A stretch of 64,000 nucleotides of DNA from Spirochaetaceae bacterium (GCA_009780675.1 WQZP01000012.1:3769-67768), one strand, 5' to 3'; positions 1-64,000 are shown, counted from the first letter of the stretch. Numbers and translations: made by a program. Notes: generated by a model from the sequence alone, not told the origin.

Positions 1-175
1 AGCACATGTTGCAAGCGGAAGCTATATAAAAAAAGTTTTTGAAAGCAGAAAAAATCTTCCAATTTTTATTTGGCATAATAGATATGAAAAAAATAACAGA
101 TCCAGTTTTAAAGAAGATGATGTTTTTTTCAATTATAATAAAAATGTTCCCCACGAAGAAAAGTTTGATCCTTCA

Positions 176-1183
176 ATGGCAGAAAAATTTTTAAATGTTG
201 CCAAAATCCCCAAAGATAAATCTCTTGACCTTTTAGGGACCGATAGTACTTTTGGGGCCATAGCGCTCAGAAATATTTTTACGTTACTTGAGTTGCTGTA
301 TGAAGAAACAACGCTTCCAATTAGCAAAAAATGCGCCCCTGGTGAAAAATTAGCAACTCTTATAAATAACTTCATAAATTCAAATATTGAAATTAAAGAT
401 GCAGATAGCGCTGTTTTAAATCTTTTTGAATACATTGGAATTTTTCTTTCAAAGCTAAGTAAAAAAAATGATCAAGGAATAAATGTTTATAATCTCCTTT
501 CTGATAAAGAAAGAAATAACATAAAAGAATGTTTTGAAAAAATAAAAAATGATAAATTACTTGGAAAGCTAAGAAAAGCCATTACAGTTGTTGGAGATTC
601 ACTTCAATATCTTGAAAACTCATCGCGTCAGTTCTATGTAGACCTTTCTCCGGATAAATTCAATTCTGTGGCAAGAGAAGTTTCTGCTGTTCTTACAGAT
701 ATTGAAAAAAGTAATCACACAGGAGAACAAAAACATATTGCAAGTGTGATCCTGTTTTACTTTGCCCTCTTTTTTCTTATTAAGAAAAAAGAGTATCACA
801 GCGCTATGGTAAAATTTCTTTCAACAAGAAAAGATAAAAACGGGAAACTTATAAGAGACAGAAATCTGCAAATAAAAATGATCATAGAGAAAAATAAAGA
901 ATACCGGACTAAGTATCTTGGACTTGTAAAACATATGCACGCTCCTTTAATGGAAGAATTAAAAAATATTTCAACTAAATTATCTCTAAGAAAAATAATT
1001 TTTACTTCAGACAAAAATGGAAAAGAAGAAGTTATTGGTAGCGCTTATGCAAAACTTTTGGGAAATTATCTCCATGATTCGCTGAACAGCGGGCTAAGTA
1101 TTATTGTGGGGTTTCCTTATAGAACTGCTTCTATAAATTTTCAAAAATCAGCAGGACTTATACTTGGATTACTTAACAATTAA
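176..1183 (+). CDS. hypothetical protein with no recognisable motif; may continue upstream of the window
   Basis: Long ORF with AT-rich codon usage typical of the window. No signal peptide or known motif. Confidence 0.35.
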   Translation: MAEKFLNVAKIPKDKSLDLLGTDSTFGAIALRNIFTLLELLYEETTLPISKKCAPGEKLATLINNFINSNIEIKDADSAVLNLFEYIGIFLSKLSKKNDQGINVYNLLSDKERNNIKECFEKIKNDKLLGKLRKAITVVGDSLQYLENSSRQFYVDLSPDKFNSVAREVSAVLTDIEKSNHTGEQKHIASVILFYFALFFLIKKKEYHSAMVKFLSTRKDKNGKLIRDRNLQIKMIIEKNKEYRTKYLGLVKHMHAPLMEELKNISTKLSLRKIIFTSDKNGKEEVIGSAYAKLLGNYLHDSLNSGLSIIVGFPYRTASINFQKSAGLILGLLNN

Positions 1184-1211
1184 AATGATATTTGAAAAGG
1201 GAGGATTCCTA

Positions 1212-1799
1212 ATGTATCCTCTCTTGATTTTTTCAATACTTGCTGTTGCTGTGATTGCAGAGAAAATCGCAGACCTATATAAAATTGCAATTAACAGAAA
1301 TACTTTTAATAAAATAGTGCACTTGTCCAGAGAGAAGAACAAAAAAGATCTGTTACTATATCTTGATACTAAAATAGCAAAAAATAAAATATACAATAAC
1401 TCCATTGAATTAATAAAAAAAGCAGCAGAGCAAGGCGCAGGTTTTAAAAAAGAATGTGATGTTGAAATTTCTTTATTAATAACAAAAATTTCTGAAAGAA
1501 TACATCTTCTTGATCTTGTTGGGAGAATTTCTCCAATGATTGGGCTTACAGGAACTGTTATAGGGCTTGCGAGAATTTTTCAAAGTGTATCTGCTTCCGG
1601 AAGAACAGGAGACCCTGCAGTGCTTGCTGGCGGTATATGGGAAGTGATGATCACTACGATTGCAGGGCTTTTAATAGCTATTACTTCAATAGTTGCAGCT
1701 CATGCAATCCGGAGTAGTTTTAAAAAATATATTGAGCGACTCAAATTTTGCTGCAGTGCTGTTTTATTTGAATCTGTCATCGCGGATGATCCAAAATGA
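1212..1799 (+). CDS. exbB: MotA/TolQ/ExbB family proton-channel protein
   Basis: Likely start is the ATG at 1212, 5-8 nt after AAGGGAGG. Three TM-like stretches. The C-terminal half (GLTGTVIGL.., AGGIWEVMITTIAGLLIAI) matches the ExbB/TolQ family. The stop overlaps the next start (ATGA). Confidence 0.8.
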   Translation: MYPLLIFSILAVAVIAEKIADLYKIAINRNTFNKIVHLSREKNKKDLLLYLDTKIAKNKIYNNSIELIKKAAEQGAGFKKECDVEISLLITKISERIHLLDLVGRISPMIGLTGTVIGLARIFQSVSASGRTGDPAVLAGGIWEVMITTIAGLLIAITSIVAAHAIRSSFKKYIERLKFCCSAVLFESVIADDPK

Positions 1800-2242
1800 A
1801 AGAAGTAAAAGAAAACCAAATATCTGATAAGGATATTTATTTTGAAAAATTATCAGAAGATTCTTTTCCTGACCTTACCCCGCTTATTGATGTAGTTTTT
1901 ATGCTGATAATATTTTTTCTTCTTACACCAACTTTGATGGGAGAAAGAAGTTTGTCCATAAATCTTCCAGCATCATCTGCAGGGGAAATATTGCAGGCAG
2001 AAAATATAGTAATTGAAATCGATAAAGAAAATAATATTTTTTTTCAAAATACTAAAACAGATTTTGGACAAATAGAAATTATTTTAAGAGATATAATAGC
2101 AACAGCCAACAACCCTCTTCCGGAAATAATCATAAGAAGTGATGAGGAGTGTAGCTTTGGAACAGTTGTCCGGTTAATGGAGATAATACAAAATAGCGGG
2201 TATGATGCAATATCATTTGCTGTAAGGGACAAGTCGTTATAA
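1796..2242 (+). CDS. exbD: ExbD/TolR biopolymer transport protein
   Basis: One N-terminal TM (DLTPLIDVVFMLIIFFLL) followed by a periplasmic domain. Translationally coupled to exbB. Confidence 0.8.
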   Translation: MKEVKENQISDKDIYFEKLSEDSFPDLTPLIDVVFMLIIFFLLTPTLMGERSLSINLPASSAGEILQAENIVIEIDKENNIFFQNTKTDFGQIEIILRDIIATANNPLPEIIIRSDEECSFGTVVRLMEIIQNSGYDAISFAVRDKSL

Positions 2243-2429
2243 GACGCTATATTTTGCTGTTAAAGTATTCCTTGTGTTATGCAATCATAAAAATTGTTAC
2301 ACAGCCACCGCCATGGACAGCGGTGGTTTTTATCTTTATTATTTTAAATCATTTCCCAAAAATATTAGAAAAAGAAACTCCTGCCATAATACAACATTGA
2401 TTTGACAGTTTGTCCGGGTATAAGCGTAA

Positions 2430-3848
2430 TTACCTAGCTCTGATTGAAAAATCTCTCCACACATTCGCTCCTTGATACGCACTTACAGAATCTGCTGGGA
2501 CAATCAGCGTAACATCACTTCTTTCTACACGGTCAAATACATTGGCTTGAATTGCCTGAGGTCTGGCTGCCATATTGGTTATTTCAACCAAATTTGTACA
2601 CCGCCAAAAAACATTGGTTCCAATGGCATTTACCCGGCTGCCTATGACCACATATTCCAGACTCGCAACTCCACTGAACAGACTATTCGGTATACGCCTT
2701 ACATTTTCACCAAAAACAACCCTTTCCAGAACCGGGCAGTCGGCAAAATGGTTGTTTGCGCCACCAACATCCGCAGCATTGCGGGCATTAAAATAAACTG
2801 TCTGCAGGCGGGAAGAACGTCTGAAAGCAGCTTGGCCGATGGAAGTAATATTTTCGGGAATGGTAAGGGTAGTTATACTGGTATTAAAAAATGCCTGTGG
2901 TCCTATTTCACTTAAGCCGCTGCCAAGTGTAATTGATCTTACACTAATGTTATTGTAAAATGCATTTTGTCTGATTGTATGTACAGAGTCCGGTATGACA
3001 ATTTCTGTCAAATTCCTGCATCCGGAAAAAGCATATCTGTCTATTTGAGTAACACTGTTTCCAATAGTAATAGAAGTCAAACCGGATTGTCCGATAAAAA
3101 GAGCAGAAGGAATACGTTGAACATTATTTCCAAAAATAACCGTTCTTAGAGCATTCAGTCCACTAAACGGATGAAGCACGCCAAATGCAGGATCAAAACC
3201 GCTCATGTTTTCTGCATTAAAATAAATAGTCGTTAAATTGCCTGAGTCTGAAAAAACATTTGCCCCCATAGAAGATATACCTTCAGGGATAGTGACCACT
3301 GTTAAACCGTTGTTTCGAAATGCTCCGTTAGGCAGTTCGGTGATTCCCCTGCCAATATGTAAGGAAGTTAACTGCACACAATTTTCAAATGCGGCGGGAC
3401 CCAAAGTTCTTACAGTATCAGGAATAACAAGGTTTGTTAAACCGCTTCTGGTAAACGCAAAAGAACCTATTGCAATAACGCTGGCCGGAATATCGACAGA
3501 ACTTAATCTGGAACACTGGGCAAAAGCATAATTGCCAATATGAGTTACGGTATTTCCTATACTTACCGATGTCATGGCAGAATGACCAAAGAATGCATAT
3601 CCACCAATATTTGTAACACCGTTTTCAATTACAACTCTATTTATACTGCCAACATGGCTCTGCCAAGGGCGGTTGCTTGTTGAACCCCAATCATCAGGCA
3701 TCTGACCATTGCCGGAAATTGTTAATATGCCATTTGAAAATGTCCAACCAAGGGAAGTCCCAAAAGACCCTTGAGTTTGGGAATTTGCCGAGATTACGAT
3801 TAAGCAAAATATAGCTAATGTCAAAATAATACATTTATTATTTTTCAT
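2430..3848 (-). CDS. secreted BspA-type leucine-rich-repeat surface protein
   Basis: N-terminal signal peptide (MKNNKCIILTLAIFCLIVISANSQ). Repeated ~23-aa units (IGxYAFxxCxxLTSVxIPxSVTxIG) typical of LRR_5/BspA proteins. Confidence 0.75.
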   Translation of the reverse strand: MKNNKCIILTLAIFCLIVISANSQTQGSFGTSLGWTFSNGILTISGNGQMPDDWGSTSNRPWQSHVGSINRVVIENGVTNIGGYAFFGHSAMTSVSIGNTVTHIGNYAFAQCSRLSSVDIPASVIAIGSFAFTRSGLTNLVIPDTVRTLGPAAFENCVQLTSLHIGRGITELPNGAFRNNGLTVVTIPEGISSMGANVFSDSGNLTTIYFNAENMSGFDPAFGVLHPFSGLNALRTVIFGNNVQRIPSALFIGQSGLTSITIGNSVTQIDRYAFSGCRNLTEIVIPDSVHTIRQNAFYNNISVRSITLGSGLSEIGPQAFFNTSITTLTIPENITSIGQAAFRRSSRLQTVYFNARNAADVGGANNHFADCPVLERVVFGENVRRIPNSLFSGVASLEYVVIGSRVNAIGTNVFWRCTNLVEITNMAARPQAIQANVFDRVERSDVTLIVPADSVSAYQGANVWRDFSIRAR

Positions 3849-3901
3849 ATTGCACTCCTTTAGCTTATTATATATTTTTCTTGATTTCTGTCAATAAATC
3901 A

Positions 3902-4112
3902 CAATGGCTCACGTTAAATCAAACCATGAGAGGAGAAAAATCTCAAGTACCGGAAATAATCATAAAAAATGATGAGGAGTGTAGCTTTGGAACAGTTGTC
4001 CGGTTAATGGAGATAATCCAAAATAGCGGGTATGATGCAATATCATTTGCTGTAAGGGAAAAATCGTTATAAGATGCTATATTTTACTGTTAAAGTATTC
4101 CTTTGTTACTTG
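3902..4112. repeat. 48-bp leader (3902-3949) followed by a duplicated copy of the exbD 3' end and downstream sequence
   Basis: 3950-4112 is a near-identical direct repeat of 2119-2280 (the last ~40 codons of exbD plus ~40 bp downstream), with a few mismatches. ORF 3881-4072 translates to the ExbD C-terminus. Confidence 0.85.
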
Positions 4113-4295
4113 AAGCTGTTTATGTAATATCTTATTCCACAGATTCCCTTTGATTTCACCAGTCCCTTTGGAAATTTTGGTAAATCTTGGCATCCCATCA
4201 GCATTGTCTTTTCTATAGAAATAATGGTCTGTATTTTTATATAATTCCCAGCCATCCCGCTCACAAAATCGTTTTAAATCTTTCCACGACGGCAT
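4077..4295 (-). CDS. HicA/YcfA-family toxin (mRNA interferase-like)
   Basis: 72 aa. DGWELYKNTDHYFYRK...GTGEIKGNLWNKILHKQL fits the YcfA/HicA pattern (GWxxxxxxxH...G.LxxILKQ). Overlaps the upstream gene by 22 nt. Confidence 0.55.
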   Translation of the reverse strand: MPSWKDLKRFCERDGWELYKNTDHYFYRKDNADGMPRFTKISKGTGEIKGNLWNKILHKQLQVTKEYFNSKI

Positions 4296-4696
4296 TTTAT
4301 TGAACCTTCTATCTTGTCAACATCGCCAAGAATCAGGGCTTTGAAAACATATGGAATATGAAGCTTTCTGTTACCTCTGGACCAATAAGCGAATTCATTG
4401 TAATAATCTTCTGAATATTCAAGGATAGCGCTGGCTAACCTGGATATAGCGCTTTGCATATCAGGAGCGTTCTCTACTAAGTCAATTTCATCAAGAGATA
4501 TAGTGACAGAGCCGTCATCTTCAATCAGGGTTTCAGCATGAAAAGAGTAAGCAGATAATATGTTTTCCAAAACATTCATATCGGAAAGAAACAAATAGTC
4601 TCTTGTTCTCTTGATGAATGCTGGTTTTTCTCTGATAACTGACTCAACAAGCGAACTCCACTCATTTCTTGCTGTTGTAGCGTTAATAGTATGCAT
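4274..4696 (-). CDS. putative antitoxin with a Phd/YefM-like N-terminus and HicB-like remainder
   Basis: N-terminal INATTARNEWSSLVESVIREKPAFIKRTRDYLFLSDMNV resembles the Phd/YefM antitoxin N-terminus. Operon-coupled with the HicA-like gene. Confidence 0.4.
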   Translation of the reverse strand: MHTINATTARNEWSSLVESVIREKPAFIKRTRDYLFLSDMNVLENILSAYSFHAETLIEDDGSVTISLDEIDLVENAPDMQSAISRLASAILEYSEDYYNEFAYWSRGNRKLHIPYVFKALILGDVDKIEGSIKCRRGKI

Positions 4697-4834
4697 ATCA
4701 ATTACTCCTCATCACATACTATTGCACAATATGTACACATTGTCAACAATGTCCTTTTTCAGTTTTTTTGTAGCGCGCCATGATATATTATTTTATCATG
4801 ACACAGGCCGAAGGGCTAGGTTATTTTATACTCG

Positions 4835-4975
4835 TTATCTGCTATATTGCTTTTTATTCGATAATTCTTTCATTAAATTACTTGCTGCCATAGACGATTC
4901 CAGTATATCTTTAATGTAATTATAACCTGAGTCAATATCCTCATCAAATACTTTGGAAAAAACCAATTCGAGCAT
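4835..4975 (-). pseudogene. truncated ParE/RelE-family toxin (46 aa, N-terminal half only)
   Basis: ATG at 4975 lies 2 nt after the antitoxin stop. MLELVFSKVFDEDIDSGYNYIKDILESSMAASNLMKELSNKKQYSR* matches the ParE N-terminus, then a TAA stop. No continuation in any frame. Confidence 0.5.
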
Positions 4976-4977
4976 TA

Positions 4978-5241
4978 TCAGTTTCCAATGTATTTATGAA
5001 TTTTCTTGAACACTTTTTCCTTAGAAATTGTTTCACCATTTTTAATTTGATTCATGCCTAATTGAAGGGATTTATACAATTCAATTTTTCCAACTAATTC
5101 CTCATATACTTGAATACTCATTACTGCTAGATCCCCCTGTCCATTTTTAGTAATAAATATTGGCTCTCTATTATTATGACAAAAATCTGAAATTTCTCCA
5201 TAATTATTCCGTAAGTCTGCACTTTTCCTTATAACTGGCAT
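4978..5241 (-). CDS. Phd/YefM-family antitoxin
   Basis: 87 aa. ADLRNNYGEISDFC..NREPIFITKNGQGDLAVMSIQVYEEL matches the Phd/YefM signature. Confidence 0.65.
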   Translation of the reverse strand: MPVIRKSADLRNNYGEISDFCHNNREPIFITKNGQGDLAVMSIQVYEELVGKIELYKSLQLGMNQIKNGETISKEKVFKKIHKYIGN

Positions 5242-5308
5242 TCATTACCTCCTTACTTAATTTAACAATAATAATATATCATTATTTTGATATATTATCA
5301 ATAGTTCG

Positions 5309-5489
5309 CAATGGCTCACGTTAAATCAAACCATGAGAGGAGAAAAATCTCAAGTACCGGAAATAATCATAAGAAGTGATATCTTTGCCTACAGCCGAAC
5401 CGCTCGCACTCCGCCATTCGGGTAACTGCGACACAGGAATCCATGTTTAGCAATTCCGGACATTATCTGTATTGCACGCTCCAGCTACC
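5309..5489. repeat. composite repeat: 48-bp leader + 25 bp of the exbD 3' fragment (5309-5380) fused to an orphan LRR 3'-UTR element (5381-5489)
   Basis: 5309-5380 is identical to 3902-3973. The junction ..aagtgat|atctttgcctacagcc.. is the same as at 7318-7336. 5381-5489 matches 7325-7433, including the last 8 codons (GSWSVQYR*) of an LRR gene, with no gene body. Confidence 0.85.
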
Positions 5490-5556
5490 TATTCATGCAT
5501 GGCGTTGTTATTAAAAATATTTTTATAGAAAAATTTAATAGCGCTAATAACAAGAT

Positions 5557-5685
5557 TTATGTAAGAGGCTGAGTACTCATTACAAAACTATGATGTTCCA
5601 TGATATGAAAAAGAACTTGAGCGGGTTTTGATGAAGGAAACAGTAGAGCAGAAAAAATGATATTTGTATCTGTCATTACCTTCAT
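5557..5685 (-). pseudogene. possible truncated PIN-domain toxin (42 aa)
   Basis: MKVMTDTNIIFSALLFPSSKPAQVLFHIMEHHSFVMSTQPLT* resembles a PIN N-terminus (TDTNii.sall). It ends where the repeat block begins. Confidence 0.3.
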
Positions 5686-5775
5686 TTGCGGTTTTCCCTA
5701 GAATACCTTACTTCATCAACAAGCTGTTGAATATCTTCTTCTTTAATTTTTTATATTGTTTCATTTGTCATATTG

Positions 5776-6150
5776 TCATCCAATCTCTACAACTTCACCT
5801 ATGGAAAACAACAAATTATATAATTCAATATTTTCATCAAAATCAACTAAATCAAATTCATTTTCTAAAATATTGTTTAATTTTGAGTATGTTCTTATGT
5901 AATTTTTTGGAGATAAACCCATAACTCCAATGTCAATATCTGATAATTCGGTATACTTTCCTGTTGCTAATGAACCAAAAAGGAAAATTGAAGTGCAGCC
6001 TTCTTCCTTTAAACACATAGTAGCCTTTTCAATATCCTGTCGATATTTTTCAGGAATTTCTGGTAAAGTCATAATAAATAATATATACTTATTTGTGATG
6101 GTGTCAAGTGCATTTTTCATTAATTTGGAGATTTTGGATAATTCTAGCAA
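5776..6150 (-). CDS. minimal nucleotidyltransferase (MNT), pol-beta superfamily; antitoxin-like
   Basis: IFLFGSLATGKYTELSDIDIGV contains the GS..G...D.D nucleotidyltransferase motif. Confidence 0.65.
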   Translation of the reverse strand: MLELSKISKLMKNALDTITNKYILFIMTLPEIPEKYRQDIEKATMCLKEEGCTSIFLFGSLATGKYTELSDIDIGVMGLSPKNYIRTYSKLNNILENEFDLVDFDENIELYNLLFSIGEVVEIG

Positions 6151-6387
6151 AATTTACAAAATTTTTCAGCTCAATTGCATATAACGTATTATATGCGAAC
6201 TTCGTATAATCTTCATCCGAAGATATAACGCGAAATAAAGGTTCGTGTTATATCAAAAACAAATGTAAAGGGAAAATCACACAATGTAAAGAATCTTGCA
6301 AACTTGGGCTCTGCATAATTTTTCATTTTTTTATCTTACAGCAGACCACGCGGGCTTTTGCCTACGTTACTGAGTAAGAAAAATAAA

Positions 6388-6696
6388 TTAACCTGGCGGA
6401 TTTTTAAATTTTACAGCAGGCCGTTGCAAAAATTCTAACTTGAGGGTCATATTCATGGCAGAAGCTAGCCGCTTTAATGTCTGCAAGGTGGGGTTGCCAT
6501 CGCCTGCTTCCAGTTTGCTTATATCACTTTGGGCTATACCTGTGCGTTCGGAAAGCTGCTTCTGGGTAAGTCCTGCATTTTTACGAGCATCTATAATGGC
6601 TTGGACAATCGCAAACTCTGGCTCTAATGCATCCCATTCAGCGCGAATTTCAGGGTTCTTCAATTGTTCATCAAGAAATTTTTTCCACTCGCTCAT
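6388..6696 (-). CDS. HTH XRE-family antitoxin (HigA-like)
   Basis: GLTQKQLSERTGIAQSDISKLEAG is a helix-turn-helix. Overlaps the upstream toxin gene by 4 nt. Confidence 0.7.
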   Translation of the reverse strand: MSEWKKFLDEQLKNPEIRAEWDALEPEFAIVQAIIDARKNAGLTQKQLSERTGIAQSDISKLEAGDGNPTLQTLKRLASAMNMTLKLEFLQRPAVKFKNPPG

Positions 6697-7058
6697 TTCC
6701 GACTCTCCTTTCTACTTAAATATTCTGTACGATACCTTTTTGCTCTTTCAATTTCAGATGACGGCGTCTTTTGCATTTTTTTGATAAAGCCGTGTGTTAG
6801 AATGGCTTTCCGCCCCACAATAAAGAAGTATAGAATACGGGATATATCCGCACCTACCTGCGCACGAAGCTCAAAAATACCACTATCTAGATGCTTTGAA
6901 TAAGGCTCTCTCAACTCTGAACCATTGGTTTCCAAAAAATCAACAACCCTAAGCATTTTAGCTCTCATTTTTGGAGCTAATCTCAAGATAAAGTCTTTAG
7001 CGGGTTCTGTCTCATCGGCCTTATCATAAAATTTGATTTCAAATTTTAAATCCCGCAC
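6693..7058 (-). CDS. HigB/RelE-like toxin (Gp49/DUF891-type addiction module killer)
   Basis: 121 aa. ILYFFIVGRKAILTHGFIKKMQKTPSSEIERAKRYRTEYL is typical of the HigB-like Gp49 family. Toxin-first gene order. Confidence 0.7.
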   Translation of the reverse strand: MRDLKFEIKFYDKADETEPAKDFILRLAPKMRAKMLRVVDFLETNGSELREPYSKHLDSGIFELRAQVGADISRILYFFIVGRKAILTHGFIKKMQKTPSSEIERAKRYRTEYLSRKESRK

Positions 7059-7311
7059 AATATTTTGCCTTTACCAGTGCATATACTTACAATATAGGAT
7101 ATATCCGATATTGTCAAGATGCTGTATTTATCAAACTTTTTCATGAGGAAGAAATTTACTTTTCTCATTTTTATGTTTCCCTTTGTTTCTGTATAATAGT
7201 TGCCAATAAAAGCGTTGCCGCCAGTAGCTATACTTTTATAACTGAATAAAAAGAGGTTTTGCTTCAAAAAGAGATTTTAATTACTGTTTTTGCAAAAAAT
7301 TTGAGTTTTGT

Positions 7312-7433
7312 CATAATAAGTGATATCTTTGCCTACAGCCGAACCGCCCGCACTCCGCCATTCGGGTAACTGCGACACAGAAATCCATGCGCAGCGATTC
7401 CGGACATTATCTGTATTGTACGCTCCAGCTACC
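7312..7433. repeat. GC-rich LRR 3'-UTR element, copy 2, preceded by a 'cataataagtgat' remnant of the exbD-fragment junction
   Basis: Aligns with 5368-5489 and 8421-8513. Confidence 0.8.
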
Positions 7434-8315
7434 ATTTAATGTATAAGCTCCTGCTCTACGCTCTTGATAGTTATAGAATTCAACAAATTCTTGGTTGAAA
7501 GCATTATTTTCTATCTTGATGTTTGCTCCAATAATAATGCTGGTTAATGGAGGCAACCCTAAAGCTCTAAATGCATTATCCTCGATAATAGTCACGCTAT
7601 CAGGAATAACAACGCTGGTCAGTTGATTCCAACTAAATGCACCTTTTTCGATAATAGTCACGTTGTCGGGTATAATAATGCTGGTCAGTTGATTTCCAGT
7701 AAATGCATCCTCTTCGATAATAGTCACGCTGTCTGGTATAACAACACTGGTCAATCGATTATCAGCAAATGCACCAGTCCTGATAATAGTCACGTTGTCG
7801 GGTATAATAACGCTAGTCAGCCGATTAGCAGAAAATGCATACCTCCCGATAGTAGTCACGCTGCTGGGGATAACAACGCTGGCCAATCGGTTACGGCGAA
7901 ATGCCCACTTCCCGATAATAGTCACGCTGTCAGGTATAACAACACTGGTCAATCGATTATCAGCAAATGCACCATTCCCGATAATAGTCACGCTGTCTGG
8001 TATAACAACACTGGTCAATCGATTATCAGCAAATGCACCAGTCCTGATAATAGTCACGCTGTCAGGTATAACAACACTGGTCAGTCGATTACCAAAAAAT
8101 GCATCCTTCCCGATTGCAGTAACAGGCAAGTTTTGTATTTGGGGAGGAATTCGCACATCTGTATTTCTTCCATTATATTTGGTAATTTCTATTGCAGTAC
8201 CGCCCTCAATAACCCGCACAGTAAAATTTTCTTCAGGTTCAAATTGTGGCTGGGTATATGCTAAAAATGCTGTCAACAGTATCAGAATAATTCCAAAAAT
8301 AATTTTTCTGTTCAT
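7407..8315 (-). CDS. secreted leucine-rich-repeat protein; member of a tandem paralog pair
   Basis: Signal peptide MNRKIIFGIILILLTAFLAYTQ. About 9 tandem 23-aa (69-bp) repeats NRLTSVVIPDSVTIIxxxAFxx. Confidence 0.8.
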   Translation of the reverse strand: MNRKIIFGIILILLTAFLAYTQPQFEPEENFTVRVIEGGTAIEITKYNGRNTDVRIPPQIQNLPVTAIGKDAFFGNRLTSVVIPDSVTIIRTGAFADNRLTSVVIPDSVTIIGNGAFADNRLTSVVIPDSVTIIGKWAFRRNRLASVVIPSSVTTIGRYAFSANRLTSVIIPDNVTIIRTGAFADNRLTSVVIPDSVTIIEEDAFTGNQLTSIIIPDNVTIIEKGAFSWNQLTSVVIPDSVTIIEDNAFRALGLPPLTSIIIGANIKIENNAFNQEFVEFYNYQERRAGAYTLNGSWSVQYR

Positions 8316-8420
8316 AAAACCCTCTTTATTTATTGCAATATAAATCCTTATATTTCAAAACAACGTATTGTTCATAATAAAATCCAACTGCAGTCAAATA
8401 GCTCGCGATTCGTCTTTCAG

Positions 8421-8513
8421 CACCGCCCGCACTCCGCCATTCGGGTAGCTGCGGCACAGGAATCCATGCTCAGCGATTCCGGACCCTACTTAAATTGCAC
8501 GCTCCAGCTACCA
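8421..8513. repeat. GC-rich LRR 3'-UTR element, copy 3
   Basis: accgcccgcactccgccattcgggtagctgcggcacaggaatccatgctcagcgattccgga... Conserved with the copies at 5381 and 7325. Confidence 0.8.
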
Positions 8514-9517
8514 TTTAATGTGTAAGTTCCTGCTCTACGCCCCTGATAGTTATAGAATTCAACAAATCCTTGGTCGAAAGCATTATTTGCTATCTTGATG
8601 TTTGCTCCAATAATAATGCTGGTTAGTCGATTCCTACTAAATGCATTATCCTCGATAATGCTCACGCTATCTGGAATAATAACACTGGTTAGTTGATTCC
8701 AACTAAATGCACCCTCTTCGATAATAGTCACGCTATCAGAAATAATAACGCTGGTTAATTGGTTCCAAAAAAATGCATTCCTCCCAATAGTAGTCACGCT
8801 GTCAGGTATAACAACACTGCTCAGGTAATTCCAACTGAATGCATTCTCCCCGATAACAGTCACACTGTCGGGTATAACAACACTGGTCAATCGGTTAACA
8901 GAAAATGCACTATCCATGATAGTAGTCACACTGTCGGATATAATAACGCTGCTCAGGTAATTCCAACTGAATGCATTCTTCCCGATAACAGTCACGCTGT
9001 CGGGTATAACAACGCTGGTCAATCGGTTAACAAAAAATGCACTATCCCTGATAATAGTCACGCTGTCAGGTATAACAACGCTGCTCAGGTAATTCCAACT
9101 GAATGCATCCTTCCCGATAGTAGTCACGTTGTTGGGAATAACAACGCTGGTCAATCGATTACGAAGAAATGCATACCTCCCGATAATAGTCACGTTGTCG
9201 GGTATAACAACGCTGGTCAGTCGATTATCAGCAAATGCACTATCCCTGATAATAGTCACGCTATCGGGTATAACAACACTGGTCAGCCGATTACCAAAAA
9301 ATGCATCCTTCCCGATTACAGTAACAGGCAGATTTTGTATTTGGGGAGGAATTCGCACATCTGTATTTCTTCCATTATATTTGGTAACTTCTATTGCAGT
9401 ACCACCCTCAATAACCCGCACAGTAAAATTTTCCTCAGGCTCAAATTGTGATTGGGTATATGCGAAAGATGCTGTAAACAGTATCAAAATAATTCCAAAA
9501 ATAATTTTTCTGTTCAT
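8486..9517 (-). CDS. secreted leucine-rich-repeat protein; paralog of 7407-8315
   Basis: Near-identical N-terminal 90 aa and C-terminal 40 aa to the neighbour, with about 11 repeat units. The upstream region (9560-9607) also duplicates 8362-8408. Confidence 0.8.
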   Translation of the reverse strand: MNRKIIFGIILILFTASFAYTQSQFEPEENFTVRVIEGGTAIEVTKYNGRNTDVRIPPQIQNLPVTVIGKDAFFGNRLTSVVIPDSVTIIRDSAFADNRLTSVVIPDNVTIIGRYAFLRNRLTSVVIPNNVTTIGKDAFSWNYLSSVVIPDSVTIIRDSAFFVNRLTSVVIPDSVTVIGKNAFSWNYLSSVIISDSVTTIMDSAFSVNRLTSVVIPDSVTVIGENAFSWNYLSSVVIPDSVTTIGRNAFFWNQLTSVIISDSVTIIEEGAFSWNQLTSVIIPDSVSIIEDNAFSRNRLTSIIIGANIKIANNAFDQGFVEFYNYQGRRAGTYTLNGSWSVQFK

Positions 9518-9611
9518 AAAAACCCTCTTTATTTATTGCTATATAAATCCTTATCTTTCAAAATAACGTACTGTTCATAATAAAATTCAACTGCAGTCAA
9601 AGAGCTCGCGT

Positions 9612-10658
9612 TTATCTTTTTGGCAGCAGTTGCGAAAGGTAAGTGGATAAAATATCTTTGTATTCTTTTTCTATTTTTTGCTCTGCTGATACAAACACAC
9701 GGTTTTCTGCTCCTGCAACTGTGGGATGCCCTTCTCGAATATTAAAAGTGAATGGCAATAATACCTCTCGCGTGACAGTATCAGTAAGGTTTGCGCTTAA
9801 TTCCATAAGAATAAATCTGTGCGGATTATCAGGAAAATCAACAGGCGAAAGCCATACATTTACTCGAAGCGCATAACGCGAATTACTTCCTCCACTTCTA
9901 AATCCAAAATCAGTAAAAGTTTTCGCGAAAGCATCCTGAATTCTTCCGGCTCTATCGTTGTTAACAACTATATTGACCGGAATGGCTCTGGTTATGTTTC
10001 GCGCTTCCAGCCGGTATTCGTCGCCTCTTCTAACCCCTGCGGGTGTTCTTGCGCCCAGCATATTCAATAAATTAGCATAAGTGATATTTATATCTGCCAC
10101 TGTTGCGGCGAATTGAAATCTGGAAAAACCTTCCAGAGAATTTCTTTCAGCCTGACTCATGGTAGTAAGATTTCTAATCATTTCCAGATTGGCTAATATC
10201 ATATCTGTGTACAAGCGAATGGTTTTTGCCCTTTCCATGACTGCAACAGCATAAAAAATATTGTGCCGTGTGTCCTGCCATACATCTTTTATTTCCGCTC
10301 CAATAAGATTATCCATCGAAACTGATGTTCTTATTGTATTTTGCATGGCGATATTATCGACCCAGCCTATGGTAATGCCATCTCTTACAGCTTCAAGATA
10401 TGTATTTACTATTATTTGATCTGCCTGTATGGATTGACCAAAAAAAGCAGCCAGATTTGCAATAGCGTTTCTTTCTGCCATTTCGCGGTCTGTAGCATGG
10501 CCCACTGCAGCAATGAATTGCGATCTGCTGTAAACAGAATCAACAGAATCGACCCATGCAGGTTTTCCGCTGTTGCCAGGCGAACTTGCGCAGGAGAAAA
10601 ACAACAGCATCAGCGGAAAAAAGAAAAAATTATTCGCTAACTTGAAGAGGTCTTTCAT
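9612..10658 (-). CDS. lipoprotein with an N-terminal LPP20-like domain
   Basis: Probable start is the ATG at 10658 (MKDLFKLANNFFFFPLMLLFFSCASS lipobox). KPAWVDSVDSVYSRSQFIAAVGHATDREMAERNAIANLAAFFGQSI fits the LPP20/FlgP-type fold. Confidence 0.5.
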   Translation of the reverse strand: MKDLFKLANNFFFFPLMLLFFSCASSPGNSGKPAWVDSVDSVYSRSQFIAAVGHATDREMAERNAIANLAAFFGQSIQADQIIVNTYLEAVRDGITIGWVDNIAMQNTIRTSVSMDNLIGAEIKDVWQDTRHNIFYAVAVMERAKTIRLYTDMILANLEMIRNLTTMSQAERNSLEGFSRFQFAATVADINITYANLLNMLGARTPAGVRRGDEYRLEARNITRAIPVNIVVNNDRAGRIQDAFAKTFTDFGFRSGGSNSRYALRVNVWLSPVDFPDNPHRFILMELSANLTDTVTREVLLPFTFNIREGHPTVAGAENRVFVSAEQKIEKEYKDILSTYLSQLLPKR

Positions 10659-11214
10659 TTCTTGCAAGTTGGGCATCAAGCATCTGTAAAGCTTGTTGCG
10701 CTTTGAACTGGGCAAAAGCAGCTTCCTGATTATTAAGAATACTTGCTACTTCCCTTCTGGCATCAGCTTTTCTGTACTCAACAAGAAACCACCAGTATCC
10801 ATCCGGAGCTTCCCATCGCCTGATGGGGTGTGCGCCAGTAAGATTTATACTGCTAACCTGGCGGCTTACATCTTCCTGCAAGGAAGCGTTAGCTTGATTG
10901 TTTACATTGCCTGCATCAAGATTGTAGTCTGTGAACATAGCCTGAACTAAAGTATCAAGCTGACGCGTAATAGCGGTTCTTCCCCTGGCTTCCGCTGTTG
11001 TCATGGACATGGAACGGGAAGATTGTTTTGCGGTTCCAATACCCCAAATAACATCATTTGGCGGCAAATCATTTAACCATTCCGGCGTGTTAGCCATTCT
11101 GCCTGTGGCAGGGGCAGACCCGCACCCTGCGACAAAAACTACTATGAATACCAGTATTATTGCCGTTACTCCAATTGTAAACAAATTTTTCTGTTTCATT
11201 TTTTTCTCCTTCAA
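10630..11214 (-). CDS. LPP20-like lipoprotein
   Basis: Lipobox VFVAGCGS. PEWLNDLPPNDVIWGIGTAKQSSRSMSMTTAEARGRTAITRQLDTLV matches the LPP20 domain pattern. Confidence 0.55.
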   Translation of the reverse strand: MKEKKMKQKNLFTIGVTAIILVFIVVFVAGCGSAPATGRMANTPEWLNDLPPNDVIWGIGTAKQSSRSMSMTTAEARGRTAITRQLDTLVQAMFTDYNLDAGNVNNQANASLQEDVSRQVSSINLTGAHPIRRWEAPDGYWWFLVEYRKADARREVASILNNQEAAFAQFKAQQALQMLDAQLARNERPLQVSE

Positions 11215-11308
11215 AATTTATTTTGCACACATTTTTATCATGTGCGAGAATGACCACTTTAGTTCTAAAATTTTGCCGCTATGCGTGTACACGAATCTTT
11301 CTCGTTTT

Positions 11309-12295
11309 TTATATTTTTTCAAGACTTCTCGAAAAACACCAACCACGCTTTTCGTCTTTTGTAATAATTTCAAACCATGTATTAGTAAGAGTTATATCAT
11401 CTCCTGTGCTTATGTGTTGCACTTCTGCCCCATTAGGAATTACTGCAAAATGATCAATTGATACATTAGGTTCTTTTCTTAACTCCATCCCATAAGATCC
11501 AGTGGGGAACGATCTAACACGATGTGTGGGAATGAATTCTTTATAAATATTTATACCAGAAAATAATTTTAACATCCGCCTTCTATCACCCATAGCAATT
11601 ATTCCTATTTTTTCAAGATCATCTTCTGTCAATTCGGAAATTATTTCTAAATCAGTCAATTTATTTTTTTCAAAAATATCGATATATTCATCCAGATTAT
11701 TTTCCCGGAGTATATCATTCCATTTTTTTTCGACTCCACATATTTGTGAAATTTGATTTGAAGGCGGTAAAATATTTTTCTTATTATTCCATAAAAAATC
11801 CAATGTACTCATAATACTTTGAATTTCAACCTGTAGTTCTTTAAAGCGATTAGAATTTATTTTTATAGAGCTACTCAGCAACGGTACAGAAATAAAGGGA
11901 TTATTAAAATCATTCATTTTAAATATTAAGTCAATTTCAGATATTTTCTCTGGCGCATCAGCACCTATTAATGCGCCAGAAGCTGCACCAAGTCCGCCAA
12001 GCATTGTTGTCCTGCCAGAAGCAGATGATGCATAACTTCCGGTTGCGCCTGCTCCTAATAAGCCGCCAAGTAATGCGCCACCTAAGCCACCCAGCAGAGC
12101 TCCTGCCCCAATGCTTCCTGCTGTATTTTTCTTGGTGTCACCGGTAGTAATTTTATATTCTGTTACCTCATTAATATTAAATATTTTGACTGAATATGAA
12201 TATGGATTTATACCAATGTAGCCATTCTCATTTATTGCAACAGGTATCTCTATAGCTTGTTGAAATATCTTTGCTCCTTTTAATTTATCATCCAT
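11309..12295 (-). CDS. glycine-zipper + SAM-like + SH3b multidomain protein
   Basis: Gly-zipper stretch GAGALLGGLGGALLGGLLGAGATG...GGLGAASGALIG. SAM-like helix bundle DEYIDIFEKNKLTDLEIISELTEDDLEKIGIIAMGDRRRMLKLF. C-terminal SH3b-like beta domain. No signal peptide. Confidence 0.45.
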   Translation of the reverse strand: MDDKLKGAKIFQQAIEIPVAINENGYIGINPYSYSVKIFNINEVTEYKITTGDTKKNTAGSIGAGALLGGLGGALLGGLLGAGATGSYASSASGRTTMLGGLGAASGALIGADAPEKISEIDLIFKMNDFNNPFISVPLLSSSIKINSNRFKELQVEIQSIMSTLDFLWNNKKNILPPSNQISQICGVEKKWNDILRENNLDEYIDIFEKNKLTDLEIISELTEDDLEKIGIIAMGDRRRMLKLFSGINIYKEFIPTHRVRSFPTGSYGMELRKEPNVSIDHFAVIPNGAEVQHISTGDDITLTNTWFEIITKDEKRGWCFSRSLEKI

Positions 12296-12384
12296 AATTA
12301 TCCTCTAACTTATTTGCATTTTTCCTGGCATTTTGTTTTTTGATTTTCATTGCTATTTAATTTTACCATTTTGTTGCTTCCTTA

Positions 12385-14466
12385 CTATGTCAACAACTTA
12401 ATACCGATACTAATGGCATGGGCTCTTATTCTCTCGCTCTTAAATAATTTATATTTGTACTCATTCCATCTCCACCCATTCCATTCATACCCACTAGACA
12501 CTTCATTCCAATTCATCTCATACCACGTTAGTCTGTATTTAAAAAAAAATGGTTGAAATGATAAGCCGAAGTTTAATGAAGGAGTTGCCCAATCTGTAAT
12601 AATGCCCTTCATACCTGGTGGGAACATTCCCATTTCAAGTGCTAGATTAGAAAACACTTTTAGATTACTGCCAAGGGGATATACCAAGCCAATATTTGGA
12701 GAAATAATAAAAGTCATGTTTGAAGAATAACTTCCTCCATCTTCCGATTCATACTCATACTCTCCAAAAAACCCTAACCTCAAATCTATTCCAGATGTAA
12801 TATAGGGAATTAATGTAAAATAATAATTAACTTCAGCGCCAATAATACCAGGAGCATAATCTGACCATTGATAATAACCAGAAAGGGCAATAAAATTTTT
12901 ACTAGCATTACGTCTTTTTTCTGCTGCCTTCCTTTCTCTCTGCTGTTGAAGCTCCCTCGCTCGTTGTTCTTGAGCTCGTTGCTCTTGAGCCCGCTGTTCT
13001 TGAGCTCGTTGTTCCGCGACCTCACGTTCACGTATTCTTTTCTCGAAATCCCCTGTTTCGATCCTCATATAACCAGTAGCAGCTAGATTATGCGAAGAAA
13101 CCCCGTTAACCGCAACGATCATAATAGTAAGTGTTGGCGTTAAAATTTCTGGAGTTGCATTTACATTGTTAAACATAACTATCCCTTCGACACTAGATGG
13201 TGGTGTTACAATTCTGTCCCCTGCATTAAAATTGATTGGGTCAGTGTTCAAAGTAATACTGCTTCTGCCAATAGTTCTCCCATTTTCATTTATAAGCGCA
13301 ACATCTACTTTGTAACTAAAAGAACGCCTGCCGCCAAATACTGCAGTTCCTCGTGCTTCTCGTGAATTATCCATAACAAATGGCCAGCCAGAGAAGCCCC
13401 ATATTTCGCGCCTGCCAGTTCTTTCAAGTCCTTCCAGCAATGCATTGAGCGCGTCAAAACCAGCCTTTGATGAATCAAGAGCTACCCTCATTCCCAAAGT
13501 TGCGGTACGCCTGGCAAAATCAGTTTCACCAATTTGAATAAGATTTGGGTCAAAGACTATCTCAAAGGGTGGGTGGTCACTAAAAAAACGAGTGGTTTCT
13601 CTAAATGCTTCAAGCCATCTATCGCGCGCTTGAATGTCGTTTAAAATTCTCTGGCTAATCGTTCCATCAGTTATGGAGGCGGAAAGTGTATTGAGCCGCG
13701 ATAATGCTTCGAGTTGTGATGGGTCAAAGGAAGCAGCCTGAGCAAAATTTAATAAAGCTTCTACTTCTGACCCGCCAGCTTGTGCTGTGATTCCTCTTGC
13801 AAGTCCTGCTTGCGCCTGTACTGTTGAGATATTCCCTGCCAACAACGATTGTCTTCCCGCATCTGTTAACTGGACTCCCATTTGGGCAAGAAGTTCCGCA
13901 GTTGCTTCATTTAAAAGCGTTGCTCGCCCTTCTAGCTGCGCGAGAGTCCCTTCCTTCATAAAAGTTGCCCTGCGCACCCCTGTACTTGATTCAGTAATAG
14001 CGAGTTGTAGAGCAAACCGATTTCCAGGCAGTCTTTGAATTGTTCCAAAAAGATTAAACTGGGTATTGGTTAAATTACCAATGCGCACAAAATCTTGATC
14101 TGAAAATCTACCGCTTGCAGCAATATTCTGTTCAGCAATTATTCTATCTAAATGTTGACGGTCTATTAAGTTGATGGCGGAAAACCTGTTAAAGTTGTTA
14201 TTTAACATCCCTTGAATATATAATGGTAAATGAGCTGGTACATCACCTTGAATTTCAGGAGCAACAATAGCAAGGCGTATATTACTGCCGCCATTACCTC
14301 TCCACATTGGGCCAGTAGCTGCTTCCAGTCGGCCAATAGCCCCACGAGCGGTTATTCCCAGTTCATCAGTAGCAGGAGAAGTTCCACGTACTTCGCCAGT
14401 TGACGAACAAGCGATTAAAATCACGACTGCTAAAAGCAGTAAAACTATGTGCTTAAGGGTTTTCAA
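12385..14466 (-). CDS. large lipoprotein: N-terminal LpoB/CsgG/TolB-N-like (LppaM-clan) domain, charged (AQEQR)n linker, C-terminal outer-membrane beta-barrel-like domain
   Basis: Lipobox LIACSS. NIRLAIVAPEIQGDVPAHLPLYIQGMLNNNFNRFSAINLIDRQHLDRIIAEQNIAASGRF..FGTIQRL fits the LpoB/CsgG-type fold. The last ~180 aa alternate aromatic/hydrophobic residues, consistent with a beta-barrel. Confidence 0.5.
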   Translation of the reverse strand: MKTLKHIVLLLLAVVILIACSSTGEVRGTSPATDELGITARGAIGRLEAATGPMWRGNGGSNIRLAIVAPEIQGDVPAHLPLYIQGMLNNNFNRFSAINLIDRQHLDRIIAEQNIAASGRFSDQDFVRIGNLTNTQFNLFGTIQRLPGNRFALQLAITESSTGVRRATFMKEGTLAQLEGRATLLNEATAELLAQMGVQLTDAGRQSLLAGNISTVQAQAGLARGITAQAGGSEVEALLNFAQAASFDPSQLEALSRLNTLSASITDGTISQRILNDIQARDRWLEAFRETTRFFSDHPPFEIVFDPNLIQIGETDFARRTATLGMRVALDSSKAGFDALNALLEGLERTGRREIWGFSGWPFVMDNSREARGTAVFGGRRSFSYKVDVALINENGRTIGRSSITLNTDPINFNAGDRIVTPPSSVEGIVMFNNVNATPEILTPTLTIMIVAVNGVSSHNLAATGYMRIETGDFEKRIREREVAEQRAQEQRAQEQRAQEQRARELQQQRERKAAEKRRNASKNFIALSGYYQWSDYAPGIIGAEVNYYFTLIPYITSGIDLRLGFFGEYEYESEDGGSYSSNMTFIISPNIGLVYPLGSNLKVFSNLALEMGMFPPGMKGIITDWATPSLNFGLSFQPFFFKYRLTWYEMNWNEVSSGYEWNGWRWNEYKYKLFKSERIRAHAISIGIKLLT
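12957..13020. repeat. 15-bp imperfect tandem repeat (x4) inside the CDS, encoding (AQEQR)n
   Basis: tcgttgttcttgagc / tcgttgctcttgagc / ccgctgttcttgagc / tcgttgttccgcgac. Confidence 0.7.
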
Positions 14467-14484
14467 AATATGGCTCCTTAAATA

Positions 14485-14943
14485 CTATCTTCTATCCGTA
14501 CGATATAGTAAAAAATATAATTCGCCATTACTCTCACGATGAAAGTAAAATGTATAACCACGCGCACCTTGAGGTGTCTGATTTAGTATGACTTGCCATG
14601 TTTCTCCTCGTCTTATAGTTTCATTATGTAAAGCCGCTTCTGCTCTTTGAAGTAATTGCTCTTCAAGTGAATTTAAACGGTCAACTCTATACATAAAAGC
14701 ACCAGTATTGAGTATTCTTGCGATTTCATTGATACCAGACACAAAATTTGCTATTTCACTTACCCAAGTTCTATCAGTTAGCGTGGTATATCCGATCTCA
14801 ACTGATGTAACAGAGAAAGAAGCAGCTGTTTGACCCCATGCGCCAATATTAATCAGTAATAAGAGAGCCAATAAAAACATTTTTCTAATCTTATATCTCA
14901 TCATCTTTTTTCTATCCTCCCCAAAACAAAATGCTTTTTTCAT
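14485..14943 (-). CDS. small secreted hypothetical protein; first gene of the lipoprotein operon
   Basis: Signal peptide (MFLLALLLLINIGAWGQ). A 19-nt gap to the next gene. Ribosome-binding site AGAGGG upstream. Confidence 0.4.
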   Translation of the reverse strand: MKKAFCFGEDRKKMMRYKIRKMFLLALLLLINIGAWGQTAASFSVTSVEIGYTTLTDRTWVSEIANFVSGINEIARILNTGAFMYRVDRLNSLEEQLLQRAEAALHNETIRRGETWQVILNQTPQGARGYTFYFHRESNGELYFLLYRTDRR

Positions 14944-14988
14944 ATGTTCCCTCTTGAACTCGCGCCTTATAAATTATCAGGTATATAG

Positions 14989-15177
14989 TTACTCCTCATC
15001 AATTGTTTTTCTTGTTTGAATGGGGCGCAATTCTTGGGTTTTATCGCTATTTATACCCGCAGGAGATACGGTAATTACAGTCTTTTTCCCCTGCTTCTCA
15101 ATTTCGCTCACTTTAAGACCTGCTTTTTCGAGAGCTATTAGTAGGGGTTCATAAGTGTCGACGGAAGTGAATTTCAT
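14989..15177 (-). CDS. possible small protein (62 aa)
   Basis: Good ribosome-binding site (AAGGGG, 5 nt before the ATG). Non-repetitive hydrophilic sequence. Confidence 0.25.
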   Translation of the reverse strand: MKFTSVDTYEPLLIALEKAGLKVSEIEKQGKKTVITVSPAGINSDKTQELRPIQTRKTIDEE

Positions 15178-15296
15178 ATAGCCCCTTATTATTCTATAAT
15201 AGAATTATTTACCCATTATGGAATATGAACATACAAATTGTCAAGACACAATAATGAAAGATGACAATTTTTAGAGTTTATGTAATAATTTAGGAA

Positions 15297-15704
15297 ATGA
15301 AACAAACTTACGGAGAGCGTCTGGCAGCAGCTCTAAGACACAAGAACCTTAAACAAGCAGATTTGGCCAGCGAACTTAATATAGTGCAGGGTACAGTTTC
15401 AAAGATCATCAATGGTACCCAATATCTCGATTTTGATTTGGCAGTAAAGGCATGCAAAATCCTTGATATTTCTCTGGACTGGTTGGCTTATGGTGGCGAC
15501 CAAGTTGCCAAACCCAAGTTTTACCACAACCCAGAAAGACAACGGATTGAATATCTTTTGTCGATAATAAATGAAGCTGAATACCCCTTAATTATTGTAG
15601 CAATGGAGGAAATAATCGAAATCAGGCTCAAGGACGAAGCGTCAGAAAGCTCAGAAAAACCCTGCAAGCCAAACATACCAGATAATCATAAGAGAAAAAA
15701 ATAA
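15297..15704 (+). CDS. HTH XRE-family transcriptional regulator
   Basis: LKQADLASELNIVQGTVSKIINGTQ is a helix-turn-helix. Divergently transcribed from the lipoprotein operon. Confidence 0.7.
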   Translation: MKQTYGERLAAALRHKNLKQADLASELNIVQGTVSKIINGTQYLDFDLAVKACKILDISLDWLAYGGDQVAKPKFYHNPERQRIEYLLSIINEAEYPLIIVAMEEIIEIRLKDEASESSEKPCKPNIPDNHKRKK

Positions 15705-15831
15705 CCTGCACGGCTGATTGTTCCAGTCAGAGCTATGCCTTAAACTAATTTGCCCATTGCGAATTATTGTAATATTCCCACATCTAAATTATAATGCTAT
15801 AACTTTTCCCCCAATTTTCAGGAGTGTAAAA

Positions 15832-16752
15832 ATGATTGACTGGCTTCGAAAAAGCATTGCGCGAAAACCAATACTATTATTTATCTGCGGAGCGTTGGCA
15901 CTATTGCTGGCGAGTAGCTGCCGCCCTACGCCTCAGGAACCGATTGCGCCGCGCATCCCTTCAACTCTAAGAATTCTCGATGACCTGGAAGCTCAAGAAA
16001 GACTCATGCTCACTTTTGCCAAAGCACACCCAACAAAAATCTCTGGCGTGGAATTCATGGACAATGACTGGACCATGCTGGTCAATGGTGTCCGCTTTTT
16101 CTTTGCGCAAGGCAGGTTCTTGCCAGAAGAGTTACGCGACAAGTGGGAAGAATTTTACCCTTATGACTTTTACGATTATCCATGGGTTGGCACACCCAGA
16201 GAAAGGCGAGCTGCGTTTGAAAATCCTGTTCGTTCTGTTGGCTCCCCTTTTTTGTTTGACATACTCTATTTTTCATTAACAGAAGATGACAGTTGGGATA
16301 AGCAGGTAAAGTATTCTTTTCTGGGCGTTAAAATGCTAATCCATAATCATATTGAACCTTTTCTGGACCTCGTACAGGAACGTATCCGCGCTGCTGCCAA
16401 AACTGATCCATCAATAAATGAATGGATTGCTGAACTTCGAACCAGTCCGCCAAGCTTTGGCTGGAATTGGCGCAACATAGCCAGCACCAATCGCCGCAGC
16501 CTTCATTCTTACGGCATAGCTCTTGACCTGTTGCCCAAAGATATGGAGAACATTCAAACCTATTGGCAATGGGGTGTCGATGAAACAGATCTTGAAAATC
16601 TTTATATGCCGCCGGAAGCAGTTATCAGGGCTTTTGAAGCTTATGGCTTTCTTTGGGGCGGTAACTGGAGCTTGATCGATACAATGCATTTTGAATACAG
16701 ACCAGAAATATTATTGCTGAATAACTTTGTCATAGAGCATTTGAATCATTAG
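15832..16752 (+). CDS. M15-family (VanY-like) D-Ala-D-Ala/L,D-carboxypeptidase; probable lipoprotein
   Basis: Start at 15832 after AGGAG. Signal peptide/lipobox LLASSC. Zinc-binding motifs SLHSYGIALD (SxHxxGxAxD) and DTMHFEY. Confidence 0.7.
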   Translation: MIDWLRKSIARKPILLFICGALALLLASSCRPTPQEPIAPRIPSTLRILDDLEAQERLMLTFAKAHPTKISGVEFMDNDWTMLVNGVRFFFAQGRFLPEELRDKWEEFYPYDFYDYPWVGTPRERRAAFENPVRSVGSPFLFDILYFSLTEDDSWDKQVKYSFLGVKMLIHNHIEPFLDLVQERIRAAAKTDPSINEWIAELRTSPPSFGWNWRNIASTNRRSLHSYGIALDLLPKDMENIQTYWQWGVDETDLENLYMPPEAVIRAFEAYGFLWGGNWSLIDTMHFEYRPEILLLNNFVIEHLNH

Positions 16753-16819
16753 GATTGTTGCCTGATAGTGTCCGGCAGAATTACCACATGGAGAAAGAGA
16801 TGAAAAAGGTGAGCAATAG

Positions 16820-17704
16820 TTGATACATGAAATTACAATGCTGCTTGGCAGTATCTGGCTACAGTTCCAGCATATTGGGCAGTACTGGGCTTTGGGGCTT
16901 GTTGCTGGTTCCCTGGTCTCTGTTTTTCTTTCAGAAAAAGTTGCGAAAAGAATGGTTGCTCTTGCGTCTGGCAGTTTCTGGTTGCTGCCACTGTGCATAG
17001 CTGCTGCGCTTGGGATTGTTTCGCCACTCTGCATGTATGGCACTGTGCCGATCATTGCGGCATTTGGAAGAAAAGGTGTGCCGCAACATCTGCTTGCTGC
17101 TTTCATGATTAGCTCGATTTTGCTTAACCCAAATATTTTCTTTTTCACTTTTGCTCTTGGCGCTAATATTGCGCTTATGCGGCTGGCATTATGCTTTATG
17201 AGCGGGGTTCTGGCAGGCAGCCTCGTCCTTCTGTTCTTTAGGAATAAAGCATTGTTTAGCCTTGAACGCTTTGCCCAGGCAGAGTGCAAGCAGAAAAAAA
17301 CTTTTTTCCTTGACCTGTTTAAAGCTTTCAGGATTACTGCGCCCTATCTTTTAATTGGTATAACGCTTGCTGCGTGGTTTGAAAGATATGTTCCGCCAGA
17401 GCTGATCGCTGGAATGTTTGGCGCAAAGCGCGGACTTGGCGTATTGTTCGCCACAGTGATTTCAATTCCTTTGTATGTCTGCGGCGGTGGCACAATACCG
17501 CTGGTCAGGGCGTGGATGCACACAGGCATGGGCACAGGTGATGCAATGGCATTCTTGCTTGCAGGGCCAGCAGTCAAAATCAACAACCTTAGCGCTGTAA
17601 AAATGATACTTGGCGGGAAGCATTTTATGCTGTATCTTGTTTATAACATTGTGTTTGCTATCCTTGTTGGCTGGGCTATAGAATTTTTTCTGTCCAGAAT
17701 GTAG
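16820..17704 (+). CDS. polytopic membrane permease (DUF318/YraQ-like)
   Basis: 8-9 hydrophobic segments. Cys/Gly-rich loops (VCGGGTIP). Confidence 0.45.
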   Translation: MIHEITMLLGSIWLQFQHIGQYWALGLVAGSLVSVFLSEKVAKRMVALASGSFWLLPLCIAAALGIVSPLCMYGTVPIIAAFGRKGVPQHLLAAFMISSILLNPNIFFFTFALGANIALMRLALCFMSGVLAGSLVLLFFRNKALFSLERFAQAECKQKKTFFLDLFKAFRITAPYLLIGITLAAWFERYVPPELIAGMFGAKRGLGVLFATVISIPLYVCGGGTIPLVRAWMHTGMGTGDAMAFLLAGPAVKINNLSAVKMILGGKHFMLYLVYNIVFAILVGWAIEFFLSRM

Positions 17705-17725
17705 TATATAATAGAAGGAGTTGCT

Positions 17726-18991
17726 ATGAAAAATAAAAGGATAATATTAGGTATTGCTGTACTGATTTTGATTTTATTCAGCGCTGGCCTCGCGGCTCAG
17801 CAAAGAAGGGGCTCCACGCCTCCTGCTTCCACATCACCAGAAGCCCCAAGCCTAAGCGGAAATAGCCCTGCCTGGACACTTCCAGATGGTATAGTTTCCA
17901 CAGTTTTTGTAGAGGACTCAAATGGCACAGACGATGGGGTGCGAAGACTGATACGCTCGATGCAAAACCATGGGGTCAGCTTTTACAAAACTGATATGAA
18001 CACTTCCGGCTTGATTGCATCTGGCTCCGTGGTACTGCTTAAGATCAATGCTCAGTGGGATCAGCGGGGCGGCACAAACACCGACCTTCTTCGAGGTGTT
18101 ATTCAGGCGATACTTGATCATCCCAATGGCTTTGCCGGAGAAATAATAGTTGCAGACAACGGACAAGGGCAGTTCGGCAGCGCTCCTGGAGGCGGAGGCA
18201 GTCTCGACTGGCCGCGCAATAATGCTGTTGATCAAAGTCAATCCACACTTAGAGTAATCCGCTCTTTTCAGGCCATGGGACACCGTGTTACTGGCGTATT
18301 ATGGGATGAATTCACCCGAACCCAGGTACAGGAGTTCAACGCAGGGGATATGAGAAATGGCTTTGTAGTGGAAAATGAAGTGCGCCACACAGGTATCGCG
18401 GTCTCTTACCCAAAGTTCACCACTGAATTCGGAACACATGTCAGCTTTAGGGAAGGGGTATGGAATCCTGCTGCCAGAACATACAATAGTGAAATACTCA
18501 AAGTAATAAATATGCCAGTGCTTAAATCGCACAGACTTTTTCAGGTAACTGCTGCTGTCAAGAATTACATGGGTGTACCATCAGATATACTAACAAGAAA
18601 TCGCGGGCGCGCCCACAACAGCGTTGGTACCGGTGGGATGGGAACCCTTATGGTGTATACCCGCATGCCTGTTCTCAATATCACGGACATGATCTGGATA
18701 GCTCCGGACCGCGGGCCCCGTGCAGATTATAATGCTGCTGTACAAATAAACAAAATTGCAGCGTCAACCGATCCTGTGGCATTGGACTACTGGACAACCA
18801 GGCACATACTCATGCCAGAAGCAGCAAAAGTTCCTGGTGGGCGGGCGCCTGCAATGGATCCAGCAGGCACAGAGCCTGGAACCTTTGGGCATTGGTTGCG
18901 ACTCTCCATGAACGAACTTCACAGAGCAGGGATAACAGCTACCATGAATCCAGCAGAGATGCTGATCGTTCAAAATGGAACTGTGCGATAG
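17726..18991 (+). CDS. secreted DUF362-like protein
   Basis: Signal peptide. VLLKINAQWDQRGGTNTDLLRGVIQAILDHPNGFAGEIIVADNGQG resembles the DUF362 core. Confidence 0.4.
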   Translation: MKNKRIILGIAVLILILFSAGLAAQQRRGSTPPASTSPEAPSLSGNSPAWTLPDGIVSTVFVEDSNGTDDGVRRLIRSMQNHGVSFYKTDMNTSGLIASGSVVLLKINAQWDQRGGTNTDLLRGVIQAILDHPNGFAGEIIVADNGQGQFGSAPGGGGSLDWPRNNAVDQSQSTLRVIRSFQAMGHRVTGVLWDEFTRTQVQEFNAGDMRNGFVVENEVRHTGIAVSYPKFTTEFGTHVSFREGVWNPAARTYNSEILKVINMPVLKSHRLFQVTAAVKNYMGVPSDILTRNRGRAHNSVGTGGMGTLMVYTRMPVLNITDMIWIAPDRGPRADYNAAVQINKIAASTDPVALDYWTTRHILMPEAAKVPGGRAPAMDPAGTEPGTFGHWLRLSMNELHRAGITATMNPAEMLIVQNGTVR

Positions 18992-19004
18992 ACGGCAGTA
19001 GTTT

Positions 19005-21356
19005 ATGTTTCACACAAAAACTAAAACCATTATTTTTTTTCTTCTTTTTCTACTCTGTTTTTCTTCATGCGCAGAGGCTCAGGTTTTAGGACTACGCCAA
19101 CAAAGGGCAACAGAGCTGTTCAAACAGGGAGATCTGGACTTTATTATCCGGGCGCAACTGCCTGCTGATTTTTCAGGCGCTGTATCTCGGCTTCAGGAAC
19201 TTATGCGTATACACCCGGCAGCCCCATTTTACGCAGGGCTCATTGTAGGCAACATGGAGTCAGCAGAACAAAACCGGAGATTACAAATACTTCTTTTCTC
19301 CGCAGCAATAGAAAGCCCCTCTCCTCCTGTCAGAAGAGAAGCAGCGCTCAAACTTACCCGCCTTATACTGGAGTCCGAGAGACCTCGGGAAGTTCAGAGT
19401 ATCCTTAACTTTCTGGCGCCTGGAACCAGCCGCCGGGACAGGGCTATAAATGAAAGATCAGAGCGGATACTGCTTCGTGCAGCTTGTCTCTATCGTCTGG
19501 GGCGCTACAGCGAAGCGCTACAACTTCTTCCAGCAAATCCAGATGGGCAATGGGAAAAGGCTTTAGCTCTTTTCGCAACATGGAAAGCTTCCGGCGGGAA
19601 TGTTGATAAAACAAAATATCAGGAAATCATGTGCTTTCTTTTTGATCTTCCCACAGGGGATCTAAGACGCTGGGCATACGCAGAAGCGCTTTCTATTGAT
19701 GAGTTCCTTAGCCCAGAAGAACATGGAATTATTTTCAGCAGGCATTCCCCTGCAAGACACATAGTAACACTGGCTAATCTGCAGCCTGCTCTTTCAGATG
19801 GAGGGCTTCTCTTTTTTCGTTATCCAAGACTTATAGGAGATTTAACCAGAGCTTATCAGTTTACACCTCTTATGCGGGAAGAAGGGTTAACCCTTTTAGG
19901 AAATTGGGACAGGATGCTGGAATATTTTTCGCAACCCCTTGACCCCCTTGAGGCAAATAACAACTTTGAACATCCCATAGATCCAGAGCTTGAAACCTTC
20001 TTGAGAACCCTGGACAAAGAAGCCATAAACGCCCGCAGATACTTTATCCTCCACCACGCAGGGAGAATAGAACGGGCCAGAGGGCGCTTTCCAATTTCTT
20101 CGGAATATTTCATGCAGGCATTGCAGTTTGCCCCTGACACTACACAAGCAGACGCCTGCATCTGGTACATACTTACGAATACCCTAACCCATAATCCATC
20201 AAGCGCAGCAGCGATATTTATAAGCACCATCCCCAAGTGGACAGATATGTCTGTCTTTAATGGTCTCCTTGATCAATTGTCAAGATATCTGACAACCGGA
20301 CGGCACTGGAATACGTTACTGCAAGTATTTTTTGCCCTTGAAAGCAAAGTAACAAGCGGTACCCGACCTGGCGCAGCCTATGCCCAGTACGCATGGATCG
20401 TGGGCAGGGCAATACAGGAAGGCTTTCTAGTAACAGAACGAAGCGCTGAAAGTTTTTTCCGTATTGCCTTTGAGGAAGAAAGCGCTTCTTTTTATTACCG
20501 CACCATGGCTGCTCTAAAACTGGGAGAGAACCTTTCCCCCATAAACAGTAACCAGAGAACAGGGAGGCGGCCACCTCCGGCTCCTGTTCGCTCAGGAGGG
20601 GAGCTGGAATTTCTGCTGGGATTTTTTGAATACAGCGCAGCTTCATTTGCCCTGCCTTTCATACGATCTCTGGAAGGGGAACTTTCAATACCAGAACTAA
20701 GAAGATTAGCAGCAAGAATGGCAGAAGCTGAGCAATGGCAAGAATCCCTGCGTCTTGTCTCCCGTTATATGAGACGGGATGGTTTCCAAACCAGCCGGGA
20801 AGACCTTTACCTTTCCCACCCCCGCCCTTTTGTCGAGCAAATAGAAAGGCACGCCAGAAAAGTTGGTATTGGGCCTGAAATAATGTTTGCCCTTATCCGT
20901 ACTGAAAGTTTTTTTGGAGCTGATGCAGTTTCTCATGCCGGCGCAGTGGGTCTTGCACAACTCATGCCTACAACAGCCCAGGATATCGCAACCAGGATCG
21001 TCAGGGCAGGAGGTCCTGACCACCGCAGCCCCAATGGCATAAACCTTACAGACCCGGAAGTAAATATCCATCTGGGTTCATTTTACCTGCGTCACCTTAT
21101 TTACAATCAGATGGATGGAAGCCCCATGCTGGCCCTTATGGCCTATAACGGCGGCCAGGGCAGAGTGCGGCGCTGGGTTGCTGCGGACAGAGCGCGCGCA
21201 GGCGGCAGCCTTCCCAAAGACCTGTTTCTTGAAACCATCATATACCCAGAAACCAGACAATACGGCCGCCTCGTGCTTTCCGCAGCAGCAATCTACGGAT
21301 ATCTTTACTATGAAATGAGTATGGAAGAGGTAGCTGTAAATATTTTCCGGCAATGA
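19005..21356 (+). CDS. slt: soluble lytic murein transglycosylase (Slt family)
   Basis: Signal peptide. Long alpha-helical superhelical region. C-terminal SLT domain EIMFALIRTESFFGADAVSHAGAVGLAQLMPTTA. Confidence 0.75.
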   Translation: MFHTKTKTIIFFLLFLLCFSSCAEAQVLGLRQQRATELFKQGDLDFIIRAQLPADFSGAVSRLQELMRIHPAAPFYAGLIVGNMESAEQNRRLQILLFSAAIESPSPPVRREAALKLTRLILESERPREVQSILNFLAPGTSRRDRAINERSERILLRAACLYRLGRYSEALQLLPANPDGQWEKALALFATWKASGGNVDKTKYQEIMCFLFDLPTGDLRRWAYAEALSIDEFLSPEEHGIIFSRHSPARHIVTLANLQPALSDGGLLFFRYPRLIGDLTRAYQFTPLMREEGLTLLGNWDRMLEYFSQPLDPLEANNNFEHPIDPELETFLRTLDKEAINARRYFILHHAGRIERARGRFPISSEYFMQALQFAPDTTQADACIWYILTNTLTHNPSSAAAIFISTIPKWTDMSVFNGLLDQLSRYLTTGRHWNTLLQVFFALESKVTSGTRPGAAYAQYAWIVGRAIQEGFLVTERSAESFFRIAFEEESASFYYRTMAALKLGENLSPINSNQRTGRRPPPAPVRSGGELEFLLGFFEYSAASFALPFIRSLEGELSIPELRRLAARMAEAEQWQESLRLVSRYMRRDGFQTSREDLYLSHPRPFVEQIERHARKVGIGPEIMFALIRTESFFGADAVSHAGAVGLAQLMPTTAQDIATRIVRAGGPDHRSPNGINLTDPEVNIHLGSFYLRHLIYNQMDGSPMLALMAYNGGQGRVRRWVAADRARAGGSLPKDLFLETIIYPETRQYGRLVLSAAAIYGYLYYEMSMEEVAVNIFRQ

Positions 21357-21383
21357 GCATTTCCAAATTACAAGGAGCTTAGT

Positions 21384-22826
21384 ATGATAAAAACCGATAT
21401 ACTGGTGATCGGCGCTGGCGCTGTTGGCTGTGCTATTGCGCGGGAGCTAACCAAATACCGGGTAAAAGTTCTGGTAGTGGATAAAAATGAAGATATTGGA
21501 GGGCTAGCGTCCAGATCAAACAGCGCCATCATCCATACTGGATTTGACGCGCCTCCTGGCTCTCTGGAATCTGAACTGGTAGTGGCTGCAAATCCCATGT
21601 ATGAAAAACTTTGCATGGATATGGACATACCCTTTGCAAAAACCGGAGCCATTCTTCCTGCTTTTACTGATGAACAATTTGCAATGCTCCCCTCCATCAA
21701 AGAAAAAGCTTTTAATAACCGCGTATATGATGTTGAATATCTTACTGCTGAACAGCTTCTGGCTATGGAGCCTAATCTGAGTCCAGATGTAAAGGCTGGA
21801 CTTTTCATACCAAGGGAAAGTATTATTGATCCATTTCTCCTGGTTGTGGCTTATGCAGAAAACGCCCAGACAAATGGCGCTTCTTTTTTATTGAGCACCA
21901 AAGTAACTGGAATGAAAATAGAGAACAATAAAATCCAGTCAGTTACAACTACTGGAGAAGAAATTGTTCCCTCGTATGTTATCAATGCAGCAGGACTTTT
22001 CAATGATGAAATCGCTGCTATGGTGAATAAAAACGATTACAGCGTTAATCCCAGAAAAGGGCAATTCTATATTTTGGACAAGAATACAAATTGCAAAGTT
22101 AATCATATTGTTCTCCCCATTCCAACCAAGCTGACCAAGGGGAAACTTATGTGTCCAACTATTCATGGCAATATGCTGGTGGGGCCAACTGCGGAAGATC
22201 TTGTTGACAAAGAAGATACTTCTTGCGATAGCGCTGGGCTTTTTAGCGTGGAAGAGGATGTCCGTCGCCTTATACCTAACGTCAACTTAAGAGATACCAT
22301 TACCCAGTACGCAGGGCTCAGGGCAAACCGTAATCCTGAGGGCTTGCATGTAGATACTTATGATGATGTTAAAAACTATGTCAATCTTTCGGGAGTCAGA
22401 TCAACAGGACTTACAGCATCTGCAGCTCTGGGGAAATATGTGGCTCAAACTCTTATCAAAATTGGAATGGAGGCGGAATTCAATACCAGGTTCACTCCCA
22501 TTCGCAAAGGCATTCCCCGCTTCAATGAGTTGAGCCGCGAAGAACAGAATGAACTTATCAAAAAAAATCCTCTCTATGGTAAGGTGATTTGTCGCTGTGA
22601 AACTGTTACTGAAGGTGAAATCACTGACGCGATCCATAGACCCATTCCAGCCCGAAGTATGGACGCGATCAAACGGCGGCTCCGCCCAGGAGCAGGACGC
22701 TGCCAGGGCGGCTTTTGTGGTCCGCGAGTCATTGACATTCTGGCAAAGGAATTACGCCTCTCTGCTGCAGATATAAATAAAAATCTGTCAGGTTCATACA
22801 TGATTGTTGGCAAAATCAGAGATTGA
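21384..22826 (+). CDS. FAD-dependent oxidoreductase, GlpA-like, with a C-terminal BFD-like [2Fe-2S] domain
   Basis: VIGAGAVGCAIAREL Rossmann motif. C-terminal CRCETVTEGEI...RPGAGRCQGGFCG. Confidence 0.75.
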   Translation: MIKTDILVIGAGAVGCAIARELTKYRVKVLVVDKNEDIGGLASRSNSAIIHTGFDAPPGSLESELVVAANPMYEKLCMDMDIPFAKTGAILPAFTDEQFAMLPSIKEKAFNNRVYDVEYLTAEQLLAMEPNLSPDVKAGLFIPRESIIDPFLLVVAYAENAQTNGASFLLSTKVTGMKIENNKIQSVTTTGEEIVPSYVINAAGLFNDEIAAMVNKNDYSVNPRKGQFYILDKNTNCKVNHIVLPIPTKLTKGKLMCPTIHGNMLVGPTAEDLVDKEDTSCDSAGLFSVEEDVRRLIPNVNLRDTITQYAGLRANRNPEGLHVDTYDDVKNYVNLSGVRSTGLTASAALGKYVAQTLIKIGMEAEFNTRFTPIRKGIPRFNELSREEQNELIKKNPLYGKVICRCETVTEGEITDAIHRPIPARSMDAIKRRLRPGAGRCQGGFCGPRVIDILAKELRLSAADINKNLSGSYMIVGKIRD

Positions 22827-22837
22827 GGAAAGAAGAT

Positions 22838-24115
22838 ATGCATGAAATAAAATGTGATGTAGCAATTATTGGTGGCGGACCTGCAGGACTTGCTGCTGCT
22901 GCGGCTGCGAAAAAACATGGAGCAGAAAAGGTATTGATTATTGAGCGGGACAGCGCTCTTGGCGGAATACTCCAGCAGTGCATCCATCCGGGTTTTGGTC
23001 TGATCTACTACAACGAAGAACTTACAGGCCCGGAATACGCAGGGCGCTTTATTTCAGAAGCAGAATCTTTGGGAGTGGAGAGCATTCTTAATACCATGGT
23101 GCTGGAGTTGCTGCCAGGCGCTGATGAAACCAGGATCATCTGCACCAACAGTGATTTTGGAATTACAGAAATCAAAGCGCGCAGCGTGATTCTTGCCATG
23201 GGCTGCCGTGAGCGGACACGGGGTAATATCCAGCTTCCTGGAACCAGACCAGCCGGGGTGTATACTGCTGGCGCAGCCCAGAGGCTCATTAACAGACAAA
23301 ACGCCATGGTAGGCAGGGAAGTGGTAATTCTTGGCTCCGGAGATATTGGTATGATCATGGCAAGACGACTTACACTGGAAGGGTCCAAAGTTGTAGCTGT
23401 GGTAGAAATCATGAACTTCCTTAGCGGGCTTACCCGTAACCGCGTTCAGTGCCTGGATGATTTTGGTATTCCACTGATGCTCTCGCATACTGTTACATGG
23501 ATAACAGGAAACAGACGGGTTGAAGGGGTCAAGATAGCCAAGGTCGATGAAAACAAAAAACCTATTCCTGAAACAGAACAGTTTTTCAAATGCGATACTC
23601 TTTTGCTTTCAGTTGGCCTGATTCCGGAAAATGAATTAAGCTGCACTGCTTCTGTTGAGATCGGCCCTGTTACATCAGGCCCTGTTGTCAATCAATATAT
23701 GCAGACATCAATCCCATCAATCTTTGCCTGCGGAAATGTTGTCCATGTCAATGACTTGGTGGATAACGTTTCTGTGGAGAGTGAAATTGCGGGAAAAGAA
23801 GCAGCTGCTTATGCTGCGGGCGCTCTTCCACCTGCAACAGGCAGTGTATCCTGTTTAGCTGGAAGTAATGTGCGGTATGTTTGCCCCCAGCGCATAGATT
23901 TGGGCAATGAAGAAAAAGACATTACCCTCTACTTCCGTGTTTCTGCTCCAGAGACCAAAGTGCGCATCTTTGCCTCGCAAGATAACAAAGAACTATGCAG
24001 CAAAAAAGCAATAAAAGTTAATCCCGGAGAAATGGAGCATCTTACCATTAAGAGCAAGGACTTGCAGCCAGGCAAGCTAATTGTGAATATAAGCAAGGAG
24101 GAAAAAAATGGCTGA
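22838..24115 (+). CDS. FAD/NAD(P)-binding pyridine-nucleotide-disulfide-type oxidoreductase
   Basis: VAIIGGGPAGLAAA followed by a second Rossmann motif VVILGSGDIGM. Start at 22838 after GAGGAAAG. Confidence 0.7.
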   Translation: MHEIKCDVAIIGGGPAGLAAAAAAKKHGAEKVLIIERDSALGGILQQCIHPGFGLIYYNEELTGPEYAGRFISEAESLGVESILNTMVLELLPGADETRIICTNSDFGITEIKARSVILAMGCRERTRGNIQLPGTRPAGVYTAGAAQRLINRQNAMVGREVVILGSGDIGMIMARRLTLEGSKVVAVVEIMNFLSGLTRNRVQCLDDFGIPLMLSHTVTWITGNRRVEGVKIAKVDENKKPIPETEQFFKCDTLLLSVGLIPENELSCTASVEIGPVTSGPVVNQYMQTSIPSIFACGNVVHVNDLVDNVSVESEIAGKEAAAYAAGALPPATGSVSCLAGSNVRYVCPQRIDLGNEEKDITLYFRVSAPETKVRIFASQDNKELCSKKAIKVNPGEMEHLTIKSKDLQPGKLIVNISKEEKNG

Positions 24116-24467
24116 AAAACAAATCACCTGTATTATCTGCCCGCAGGGGTGTGATATTTTGGTTGATGGTGATGGAAATAATATTCGCTCCATGGCTGGA
24201 CAAGATTGCAAACGGGGGGAGACCTATGCCCGTGATGAATTTATACATCCCCTGCGGGTTCTGACTTCAACAGTCAAAGTTATTGGAGCAGATGTGCCAC
24301 TTGTAGCAGTCAGAACAAGTAAGCCCATCCCAAAAGATTTACTTTTTCGTGGCATGGATGAGATACAAAAGGTTCAAGCTAAGGTTCCGGTCAAACGAGG
24401 CGATGTTATTATCCCTGATTTTCTGAATACCGGCGCTGATCTGGTAGCAACCGGAGAAGCTTGTTAG
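24108..24467 (+). CDS. DUF1667-domain protein
   Basis: ITCIICPQGCDILV cysteine motif. About 119 aa. Overlaps the preceding gene. This gene trio is a conserved arrangement often annotated as an anaerobic glycerol-3-phosphate dehydrogenase-like complex. Confidence 0.65.
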   Translation: MAEKQITCIICPQGCDILVDGDGNNIRSMAGQDCKRGETYARDEFIHPLRVLTSTVKVIGADVPLVAVRTSKPIPKDLLFRGMDEIQKVQAKVPVKRGDVIIPDFLNTGADLVATGEAC

Positions 24468-24501
24468 AAAACAAAAAAAAATATTTAAGGAGAATCAATA
24501 C

Positions 24502-25059
24502 ATGAAAAAACTTTTTTTATTTACGATTATACTTTTTTGCATGGGAATAAACATGGAATTGCAAGCGCAAAATCAGAATCAAAGAATTCTAATTGCCTAT
24601 TTTTCATGGAGCGGAAATACCCGTATTGTTGCGCAGCACATTCATCTTGCTGTTGGCGGCGATATTTTTGAAATCAAACCAGCAAAGCCTTATCCAACTA
24701 ACTATCAAGCTACATTGAATATTGCCAGACAGGAACTACAAACAGATGATCGTCCTGAACTTGAATCAAATGTAAGTAATATGGCTGAATATGATATAAT
24801 TTTTTTGGGCTTTCCAAATTGGTTAAATACAATACCAATGATCATATACACTTTTCTTGAATCTCATGATTTTAGGGGAAAAACAATAATTCCGTTTTGC
24901 ACACACGGTAGCGGCGGACTGGGCAGAAGTATTGTCGATATACGAAGATTGACTCCAGGCGCAACTCTCTTGGAACCTTTGGGGATTAGAGGCGCAGATG
25001 TAAGGAATTCCCAAAACGATGTAATCGCATGGCTTCGCCGTCTTAATATGGTGAGATAA
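24502..25059 (+). CDS. flavodoxin-family protein with an N-terminal signal peptide
   Basis: RILIAYFSWSGNTRIVAQ FMN-binding loop. TIIPFCTHGSGG. Signal peptide MKKLFLFTIILFCMGINMELQAQ. Confidence 0.65.
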   Translation: MKKLFLFTIILFCMGINMELQAQNQNQRILIAYFSWSGNTRIVAQHIHLAVGGDIFEIKPAKPYPTNYQATLNIARQELQTDDRPELESNVSNMAEYDIIFLGFPNWLNTIPMIIYTFLESHDFRGKTIIPFCTHGSGGLGRSIVDIRRLTPGATLLEPLGIRGADVRNSQNDVIAWLRRLNMVR

Positions 25060-25087
25060 TAAATTAACTCAGCAGCAGGTGCTACAG

Positions 25088-25723
25088 TTAATTAAGAGAA
25101 AAATTGACTGCGATCCTGAGGACATCTGCTGTTGGGCGTCCCATGTAGCTTGCAGGCGCAAATCTTGCTCTTCTTACACATCTTATTGCTGCTCTATCCA
25201 AAATATCATAATTGCTTGAAGTAATAATTTCTGTTTTGAAAACTCTTCCGGATGAGTCTATGCTTACATCGATCAGCACTGTTCCTTCCAGCCCTCTCCT
25301 TACAGCATTAGCAGGGTAAACAGGTATAAGTTCCGACAACAAATAGGCTTTCCTGAAAAATCCTGTTCCATAACTCCCCTGCTGTATTGATTCTATATTG
25401 CTTTCAAAATCTCCCTGATATTTTTTTTCATTGGCATTGTTGTCGCTGTTGCTATCGTTATTTGCGCTGCTTTCAATACTTTCGCGAATATTTTTTTCAA
25501 CGCTGCTCTCTGCCCGAAACACACTTTGCGACAAACTACCTGGCGCAGCAGCGCTGAAATTTTGGTTAAGTGAAACTCTTATAACCCCTTCCTGACTGCC
25601 TTGTGCCTGCAAAGAAGTTTTTCCAGCAGGCGATAACACAAAAACAGACAGAAGGGTAATAAGAAATACATGAAACAATACAGAAAATAAATAATATTTT
25701 CCGCTAGTAAGTAAATGCCACAC
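25088..25723 (-). CDS. tonB: energy transducer TonB (C-terminal domain)
   Basis: YPANAVRRGLEGTVLIDVSIDSSGRV..RFAPA is a TonB C-terminal domain. N-terminal TM. Confidence 0.7.
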   Translation of the reverse strand: MWHLLTSGKYYLFSVLFHVFLITLLSVFVLSPAGKTSLQAQGSQEGVIRVSLNQNFSAAAPGSLSQSVFRAESSVEKNIRESIESSANNDSNSDNNANEKKYQGDFESNIESIQQGSYGTGFFRKAYLLSELIPVYPANAVRRGLEGTVLIDVSIDSSGRVFKTEIITSSNYDILDRAAIRCVRRARFAPASYMGRPTADVLRIAVNFSLN

Positions 25724-27725
25724 CTAACATGACCTCTCTTCCATTGCCTGGATAATAACTGGCCCAATGCACAAGCTGGGCATACTCTTTATCAGTAATA
25801 TTTTTTACTTTTCCAAAAACAGTAAGAAAACTGCGGCCCACAGGCAAGGTTAAATTTGCCCCTATATTGCATAAAAGATATCCATCAATTTTATCAAAAT
25901 TGTTTGATGTATCTCCTCCACCATAAAAAGAAGCTGAGTAGCTTATTTCGCTATACAACCTCAACATATTAAAAAATGAAAATTCAGGGATAACTGCAAA
26001 TCTGTGAACTGGGACAATAGGAATTTGGTTCCCTTTATCCTCCCCTTCTCTGAATTCTGCGATTGTAAAATTATAGGTCCCTGTTAAAGAAAAATATTCT
26101 ACAGGAGAAAAAGAAACAAAAGACTCTATTCCATAGCGGATTGTCTTATCAAGATTTTCATTTGAAAAAGTTGCATTATTAAATGAAATTTCATCATTCA
26201 TCAAAAGCAGAAACAAGTTTACCCCTAAAGCAACAAGACTTCCAAATCTATATTCAACTCCCAGATCAAAAGAGTGACCACGCTCCGGATTAAGGTCTTT
26301 AATAAAACCATCATTGCCTATTCCGTGATACATTATTAATTCATCTGTAAAAGGAAATCTAAAAACCCTGTCGTAGCGCAAATATACTTTGCCGTTATCA
26401 GAAAACATAAAATTAAAGCCAGTTCCAAAGTTAAATACTAAATAGTTTTTATTGTCATTTACATCAGGAAGATCGCCACTATAGAAAACATGGTCATATC
26501 TTCCTGACAGAGAAAACAAAAGCCTCTCTGTAACAGGCAATTCTCCTCTTGAAAAAAACGCATAATTTGTTTTAGTGATTTTACCGCTGTAATATCTATC
26601 TTCACGATTTGCATCGTTATATCTTTTTACACTTAGATCATCCATTATAAAATCAAACCCTGCTGTTATTTTAAGTTCTCTTAAAAGCACAGGAAATTCT
26701 CCTGTAAAAGATACTCCTGCTGCTATTGAGTCAATATTGGTATTTGTGAAAGCTTGCATACCCCAAAATGATATATCTGCTTTTGTATCTCTTGAGTTAT
26801 ACCCTGCTGTTAAAAAAAGAAAATGATTTTCTGTAAACTCCCATCTACCTTGCGCCTGAATAAATAAAGATTCTATTTCTGCCTTATCATATTTATTGCT
26901 TGCCTGCCTGGGATTATTTTTAAATTCTTCTTCTGTAAGACCACCGGGCATTTCATACATTTGATTCCCGGATGAAAGAAAAAGAGAAGCAGAGCCTCTT
27001 TCTGCAAATGATGTTGAAATATTTGCGCTAAAATTAGTATTTTCTGTCCCTGTTCTGTCTCGCCACCCATCAGTCCTGCTATCTACAGCAGATACAGAAA
27101 CCAATAAAACATCGCTCCCTGCAGATGCGGTAATCCTCTTTTCAAGAAAAGAGTTGCTTCCCCCCATAACTTCTGTACTTAATGAAACCCCTTCACGCGG
27201 TTTTGCAGGAATAATATTTATTACAGCAGCAACAGCATAATCTCCATATAACGAGCTTGCTCCGCCCCTTACAACTTCTATTTTTTCAATTCCACCTGCG
27301 CCAGGTATTGCAAGCCAATTAATCCCAGCCATATCAGGATTATTCAACTTTATTCCATCAAAAAGGATAAGGATCCTCCCCTGCCCCCCTTCTGTAAAGC
27401 CCCTTGCAGAAGGTTGAGCAAGAGCTGGTAAGCCGTTAAACGACCTCATGTCTATTCCAGCAAACAAAGCAAGCGCTTCCGGAACAGTTCTGTTCCTGAG
27501 TTGTTCCGCTGTTATGGTTATAACAGAAGCAGGGATCTGGTTATCTGGCTGAGGGCTTCGCGTAGCAGTTACTGAAACCATAATATCAGCTTCTCTTGCT
27601 GAATCCGCTGCAGGCTGCGAATCACTGGTAGCGACGCTAAATTCCTCGCTTGGGATTGCAGCCTCTTCGGCCCAACCTGCTGCTACCACAAGCAGACACA
27701 TTAAAACTGTAAGAAAAATTTTCAT
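25704..27725 (-). CDS. btuB: TonB-dependent outer-membrane receptor (BtuB-like; riboswitch-controlled)
   Basis: Start is the ATG at 27725 (AAGGAG ribosome-binding site, signal peptide MKIFLTVLMCLLVVAAGWA). Plug domain with TonB box DIMVSVTATR. Long beta-barrel with a terminal aromatic residue. Confidence 0.8.
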   Translation of the reverse strand: MKIFLTVLMCLLVVAAGWAEEAAIPSEEFSVATSDSQPAADSAREADIMVSVTATRSPQPDNQIPASVITITAEQLRNRTVPEALALFAGIDMRSFNGLPALAQPSARGFTEGGQGRILILFDGIKLNNPDMAGINWLAIPGAGGIEKIEVVRGGASSLYGDYAVAAVINIIPAKPREGVSLSTEVMGGSNSFLEKRITASAGSDVLLVSVSAVDSRTDGWRDRTGTENTNFSANISTSFAERGSASLFLSSGNQMYEMPGGLTEEEFKNNPRQASNKYDKAEIESLFIQAQGRWEFTENHFLFLTAGYNSRDTKADISFWGMQAFTNTNIDSIAAGVSFTGEFPVLLRELKITAGFDFIMDDLSVKRYNDANREDRYYSGKITKTNYAFFSRGELPVTERLLFSLSGRYDHVFYSGDLPDVNDNKNYLVFNFGTGFNFMFSDNGKVYLRYDRVFRFPFTDELIMYHGIGNDGFIKDLNPERGHSFDLGVEYRFGSLVALGVNLFLLLMNDEISFNNATFSNENLDKTIRYGIESFVSFSPVEYFSLTGTYNFTIAEFREGEDKGNQIPIVPVHRFAVIPEFSFFNMLRLYSEISYSASFYGGGDTSNNFDKIDGYLLCNIGANLTLPVGRSFLTVFGKVKNITDKEYAQLVHWASYYPGNGREVMLGVAFTY

Positions 27726-27854
27726 AAGAAACTCCTTTTTCTTCTGAAAAAGAAGCCAGAGATAGGCAAGTAATCTAACAAGACAAAAAAATAATAGCCT
27801 ATTCCAACTCAATCCTCGAAGTTGTTATCACCCCAACTAAAGGGGTCTTACTGG

Positions 27855-28040
27855 TTTAAGTATTCTGACTTATGGCTCTGGTATAATTGAATTATACCGC
27901 CGTACCTTTTCCTTCCCAGTTACTCCATTAAAAAACAGAATCACCAGTGGTTGCCAATACATAGTCTCTTTGTATAGGCATAAAAGGTTTGTGGCCAATT
28001 ACAGCAGCGGGACTGCGGAGGAATTTCACCTCTCTTCCAT
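27855..28040 (-). ncRNA. cobalamin (B12) riboswitch
   Basis: Minus strand reads GGTGAAATTCCTCCGCAGTCCCGCTGCTGTAA...CCACTGGTG...ACTGGGAAGG, containing the cobalamin-riboswitch core and B12 box. It is followed by alternative CAACT/AGTTG hairpins and a T-run before the btuB ribosome-binding site. Confidence 0.7.
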
Positions 28041-28151
28041 AAAATCCAGCATCTACACTGTATTATTTTTTTTCTAAATGTTCAAGATTAATAAAAATTG
28101 AGCAGAAGAAACAATATATCGATTTAAGTTACCTTTTTCGTTATCGGAGTG

Positions 28152-28188
28152 TTGACATATAAAAGCATAGTATTATACTTAAAGCATG
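28152..28188 (+). promoter_or_regulatory. sigma70-like promoter (TTGACA-16-TATACT) placing the transcription start at or near the ATG; possible leaderless mRNA
   Basis: TTGACA at 28152-28157 and TATACT at 28174-28179. ATG at 28186 with no Shine-Dalgarno sequence. Confidence 0.35.
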
Positions 28189-29415
28189 ATTATACGAATG
28201 GATACCCTTATCAAGGCTATTGCAACGGCTCTTGACGCAGTAGAACATGAACTTTTAGGGGCCAGCACAAACCACGGCAAACGAATTGCTGTATTGTGCG
28301 CTAGAATGGGAAAGGTTCTGGGGAAAAGCCCGGAAGAGATTGCCAGCATGGCGAATTGCGCGCTGCTTCATGACAACGCGCTTACCGAATTCATTCTTGC
28401 CGAAAAGACAGGCGGACAACACGACCCGGCAATGAAAAAACACTGTGAATATGGCCAACGAAATGTGGATACCCTGGCCTTCAAAACCAACGTGACTGAC
28501 TTGATTCTTTACCACCATGAAAGGGCAGATGGCAAAGGGCCATTTGGAATAAAGGCAGGAGAAGGCCCTGTGGAGGCTGAGCTCATAGCAATAGCTGATT
28601 CAATTGATGTGGGGCATCATTTACAAAGGTTGACTCCTGACAAACTCCCCTTGATCCGGCACACAATCGCCGCAGAGTCCGGAAAAAGATACAGCAAAAC
28701 CGCGGCGGAAGCTATGCTGGAAATCCTTGATTGGCCAACGATTCTTTCACTTAGGGACAACGTCATCCGGGAAACTGCCGAAGCTGCTTTTATTCCCTGG
28801 ATTGCCGATGTGGACGATGAGGCTCTTTTGAACCTGGTAGGCTTTATAACGAGGATCATTGACTATAAATCGGTCTTTACCCAAAAGCATTCAAATCAGA
28901 TTGCCAACAAGGCCTGGTTCATGGGCGGATATTACAAGTATGAAAATGCTGAACGGACACAACTATACCTGGCCGCAGCTCTCCACGACATAGGCAAACT
29001 GGAAGTCCCAACAGCGATTCTGGAAAAACCCGGTAAACTCACGGATGAAGAATTCGTCATCATCAAAGGGCATGCAAGCCAAACTTGGGAACTCCTTAAA
29101 GATATTGATGGGTTCGAAACTGTTTGTAAATGGGCATCCAATCATCATGAAAAACAAAACGGCTTGGGTTATCCCTTTGGGAAAAAGGCCAGCGAACTGG
29201 ATTTTAATTCCAGGCTTATGGCCTGCATTGATATTTACCAGGCTGTAAGCGAGGAACGGCCATACCATCCTGCACGAAACCATAAAGACACCATGCAGAT
29301 ATTATACCAAATCGCAGATACCGGCGATATAGACAAAAAAATTGTTGATGACATATCTGTTGCCCTGTCATCCTTTGATGGCATGGATCTACCAAACCCT
29401 GATCTGTCAAAGTGA
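28186..29415 (+). CDS. tandem HD-GYP domain c-di-GMP phosphodiesterase-like protein
   Basis: C-terminal domain is canonical (ALHDIGKLEVP ... HHEKQNGLGYPFG). N-terminal domain is degenerate (LLHDNALTEF ... YHHERADGKGPFG). Confidence 0.75.
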   Translation: MIIRMDTLIKAIATALDAVEHELLGASTNHGKRIAVLCARMGKVLGKSPEEIASMANCALLHDNALTEFILAEKTGGQHDPAMKKHCEYGQRNVDTLAFKTNVTDLILYHHERADGKGPFGIKAGEGPVEAELIAIADSIDVGHHLQRLTPDKLPLIRHTIAAESGKRYSKTAAEAMLEILDWPTILSLRDNVIRETAEAAFIPWIADVDDEALLNLVGFITRIIDYKSVFTQKHSNQIANKAWFMGGYYKYENAERTQLYLAAALHDIGKLEVPTAILEKPGKLTDEEFVIIKGHASQTWELLKDIDGFETVCKWASNHHEKQNGLGYPFGKKASELDFNSRLMACIDIYQAVSEERPYHPARNHKDTMQILYQIADTGDIDKKIVDDISVALSSFDGMDLPNPDLSK

Positions 29416-29525
29416 ACCTGGCTGGAATATCTCATGCTGTAGATACAGATAGCATCATCACATTAATCCGAGAGCCTTGCCTTCTTAGATATAACACAGC
29501 CGTTGACATATAACACAGTCTCTAC

Positions 29526-30566
29526 TTGACTCTAAAGCTCCGTATGTATGTAATAGAGATAGTGAATAAAAAACAAAAATATAGAGGTTTTTTTCTTCTT
29601 GTTATACTATCTTTTCTTCTCTTTATATTAAATTTGCTTACAGGTTCTGCAGGTATCCCATTTTTAAGCGAAAATATATTTCATACTGATGGCGCAAGAA
29701 CCATAATATGGAAAACAATAATTTTTGAAATAAGATTCCCCAGAGCTGTTTCTGCTTTTCTGGCAGGTGGGGCTCTTGCGCTTGCCGGACTTCTGCTTCA
29801 AACATTTTTCAGAAACCCTTTAGCTGGTCCTGATATTCTGGGAATAGCATCAGGCGCAGGTTTTGGAGCAGCAGTTGTAATTTTAGCCATCCCTTTTTTA
29901 GGCATAGCAGGAATAATATCAACAGCATCTGCTGCTGCAGTTGGAGCTGCTGCAGTAACACTCTTTCTTGTTATGATTGTTAAAAAATCAGGAAGCATAA
30001 CACTTACCCTTATTGCTGGTTTGCTTACAGGTTATTTTATAGCTTCGATCACAGGGATAATGGTAAGGTTTTCTGAAAATCAGGCAGTCAGATCTTTTAT
30101 AAATTGGTCTGCCGGAAGTTTTAAAAATATCTCTCCAGATACTCTCCCTTTTCTTGCTTTAGTAGTTGCTTCTTCGTTTTTAGTTGCTGTTATTATTTCC
30201 AGACATTGCGACCTTTATCTACTTGGAGATGATTATGCATCAAGCATGGGCTTAAATCTTAAATACTTTAGATATTCGGTTATAATCATAACTTCCATAT
30301 TAACAGGAGTAGTAACAGCTTTTTGCGGTCCTATTACTTTTATAGGGATCGCAGCTCCCCATTTTTGCAGATTTTTTCTTAAAACAGATAAACACAATAT
30401 TTTAATACCAGGAACTTTTTTCGCAGGGACAACACTCGCGCTTGCAGCAGATATAATATCATCTCTTCCGGGACATGGTATAACTCTTCCATTAAATTCA
30501 GTAACTGCGATAATAGGAACCCCAATAGTAATAAAAGTGCTATTAAAAGGATATTATGATAAATAA
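29526..30566 (+). CDS. btuC: FecCD/BtuC-family ABC permease
   Basis: About 9 TM segments. FecCD-type signature region GPITFIGIAAPH. Confidence 0.8.
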   Translation: MTLKLRMYVIEIVNKKQKYRGFFLLVILSFLLFILNLLTGSAGIPFLSENIFHTDGARTIIWKTIIFEIRFPRAVSAFLAGGALALAGLLLQTFFRNPLAGPDILGIASGAGFGAAVVILAIPFLGIAGIISTASAAAVGAAAVTLFLVMIVKKSGSITLTLIAGLLTGYFIASITGIMVRFSENQAVRSFINWSAGSFKNISPDTLPFLALVVASSFLVAVIISRHCDLYLLGDDYASSMGLNLKYFRYSVIIITSILTGVVTAFCGPITFIGIAAPHFCRFFLKTDKHNILIPGTFFAGTTLALAADIISSLPGHGITLPLNSVTAIIGTPIVIKVLLKGYYDK

Positions 30567-31332
30567 CGAAAAAATTCTTGAGGCTAAAAACCTTACAACA
30601 GGATATAAAACTAAAAAAATTACAAATGATTTTTCTTTTTCAATAAATACAAATTCAATAACTGTAATAATTGGGCCGAATGGGAGCGGAAAAACAACCC
30701 TGCTTAAAACAATATCAGGAATCATAAAACCAATTTCCGGAGATATTTTTTATTTACTAAACAATACTAATATAGAAGATATGGATGCAATAACATTTGC
30801 AAAAGCAAGATCTGTAGTGCTATCCAAACCTCCGGAAACAGGGATGCTTACTGTTTTTGAAGTTATATCTTTGGGAAGATTTCCCTATACAGGCTGGAAA
30901 GGGAAATTTTCAGACCAGGATTATTTTGAAACTGAAAGAGCTCTGGAAGAAATAGGGATAACTGCTCTTTCAAACAGAATTTTTAGAACATTAAGCGATG
31001 GGGAAAAACAAAAAGTTATGATAGCCAGAGCTCTTGCCCAAAACACCCCACTTATTTTTTTCGATGAACCATCTGCGTTTCTTGACCTCCCGTCAAAAAT
31101 TGAGTTATCAAAACTTATTGCAGATATTTCAAAAAATAAAACAATTATAAGTACAACACATGATATTGATTTCGCGCTTAATTACGCCAATGAGTTGTGG
31201 GTTATTGACAGAGATGGAACTACTCATACAGGAGCGCCAGAAAAACTTTATGGAACCATCGAGAATATTTTTAAAATCATGCCACACAAATTTTTGGAAC
31301 AAAAAATAAAGCTACAGCATACGCTTTGCTAA
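30556..31332 (+). CDS. btuD: ABC transporter ATP-binding protein (BtuD/FepC-like)
   Basis: Walker A GPNGSGKTT. ABC signature LSDGEKQKV. Walker B IFFDEP. Confidence 0.8.
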   Translation: MINNEKILEAKNLTTGYKTKKITNDFSFSINTNSITVIIGPNGSGKTTLLKTISGIIKPISGDIFYLLNNTNIEDMDAITFAKARSVVLSKPPETGMLTVFEVISLGRFPYTGWKGKFSDQDYFETERALEEIGITALSNRIFRTLSDGEKQKVMIARALAQNTPLIFFDEPSAFLDLPSKIELSKLIADISKNKTIISTTHDIDFALNYANELWVIDRDGTTHTGAPEKLYGTIENIFKIMPHKFLEQKIKLQHTLC

Positions 31333-31368
31333 TCTAAAACAAAGAGCCGAGGTGAGGAGAGCCTAAAG

Positions 31369-34245
31369 ATGAAAAGATTTACCATACTGTTGCTGCTTAT
31401 ATTTGTAACTGTTATTGCCGAAGCGCAGCTTTTTCCCCCTTTTCAATCATTCCGCGTTATCAAAACAGAAAAATTTGATATTATCTTCCCTAAAGAATCA
31501 GAAGCATCTGCCCGCCTTTTGGCATCCTATGCAGACAATGTTTATGAAGAGTTAAGTACGCTTTTTGGCATTAGTGTTCCTGGCCGCATTCCTGTAACTT
31601 TTGCTCCACATACTGATATGTTTAATGGTTATTACAATCCCATATCACGTCCTCATATTGTGCTTTTTGATACAGCTATGAATATAGAGTGGACCACTTT
31701 TGAAGATAATCTTAAAGGGCTTTTTATTCATGAGTTAACCCATGCAATTACTTTAAACACAAGAAGCCCTTTTTACCGCTTTCTGCACAGATTTTTTGGC
31801 AATTGGGCAACTCCCGCATTTTGGACCGCGCCGGCATTTATGCTAGAGGGCGCTCCAATCAGCATGGAAAGCCTTGGGGGTTTTGGCAGAGCAAATGATC
31901 CATTTGCCAGGCATTATCTAAGGCAGGCTCTCCACGAAGGGAAGTTTCATACACCCTTTCAGGCTTCGGGTGTATACGATTTTCCAGGGCAACGATATTT
32001 GTTTTACGAGTACGGAGGTTTTTTTTCCGCATGGCTACAGCAACAATTCGGTATGGAAAAATATGCTGAACTTTGGCAAGCCATGGGTAAGAGCGGACAA
32101 TTTTCCATTTTCGCATACCGGTCAGGGTTTTATAATATTTTCAGAAGAGTGTACAACATGGATTTTATCTATGCCTGGAATACTTTCAGGGATTCACTTG
32201 CCCTGGATAACATTGAAGAAAATCAGAATGAAATCCTTCCAGGACAATACCGTTTCTTTTCCGAAAACAGAAATTCTTTTCCTGCTCTGGCAGCCAGTAA
32301 AAATGAAGTCTTTATTCTTGACAGAACAGGAAAAATCCATGTTTATAATTCACAGACAGGAAATACCCGCACATTTAACTCCGGGCTTTTTTTAGTTTAT
32401 GACCTTGATGTTTCTGCCTGCGGTACAACTCTTCTCGTGTCCGGGTATCAGGCTATAACAGGCGATCGGTTCAGAGCAGTTGTCATAGAACACAGGACAG
32501 ATTCCGGGCGCAGAACAGGCAGGGTTTTTCATGGGCTTTACAGAGCCAGATATTTCAGAGACGGCGTTATTGGAATTCGTACCGAACTCCACAACAATAA
32601 AATTGTATACGAAGATTTTAATGGTAACAGAGAAATTCTTTTCCAGGGAAATCAGAGATTGATGTTTTCAGGCCCGCAGGCTGTGGATAATGATAGGATT
32701 GCATTTATAGCAGCCCGTAATGGCGCGCGGGAACTTTTGCTTTACAATTATGTTTCTGGAGAACTTTTTCGCATTGAAAATTCCACAGACAATAATGACT
32801 ATTGGCGATTTATGCGAAACTTAAATGTCTCGGAAGGAAGGCTTCTTTTTAGCCATAATGCGAACGACCGCATGTACAAATTTGCTTCTATTGATCTGGA
32901 AAATATGCAGGCAATTTTTAGCACCCGTGATTTTTCCGGCGGTGTTTTTAATCCAGTTTCTGTTAATGGAAATATTTATTACCGCGCAAACTTTTTTTCC
33001 GGAGACAACATTTTACGTTTTCCGGAAACTATAACATCTCTTTCAGGAGAGCAAACCAATATAAATTTCGCAGCGCCTGCTGAAGATTACAGATTGGCTG
33101 CGCAGAGGAGGGGCAACACACAGGAAGCGCTGACTGTACAACCACATGATAACAACCTTCCTCCCTTTGAGTCCCGGCCATATTTTACCATCAGGTATAT
33201 GAATCCCTTTGATTTTTGGCTACCATTACCATTAATTAGAGTGGATACTGATTTTAATTTCTCTTTGGATGGCGGGGGCATTCTTTCAGTAATAATGGAT
33301 CCTACAGACAGGCATTTAATAATTGCCATGGCGTATGCAGATACAAAATATCAAATGGCAAATGTAGAACTTTTTACATGGCAAAATACCGTTGCTGGAT
33401 TCCCTATAGCCCTGGAATTTTCAGATACAATATTAACAAATTCCAGAGATGATCTTTATCGAAATACCAGAGTAAGTTTAATAGCCAGTTTTAGCCAAAT
33501 TCCAGGGCGTTGGCGATATGGATTCTCTTTTGGCGGAGGATATTACCGGATTGCCGAAGATGACGGCAGAGCAAGCGCTTATGATTGGGAAAAAACAGAA
33601 AGCGGCTTTTTATATTCTGCAACTCTTTCATTTTCAACCCTGACACGCCGTCAGCATGAATTGTTTGGAACTGGTATGTCTCTTGGGTTCAGGGGGATCA
33701 GTATTGTAGAAGATTTTCACCCCCGCCTTGAGGGCAGATTTCGGGCAAGCACAGAAACAAGATTCCCCTTGGGCCTTGTTCTTTACGGCGTTTATGATGA
33801 ACGCGGAATGAATCTTCATGGATCATCACGAACTTATGGAGGTTCATTGTTTCGTGATTCTGCATCAGTGGAATATACAATCCATAGAGGACTCAATAAC
33901 CTTTTATGGATTGCCGGAGCAGAATTGTCGTTAGGGCTTTTTTCTTTTGAAATTCAAAGAAATCTTTCCCATGTTTATTTTAACAGATTTTTCTGCACCC
34001 TTGCAGTAAGAAATGTTTTGTATAACAGTGACGGACATTTCCTGGCAGAAGGAATTGAAATGGGGGATTTTCACTTGGCGCAGTCGCTGGTGCTTAGTCT
34101 TGGATTAATATCCTCGGTTATTCCACTTAAACAAGTACCGCTTTTTCTGGAACCCAGAATTTGGGGTGCCTGGAAATTCTCCAACACCATTACCGGAAAA
34201 GGCGATATCTGGCAAATTGGGGCAGGCTTTAATTTTCAGTATTAA
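31369..34245 (+). CDS. large secreted protein: HExxH metalloprotease-like N-terminal region, beta-propeller-like middle, beta-barrel-like C-terminus
   Basis: Signal peptide. FIHELTHAITLN (HExxH motif). Repeated TolB-like blades. C-terminus ...GAGFNFQY. Confidence 0.4.
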   Translation: MKRFTILLLLIFVTVIAEAQLFPPFQSFRVIKTEKFDIIFPKESEASARLLASYADNVYEELSTLFGISVPGRIPVTFAPHTDMFNGYYNPISRPHIVLFDTAMNIEWTTFEDNLKGLFIHELTHAITLNTRSPFYRFLHRFFGNWATPAFWTAPAFMLEGAPISMESLGGFGRANDPFARHYLRQALHEGKFHTPFQASGVYDFPGQRYLFYEYGGFFSAWLQQQFGMEKYAELWQAMGKSGQFSIFAYRSGFYNIFRRVYNMDFIYAWNTFRDSLALDNIEENQNEILPGQYRFFSENRNSFPALAASKNEVFILDRTGKIHVYNSQTGNTRTFNSGLFLVYDLDVSACGTTLLVSGYQAITGDRFRAVVIEHRTDSGRRTGRVFHGLYRARYFRDGVIGIRTELHNNKIVYEDFNGNREILFQGNQRLMFSGPQAVDNDRIAFIAARNGARELLLYNYVSGELFRIENSTDNNDYWRFMRNLNVSEGRLLFSHNANDRMYKFASIDLENMQAIFSTRDFSGGVFNPVSVNGNIYYRANFFSGDNILRFPETITSLSGEQTNINFAAPAEDYRLAAQRRGNTQEALTVQPHDNNLPPFESRPYFTIRYMNPFDFWLPLPLIRVDTDFNFSLDGGGILSVIMDPTDRHLIIAMAYADTKYQMANVELFTWQNTVAGFPIALEFSDTILTNSRDDLYRNTRVSLIASFSQIPGRWRYGFSFGGGYYRIAEDDGRASAYDWEKTESGFLYSATLSFSTLTRRQHELFGTGMSLGFRGISIVEDFHPRLEGRFRASTETRFPLGLVLYGVYDERGMNLHGSSRTYGGSLFRDSASVEYTIHRGLNNLLWIAGAELSLGLFSFEIQRNLSHVYFNRFFCTLAVRNVLYNSDGHFLAEGIEMGDFHLAQSLVLSLGLISSVIPLKQVPLFLEPRIWGAWKFSNTITGKGDIWQIGAGFNFQY

Positions 34246-35393
34246 GGAAGGACAGGTATATGCCTGAAAAAATATTTTTTTCTGCCAGTAGAAAAGTGGT
34301 CATGATGGATAATATTTATAAGGTCAGACAATATCCTGTCCGGATGCGCAGTGCCTTCATCCCAAAAAGGATTCCCATCTCCTCTATCCCTAAGGTCATT
34401 ATTATAGACCTGCCTGTTTTGGAAAGCCCTAAAAAGGGAATATCTTCGGTCTCTGTTTACAATATCTCCAAGAACCCTTATCCCCGAAGTATTCAAGAGC
34501 CAAATATCTGCGTTACCAGCCGCAACATAAACTTGCTTGAAGTCAAAAAACAGGGAGCCCTGCCTTCTTACGCTTGCCCACGGATAGGCTGCCCCGGCAT
34601 GCTCCAGCATAATGGCAAAGTAACTATTGCCGGAAGGGGTAACCCAGCTATCTCCATGCATCATATTTAAAAACACAACAGGTCTCTTGCCATTTAAAGG
34701 AACTTTTTCTTTTAGCGCGTTATACCTCAAAACCGTATCATTTAAAATACGCTTCCCCTCATACTCCATATCAAGAAAAAGAGAAAGAAAAACAAGCCAC
34801 TCCAACCTTCCCAAAGGGTGATTCTCAAGCCACCCCGCAGTTACTGCAACAGGAAACCCATGCCGCAATAATAACCCGGTAGAGTCATAATCTCCGCCTG
34901 TCCATGGAGTAATTACAAGCTCCGGGCTTATGGAAAAAATCATTTCAATATCAATATCGCGCCCCTCGCCCACTTGCGCCACAGAGCCTTTTCCTACACG
35001 CTCCTTAACTTCCATATTAGAAGTGTTTCTGGAAAAATCTATTGCTTTTAACTTATCAAGAGAATCCAGAGATTCAAGAAAAAATATATTTTCCGAAGAA
35101 AGAGATATTATTCTTTGCACAGGGATTTTTACATACTGAATTATCCTGTTTCTATTAGCCCTTCTACTATCGTTTATAGAAGGTTTTTCATCACGGTAAA
35201 GATACCAGATATATTCAAAACCACCCACATTTACATAAACTTCTATGTGATTTTCATAATTTCTATATGAAAAATTTTGCGCATAAAGGTTTTTAGTAGT
35301 TGTTCTTGGACTGATATTGCCTTGTTTGCAACCTATACACAAAAAAAGCAAAAATATACTAACAATTGTTAAAATTTTTAATTTTTTATCCAT
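34242..35393 (-). CDS. periplasmic binding lipoprotein (BtuF/class III substrate-binding-like)
   Basis: Lipobox LCIGC. Peripla_BP_2-like core GLLLRHGFPVAVTAGWLENHP. Convergent with the btuCD operon. Confidence 0.6.
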   Translation of the reverse strand: MDKKLKILTIVSIFLLFLCIGCKQGNISPRTTTKNLYAQNFSYRNYENHIEVYVNVGGFEYIWYLYRDEKPSINDSRRANRNRIIQYVKIPVQRIISLSSENIFFLESLDSLDKLKAIDFSRNTSNMEVKERVGKGSVAQVGEGRDIDIEMIFSISPELVITPWTGGDYDSTGLLLRHGFPVAVTAGWLENHPLGRLEWLVFLSLFLDMEYEGKRILNDTVLRYNALKEKVPLNGKRPVVFLNMMHGDSWVTPSGNSYFAIMLEHAGAAYPWASVRRQGSLFFDFKQVYVAAGNADIWLLNTSGIRVLGDIVNRDRRYSLFRAFQNRQVYNNDLRDRGDGNPFWDEGTAHPDRILSDLINIIHHDHFSTGRKKYFFRHIPVLP

Positions 35394-35678
35394 TTTCTTC
35401 TGTTTTTCATAATATTTAATAACTTATTATTATAAATTATTAAATATTGATAACCCAACGCAATATTATCATGTTTTTTCCTTAATAATATAGCTAAATT
35501 TCAATATATTTTTGCAAAAATATATTGCATAGTAAAGTAAATATTGCGGAAAAAGGGTTGGCAATATTAAATATTACTATTATCATTATTATTATGATGC
35601 TTGTACTATTTAATATTTTTTATAAATTGTTTATAACATTTTATTATAATTTATTTAAAAGCGAGCGGATTAAATAAG

Positions 35679-36689
35679 ATGAAATCGAAACCAGAAACAA
35701 TTGATTTATCATTATTAACTCCTATATATGAAAAATTTGTAGCAAATCCACTATTTAAATTTGTACCACGGTGGATACCTGCAAATATTATTACGATTAT
35801 TTCACATCTTTGCGTAATTTTAGCTACAATTATAGCTATTTTGATAACAGCAGGGTTCTTTAAATTTTGGTTGCTGGTCCCTATTTTAATTCTTTGTTAC
35901 CTTACAGGTGATATTTTTGACGGAAAACAAGCAAGAAGAACAAAAACCTGTTCCAAACTTGGCGAATTCCTTGACCACTTTTTAGACATATTTGTTGTTG
36001 GATTTTTGGCAAGCATTATATTTGTTATCTATGGAATTATAGATCCTTTATTTATCGCAGTCTTTTTTGGAATGGCTTTTCTACCGCTTTTTGGCTTTCA
36101 CCACGAACAATATATGACAAAAACTATTTTTTTTGAAAAACTAAGCGCTTTTGAAGGGGTAATTGTTTTTATAGTCTTTATAGTACTTGGTTTTATTGAG
36201 CCAACAAAACAATTCTTGATAAATACAACAATAATGCATTTTTCTTTAATAGAAATAATATTGATAGCAATTGCTATTGGCGGTGTTTATGCTACAAAAA
36301 GAAACCTTGACCGCATAGGCGCAAAAGGAAACAGGGGCTTTTTAGTTTATTTGTTGCTCACTGGCATAACAGTTTTTTTTGCTTCCAAATTATTACCTTT
36401 TGCAGCAGTTATGTTTATAATGACTGCATATTGTGGCGGAACTATAGGAAGACTGCATATAGCATATATTCTTGACCATAAAGAACCTATTCCGGACTTT
36501 ATATTTCCCGCATTTCTTATAATTGCATTTTTTATAAATATTCCAGGTCTTGCTATTGTAGCAATTTCAATTATCTATCAGGTAGTAAATATACTATTAT
36601 CGTTTTTTTCAGGCTTTATCCCTTTAAAAAAATATTGGGTATGGGTCAATCCTGGAGAAGATGAATATTTAGATGTTTACACAGTGTAA
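35679..36689 (+). CDS. CDP-alcohol phosphatidyltransferase-family membrane protein
   Basis: DIFDGKQARRTKTCSKLGEFLDHFLDIF matches D-G-x2-A-R-x8-G-x3-D-x3-D. Multiple TM segments. Confidence 0.55.
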   Translation: MKSKPETIDLSLLTPIYEKFVANPLFKFVPRWIPANIITIISHLCVILATIIAILITAGFFKFWLLVPILILCYLTGDIFDGKQARRTKTCSKLGEFLDHFLDIFVVGFLASIIFVIYGIIDPLFIAVFFGMAFLPLFGFHHEQYMTKTIFFEKLSAFEGVIVFIVFIVLGFIEPTKQFLINTTIMHFSLIEIILIAIAIGGVYATKRNLDRIGAKGNRGFLVYLLLTGITVFFASKLLPFAAVMFIMTAYCGGTIGRLHIAYILDHKEPIPDFIFPAFLIIAFFINIPGLAIVAISIIYQVVNILLSFFSGFIPLKKYWVWVNPGEDEYLDVYTV

Positions 36690-36716
36690 AACCACTATAA
36701 CCGCAGGTATATTAAA

Positions 36717-37772
36717 TTGAAATCTTTTTCCGACAAAATATCCATAAGAAAACCAGATGATATGCATCTACACTTAAGGCAAGGCGAAATTCTTAAAGTA
36801 TGCGCGCCTGAATCTGCCAAATGGTTTCAGAGAGCCATGATAATGCCCAATACAATTCCTCCAATAATCAACAGTGAAAGATTGATCAGCTACAGAAAAG
36901 AGATTGAAGAAGCAGTTTTCTATAGAAATAACAGAGAATCAAATATTCCAAAAGAAAACTTTACTCCGCTTATGAGTTTTAAACTTTATCCTGGCATGAA
37001 AGAGGAAGAGGTTATAAAACTATCTAAGGCAGGAGCAGTTGCAGGAAAACTATATCCGGAAGGGAGCACAACCAATTCAGAAGATGGTGTAAAATCATGG
37101 AAGCAGATAACAGAAGCGTTATCCGCCATGAGCAAACTTGGCATTATCCTTGCAATACATGGAGAAAAGCCAGATTCTTTTGTTCTTGACAGAGAAAAAG
37201 ATTATCTTCCTGAACTTTTTCAAATAATCGAACATTATCCTGATCTCAAAATAGTACTTGAGCATGTTTCAAGTGTTGAAGGGGTAAATGCTGTTATAAA
37301 TGGGCCTGTTAACCTTGGAGGTACGATTACTATCCACCACCTTCTTATTACCCTTGACGACCTTCTTGGCGGAGGTATTAATCCACATAATTTTTGCAAG
37401 CCTGTAGTTAAAACACCCAAAGACAGGGAAGCAATCCAAAATGCAGCGCTATCGGGAAACAGAAAATTCTTTTTTGGGTCAGACAGCGCTCCCCATCCTG
37501 AATCATTAAAAATAAAAACAGGGGGAAATGCAGGTATATTTTCAGCTCCTGTTGCGTTCCCGTTATTAGTATCTTTTTTTGAAAAAAATGGCTCAAAAGA
37601 ACTGCTTGAAAATTTCACATCAAGGTATGGCGCGGAATTTTACAACCTTCCATTAAATAGCTCTTCTATTACTCTTGAAAGAAAAGAGAGTAAAGTGCCA
37701 GAAAGATTTTCGGATATTGTCCCTTTTATGGCAGGCGCTACAATTGAATGGGATATTTCCACATCTGAGTAA
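36717..37772 (+). CDS. pyrC: dihydroorotase (homodimeric type)
   Basis: IRKPDDMHLHLRQGE...MPNTIPP mirrors E. coli PyrC (IRRPDDWHLHLRDG...MPNLAPP). About 350 aa. Confidence 0.75.
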   Translation: MKSFSDKISIRKPDDMHLHLRQGEILKVCAPESAKWFQRAMIMPNTIPPIINSERLISYRKEIEEAVFYRNNRESNIPKENFTPLMSFKLYPGMKEEEVIKLSKAGAVAGKLYPEGSTTNSEDGVKSWKQITEALSAMSKLGIILAIHGEKPDSFVLDREKDYLPELFQIIEHYPDLKIVLEHVSSVEGVNAVINGPVNLGGTITIHHLLITLDDLLGGGINPHNFCKPVVKTPKDREAIQNAALSGNRKFFFGSDSAPHPESLKIKTGGNAGIFSAPVAFPLLVSFFEKNGSKELLENFTSRYGAEFYNLPLNSSSITLERKESKVPERFSDIVPFMAGATIEWDISTSE

Positions 37773-37783
37773 CGCGCAATCAA

Positions 37784-38395
37784 ATGGTTGAAAAATATTT
37801 TCTGGAATATTGCAAAATACGCGATAATATTGATTTAAAAATATCAGAAATTTTATCTTTTTATAAAGGGGATATCCTTTGCAAAAAAGGGTGTTCTGGT
37901 TGTTGTATGGCAATAACGCTTTTTCCTGTTGAATTTTTCGCAATAAAGCAGGAAACTGACAAGGGCTCATTAAAAACTTTGTTGTCACCTTCGTTTACTC
38001 TGGATTCTAAAAATACAAAACAAAACCAGGATTGCATTTTTCTTGAAAAATCAATATGCACGATATATGAATCCAGACCCATAATATGCAGGACACAGGG
38101 GCTGCCGTTATTCTACTTCTCAGATACGCTTGAAGATTACACAATATCTTTCTGCGATAAAAATTTTACATCCTGTCGGGAAGATTTTGAATTTAACACA
38201 GAATATTCAATTGACCTTGATAAGTTGAATTCATCGCTGTATAAGTTAAACAAGGAATTTATGAAAGAAATCAATCTTGAAAACAATATGGATAAAAGAA
38301 TTCAAATATCGCTTTTACTTTCCAACAATAACACATCCGCGTCCGCGTCAGACAAGATTGATTATAAAAGTCCAAGTTTATATTTTAATGAATAA
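37784..38395 (+). CDS. YkgJ-family Cys-cluster (CxxCxxCC) protein
   Basis: CKKGCSGCCMA motif and a second Cys cluster ICRTQG. Confidence 0.5.
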   Translation: MVEKYFLEYCKIRDNIDLKISEILSFYKGDILCKKGCSGCCMAITLFPVEFFAIKQETDKGSLKTLLSPSFTLDSKNTKQNQDCIFLEKSICTIYESRPIICRTQGLPLFYFSDTLEDYTISFCDKNFTSCREDFEFNTEYSIDLDKLNSSLYKLNKEFMKEINLENNMDKRIQISLLLSNNNTSASASDKIDYKSPSLYFNE

Positions 38396-39264
38396 AGTGT
38401 ATTTTTCATAAGCATTGCAATAGTCATTGGGCCTACTCCGCCAGGCACTGGTGTAATAAACCCTGCAACTTTTGATGCTTCTTCAAAATCTACATCTCCC
38501 TTAAGAATCGCAACTGGCTTGCCTGTTTTTTCGCTTATTTTTTCCCCTACCCTGTTTACCCCTACATCTATTATGCAAGCCCCTTTTTTTATCCATTCTG
38601 TTTTTAAAACCCCAGGAGACCCTGCTGCTACAATAATTATATCTGCATTTTTACAGTAATACTCCATATCTTTTGTGCCTGTATGAAGAATAGTAACAGT
38701 TGCATTTACAGATTTTTTTATAAGCATATTTGCCAGAGGTTTTCCTACAATATTCGATCTTCCTATTATTACAGTATCAGTGCCATTTGTTTTTATGTTT
38801 GCTGCTTTTAAAAGCTCCAGAATACCAGCAGGTGTGCAGGGATAAAATCTTGCATCATCTTCACCAAGAACAATTTTACCAATATTGACAGGATGAAAGC
38901 AGTCAACATCTTTATCAGGATTTATGGCATAGATAACGCTTTTTTCGTTAATATGTTTTGGAATGGGAAGCTGAATAAGAATCCCGTGTATTGAATCATC
39001 ATTATTATATTTTTCTATTACAGAAAGCAACTCCTGTTGCGAAACATCTTCTTTAAGATTTTCCTGAACTTCTTTAAAACCAAGAGAATTAGCGGTTTTT
39101 ATTTTAAGATTTACATAGGAAACAGAAGCAGGATTACTGCCAACAAGAATTGTCACAAGGCCAGGAACTTTATTGTATTTTTTTTCTATTTCTATTGCTT
39201 CTGCCTTGATTTCCGCAAGGATTTTTTCTCTTACCTCATGGCCATTTATTATAGTTGCCGGCAT
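38362..39264 (-). CDS. folD: bifunctional methylene-THF dehydrogenase/methenyl-THF cyclohydrolase
   Basis: Full-length FolD-like sequence (YVNLKIKTANSLGF.., GRSNIVGKPLANML, PGGVGPMTIAMLM). Confidence 0.85.
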   Translation of the reverse strand: MPATIINGHEVREKILAEIKAEAIEIEKKYNKVPGLVTILVGSNPASVSYVNLKIKTANSLGFKEVQENLKEDVSQQELLSVIEKYNNDDSIHGILIQLPIPKHINEKSVIYAINPDKDVDCFHPVNIGKIVLGEDDARFYPCTPAGILELLKAANIKTNGTDTVIIGRSNIVGKPLANMLIKKSVNATVTILHTGTKDMEYYCKNADIIIVAAGSPGVLKTEWIKKGACIIDVGVNRVGEKISEKTGKPVAILKGDVDFEEASKVAGFITPVPGGVGPMTIAMLMKNTLYSLKYKLGLL

Positions 39265-39297
39265 AAAAACTCCTTCTTTTGATCCATTTTATCAGTA

Positions 39298-40152
39298 TCA
39301 GATTATTCCATTAAGCTCATCAATAATTTCTTTTTTCATTGTAAACGAATGTTTTTCTTCAGGGAAATTCCCTTCTTTTACATCTTTTACATATTCTTCA
39401 ATAGCTTTTTCTATAATATCATAAACATTTGCATAAACTTTCACAAATTTTGGAGTAAACCTTTTGTAGAGCCCCACCATATCATGAAAAACAAGGACCT
39501 GCCCATCACAGGATATTCCGCCACCAATACCTATCGTCGGTATTGAAAGTTTTTTCGTTATAATAGCTGCAAGAGCAGCAGGCACTGCTTCAACCACAAC
39601 CATAAATGCTCCGGCTTCCTGAACAGCTATTGCATCATCTATCAGTTTTTTTGCTGCATCCAATGTTTTGCCCTGCACTTTTAGCCCCCCAAGCAAAGCA
39701 GATGTTTGGGGAGTAAGCCCGATATGAGCGCAAACAGGAATTCCTGCTTTACAGATAGAGTTGATTATTCCTGCGTACTCTGCACCACCTTCGATTTTAA
39801 CAGAATCAGCAAGACCTTTTTGATAAAAAGCTCCGGCATTTTCTATAGCTTTTTCTGTAGAAACACTAAAACTCAAAAAAGGCATATCTGCAGCAACATG
39901 GATATTTGGAGACCCTCTCCTGACAGCCTTCAAGTGTATCATCATATCTTCCATTGTCACAGGAATAGTGCTGTCATACCCAAGTTCCACCATTCCCAGC
40001 GAATCCCCCACAAGAATTATATCCACCCCTGCTTCCTGCGCAGCCATTGCCTGATAATATGTGTAAGCAGTAACCATTGCTATTTTTTTCCCTTCCTGCT
40101 TCATCTCCAGGTAGTTATCTGGCAGAAGCTTTTTTTTATCAATACCTTTCAC
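39298..40152 (-). CDS. panB: 3-methyl-2-oxobutanoate hydroxymethyltransferase
   Basis: KKIAMVTAYTYYQAMAAQEAGVDIILVGDSLGMV is the PanB signature. Confidence 0.85.
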   Translation of the reverse strand: MKGIDKKKLLPDNYLEMKQEGKKIAMVTAYTYYQAMAAQEAGVDIILVGDSLGMVELGYDSTIPVTMEDMMIHLKAVRRGSPNIHVAADMPFLSFSVSTEKAIENAGAFYQKGLADSVKIEGGAEYAGIINSICKAGIPVCAHIGLTPQTSALLGGLKVQGKTLDAAKKLIDDAIAVQEAGAFMVVVEAVPAALAAIITKKLSIPTIGIGGGISCDGQVLVFHDMVGLYKRFTPKFVKVYANVYDIIEKAIEEYVKDVKEGNFPEEKHSFTMKKEIIDELNGII

Positions 40153-40179
40153 GTCCCAATCCTCTCAAATATATACTTG

Positions 40180-41445
40180 CTATTTTTTGTCAATTTCTTT
40201 TGCAAGAACACTTATAATTTTTTTTGCTACATTTTCCTTCAGATCCATTGCTATTTTTTCTGTATATCCGTTATTTGTAATAACAAACATTTCATTGGTA
40301 TCAGACTCAAAGCCCACCCCTTTTTTGGAAACATCATTTACCGCAACCATATCTGCTGCTGCTTTTTCCATTCTCTTCTTTGCATCTTCCAATAAACCTG
40401 CTTCCGGCAAATCATGCTGAGCCCGAAACACAAGAAGAAAAATCAAAGGGTATTTTGCCTTAATGCTGTCAATGATTTTAGGAGTTGGCTTTAAACGTAT
40501 AACAAGAGAATCTTTTTCATGCGTAGATATTTTTTCTGTTGATTTTTCTTCTGCCTGCCAGTCGCCAACTGCTGCTGCTGCTGCAAATATATCATAGTGG
40601 CTGCTCTCCAGTTCTTTGTGAACAGCGTCATACATTTCCTGACCAGTATCTGTATATATAACTTTTATTTTTTTCGATGGAGTTACAGAGATTTTCCCTG
40701 CAATCAAAGTAACATCTGCTCCAGCTTCTGCTGCTTTTTCCGCAAGCGCCACACCCATTTTGCCGGATGAATTATTCGTTACAACTCTTATGGGGTCAAT
40801 ATACTCAACTGTTCTCCCTGCAGTAACAATCATTTTTTTCCCTTCAAGCAGCTTTTTCCCGGAAGCAGGAGAAAGAAGTTCCAGAACCTTTTCGTATATC
40901 TCATTGTTTTCGGGTATTTTTGCTTTCCCTTCTTCTACGCGGGGCTGCATAACAGTAATACCATAAGAAATAAGTTTATCGATATTCTCCTTTACAAAAG
41001 GGTGTCTATACATGGGCTCGTGCATTGCAGGAACAACAAGAAGGGGAATTTTTTCTCCAATCGCAGTTGTTGCAAAAGTTGTAACAGAAGTATCATCTAC
41101 TCCTGTTGCGATTTTGCCTATAGTATTTGCTGTACACGGCGCAATAATTATAAGATCTGCTTTTGTTTTTGTATTTCCCGCAAGCGCCACATGTTCGACA
41201 TTGCCAGTTAATTCTATAATGGGATAACGTCCGGTTGCCCAGTGCATAAGGTCAGGATGGATAATGTTGCACGCTGCTTTACTCATTACCGGAAAAACAT
41301 CTGCGCCGTGCCGCATAAGAAGCCTTGCAAGGTCAGAAGATTTTACAGCAGCAACACTTCCGGTAATACATAGTACAATTTTTTTTTCACCCAGCTTGCT
41401 GTCTAAACTGTTTTTAATATCAAATGAGGGATGTTTTTCTTCCAT
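40180..41445 (-). CDS. coaBC: bifunctional phosphopantothenoylcysteine decarboxylase/synthetase
   Basis: N-terminal flavoprotein domain (KKIVLCITGSVAAVK). C-terminal CoaB domain (VTAGRTVEYIDPIRVVTNNSSGKMG). Confidence 0.85.
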   Translation of the reverse strand: MEEKHPSFDIKNSLDSKLGEKKIVLCITGSVAAVKSSDLARLLMRHGADVFPVMSKAACNIIHPDLMHWATGRYPIIELTGNVEHVALAGNTKTKADLIIIAPCTANTIGKIATGVDDTSVTTFATTAIGEKIPLLVVPAMHEPMYRHPFVKENIDKLISYGITVMQPRVEEGKAKIPENNEIYEKVLELLSPASGKKLLEGKKMIVTAGRTVEYIDPIRVVTNNSSGKMGVALAEKAAEAGADVTLIAGKISVTPSKKIKVIYTDTGQEMYDAVHKELESSHYDIFAAAAAVGDWQAEEKSTEKISTHEKDSLVIRLKPTPKIIDSIKAKYPLIFLLVFRAQHDLPEAGLLEDAKKRMEKAAADMVAVNDVSKKGVGFESDTNEMFVITNNGYTEKIAMDLKENVAKKIISVLAKEIDKK

Positions 41446-41448
41446 AAA

Positions 41449-42246
41449 TCAAACTCCGCTTTCTGTTGAGAGTTTTAAAAGCCTCTCTGACATAAACACA
41501 AGAGAATCTTTTAACACTTTTTTATTATCATAAGAATCATATATTGATTTTAGTTCTTCTTTTTTTTTCTTTTTATAACTTTTAATTTTCGCTGTAAGAA
41601 GAGGAAGGACTCTTGTAATATTATCGATTATTGAAACATGGGCTTTCCTGGGAGTTCTGGAAAGAGGATTAAGGTCAACAGTAACTACTTTTTTCCCAAT
41701 TTTTACAAGAGCTTCTGTTCTGTCTCCATCTTCAAGAGGGACAAAAACCATATCTGCTTTTAAAATTCCATTGGGGTCAACGATTCTTCTGTCACTGGCA
41801 AGCTCTTTGATTACACTGCTGTTTCCGCTTACGCCAAGCACTGTTTTGGCTCCTGCTTCTTTAAGCACTTTAAGTATTGCCTCTTCTCTTCCCGGGGTCC
41901 TATAAAAAAGATTTATCTCAAGAGGCGCGCCAGATTCTTTGGAAAGTTTCACAAGGTCTTTTGCTGCAATTTGTGCGATATTGCCGTTAACAGAAATAAC
42001 AGGATATTCTGCGAGAAGAAAAGCGCAGGCAGCAGCCTCTATTGCGGCAAGTGAAAACTTTTCTGTTTTTTCCCCTATAATATAATCAAAAGCTTCGCCC
42101 CTTCCCTGCGCAATAAGCCCTGCAGGCGCGACAACTTTGGTCTCACAACCTTTGATAATGCTTTCCCGTATCATCATTGCCGTGTAACGGGGGTGGTCTT
42201 TGGGGATATTGGGCCCGGTTGTTGTCTTATTAATCTTCGCTGACAA
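41449..42246 (-). CDS. archaeal-type 4-phosphopantoate:beta-alanine ligase (phosphopantothenate synthetase)-like
   Basis: About 265 aa. HPRYTAMMIRESIIKG...AQGRGEAFDY. Operon context with a pantoate-kinase-like gene, panB, coaBC and panE. Confidence 0.45.
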   Translation of the reverse strand: MSAKINKTTTGPNIPKDHPRYTAMMIRESIIKGCETKVVAPAGLIAQGRGEAFDYIIGEKTEKFSLAAIEAAACAFLLAEYPVISVNGNIAQIAAKDLVKLSKESGAPLEINLFYRTPGREEAILKVLKEAGAKTVLGVSGNSSVIKELASDRRIVDPNGILKADMVFVPLEDGDRTEALVKIGKKVVTVDLNPLSRTPRKAHVSIIDNITRVLPLLTAKIKSYKKKKKEELKSIYDSYDNKKVLKDSLVFMSERLLKLSTESGV

Positions 42247-43162
42247 TGTTAACCCCTCCTCTCGCGATATTGGAAAAAAACAGAAAAGGTTTTCTGTCTG
42301 ATTTTATTTCAGAAATATTTTTTTCCGCGATTTTCCTTATTCTTTCAATATCAGTTTTAGGGACAATTGAAAATGTCCCTTCGCCAAACATAAGCATACT
42401 GCTGTTTATCCCTTTTTTATCAAACCCATCCATAACCATTCTGACGCTTTGAGGAATCATTTCAGTACTTTCCGCAAACTCACGGGAATATTTTATAAAG
42501 TTTTCAAAGCTGGGTTCTTTTTTTATAAGCGAATGATATTTTTTGCCACTGATGGTTATTTTTTCACGAAGTAATGGGTCTGATAACGCTTCTTTTGTTG
42601 ATAGCGGGCCATATACAGCAAACATTGCATACAGTCCATCAGGATATGGTATTGAAATAGTTGCCCCAATTCCAGGCGCGCCTGGTTTTATCAATATTTT
42701 TACCCCTCCAAGAGTCTCCCCCATAACAGTACCAAGCCCTGTTTTGCAGATCACCTCTGCGCAATGGGCAACCTGCGAAGCTTGAAGCGCGCTTATAGGG
42801 TCGCCATACAGTCTGTTAAGCGCAAACACAAGACTTAGAGCTCCTGACCCGCTTGATCCAAAGCCTGACCCCTGAGGTGTTTCTATTTTATGCTCTATTT
42901 TGAGGGATTCTGGAATAATTCCTGTTTTTTCAAAAAAAAGCTCTATTATTTTTCTGCTGACAGGCGCTGTTTTTTTTATGGAATTTATTGCAATTAGATG
43001 GTCTTTTGAACTCTTATTCCTGCCTACAGTTGTAGATGTCCCTTTTATTATTGAAAAACCAGAACCCAGGGACCCGCAGTACAATGGGTCTGTTTCCAAA
43101 TCTTTCATATAAAAGAGTCCTGTAATATGTCCCGGAGAAAAAGCTGTTACCCTTTTCATCAA
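42230..43162 (-). CDS. GHMP-kinase family protein, archaeal-type pantoate kinase-like
   Basis: AFSPGHITGLF N-terminus. PQGSGFGSSGSGALS GHMP phosphate-binding loop. About 310 aa. Confidence 0.5.
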   Translation of the reverse strand: MMKRVTAFSPGHITGLFYMKDLETDPLYCGSLGSGFSIIKGTSTTVGRNKSSKDHLIAINSIKKTAPVSRKIIELFFEKTGIIPESLKIEHKIETPQGSGFGSSGSGALSLVFALNRLYGDPISALQASQVAHCAEVICKTGLGTVMGETLGGVKILIKPGAPGIGATISIPYPDGLYAMFAVYGPLSTKEALSDPLLREKITISGKKYHSLIKKEPSFENFIKYSREFAESTEMIPQSVRMVMDGFDKKGINSSMLMFGEGTFSIVPKTDIERIRKIAEKNISEIKSDRKPFLFFSNIARGGVNIVSED

Positions 43163-43245
43163 GTAGAGTATCTATTAAATCTGCCATTTATTCAACATAA
43201 AATGATTTAGGAGACAATTTCTTTTAAATCTGATACATTATAAAA

Positions 43246-44208
43246 ATGAATATTGCAATAATTGGAGCAGGGGCAACTGGTTCGCTTTTTGGAAGTTATC
43301 TTAGCCATGCTGGATATAATGTTATAATTACAAATTCCAGTGAAACAAAAACAAATGTTATTGCAGATAAAGGGATAAAGGTTTTATCCCCATCTGGAGA
43401 GGAAATCCTGCACACTTTTCTTTACGAAGCGCTCCCTGTCTCAAAACTGGGATCAAGCGAAAAGTTTAAGAATTGCCAGTACTATATATTTTGCGTAAAA
43501 TCATTTTCAACTGCCAGCGCAGCTGAATCTATCTATAAATTTGTCAAACCAGACTCTATTGTTGTAACACTCCAGAATGGAGCTGGAAATATCGAAAATC
43601 TCTCTGCTTTTTTTAAATTGGACAATATTGCAGCAGGCACAACAACAGAAGGGGCTACGCTACTTGAACCAGGAATTGTTATACATGGGGGAAAAGGCAA
43701 AACAACTATTGGGATGGTTGGGAATAATAAAGAAAAAAGCCAACTTGAGCCTTTAATTACAGCTTTTGAAAAAGCAGGGTTTAATACTTCCTATACAGAT
43801 GATCCAAAAAAAATAATATGGGAAAAACTTGCGATAAATGCGGCCATAAATCCAATAACAGCTATTTTAAAAGCAAGTAACGGAATTATTGTTGAAAATG
43901 AATACTTAAAAAATCTTGTAAAAATAATTACAGAAGAGGTTTGCCTGACTGCATCTGCATCCGCGCCAGCAGGGAGTGATAACATAAAACTTGATCCAGA
44001 TGAAACATATAACAAAGTTCTTGAAGTCGCAAAAAACACAAAAGCAAACAAATCTTCGATGCTCCAGGATATATTGGCTGGCAAGAAAACAGAAATTGAA
44101 AATATTTCAGGATTTATTTCCAAAACCGCAGAAGATAATGGGATAAGCGCAAAAGGGAATCATGCTCTCTTTCTTCTTGTAAAGGCCCTTGAAAATAAAA
44201 CTATATAA
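43246..44208 (+). CDS. panE: 2-dehydropantoate 2-reductase
   Basis: MNIAIIGAGATGSLFG Rossmann motif. ApbA/PanE-like length and C-terminal domain. Confidence 0.7.
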   Translation: MNIAIIGAGATGSLFGSYLSHAGYNVIITNSSETKTNVIADKGIKVLSPSGEEILHTFLYEALPVSKLGSSEKFKNCQYYIFCVKSFSTASAAESIYKFVKPDSIVVTLQNGAGNIENLSAFFKLDNIAAGTTTEGATLLEPGIVIHGGKGKTTIGMVGNNKEKSQLEPLITAFEKAGFNTSYTDDPKKIIWEKLAINAAINPITAILKASNGIIVENEYLKNLVKIITEEVCLTASASAPAGSDNIKLDPDETYNKVLEVAKNTKANKSSMLQDILAGKKTEIENISGFISKTAEDNGISAKGNHALFLLVKALENKTI

Positions 44209-44251
44209 AAAGCCCCTTTAAACATAATGTTTTTATTGGTATTATTATTCC

Positions 44252-44815
44252 ATGAACAAAGAAAAAGTAATCAATCTTGTGAAAGAACTTATAATTGAAC
44301 TGGGAGAAGACCCTCAAAGAGAAGGGCTGTTAAAAACCCCTGAAAGATTTGCAGATGCTTTCTCTTTTTTCACAAAAGGTTATAAAGAAAATATTGAAGA
44401 TGTTGTTAACGGAGCAATATTCGCATCAGAAGCCAACAACATGATAATCCTTAGAGATATAGAAGTATATAGCTTATGCGAACACCACCTTCTCCCTTTT
44501 TACGGGAAATGCCACATAGGGTACATAGCAGGTAAACAGGTAATAGGATTAAGCAAAGTTGCGCGGATCGTTGAAATGTACGCAAGAAGATTTCAAATCC
44601 AGGAAAGACTTACATCACAAATCGCACAAGCCATAAAAAGTTGCGTAAAAGCAGAAGGTGTTGGCGTTGTTATGGAATGTAGACATCTATGTATGATGAT
44701 GAGGGGTGTAGAAAAACAAAACTCTTTAATGACAACATCTTCTGTACTTGGCTGTTTTCACAACCTTGCAACCAGAGAAGAATTTATGAGCCTTATAGGC
44801 CGGCAACCTTCATAA
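44252..44815 (+). CDS. folE: GTP cyclohydrolase I
   Basis: [20 protein letters not shown] is the FolE active-site region. Confidence 0.85.
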
Positions 44816-44835
44816 AATTGGTATACTTGCCAACT

Positions 44836-46425
44836 TCAATTCGCAAATATAATTTTCATTAAATTCAAAAACACATATATTTTTTTATAAATTGATTTAA
44901 TATCTTCGACTATATCGCCTTCACCATTTTCATAAGCTGATTTTACAACTGTAGGGTTTATAATTATATTCATAGGAGGCTTTTCAACAAATTCCGGAAG
45001 AATATCTGCCAATGCTTGCCCAATTTTTGTCAGGTTTTTATAAATATCCTGCGCGCTAAGCACAAAAGCACTGTTTACATCATGAAGAAGTTTTTTTATT
45101 TCTACTTTACATTTTGGGTCAGAAGCCATTCTTTTCATATATGAATTGATTTTACCGCCAACATCTCCATCTGATCCCAACGAGTTATCAAGTTGTATGA
45201 TTTTATCTGACAAAGAGACCAAAGCCTCAAGCGTATCGGAAATTTCCTTACTGGATGCATTTGTCTTCCATTCAGCCTTAACAATAAGGTAATTAACAAT
45301 CTTCATAACGTCTTTTTTTACATAATCAAGCATAAATGTTTTTACATAATTAATAGCTTCAACATGAAGATAGCCGCCAAGAAGCTTTTGCTTAAAAATA
45401 CCATTATTTGCTTCTGTATAATTTTTCATTCTGTTTGCAAGCGCTGTCTCTCCAAAGACCTGTTTAAGCACTTCATCTTTTTTTGAGTTTTTCTTTTCCA
45501 TAGCTACTTTTTGAATAACCATTTCAACAGAAGTTTTAAGCTTTGAAATATACTCATCAAAAATACTTTCTTTGGGCTCTTCAATGCGCACAACATAGGA
45601 AGGATTTTTTAAAACCAGTTTTATCATGTATTTAAAAACTTCTGAATTAGCAACATTATTCACATATCTCATAAGTTTAGACCAGTCGTCCCTCGATAAA
45701 ACATCTTGTTGTTTAAAAGCTTTTAAAACATCAAATACCCCATTCCATGAACTATAACTTAGCAACAAGGGAAACATTGAAGCCATTTCAATCAAATCAT
45801 CAGTTATATATTCACAATTAATAGATTTAAATAATGGCTTATATTTAAAATCCATTTCCGGCAACAAAGAATCAAATTTTTTCAAAAGAAAATAATAATC
45901 AAATTTGAGCAATCTTACAAATATAAGGTACTGTTTATAAATTCCATTCGCATTTGCCATTTGCTCATTACTAATTGACTGTATAAGGGCTGCCAGTTCT
46001 TTTTTAATATTTTCAAGCTCTTCGCTACTCTCACTAAGCCGCTTTTCTAAATTTTCCTTCTGCAACTGCCCTATAAGCTCTTTTTGTTGGTCAGATAAAA
46101 CACTATCTATAAAAAGAGACTTTAGTGATGGTATATTTTCCTGTCCAGCCAGGAATTTTGCAGGAACAGCAGTTACGGCATAAATTTGATGATAGAATTT
46201 CGCAAGAGCAGGAAGCGCTTCTTCTGTTTTAACATTTATAAATTTATATCTCTGTTTTTTTAATATTTTGCCAATATCTTTTAAAAGTTGCTTCTTTTTT
46301 CCCTCAGGACTATTATCTTTGAATAAATTTAGAATTCTTTGAACTATTGATAAATTTTCTTCTGAAATTTCTTTATCAGAATCAATTTGTCTTGGATTTT
46401 TATTATTCAACTTTTTTTCAGCCAT
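44836..46425 (-). CDS. hypothetical cytoplasmic all-alpha protein (529 aa)
   Basis: Long ORF. No TM segment and no recognisable motif. Confidence 0.35.
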   Translation of the reverse strand: MAEKKLNNKNPRQIDSDKEISEENLSIVQRILNLFKDNSPEGKKKQLLKDIGKILKKQRYKFINVKTEEALPALAKFYHQIYAVTAVPAKFLAGQENIPSLKSLFIDSVLSDQQKELIGQLQKENLEKRLSESSEELENIKKELAALIQSISNEQMANANGIYKQYLIFVRLLKFDYYFLLKKFDSLLPEMDFKYKPLFKSINCEYITDDLIEMASMFPLLLSYSSWNGVFDVLKAFKQQDVLSRDDWSKLMRYVNNVANSEVFKYMIKLVLKNPSYVVRIEEPKESIFDEYISKLKTSVEMVIQKVAMEKKNSKKDEVLKQVFGETALANRMKNYTEANNGIFKQKLLGGYLHVEAINYVKTFMLDYVKKDVMKIVNYLIVKAEWKTNASSKEISDTLEALVSLSDKIIQLDNSLGSDGDVGGKINSYMKRMASDPKCKVEIKKLLHDVNSAFVLSAQDIYKNLTKIGQALADILPEFVEKPPMNIIINPTVVKSAYENGEGDIVEDIKSIYKKIYVFLNLMKIIFAN

Positions 46426-46543
46426 AATGTAATAATAGGCTCAATAAGTGTTTTTTTCAAGGTCATTATTCTTTAAGTATGCTATTTTTTGAATACTTTT
46501 TTTTAGATATTTTGAATAACTGTTGTCTCTATGAATAAACGCA

Positions 46544-47818
46544 TTGACATTATATCTCTTGTACCATAAATTTTCATATATGTTTTTACACAGAATTATT
46601 ATTATTTTAATTGCTATTATTGTTGTCATATTTTCGGCACTTTTTTTTATAAATAGATTTGGCACCAACAACCATAAAATAGTGTTATGGACAGATATTC
46701 CTGAATTTATATCTTATATCGAAATGTTTAACTCTAAACATGACAATTTAAAAATAGAACCTGTTTTTCAAAGAGATCCTGCAAGAGCATTAATAAGGGC
46801 AAGAAGGCATCCTGATATTATTATAGGCAGTTATTTAAATTCACCTCAAGTTATCGATAACTTTAGAAGAGTCAATCATCTTTTCAGGCAAAAAATAAAT
46901 AGAAACTCTTTTTATAGCGAATTGCTTTCAAGAGGAGCAAGAGGGAGAAACCAGCTGGTTTTGCCTGTTTCATTTAATATGCCTGCTTTAATGTTCCTAC
47001 GGGAAAACAATATAACCAACTTTGTGCTTACAAATGAAAATATTATTGAAATGAGCAGAGCATTCAACGCGGGCAGAAGAGGTGATATTTCTGCTTTTTC
47101 TCCCAGATGGAACAGCGATATGCTTTTTTACAATGCTGTTATGAATAATGCTAATTTTAGGGCAAACGAAGCCTTGGGTATTTCATATAATATTGACAGG
47201 ATCGAAGAATCACTAAGAGCAGTAAGAACATTTATTAATGAGATAAATGGGGGTATTGAAAGAGATATCCGTTTTGAAGAAAAACATTTATTCAAGCCAC
47301 CAGAAATACTTATAAATGAGCAGAGAATATTTTTTGCATATACAACCCTTAGAGATTTTTATGCAATAAGACAAGAGCAGAGGGAAAGGCTTAATTTTCG
47401 CTGGATTGGAAAAGATAACATGATACCAGTGTGTGATGACATAATATTTGCAGGGATACCAAAAACAGCTTCAAATAGAAAAGGGGCAGAAGTATTTTTA
47501 GCATGGCTTTTTGATTTTCATACACAGGAAAAAATAATGGAAATAGAGCAAAGTAGAAGAGTAAGGACTTTTGGAATAGGCAATGGATTTTCCTCTTTGA
47601 GGGCAGTTAATGAGCAGATTTTTCCAAGGCATTATCCCCGCTTGGTAGGGCACATACCCCCTGCAAATATGCTTGCTTTCCCGCAACCTTTACCTGTAGA
47701 GTGGGAGCCGCTTAAAAATAGTGTTATAAAAAGATGGCTATACAGAGAAGCAGGTAACCCCAGAACAACTTCGGACCTTGAGGCTGCAATAGATAACTGG
47801 TATAGATTTAACCCTTAA
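46544..47818 (+). CDS. membrane-anchored solute-binding-protein-like protein
   Basis: N-terminal TM. IVLWTD... and IPKTASNRKGAEVFLAWLFDF resemble ABC substrate-binding family 1. Confidence 0.3.
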   Translation: MTLYLLYHKFSYMFLHRIIIILIAIIVVIFSALFFINRFGTNNHKIVLWTDIPEFISYIEMFNSKHDNLKIEPVFQRDPARALIRARRHPDIIIGSYLNSPQVIDNFRRVNHLFRQKINRNSFYSELLSRGARGRNQLVLPVSFNMPALMFLRENNITNFVLTNENIIEMSRAFNAGRRGDISAFSPRWNSDMLFYNAVMNNANFRANEALGISYNIDRIEESLRAVRTFINEINGGIERDIRFEEKHLFKPPEILINEQRIFFAYTTLRDFYAIRQEQRERLNFRWIGKDNMIPVCDDIIFAGIPKTASNRKGAEVFLAWLFDFHTQEKIMEIEQSRRVRTFGIGNGFSSLRAVNEQIFPRHYPRLVGHIPPANMLAFPQPLPVEWEPLKNSVIKRWLYREAGNPRTTSDLEAAIDNWYRFNP

Positions 47819-47820
47819 TT

Positions 47821-47995
47821 TTACTGCAACAGGGACGTTGCGCCCCGTGTCGCTACCCCGCGCTTTATTGCTTGACAGCGTCCCCTATGGACGCTGTCCG
47901 CCGACGCGCGCAAGGAAAGCTGCGCTTGACGTCCGTGTCGCGGCGCGGGATGCGACATCCATGTCGCTAATTTTCTTAAAGAGCCAGGTGGTTTC
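47821..47995. other. GC-rich palindromic island between convergent genes (probable bidirectional terminator or structured RNA)
   Basis: Perfect hairpins GACAGCGTCC-cctat-GGACGCTGTC (47876-47900) and GCGACAT-cc-ATGTCGC. Direct repeat ccgtgtcgc (x2). About 70% GC in an AT-rich genome. Confidence 0.6.
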
Positions 47996-49042
47996 GGGAA
48001 TTTTTCCAGGAACATTTCCCGCAGCATAATTCCATATTGTATCGCTCTCCATACAGAAGTAAATAGAAGAATTTGTAACTTCTTTCAATCTATTATACAG
48101 CTTGCGATATACCTCTTTTCTTCTCCTTTGCAGATACCTGTATTTTCCATCTGCGCAGGGAACAAATTCATCAAACAAATAAGGCCGCTCTGCTTGCGCA
48201 ATTTTTTCTTTTAAATCAGGGGGATATCTAAGTGTCCCAATACTGATCCACTTAATTTTTTCTTTTGGAAAAACCGAAAGTTTTTCTATTGTATCAAGAT
48301 AGCGTTTTTCCCATTCTTCTTCGCATATAACAGGGTCAAAATGAAAAGCAAGATTATATCCTGCTTTTACAGCCTTGGTTGCTGCATCAAGTCTATTATC
48401 CAGAGAAAATGCTTCTGTTTCTTCAGTCAAAATAATCTCCTCTGGATTAAGAGAAAAACTTATTACACCATTCCCTTTGTTTTTAATTTCAAGAAGATGA
48501 TCCACAAAACAAGTTTTTGTTTTAGCTTCAAAATATACATTTTCAGTATCAGCAAGACCTTGTATAAAATCTGCGCTCATTTCAAAAAGAGGATCAAATT
48601 GCAAAGAATCCCCAACTTCCCCAGTGCCCACCCTTACGATCCTATCTTTATTGCTTAAGGCAATTCTTTTTATCTCTTCTATTGAAGCAGAAGAGTCAAC
48701 ATAAACAGTAATAGGCGAAAAATTAAGGTAGCTTTTCATTATACAATAGCTGCACCCAAGCGTACATCCTTCATATAAATCAACAGTAAGATAATTGCAG
48801 CAAATGTGCCGCCTTGTTCCAGGGCAGCGCGTGACAAGCGCCCCCTTCCGCTTTGTAATAAAAAGAGTTTTACTGTTAAGGTGCTCTTCCGGAATATCTT
48901 TTGCAGAAACAATTTCTTTCACAGGAAGAGAGAGCCTCTCTATAGCTTTTTTTGATTCTTTATAAAGCAACGCATCTTCAGAGATATATATCCGGTCAAA
49001 TATATTTATATAATAATTTTTAAAGTAATTCGAAAATTTCAT
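47885..49042 (-). CDS. radical SAM protein, spore-photoproduct-lyase (SplB)/COG1533 family
   Basis: CTLGCSYC radical-SAM cluster (CxxxCxxC). SP-lyase-like conservation throughout. The C-terminal ~45 aa run through the GC island. Confidence 0.65.
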   Translation of the reverse strand: MKFSNYFKNYYINIFDRIYISEDALLYKESKKAIERLSLPVKEIVSAKDIPEEHLNSKTLFITKRKGALVTRCPGTRRHICCNYLTVDLYEGCTLGCSYCIMKSYLNFSPITVYVDSSASIEEIKRIALSNKDRIVRVGTGEVGDSLQFDPLFEMSADFIQGLADTENVYFEAKTKTCFVDHLLEIKNKGNGVISFSLNPEEIILTEETEAFSLDNRLDAATKAVKAGYNLAFHFDPVICEEEWEKRYLDTIEKLSVFPKEKIKWISIGTLRYPPDLKEKIAQAERPYLFDEFVPCADGKYRYLQRRRKEVYRKLYNRLKEVTNSSIYFCMESDTIWNYAAGNVPGKIPETTWLFKKISDMDVASRAATRTSSAAFLARVGGQRP

Positions 49043-49943
49043 CGCTTTTTTCTTTTAGATCCGAAAGTCTTTTAATTATTTTCTCAAGATGCTTTTTGCT
49101 CCTAAAAGAAAATTCAGCACTATATGAACTACCTTCAAAATAAGGGGGGTGCTTTAACTTTATCCCTGAATCTTTAAGAACAATAGAGTTAAACTGATCA
49201 AATTTTTCCCTGCATAAAGAAAGCTCAGGATATCTTATTATAATAACAGCTTCAAAAGGGATTTCTTCTTTTAATAATCCCTTAACAAGAGAAAAGCTTT
49301 TGTCGTTATCAAGAACCCCTTTTTTAATGATTTCTGATATATTTGTTAAAATTATCCTTCTATTGCTAAAAGATAAAGTCAACAGATATGGCTCAAGCAG
49401 TTCCAGGCTGTTTTCCGGAATATTGCTACAGTTTTTAGCAGTTTTTAGGTCAATAATACCTTTTTTTACAAAAGTTTTGAGAACAGGTGAAAAAGAATTA
49501 TATAACGAAGCAGTATTGAGAAATACACCCCCCTGCTCTACCAATAATAAAACAGAATTACTTACTTTGCCTTCAAGTTCTTTAACAATAAACAGATAAA
49601 TTTTTTCCTTCTCATCCCATGAGTAATTACTGCATCTATTTTCGCATTGAAGCGCAATAAGCAGTTTTTCCTCCTTTGTAAGATTTTTTGAATTTATATT
49701 TCTGCATAAAAGATTTTTCATTCCTGCTTTTGAAGCAGCATTAATTATATGAAATCCCCATATAACAAGTTCATTATCAACAACAGGGAGAGGATAAAGC
49801 TCTTTTTTTACCAAATCGATTATTTCATGGTTTTTGCAATCATCATGGTTAGTGGAAAAAAAATCAAAAATGGGGCTGCTATTTAAAAGCTTCCCAAGTT
49901 CTTCTTCATAAATGTTTTGGCTATTAATTTTCATCAGTAACAT
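49020..49943 (-). CDS. hypothetical protein with a degenerate ParB/Srx-like N-terminal domain
   Basis: PLPVVDNELVIWGFHIINAASKAGMKNLLCR...LTKEEKLLIALQCEN parallels ParB (GERRWRAAKLAGL...LDDEEALELALIEN), with GFHI in place of GERR. Overlaps the SplB-like gene by 23 nt. Confidence 0.35.
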   Translation of the reverse strand: MLLMKINSQNIYEEELGKLLNSSPIFDFFSTNHDDCKNHEIIDLVKKELYPLPVVDNELVIWGFHIINAASKAGMKNLLCRNINSKNLTKEEKLLIALQCENRCSNYSWDEKEKIYLFIVKELEGKVSNSVLLLVEQGGVFLNTASLYNSFSPVLKTFVKKGIIDLKTAKNCSNIPENSLELLEPYLLTLSFSNRRIILTNISEIIKKGVLDNDKSFSLVKGLLKEEIPFEAVIIIRYPELSLCREKFDQFNSIVLKDSGIKLKHPPYFEGSSYSAEFSFRSKKHLEKIIKRLSDLKEKSDEIFELL

Positions 49944-50057
49944 AAAATTACCAAAATAATTGTTATTTTTCTAGAGCCCCTGCATAAACCCGGCAGCAAT
50001 AATCATTTGAAGCAATAAACACTTTGAGTTAGCTCATAAAGGAAAGTGAGTAGTCAC

Positions 50058-50459
50058 TCACCAAAGTAGTTTTAAACCATCTTTTTTGTATTGTTCAAAT
50101 AATTCATCTTTGCTTATCATTACCATATTTTTAGTTATTGCCTGCCATATTAACATTCTATCAAATGGATCTTTATGATCTTTTTTTAGCGGCAATTCAT
50201 GGAATGAGATAGCTTCATTTTCTTGTATATTTATTACATTAAAATCCATATTTTTTGCAAGTTGAGGAAAAAATTTTATATCCACATTTTTAAATGAAAA
50301 TTTCTTCATTCTTGTTTTTAATGATATTTCCCAAAATGAAACAGTACTAATGCAAATTTCATTGTTTTTATTGAAAATTATGTCTTTACACTTTTTACTT
50401 AATCTATCTGTTTCTAAAATAGTCCAAATAAATGTGTGGGTATCCAGAAGATAAATCAT
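50058..50459 (-). CDS. vapC: PIN-domain toxin (VapC-like)
   Basis: MIYLLDTHTFIW...ISTVSFWEI is a PIN N-terminus with the acidic residue. Overlaps the antitoxin gene by 4 nt. Confidence 0.75.
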   Translation of the reverse strand: MIYLLDTHTFIWTILETDRLSKKCKDIIFNKNNEICISTVSFWEISLKTRMKKFSFKNVDIKFFPQLAKNMDFNVINIQENEAISFHELPLKKDHKDPFDRMLIWQAITKNMVMISKDELFEQYKKDGLKLLW

Positions 50460-50716
50460 ATTCCTAAAAATTCTTCTTCGGTAATTTTGGGATTTTCGAT
50501 TATATTAAACGTTGCTTTTCCATTTAAAATACCAATTTGTCTGGGTGTATCTATATTTTTAATTGGAACTATCATAGCAACTGGTCTTTTTGATTTACCA
50601 TATAAAATTTTAATACTTTCCCCATTTTTTACTTGGACAAGTATATCAGAAAAATGAGTTTTTATTTCAGCAACTGTTAATGCCTTCATATTTTTAGTAT
50701 AAAATATTTTTGTCAA
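50456..50716 (-). CDS. vapB: Phd/YefM-like antitoxin (VapB)
   Basis: LTVAEIKTHFSDILVQVKNGESIKILYGKSKRPVAMIVP. Confidence 0.6.
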   Translation of the reverse strand: MTKIFYTKNMKALTVAEIKTHFSDILVQVKNGESIKILYGKSKRPVAMIVPIKNIDTPRQIGILNGKATFNIIENPKITEEEFLGI

Positions 50717-50814
50717 CTTGTCAAGAAAAGGCGCAAACTTAAAATAGGCTTATCGACTCCCACGCGAGAGGCATCACGCATACTACTTACTCTTCCTATT
50801 GATAAACGAGTTTT

Positions 50815-51078
50815 TCATGAATGGCAATTGACACTTTTTTTTGATTTTTCATAAAGTACCTCGGGATCTAAATCGATTCCATTAGGCCAACCTATTGTAT
50901 CAAATGATATTTTGACCATTTTGAAAAAATTCTCATCTTTTAATGCCTTGAACAGCCCTGTATCCAAGTATGGTTTTACATCAAATACTTTTATCTCTTT
51001 ATTTTCAAAAGTTAATTCTAATTTATAACCATCCAAAGCCTTTACTTTACTAACAGATAAATACAATATATACCCCAA
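50815..51078 (-). CDS. DUF2442-domain protein
   Basis: 87 aa. LELTFENKEIKVFDVKPYL...ISFDTIGWPNGIDLDPEVLY is the DUF2442 pattern. Confidence 0.55.
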   Translation of the reverse strand: MGYILYLSVSKVKALDGYKLELTFENKEIKVFDVKPYLDTGLFKALKDENFFKMVKISFDTIGWPNGIDLDPEVLYEKSKKSVNCHS

Positions 51079-51087
51079 TTTAAACCA

Positions 51088-51120
51088 TAAAAAAAGCAGC
51101 CCTCAAAGGCTGCTTTTTAT
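51088..51120 (-). terminator. rho-independent terminator downstream of the porin gene
   Basis: GCAGCC-ctcaaa-GGCTGC followed by a T-run on the minus strand. Confidence 0.7.
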
Positions 51121-51147
51121 TGTTAATTAACTATTTATCTTAGACAA

Positions 51148-52485
51148 TTAGAAACTAGCATTAACTGTGAACATAAGTCCACCTTTCCAATCTCCACCAA
51201 CTCTGCCGTGTGCGCCATTTCCAGTAGGTCCTGTGTTTCCAAGTCCCCATGTATCTGACATATATGTGCTAGCAGCATTTGTAGCTGAAGAACGTCTAGC
51301 ATCTTCGTTAAGTATTAAATAACCAAGGTCATATCTAACTCTACCTGGTCTTAAAACAACTCCAAATTCTGCGCCAAGGAATGTTTCATTATTAGCTTTT
51401 TTTTCTTTGAAATCGCTCATAGCAAATTTTGCTCCTGCCTGAACAGCAAGGAAGTTTGTTACAGCGTAACTTGCTGATAAACCAAGTTTTCCTGTTGGGA
51501 AAAATTCGTTAGTATTATCGCTAATTCCACCTGCGAAAGCAAGACCTAAGTCAAGTCCAAGAACAGAAAAACCAGCTAAAAGTTTGTACATAGTTGCAAA
51601 CTCATCAGATGCATTACCTACTGCGGCTGCTGAATATGGATAGAAACCACCCCAATATTTATTTTTTACATCAAGAACACCACCAATGCTAAGGCGCATA
51701 TCATCACCAATGTTTGTTGCAACTTGAGCTTCTACACCAAATCCTCTACTAGGAATTCTGCTGCGGTTAGCTGTAACTGCAATTTCTTGATCATTATGAG
51801 CTCCATCCTGTAAAAAGAAAGCTTCCAACCAAATATCCACAGGCTCTACAACTGTTGACAAGTCAATACCAGCTCCAGCAATAAAGCTTGGGCGAGCTGT
51901 ATTATAAGCTGCAAAACCAGTTGCTAAGTATGGTCTTACGATTCCCATAATATTAAAATCAAGTCTACCACCAAAGTCTCTTGCTGTTTCCCATCCTTGT
52001 CCACCAACTCCCCAAATAGTATAAGAAAGTCTGTCAAAAGGTCCAAACGCAGCATAACCAACTGTAGTTGTAATGCCTACTGAATCTTCAAAACCAAAGT
52101 ATCTTGCCCAGTTTGTTGTTACTGTAGCTGTGTGTACATAGAGAAGATTGCCCATCGCACCTGGGTTAGTTGGTTGACCAAATTGACCTAGTGCGGACTC
52201 AGTAGTAGTGCCGAACGCACCAAAAGTTCCATCAGTAGACTCCTGTCCACCAACAAGACCAACACCCGCTCTATTTCTTAAACCTCTCATTTCAAAGCGA
52301 ACAGCATTATAGTCGTCAACATTTGAGCGCAAAACAAGTCTTGCTCTGTCAAATCTTGCCATATAGTTGTTCTCCTGTACATCCCATATAGCGCCAAGTC
52401 TAAATGTACCTGAAAGCGTAGGGCTTGCCATAACAGGTGTAGCAAAAATTACTATTGCAAGAGCTATTAATAGATATTTTTTCAT
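51148..52485 (-). CDS. outer-membrane porin-like protein (Msp-like)
   Basis: Signal peptide. Beta-strand alternation throughout. C-terminal ...FTVNASF. GC-richer, biased codon usage suggests high expression. Confidence 0.45.
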   Translation of the reverse strand: MKKYLLIALAIVIFATPVMASPTLSGTFRLGAIWDVQENNYMARFDRARLVLRSNVDDYNAVRFEMRGLRNRAGVGLVGGQESTDGTFGAFGTTTESALGQFGQPTNPGAMGNLLYVHTATVTTNWARYFGFEDSVGITTTVGYAAFGPFDRLSYTIWGVGGQGWETARDFGGRLDFNIMGIVRPYLATGFAAYNTARPSFIAGAGIDLSTVVEPVDIWLEAFFLQDGAHNDQEIAVTANRSRIPSRGFGVEAQVATNIGDDMRLSIGGVLDVKNKYWGGFYPYSAAAVGNASDEFATMYKLLAGFSVLGLDLGLAFAGGISDNTNEFFPTGKLGLSASYAVTNFLAVQAGAKFAMSDFKEKKANNETFLGAEFGVVLRPGRVRYDLGYLILNEDARRSSATNAASTYMSDTWGLGNTGPTGNGAHGRVGGDWKGGLMFTVNASF

Positions 52486-52851
52486 TCTAAAACCTCTCCT
52501 TTTAAAATTAGGGATATAAATCTACGACTTATATATTCTTTCCCTTAAAAAGTTTCTCAAATCAGATTATATATATTTTAAAATTTTTAGTCAAGAATAT
52601 TTTATAACTATTGTAATAAAATAAAAAAAAATAAAATTTACCCTATATATTGCCCTTTTTTTACTACACCACGCTGTATATAGTGGTGCTCCTGTGGGCA
52701 CATAACTTAGAAAAACCCCGATTTTTATCGAAAAAACAGAGTCCGTGGATTATCGCATTTGTCAAGTATTTTTACAAACCACCACTCCCTTATGTAATGT
52801 TTTTTATAAAAAGTAGAACCTCTTTTTGTAATTTTATGTAAAATATCTACT

Positions 52852-53493
52852 ATGATTAAGCATATACTTTTTGATGCAGATCAAACTTTATACCCTGCTT
52901 CTTCTCGTGTGGAAGCAGAAATGGTAAGGCGCATAAATATTTTTGTAGCAGAGTATCTTGGAATTTCAATCGAAGAAGCTATACTTTTTAGGACAAACAG
53001 GGAAAAAAAATATGCTTCTACCCTTGAATGGCTGCAGGAAGCTAAAGGACTTAATAATGCAGAACCTTTTTTTTCCGCTATCCACCCTGTAGATTTTGAA
53101 AATTATTTTCCCAAAAACCCTGCTTTAGTTCATTTGCTTTCAAAAATAGCAGTCCCTTGCTCGATTTTTACCAATTCATGGAAAAAACACGCGGAAAACA
53201 TCCTAAAATACCTCGAAATTTCCCATTTTTTTACAAATATTTTTGATATTGTTTTTAATAACTATTTTGGGAAACCGCACATCACTGCATTCACAAATGT
53301 CCTTAAATCCCTTGACCTTAAACCCCAGGAAGTGCTTTTAATCGATGATATAAAGCAATCTACTGATACTTTTTATTCTCTTGGGGGTAATGTAATCCTT
53401 GTAGATGAGTCAGATAAATATGATGAAGTAAAATATGAGAAAATACATTATATAGAAGAAATAGAGCCTGTTTTAGAAAAATTAATAAGGTGA
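52852..53493 (+). CDS. HAD-superfamily hydrolase
   Basis: ILFDADQTLY (DxDxT motif I) and downstream HAD motifs. Confidence 0.7.
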   Translation: MIKHILFDADQTLYPASSRVEAEMVRRINIFVAEYLGISIEEAILFRTNREKKYASTLEWLQEAKGLNNAEPFFSAIHPVDFENYFPKNPALVHLLSKIAVPCSIFTNSWKKHAENILKYLEISHFFTNIFDIVFNNYFGKPHITAFTNVLKSLDLKPQEVLLIDDIKQSTDTFYSLGGNVILVDESDKYDEVKYEKIHYIEEIEPVLEKLIR

Positions 53494-53538
53494 CAGTCCC
53501 CGTTGTCTTGGTTTATAATTAGAAAAATAACTATATAA

Positions 53539-54846
<1,308 letters not shown>

Positions 54847-54861
54847 CTATACGGCTTTTCA

Positions 54862-54915
54862 CTCATCTGCCATTGCGAATTCTGCGTAAAGCAGGGCAAA
54901 GCAATGGCAGATGAG
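54862..54915. terminator. long inverted repeat (15-bp stem) between convergent eno and ompA-like genes
   Basis: ctcatctgccattgc ... gcaatggcagatgag. Confidence 0.6.
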
Positions 54916-56139
54916 CTAGTCTTCAAGTATAATGATTTCAACACGGCGGTTTCTTGCTCTTCCTTCTTCTGTGGCATTATTTCCTACTGGAATGGTTCCC
55001 CCTTTGCCGGTAAAGATAAGCCTGTCGCTGCTTATTCCGTATTGCCTAAGAAGCTGGGCAATTCTTTCAGCTCTTAGAATTGAAAGCTCCATTTGACTTT
55101 CTGCAGTGCCAACATCTGCGGTATGTCCAACAATAAGAAAAGTTCTGTCAGGAATTCTTCTTAAAATAGTTGATATTATCTCTACTTTTCTATTTTCACC
55201 AGGCAAGAGTTCAGCGCGGTCCGGAACAAAGTGTATATTATTGGTAGTCAGGGATATCCCCTCTTCTATTTCTTTAACATCGAAATCTTCGATATCCAAA
55301 GAGCTTCTTATTATTGATTCCATAATATCGTTTTTAACAACATCTCTTTTCATTGGAACGACATTTGAATACCATATATGGGAAAAACCTCTCATTGAAA
55401 CAGCCAAAGATGGGAATGTATAAACTTCATCAATATTTTTCTGTATAAAAAATGGAGTGTAATCTTTTGTTGTAATATAAATTGTAGCATTGCGGGAGCC
55501 TGAAACTCTTAATAAATCCTGGTCACCATAAGGGTCATCCCCTTGGTTATATCTCATAGCATATCTGGCAGTTATTGAATGTACTTCAACACCTTGAAAG
55601 TGTGTTATTCCTGCATATCTGTATTCGCTAATGAAATTTATCTTCGTAAACAGATTTTTTCTTAAAGGGTCTACAACAATACTGCCTGCTGCTTCCCATG
55701 TGCTCCCAATTCTAAGGTTTTGCTGCTCCGGGAAAACAGGAAATCCCAGAAGCCGGGGGAAAATCGAGTCCTCATCTCTTTCAATACTGCCGTCCCTGTT
55801 TACAATAAAACTTCCATCAATTATATTGTTTACTTTTCTTACAAGATCCCTGCCTTGTGATTTTAATTCTTCAAAAATAAAGGTTCTTCCTGCAAACTTT
55901 TTTTCAAAAGGGGTGTCTGCGACAAGTGAAAAATTTTCCCTTATTTCCCTGAACGCATGTCCCTTATAAACATTATTTTCCCTTACTCTAATATTATATA
56001 TGGTTCTTGTCTGATAGGCGCCTGTATATATAAAAACCGAAGAGAGCTCATTTGTATTACGACCCAAACTTTGTCCATATGAATAAATTGCTACTATAAA
56101 TAGAAAGATTGCGGCAAATATTGTCTTGTAATGTTTCAA
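54916..56139 (-). CDS. OmpA/MotB C-terminal-domain protein
   Basis: C-terminal FLIVGHTADVGTAESQMELSILRAERIAQLL...ARNRRVEI. N-terminal signal peptide. Confidence 0.7.
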   Translation of the reverse strand: MKHYKTIFAAIFLFIVAIYSYGQSLGRNTNELSSVFIYTGAYQTRTIYNIRVRENNVYKGHAFREIRENFSLVADTPFEKKFAGRTFIFEELKSQGRDLVRKVNNIIDGSFIVNRDGSIERDEDSIFPRLLGFPVFPEQQNLRIGSTWEAAGSIVVDPLRKNLFTKINFISEYRYAGITHFQGVEVHSITARYAMRYNQGDDPYGDQDLLRVSGSRNATIYITTKDYTPFFIQKNIDEVYTFPSLAVSMRGFSHIWYSNVVPMKRDVVKNDIMESIIRSSLDIEDFDVKEIEEGISLTTNNIHFVPDRAELLPGENRKVEIISTILRRIPDRTFLIVGHTADVGTAESQMELSILRAERIAQLLRQYGISSDRLIFTGKGGTIPVGNNATEEGRARNRRVEIIILED

Positions 56140-56163
56140 AGTTTTACCTTCTTTTTTGGTTAG

Positions 56164-59100
56164 TTAGCTTTTCTTCAAGTATTTTTCCAGTGCGCCAGCA
56201 ATCTCTTCCAGGACAAGTGGTTTACCGATATGACCGTTCATACCTGAAGCAAGACATTTTTCAATATCTTCTTTGAAAACATTTGCAGTCATTGCAATAA
56301 TAGGAATATCTGCTGCCCGCTCAACATTGGATGAGCGTATGACTCTTGTTGCAGAAAAGCCATCCATTTCCGGCATTTGGATATCCATGAATATCATTCC
56401 ATACTTCAAAGGGTTTTCTAAAAATGCTTTTACAGCTTCAGTGCCGTTTGTAGCACAATCTATATCCAGTTCTGTGGGCTCAAGAAGAGCCAGAACAATC
56501 TCCCGGTTAATATCTACATCTTCTGCAAGGAGAATAGAGTGGCCTTTATAGGTTTTTATAACCTCTGTTTGCTGTTTCTGGGCTTGTGTACTCAAACACT
56601 CGTTTATACAATCTGCAATAGATGACATAAATAATGGTTTAGGAATAAATCTAGTTATACCAACCTCGCGCGCTTTTTCCTGAATAATACTCCAATCAGT
56701 CGCTGATATCATAATAATAGCCAAATTATCAATGTGCTTTTCATTCATAATACGCACAAGCTCAACGCCATTCATTTCTGGCATAACCCAGTCTATGAAA
56801 TACATATTATAGGGGCCATTTTTAGCAATCAACAAAAGGGCTTCCTCTCCACTCAATGCTGTGTCACATATAATACCCAATTGGTTGGCAGCTTCCTCAA
56901 AAAAAGTAAGGACACTGGGATCATCGTCAACAGCAAGCAGCCGCATGGTTTCCTGATTAAATTCAGTGGCAAGCAGCCTCTTTTCCTCCCCTGTGCAGCG
57001 GGCAAGACAAACTGTAAACGAGAAAGTAGCCCCCTTCCCAAGTTCAGAATCAACCCATATACTGCCGTCCATCATTTCAATAATACTTTTGGAAATAACA
57101 AGGCCCAGTCCTGTGCCTCCGTATTTACGCGAAGTACTGCTTTCTGCCTGTTCAAAGGAATTAAACAGCCTGGACTTTTGTTCAGCGCTTATACCAATGC
57201 CAGTATCGGAAATCGCTATCAATAGCGTATAGATGCTGTTTTTCTCGGATAAAATCTTTATATCCATATGTATTGAGCCACCATCAGGCGTAAATTTGAC
57301 TGCATTGGTAAGCAAATTTGTAATAACCTGAGCAAGCCGCTGGTCATCCCCTATAAGTGTGTGAGGTATCGCAGGATCTATATGAACAGACAACTTCTGC
57401 TTCTTTTCATCAGCGCGGAAGTTTATCACATCCACCACCCGTTGAAGCATTTTTTCAAACACAAACTCTATAACAAAAAGGCTGAACTTATTTGCCTCTA
57501 TCTTCGACATATCCAGAATGTCATTGATAACTCCAAGCAAATGCTTTGACGCATTCTGGATTTTGTTTAGGGCATAATCCTTTTTTTCAATGTTCGGCGC
57601 AGTCACACCAATAGAAGCCATCCCAATAACAGCATTCATCGGCGTACGTATTTCATGACTCATATTAGACAAAAAGGTACTCTTGGCACGGTTTGCCTGC
57701 TCTGCTTTTTGCCTGGCGATCTCTATCTCCGTAACATCATTTGTTACGATTATATATCCAATTCTGTAGCCTTCTTTATCCAGCAAGTAATTCGCGGTCC
57801 CTTTGTAGTAATGCTCACTGTCTTCCTTATACAACACTTCTGCTTCCCTTTCTTCATTCAATGCAGTAATAGGACAATATTTTGAGCCTGCAGGATAAAC
57901 ACTTATGTGATCGTAAGAGGTCCCTATAACTTCTTCCAAAGTTTTCCCGACGATGCTCAAGGCATGGGCATTCATATAAATAATCTCGTGGTTCATATTA
58001 ATAATCGAAAGCGGTTCGGTTATGCTTTCTTCTATACTATCTGCCATTTCATCAAATGAATCAGCAAGGGTGCCAAACTCGTCCTTGATGGTTGAATTGA
58101 TACGGAATTGACGCTCCCCGGATCGAAACTTGGATATGCCTCGTATAAGCAGCCGAATGTTATCTGTAAGATAAGACGAGAGAATAATTGCAGCCAAAAC
58201 CACTATAAGGAGTAACAACAGGCTTATTGCAAACAGTTTGAGTGAGTTTATGAATATATTGCTATTAATAACATTGGTAAGCTTGCTTCCTGTAACAAGA
58301 GCAGGTTGGTAGAAATCTTCAAGGCTTGCTCCTACTGTAACAAAACCAAAGCCGCGTCTGGAAAAATTATTGGTTTCTGACGGGGCAAATTGCCCTGTAA
58401 AATAAGGGATTGCCGCAACAGTCGTAAGCTTTTCAATGCCGCTCCAGAGAATGTAAAACGACCCAGATCCGCCGTTTTCTGTAATATCCATCCAGCCAGT
58501 ACATTGAGGAGCATTGTTAAGATAACGCCCGTCCAGCCCCACAAAGCCAGCTCTTGTAAGCGCTGGATGCGGGCTCTTGTCGCGCGACTGGTTGTCAAAA
58601 GTTGGCCAACCAACAATAAATTCATTCCACTTTTCTATTCCGCTCGCTTTCCAGGCTTCATATATGGAAGTTTCCAGCCATGGCACTTCGGGCTCACCTG
58701 TTTCGGGGTTAAAACCAACAATGGAATGATGCCTTGGGTGGCAGATGCTGCGGGATTTATGATCCCAAATAAATGCGTAATTGCCATCATAAGCATTGGG
58801 AAGGTTGGTATAGCGCTCATTCATGGGGGTAATATAATCCACAAATCGCATAATATGATCATGGTTTAAAGCAAATGTTACATAACCAATAATATTGCCA
58901 TCATTGCCAACAACCGGAGTTGCCCATCGCACAATGCCCTCAAACCGCTGCCCATTGGGGTTTTCCATCCCAGCGTATGCCTGAGCTTCTGGATCAAATT
59001 TTATATCATAACCCCGTTCATCAATAGCCCTCTCAATATTAGAAGGGGTGTACATACCTATATAGTTTGTACCCACATACGCGCCAATAACATCTGATAC

Positions 59101-59823
59101 AAAAATTTCCCCAGGCCTTAATTTCTTTAATTGCTCAAAATAAGTTTCTGCCCTGACATATGTATTTGCCCTAATGGATATATTGACCTTCTCCGGATTC
59201 ATGGGAAAATGTCTTTTTGTTGAATGGGGCGTTACATATTTATAAATTTGATTTCCCTGCAAATCAATAAACGCTATTTCATCGTATAGCGGCACTTTAA
59301 TATATTCAAAAAGATCACGAGGCCTGTAATTAAAAAAATCATTTCTGTTATTTTCCATGTTTGAGGATTGCGCGCCCTCTTCTTCATGAATATGCTGATG
59401 CAGCGGTACCCATGACATTTGGTCCGGCGCCAGCTTCCATTTGCCCCTCTCCCTTAAGTGGCTGCGTTTGTTCTCGGCAAAAAGTTTAAAAGTTTCGTCC
59501 GAAAGAGGCAATTGGGAAAGTAAAAGAATATCTTCATCCCGCTGATACAGGAAGTAAGCAACTGCGATAGCTGCATCAGTGGTAATTCTTTCAATATTCT
59601 CAATAGCGCTTTCATTCAGGGCTTTTGACGAGTCTGCAACAGCAATATCGCGCAATATATGACCAAACAAAGAGAATTGAGCCAACATAACAATTGTAAG
59701 CAAAATAATAGGGATGACCTTTACAATAAGAAAAGTAATGACCAGCTTGGTGCGCAAATTCAAGTTCACTTGATTCAGTTTACGCCCCAACCATTTTGAC
59801 ATATTTTTTGTATAGTGTTTCAC
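56164..59823 (-). CDS. hybrid sensor histidine kinase with periplasmic Cache-like domain, HAMP, PAS, HisKA-HATPase and two receiver domains
   Basis: H-box [12 protein letters not shown]-boxes (GGTGLGL). Two REC domains with conserved Asp (LAVDDD.., [17 protein letters not shown]). Confidence 0.85.
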
Positions 59824-59914
59824 TACCCCCCCTACTCCAAAACCCCAAAGCGCACTAACCGCTAAAAATCATACTACAATAATAGATACAGAAACCATTG
59901 TAAATACAAAGACA

Positions 59915-59965
59915 AAAAAGCCCCGATGAAAATCGGGGCTTGTCCCCCGAAGAAAATCGGGGTCT
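59915..59965 (-). terminator. tandem-hairpin rho-independent terminator
   Basis: CCCCGA-agaaaa-TCGGGG and GCCCCGAT-gaaa-ATCGGGGC followed by a T-run on the minus strand. Confidence 0.65.
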
Positions 59966-59981
59966 AAATTTTATAATTTAA

Positions 59982-60740
59982 TCACCAGCCATCTCTCATA
60001 TCATCAATATCTCTGCTCTCCTCGGCAAATAAGTCTGTAACAGCTCTAAGATCATCAAAATAAATATAGTACACTCCCCACGTATCAAGAAGATCACAGT
60101 CTACTCTAAATCCGTTAAACTTTATCCCTTGTAGATTAGTAGTACGAAAATCTTGCTGCACAATCTCTGGAGGAACAGCGACTGTAAGCCTTCTCCACCC
60201 TGAAAAATTGAGTCTTCCTACTACAAGTTCTTTATGTTGATTATTATAATCCAACAAAAGTATACTTAAAGTATGATCACTATTTCTTCCAGCAACCCAA
60301 ACAGAAAGTGTTTTTGTTATCCCAGGAATTGGTATAGGCCTGGTTGGCAATAATGCGAAGGAATGGACTCCTCTTCTTAGATATTCTACTTTAAGACCAA
60401 TAACATATATATCCTGCTCGTTTATCCCATGTCGCACTTCATCTTCTATTGGCACTTTGCCAAGAGGAGAACCACGAAGCCTCCTCATAGTCACAAAGCC
60501 ATCATCGTGTGACATAAATGTCCTAAAAAATCCCGGATTTTCAAATTTAGTCACTGATACTTCTTTAAGCCTTTGCTGAGCAGAAGTAACGCCTATATTT
60601 TCCGGCGCCGGGCTACCTGCAGGGCGTGTTTGTGCTTGAGTCTGTGCAAATACCAAGCAAGGAAAAATAGTTGCTACAACTAAAAGAATCAATATTTTTC
60701 TAAAACTATTCATTAATTTCCCTCCACGGCAGAGCCCCAA
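59982..60740 (-). CDS. secreted protein, possible FlaA-family (periplasmic flagellar filament outer-layer) paralog
   Basis: Signal peptide. GRLNFSGWRRL and C-terminal YIYFDDLRAVTD are reminiscent of spirochete FlaA. This is an unverified recollection. Confidence 0.3.
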   Translation of the reverse strand: MGLCRGGKLMNSFRKILILLVVATIFPCLVFAQTQAQTRPAGSPAPENIGVTSAQQRLKEVSVTKFENPGFFRTFMSHDDGFVTMRRLRGSPLGKVPIEDEVRHGINEQDIYVIGLKVEYLRRGVHSFALLPTRPIPIPGITKTLSVWVAGRNSDHTLSILLLDYNNQHKELVVGRLNFSGWRRLTVAVPPEIVQQDFRTTNLQGIKFNGFRVDCDLLDTWGVYYIYFDDLRAVTDLFAEESRDIDDMRDGW

Positions 60741-61447
60741 ATTCTTTGTACATTTTCGGGGTTTGCAAGATCATCACCATCAAATCTTGTTACAAACATA
60801 TCTGTTAATACTTTAATCTGATCAAGATAAACATAAAAATTATCTACTCTTTCCCAAGGTCTTGTCCATATAACAAACTTCATAAGGGACAATGGCGCAG
60901 CATGAGGTACCTGCCTCCTTCCCTGTGATATTCTGCCAGGAATTGAAACCCTTAGGTTTTGCCACCCTGTATGCATTATAGTACCAAGATCAAGAACATG
61001 TATAAAACCTCTCTGATCCATTAGATGAACTTCCATATAAAAGTCATGCATAGATCCCCACACCCACAAATCCAGCATCTGTACTATTCCTGGTATTGGA
61101 ATTCCTGTAAAATTACCTTCTTCGTCTCTTATATCCGGAATCACTTCAATGTAATTAAATCCCTGCCTGTCAAATTTGCCCCATATACCAAGAACTCTAT
61201 AATCAATGCCTTCTCTGTTGGCTCCATGCAATGCCTCTGGCCATGCTGTTGGGAAAGCCACTTTAGGAAACCCAGGAGTAGCAAATTTACTACCTACTAC
61301 TATCCAATTATTTTCCTGTGGCGTATCAAAATCATCCAGAATAATCGACACCAAGTTTAGTGTTCTATCAGTATTAGCTGCTATTGGAAAAACGAGCAGC
61401 ATAAACATTAAAATGAATAAGCCAAAAAACAAACTGGCTCGCCTCAT
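60713..61447 (-). CDS. secreted paralog of 59982-60740 (FlaA-like?)
   Basis: Signal peptide. Shared motifs (IILDDFDT.., HTGWQNLRV, YVYLDQIKVLTD). Overlaps its partner by 28 nt. Confidence 0.3.
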   Translation of the reverse strand: MRRASLFFGLFILMFMLLVFPIAANTDRTLNLVSIILDDFDTPQENNWIVVGSKFATPGFPKVAFPTAWPEALHGANREGIDYRVLGIWGKFDRQGFNYIEVIPDIRDEEGNFTGIPIPGIVQMLDLWVWGSMHDFYMEVHLMDQRGFIHVLDLGTIMHTGWQNLRVSIPGRISQGRRQVPHAAPLSLMKFVIWTRPWERVDNFYVYLDQIKVLTDMFVTRFDGDDLANPENVQRIWGSAVEGN

Positions 61448-61542
61448 TATTCCTCTCCTTTTGCGAAAAGTACCGCTTTCTTATTTATCTGATTATATTT
61501 CTAACAAGATTCTTTGTCAAATATATTTTCCAACCTTCATTT

Positions 61543-62463
61543 TCATCGAAAGAAAGAAAAAACAGATACATAACTTATTCCTTTTTCGGTACTTTTACCC
61601 ATAATTTTGAACATTTTATGTAAAGTTTTTTTATAATCATAACTTAAAGAGGCAGAAGAAGTTGTTTCAGTATTTACATAGAAACTTTGCCTTAAATTGC
61701 GGCTGTTAACATAGTCAAAAAAAATAACTTTTCCGTCAGATTCTGTAATCAGACTTCTGGCCCCGGGTGATAATCTTCTTATACATAATATATTTATTGA
61801 ACCATCCTTAAAATGCTCTGAATTTCTTCCCATACCTCCGGCAAAAGGCAATTTATTAACACTGCCTGCGCTTTGAGAATAAAATTTTTCTGTTAATAAA
61901 GATATAAGAGTGCTTTCAGGCTCAACAGAGCCTACTCTTTCATATATTGATTCAGGCATAAAAAAAACAAGTTCTTTAAATCTGTTTAGAAAATGCCTAA
62001 GTCTTTCTTCATTAGATATAGATTTGAAAACAGTTATTGGATTTTCGCTCTGCTCATAGTCAAAAAGAGGTCCATAAATATATAATATGCTATTATTAAA
62101 AAAATTATTATATTCTTCATTACTTTTAAGCATTGAATACAAATATGCGGTTATAACGATTTTTCTTCTTTTATCTCTATCAGAAAGATTTTCAAAAATT
62201 TCGGGGAAATTTCCATATTGCGCTTCAATAGGTTTAATAAAAAGCTGATGCTTTATCCCAGCTCTTTTTATTTGTGAAATGTCAAGGTTTGAAATTTTTA
62301 TTGTATAAGGATCATAAATAAACAGTACTCTTTGGCTAAAAATAACAAAACTTAAAACAGCTATAAAAATTGCGATTACCGGAATTATAACAGGCACAAT
62401 TATTTGAGAAAGTGATACTTTTATATTTTTTTGTAATAATTCTATTTTTTCTTCAAAAAACAT
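61543..62463 (-). CDS. membrane-anchored hypothetical protein
   Basis: Single N-terminal TM (IIVPVIIPVIAIFIAVLSFVIF). Confidence 0.35.
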   Translation of the reverse strand: MFFEEKIELLQKNIKVSLSQIIVPVIIPVIAIFIAVLSFVIFSQRVLFIYDPYTIKISNLDISQIKRAGIKHQLFIKPIEAQYGNFPEIFENLSDRDKRRKIVITAYLYSMLKSNEEYNNFFNNSILYIYGPLFDYEQSENPITVFKSISNEERLRHFLNRFKELVFFMPESIYERVGSVEPESTLISLLTEKFYSQSAGSVNKLPFAGGMGRNSEHFKDGSINILCIRRLSPGARSLITESDGKVIFFDYVNSRNLRQSFYVNTETTSSASLSYDYKKTLHKMFKIMGKSTEKGISYVSVFSFFR

Positions 62464-62530
62464 TTAAAAATGCCCCCTCCAAGGGGGCACCGAGGCTAAT
62501 GCCTTATTGAATAGCCCATTAATAAAGGAA

Positions 62531-63814
62531 TTAATCGTCAAAATCTCCAGCAGGACCTCTATCTGTGGATAGCTTTGCTGCTTTTTCTGCAATCTTCGCA
62601 GGAGTCCATGCTGCAGCATCTTCTACTTTATTGACCTTTGGGCCAAGATCATAAGAGCCTGCTTTAAGGATCGCATCTATTGCAAGAGGCGCAGTATCTT
62701 TTGCATTAAAAACATTTACAAGCATATTGTATACAAAATCTTCAACATCTTTTGCCATTCTGTCTCTTATTTCTTTGTTTTGCCCGCAGAACTTATTCTC
62801 AAAAGGGAGGTTGAGGCTTTTATAGTCCCCTTTTTTCCAACCTTTTTCATTTGCATAAGCAACAACAGAAGCCCACATCTCTTCAGAAGCCCCTTTTCCC
62901 TTTACTTTTGTAAATTTCCCTTCTTTATCTATAATTGCATTGCCATAATCATTTACTTCAACTCCCCAGGAGATCATTTGAAGCGCTGTTGCAACATTTG
63001 CTTTTGTTGTATGGGTATTTTGGGCAATTTCACGAAGTTTATCCGAGCTATTACCAGAAGTTCCGTGCTGCGCTCCTGACATTTTATATTTTTCAAGTGC
63101 TTTGTGGATTTCTGCTGTAAGTTCAACCTGGATCCCGGAAGCGCTTGCTTCGATCCCATGTGTTGTTCCATTGTTTAAAGCGATCCAGTCCGGGAATACG
63201 CCATTTGCATTAAGGCCTGCAATCTGAAAAACAGCTTCTATAGGTGTTGAAAGCCCTTGATCCCCTTTTATTTCTCCAACTTCTGTTTCAAGTCCTGCCC
63301 ATGCTGGTACATACTTGCAAAGCTCGATATTTGCAAGGAGGTTTTTGTCTTCTGGAAGATGTGACGCATCAATTGCAATTGAAGTTATCCCTGCATCAAA
63401 CATACTTGGAATTTCTACTTTTGCAATTTCAATATCTTTATCGCTCTTAATCCCATAATGATCTGCATGCACTGCAACAGGAACCGTAATACCAAGTTCA
63501 TTACACATCTGGTCAACAAACATTGCCATGTTCCAGAAGCTTACTGGGCAGTAGTTTGATTCTGATTTTGCAATCTCAATTATTATGGCTGCATTTGCTT
63601 TTTGAGCTGCCATTAACGAACCCTTAATAATAAAGCTGCTTCTCCCGTTTGCAGCAATTGTCATTGCTTTGCCTTTGGCAATCATTGCTCTGTCAATAAC
63701 TTTGCCACTTACAATAAGCGCTTTTGAATTTGGAAAAAGCTTTTTTATGTTTGGCGGTCGCCCTATTTCCAATGCTTTTTCAAAATTATCATTTTTGCTA
63801 CAACAATTTCCCAT
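62531..63814 (-). CDS. class II fructose/ketose-bisphosphate aldolase-family protein (long form)
   Basis: AVHADHYG (compare HTDHC). IDASHLPEDKNLLANIELCKY..ETEVGEI (compare IDLSEESLQENIEICSKY..EIELG). HGTSGNS (compare HGGSGS). Confidence 0.55.
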   Translation of the reverse strand: MGNCCSKNDNFEKALEIGRPPNIKKLFPNSKALIVSGKVIDRAMIAKGKAMTIAANGRSSFIIKGSLMAAQKANAAIIIEIAKSESNYCPVSFWNMAMFVDQMCNELGITVPVAVHADHYGIKSDKDIEIAKVEIPSMFDAGITSIAIDASHLPEDKNLLANIELCKYVPAWAGLETEVGEIKGDQGLSTPIEAVFQIAGLNANGVFPDWIALNNGTTHGIEASASGIQVELTAEIHKALEKYKMSGAQHGTSGNSSDKLREIAQNTHTTKANVATALQMISWGVEVNDYGNAIIDKEGKFTKVKGKGASEEMWASVVAYANEKGWKKGDYKSLNLPFENKFCGQNKEIRDRMAKDVEDFVYNMLVNVFNAKDTAPLAIDAILKAGSYDLGPKVNKVEDAAAWTPAKIAEKAAKLSTDRGPAGDFDD

Positions 63815-64000
63815 TTTTTCCTCCGGATTTATTTATAATTTAATTATATTTCCACAAAGCCATATTAGACAGCTTCGCCTATTATACTCCTCTATCCCTA
63901 TAATAAAAATACAACCCTGGTGCAATTATTACAATAATTATAATAAAAGAAACAAAAGGGTATCTAATATAATAGAAAAAAGGCACTAATGCTAAAATAA

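Follow-up and report, generated by a model that had tools for sequence, protein, structure and literature searches.

The 64-kb stretch of DNA analysed here (the window) very probably carries a chromosomal spirochaete operon, PoK-PPS-coaBC-panB-folD with a divergent panE-folE pair, that builds 4'-phosphopantetheine with the steps in archaeal order, pantoate kinase (PoK) acting before phosphopantothenate synthetase (PPS).

Gene layout and the predicted route

Five ORFs are tightly packed on the minus strand of the window, with panE and folE divergent from them (Table 1). Pfam and NCBIfam profile scores confirmed the family to which each of the seven genes belongs: CoaBC scored 359 bits with TIGR00521 (cutoff 219.7) and matched PF02441 and PF04127, PanB scored 361 bits with PF02548 and 360 bits with NF001452 (cutoff 272), FolD scored 466 bits with NF010765 and matched PF00763 and PF02882, PanE scored 248 bits with TIGR00745 (cutoff 141) and matched PF02558 and PF08546, and FolE scored 237 and 236 bits with PF01227 and TIGR00063, respectively. 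The preliminary description had placed a cluster at 38362-44208; the ORFs are present there, but the first 900 bases of that interval (38362-39264) are folD, which it did not mention, and folE begins a little beyond its end.

Table 1. Features of the CoA gene cluster and its neighbours, in window coordinates
Feature	Position	Strand	Size	Basis
Pantoate kinase (PoK)-like GHMP kinase	42230-43162	-	310 aa	NCBIfam, PDB, AlphaFold2/Foldseek
Phosphopantothenate synthetase (PPS; 4-phosphopantoate--beta-alanine ligase)	41449-42246	-	265 aa	PF02006
Bifunctional CoaBC (phosphopantothenoylcysteine synthetase/decarboxylase)	40180-41445	-	421 aa	TIGR00521, PF02441, PF04127
PanB, ketopantoate hydroxymethyltransferase	39298-40152	-	284 aa	PF02548, NF001452
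FolD, methylene-THF dehydrogenase/cyclohydrolase	38362-39264	-		PF00763, PF02882, NF010765
Intergenic region between PoK operon and panE, AT-rich	43163-43245	.	83 bp	sequence read directly
PanE, ketopantoate reductase	43246-44208	+	320 aa	TIGR00745, PF02558, PF08546
FolE, GTP cyclohydrolase I	44252-44815	+		PF01227, TIGR00063

The PoK and PPS genes overlap by 17 nt, the PPS start lying inside the 3' end of PoK, and the gaps further down the operon are 3 nt (from the PPS stop to the coaBC start), 27 nt and 33 nt; the five genes are probably co-transcribed. PPS starts with a TTG codon, ahead of which an AGGAGG ribosome-binding site can be read directly in the sequence. The true start of PoK is likely the ATG at 43159, which gives a protein of 309 aa and matches the calls in public assemblies. 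The region between the PoK operon and panE is presumably a promoter region common to both, and a consensus promoter scan found hits in it no more often than in shuffled sequence. The gene folD, which closes the minus-strand run, is not a pantothenate gene; the FolD substrate, 5,10-methylene-THF, is the one-carbon donor for PanB. The gene folE is a folate-biosynthesis neighbour, co-directional with panE.

In the proposed route, PanB would convert 2-oxoisovalerate to ketopantoate with methylene-THF, and PanE would reduce ketopantoate to pantoate. The GHMP kinase would phosphorylate pantoate to 4-phosphopantoate, the PF02006 ligase would join this to beta-alanine to give 4'-phosphopantothenate, and CoaBC would add cysteine and then decarboxylate the product to 4'-phosphopantetheine. 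Since free pantothenate would never be an intermediate, PanC and a pantothenate kinase would not be needed. The complete route with panB, panE and coaBC that had been proposed earlier thus appears coherent, as judged from predicted activities, from 2-oxoisovalerate to 4'-phosphopantetheine. A Pfam scan of every non-overlapping ORF in the window that reaches 90 aa (54 in total) found no PanC, CoaA, CoaX, type II PanK, PanD or PLP-type aspartate decarboxylase, in agreement with the preliminary description as regards panC and coaA, and no beta-alanine source was found in the window. The operon would be the cell's sole route to 4'-phosphopantothenate.

Assignment of the ligase and the kinase

By family, the 265-aa protein is a clear phosphopantothenate synthetase (PF02006/NF010324; EC 6.3.2.36), as had been suggested from its resemblance to the archaeal ligase. 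It scored 230.2 bits with PF02006 (cutoff 26.4) and passed the subfamily cutoff of NF010324 (340.1 bits against 227), while narrowly missing that of the archaeal equivalog NF041123, a model built for archaeal sequences (290.4 bits against 300). Its residues 13-262 aligned end to end with the solved structures of T. kodakarensis PPS (PDB 3wdk, 244 bits) and PDB 4mb0 (236 bits). Identity to archaeal PPS was 53-57%, and of the 68 columns that do not vary among 10 archaeal PPS, 63 were identical here, the five differences being S>A, H>Q, A>Q, L>I and A>P. The acyl substrate is predicted to be 4-phosphopantoate. The Pfam and NCBI family names still read 'phosphopantothenate/pantothenate synthetase'.

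For the 310-aa kinase, pantoate kinase (EC 2.7.1.169) is the best match by every method. The best models were the NCBIfam pantoate kinase models NF041122 (144.7 bits) and NF040725 (128.2 bits), compared with 27.9, 25.7 and 21.3 bits for the mevalonate, homoserine and archaeal shikimate kinase models, respectively; both scores were below the NCBI equivalog cutoffs (500 and 380), these being narrow, lineage-specific models named Thermoplasmata-type and methanogen-type. The profile comparison had been set beforehand as a test of the resemblance to archaeal pantoate kinase and of the ligase family, and no other GHMP kinase model scored better, with the ligase falling in PF02006. Against the PDB, T. 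kodakarensis PoK (6jbc) was aligned over 275 residues with 136 bits (E 1.7e-38), the second match being a homoserine kinase with 22 bits. An AlphaFold2 model (pLDDT 90.8) likewise had 6jbc as its top Foldseek match (E 7e-27, TM 0.85/0.89, rmsd 2.6 A), followed by mevalonate diphosphate decarboxylase (E 3e-18, TM ~0.71). Identity to archaeal PoK was 36-44%. The exact protein is labelled only 'GHMP kinase' by NCBI.

The kinase keeps the GHMP phosphate-binding motif PQGSGFGSSGSGA and, in T. kodakarensis numbering, H10, S28, S104, H131, E134 and T186. Work by Kita et al. in 2020 is said to have assigned catalysis in T. kodakarensis PoK to Ser104, Glu134 and Asp143, and reportedly gave Ser28, His131, Arg155 and Thr186 as the pantoate residues. 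Asp143 and Arg155, which we take to be functionally important in that enzyme, are not kept here: Asp143/Gln147 and Glu153/Arg155 of T. kodakarensis correspond to Thr143/Glu147 and Lys153/Leu155 in the window's kinase. Of the 121 homologues examined, some of them archaeal, every one had Thr143 and 111 had Glu147; Leu155 with Lys153 occurred in 37 of the 121, all within the host-associated spirochaete subclade that includes the window. Both pairs of changes look like the relocation of a charged residue. Specificity for pantoate is considered probable.

Relatives, competing readings and origin

Relatives of the kinase were found in at least 52 species-level representative genomes of Spirochaetota, in 45 of which PPS was adjacent, and the archaeal-type route proves widespread in this phylum, with members from termite gut and horse faeces as well as from sediments and salt-lake soil. 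Of 56 genome loci, 49 had PPS immediately downstream of PoK; the other seven were rumen loci (L015-L021). Synteny was maintained down to 57-65% protein identity, and the syntenic cluster was present inside three complete spirochaete chromosomes of 3.8-3.9 Mb. The position of folD after the CoA genes was maintained in L003-L021 (rumen loci included), and that of folE in L002-L013 wherever the contig extended far enough. In one close relative, PPS and CoaBC are fused in frame (P0258, 724 aa). In environmental Spirochaetota the cluster often included an MfnA-type PLP decarboxylase (410 bits with TIGR03812, cutoff 299), the archaeal type of beta-alanine source.

The operon could be real but redundant, the genome also having canonical panC and coaX or coaA, with the archaeal-type branch accessory or conditional. 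In favour of this, the scan covered 64 kb of a genome of ~3-4 Mb. However, the operon holds the only panB, panE and coaBC seen in the window, and its conservation across lineages at the above identities argues for sustained selection; redundancy appears unlikely.

In the related rumen lineage the kinase adjoins coaBC, and the 10 kb to each side contain no PPS; the arrangement is kinase-coaBC-folD only, and panB is also not nearby. The kinase may thus not be strictly tied to PPS. One further reading, to which we give little probability, is that the kinase of the host-associated subclade (Lys/Arg153-Leu155 in place of Glu153-Arg155) gained pantothenate kinase activity and serves as the cell's PanK in the rumen lineage, the window's operon being an intermediate state that combines de novo synthesis via 4-phosphopantoate with pantothenate salvage. 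If true, this would add a GHMP-fold type of PanK that had so far gone unrecognised.

The same loci bear on the bacterial order of reactions, in which the PF02006 protein would be a pantothenate synthetase and the GHMP kinase a pantothenate kinase, with pantothenate as a salvageable intermediate. The family names quoted above are compatible with this order, a kinase next to coaBC with neither PPS nor panB nearby fits a pantothenate-salvaging enzyme, and the window's kinase has the K/R153-L155 variant in common with the rumen lineage. Against this, characterised archaeal PPS reportedly takes 4-phosphopantoate and not pantoate, and PoK is said to prefer pantoate strongly (work of Yokooji et al. 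in 2009 and Ishibashi et al. in 2012). In addition, the window's PPS shares ~55% identity and nearly all of the invariant columns with its archaeal counterparts, and the rumen and PPS-linked kinases differ at no family-conserved column. The bacterial order is accordingly rated as quite improbable, and the archaeal order is preferred.

The contig is bacterial: two FlaA genes, TonB/ExbBD, BspA LRR repeat proteins and OmpA flank the cluster on both sides, and the host is a spirochaete, probably from a termite gut. A mis-binned or chimerically joined archaeal contig, as the identities of both proteins to archaeal ones might suggest, is effectively refuted by these flanks in the same window, by the recurrence of the exact proteins on independent assemblies, by the three complete chromosomes and by a cluster GC (0.36-0.39) in line with the surroundings. 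The gene content of relatives (the MfnA-type decarboxylase, and a PoK-PPS order common to archaeal loci) favours exchange with archaea, the trees leaving the direction and number of transfers between archaea and bacteria unfixed. We infer that this exchange of the module with archaea is old, not recent.

Significance and comparison with known systems

The PoK/PPS pathway is well known and reveals no new chemistry here, one earlier bacterial report exists (Entoporibacteria, 2020; PMC7883664), and databases partly annotate these genes. The route had been treated as a marker dividing Archaea from Bacteria, and a 2019 mBio paper called the enzymes unique to archaea (PMC6650551). The preliminary description's reading of this route in a bacterium is supported; 'unusual', as it put it, has to be tempered by the published Entoporibacteria pair and the spread of the kinase in Spirochaetota. 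The window and the 52 Spirochaetota representatives suggest a second, much broader bacterial home, spanning termite and horse gut symbionts as well as free-living forms from sediments; the cluster often also holds the archaeal-type aspartate decarboxylase. The 'GHMP kinase' label is an under-annotation that can now be corrected, and metabolic reconstruction pipelines seeking panC and coaA/coaX would wrongly score such spirochaetes as pantothenate/CoA auxotrophs. The locus is also a good case for operon-level exchange between Archaea and Bacteria.

The canonical pair, PanC (PF02569) and CoaA/CoaX/type II PanK, has the same net conversion of pantoate, beta-alanine and ATP to 4'-phosphopantothenate, which feeds CoaBC. 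Its enzymes have folds unrelated to PoK and PPS and take the steps in reverse order, with pantothenate as a free intermediate and PanK as the regulatory point. T. kodakarensis PoK (TK2141) and PPS (TK1686) belong to the same two families as the window's proteins, with the same predicted chemistry, the PPS pair aligning over 250 residues. Unlike in T. kodakarensis, the host here is a bacterium, and the overlapping genes share their operon with coaBC, panB and folD.

Entoporibacteria were described by Thomes and Lescure (2020) as bacteria with archaeal-type PoK and PPS and bacterial-type downstream genes (PMC7883664), which was read as a mosaic pathway and explained by horizontal transfer or ancient coexistence, the same reading as here. 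Poribacteria lack KPR, and use of IlvC was inferred (PMC7883664), whereas a classical PanE is present in the window. The phylum and habitat also differ (Spirochaetota here, sponge symbionts in Entoporibacteria), and here the genes form one operon, to which spirochaete relatives add the MfnA-type decarboxylase.

Parallels in gene order are found in clusters of Bathyarchaeota and Nitrososphaera (L047, L053, L059 and L060), which have the same PoK-PPS order first and coaBC downstream. One of them, L053, was confirmed as archaeal by aCPSF1, an archaeal proteasome beta subunit and FrhB, and has the order PoK-PPS-(hexulose-6-phosphate synthase)-panE-coaBC; the order is PoK-PPS-coaBC at two other Bathyarchaeota loci and PoK-PPS-panB-coaBC at one Nitrososphaera locus. 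A hexulose-6-phosphate synthase/RraA gene lies beside the cluster in L053 and L047. Unlike the window, these clusters show no linkage to folD or folE. At 36-57% identity, their proteins are as near to the window's as those of the environmental spirochaetes.

Gene order and identity of the kinase and ligase

ORF calling placed seven genes within 38362-44815 of the window (see table). A GHMP-family kinase resembling pantoate kinase (PoK) is transcribed first, followed by a PF02006 protein (phosphopantothenate synthetase, PPS), coaBC, panB and folD, while panE and folE are divergent from this run. The kinase stop codon lies 17 nt inside the PPS gene, which starts with TTG and has AGGAGG upstream (as read in the sequence), the other gaps down to folD measure 3, 27 and 33 nt, and an 83-bp AT-rich spacer separates the kinase operon from panE-folE. 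The GC content of the cluster matches that of its surroundings. A promoter and terminator scan of 37500-45500 gave nothing usable (21 promoter-like sites relative to 24.4 expected), a tRNA search of the window found none, and an Rfam scan of the entire window detected no RNA element near the operon, its sole match being a cobalamin riboswitch. The range 38362-44208 of the preliminary description was correct in its coordinates, although the first 900 bases are occupied by folD, which it did not mention.

The PF02006 protein passed the PPS subfamily model of NCBIfam (340 bits, cutoff 227) and narrowly missed the archaeal equivalog (290.4 bits, cutoff 300). A PDB search aligned it over 250 residues with the PPS structures of T. 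kodakarensis (244 bits) and T. onnurineus (236 bits), and it retains 63 of the 68 columns that are invariant among ten archaeal PPS. For the kinase, membership of another GHMP family was the alternative; models for mevalonate, homoserine and archaeal shikimate kinases gave 28, 26 and 21 bits, respectively, relative to 145 and 128 bits for two PoK models (NCBIfam), the latter scores being far below the cutoffs set for equivalogs (500 and 380). The best PDB match was T. kodakarensis PoK (6jbc, 136 bits), with a homoserine kinase as runner-up (22 bits), and an AlphaFold2 model (pLDDT 90.8) was closest to the same structure (TM 0.85/0.89, E 7e-27; next family TM ~0.71, E 3e-18). Both the profile scores and the closest fold thus bear out its earlier description as PoK-like rather than as another GHMP kinase. 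The residues reported to have roles in T. kodakarensis PoK (numbering of that enzyme) include H10, S28, S104, H131, E134 and T186, all retained in the window kinase, together with D143 and R155. Thr replaces D143 in 121 of 121 kinase homologues examined, archaeal ones included, Glu occupies position 147 in 111 of them, and a subclade that includes the window kinase carries K/R153 and L/S155 instead of E153/R155.

Features of the window discussed in the text, with strand and supporting evidence
Feature	Position	Strand	Evidence or remark
folD	38362-39264	-	Pfam, NCBIfam; fifth gene
panB	39298-40152	-	Pfam, NCBIfam; fourth gene
coaBC	40180-41445	-	Pfam, NCBIfam; third gene
PPS (PF02006), 265 aa	41449-42246	-	Pfam, NCBIfam; second gene
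PoK-like GHMP kinase, 310 aa	42230-43162	-	Pfam, NCBIfam; first gene
panE	43246-44208	+	Pfam, NCBIfam; divergent from PoK run
folE	44252-44815	+	Pfam, NCBIfam; same direction as panE
Two FlaA genes	59982-61447		Pfam
Probable vitamin B12 uptake region	25088-35393		
TonB	25088-25723		Downstream of riboswitch
TonB-dependent receptor	25704-27812		Downstream of riboswitch
Cobalamin riboswitch	27860-28038	-	Rfam, 46 bits; upstream of receptor
FecCD permease and ABC ATPase	29526-31332		Near riboswitch
Periplasmic binding protein	34242-35393		Near riboswitch
Segment of raised GC	16000-24500		GC 0.45-0.48
BspA-type leucine-rich-repeat proteins	2430-3848, 7407-8315, 8486-9517		
Toxin-antitoxin-like genes	4274-7058, 50058-50459		
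Large ORFs, 958 and 693 aa	31369-34245, 12385-14466		No Pfam match at E <= 1e-5

Genomic context

By gene content the window is bacterial and spirochaetal. Mis-binning of an archaeal contig was rejected, since the same window carries spirochaete genes for FlaA, TonB/ExbB/ExbD, a TonB-dependent receptor, BspA-type leucine-rich-repeat proteins and OmpA (Pfam). Identical proteins at NCBI carry the name of a 'Spirochaetaceae bacterium' MAG, and the closest matches among genome representatives are bins from termite guts (85-90% identity). PanC, CoaA, CoaX, type II PanK, PanD and PLP-decarboxylase domains were absent from all 54 window ORFs of at least 90 aa (Pfam), in agreement with the earlier statement that neither panC nor coaA occurs there. 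With the PPS model passed, PoK as the best match of the kinase and a bacterial window, the archaeal-type phosphopantothenate branch proposed for this bacterium is supported, the absence of panC and of a pantothenate kinase applying to the 64-kb window.

Elsewhere in the window, a probable vitamin B12 uptake region surrounds the cobalamin riboswitch. The segment of raised GC content (0.45-0.48, compared with 0.32-0.41 in most of the window) encodes an ArsP-type permease, a DUF362 protein, a 783-aa SLT-domain protein and an anaerobic glycerol-3-phosphate dehydrogenase-like trio (DAO+BFD, Pyr_redox_2, DUF1667), and may be an acquired island. Three BspA-type proteins, two large ORFs and toxin-antitoxin-like genes (PHD_like antitoxin, Gp49/HTH pair, nucleotidyltransferase, PIN-domain protein) were also recorded.

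Gene layouts in related genomes

A genome scan with a PoK alignment recovered 56 loci (52 Spirochaetota species representatives, three Bathyarchaeota and one Nitrososphaera), a count that is a biased lower bound because the search patterns were built from this clade itself. Layouts were compared by tblastn with the window proteins, and three were found among the spirochaete loci long enough to be judged. The window-like layout (PoK-PPS-coaBC-panB-folD with divergent folE and panE) is kept down to 57-65% identity, three complete chromosomes included; in one locus (L014) the five-gene run is present and folE and panE had no match. PanE has diverged far more rapidly than the proteins encoded around it, being 39-40% identical to the window protein in relatives among loci L003-L013, where PoK, PPS, CoaBC, PanB and FolD are 63-68% identical. 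In a close relative, a 724-aa protein (P0258, from an ENA contig of 4692 bp) joins PPS and CoaBC in frame, its halves being 88% and 81% identical to the respective window proteins (40180-42246). As only 3 nt separate the two window genes, loss of a single stop codon would suffice for such a fusion, and P0258, seen in one contig only, could be either a genuine fusion or the product of an error in sequencing.

In environmental Spirochaetales and Sediminispirochaeta the commonest order is PoK-PPS-panB-X-coaBC, where X in locus L026 is an MfnA-type PLP decarboxylase (12598-13935; TIGR03812, 410 bits, cutoff 299). A PF00282 decarboxylase directly follows PPS in two further loci, L032 (11680-12855) and L052 (11705-12880). 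The MfnA/GAD-like family supplies beta-alanine for archaeal CoA, and the PLP-dependent decarboxylase inside these clusters is a candidate archaeal-type aspartate decarboxylase and beta-alanine source.

The third layout, in seven rumen spirochaete species representatives (L015-L021), has contiguous PoK-coaBC-folD (for example, L019:10001-13093) next to ybeY, a CBS/CorC gene and a class I tRNA synthetase, with neither PPS nor panB within 10 kb on either side of the PoK-like kinase. Judging from this gene content, the rumen kinase may act as a pantothenate kinase; no residue position separated PPS-less rumen kinases from PPS-linked ones at the 85% conservation level.

Relationship to archaeal loci and known pathways

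One Bathyarchaeota locus (L053) is genuinely archaeal, with aCPSF1, an archaeal proteasome beta subunit and FrhB, and has the order PoK-PPS-(hexulose-6-phosphate synthase)-panE-coaBC. Identity of the window PPS is 53-57% with its counterparts at the four archaeal loci and 47-61% with those of environmental spirochaetes. In neighbour-joining trees built from PPS alone and from PoK+PPS, the window clade had 95% bootstrap support and the backbone was poor (most deep nodes below 40%), so that the trees fix neither how many transfers took place nor their direction. A clean split between Archaea and Spirochaetota appeared in 0 of 100 bootstraps, and two Bathyarchaeota loci clustered with three Zodletone 'Spirochaetales' loci (77%), a pattern that favours repeated exchange between the two domains. 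Mis-binning was rejected for these Zodletone loci too, which are bacterial by their other genes (a class A PBP, PriA and a TRAP transporter). PoK and PPS are near-universal among archaea (PMC6650551), so that transfer from archaea to bacteria is the more parsimonious direction, one that these data do not prove. The same 2019 mBio paper placed Bathyarchaeota among archaea without PoK and PPS; the pair is present in three Bathyarchaeota MAGs (L047, L053 and L059), and because two of the three cluster with copies from spirochaetes, back-transfer from bacteria is a possibility.

PoK and PPS were described as unique to archaea in 2019 (PMC6650551) and reported in Entoporibacteria in 2020 (Thomes and Lescure, PMC7883664). 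Cloacimonadota is a further bacterial group represented among the PF02006 matches. A literature search combining PoK/PPS terms with spirochaete names returned, among the matches listed, no paper on these enzymes in spirochaetes, and a check of two recent spirochaete genomics papers found pantothenate unmentioned; in databases, many PPS copies and a part of the kinases are already annotated as such. The pathway itself is known; what is new is the bacterial lineage that carries it, which is a broad one.
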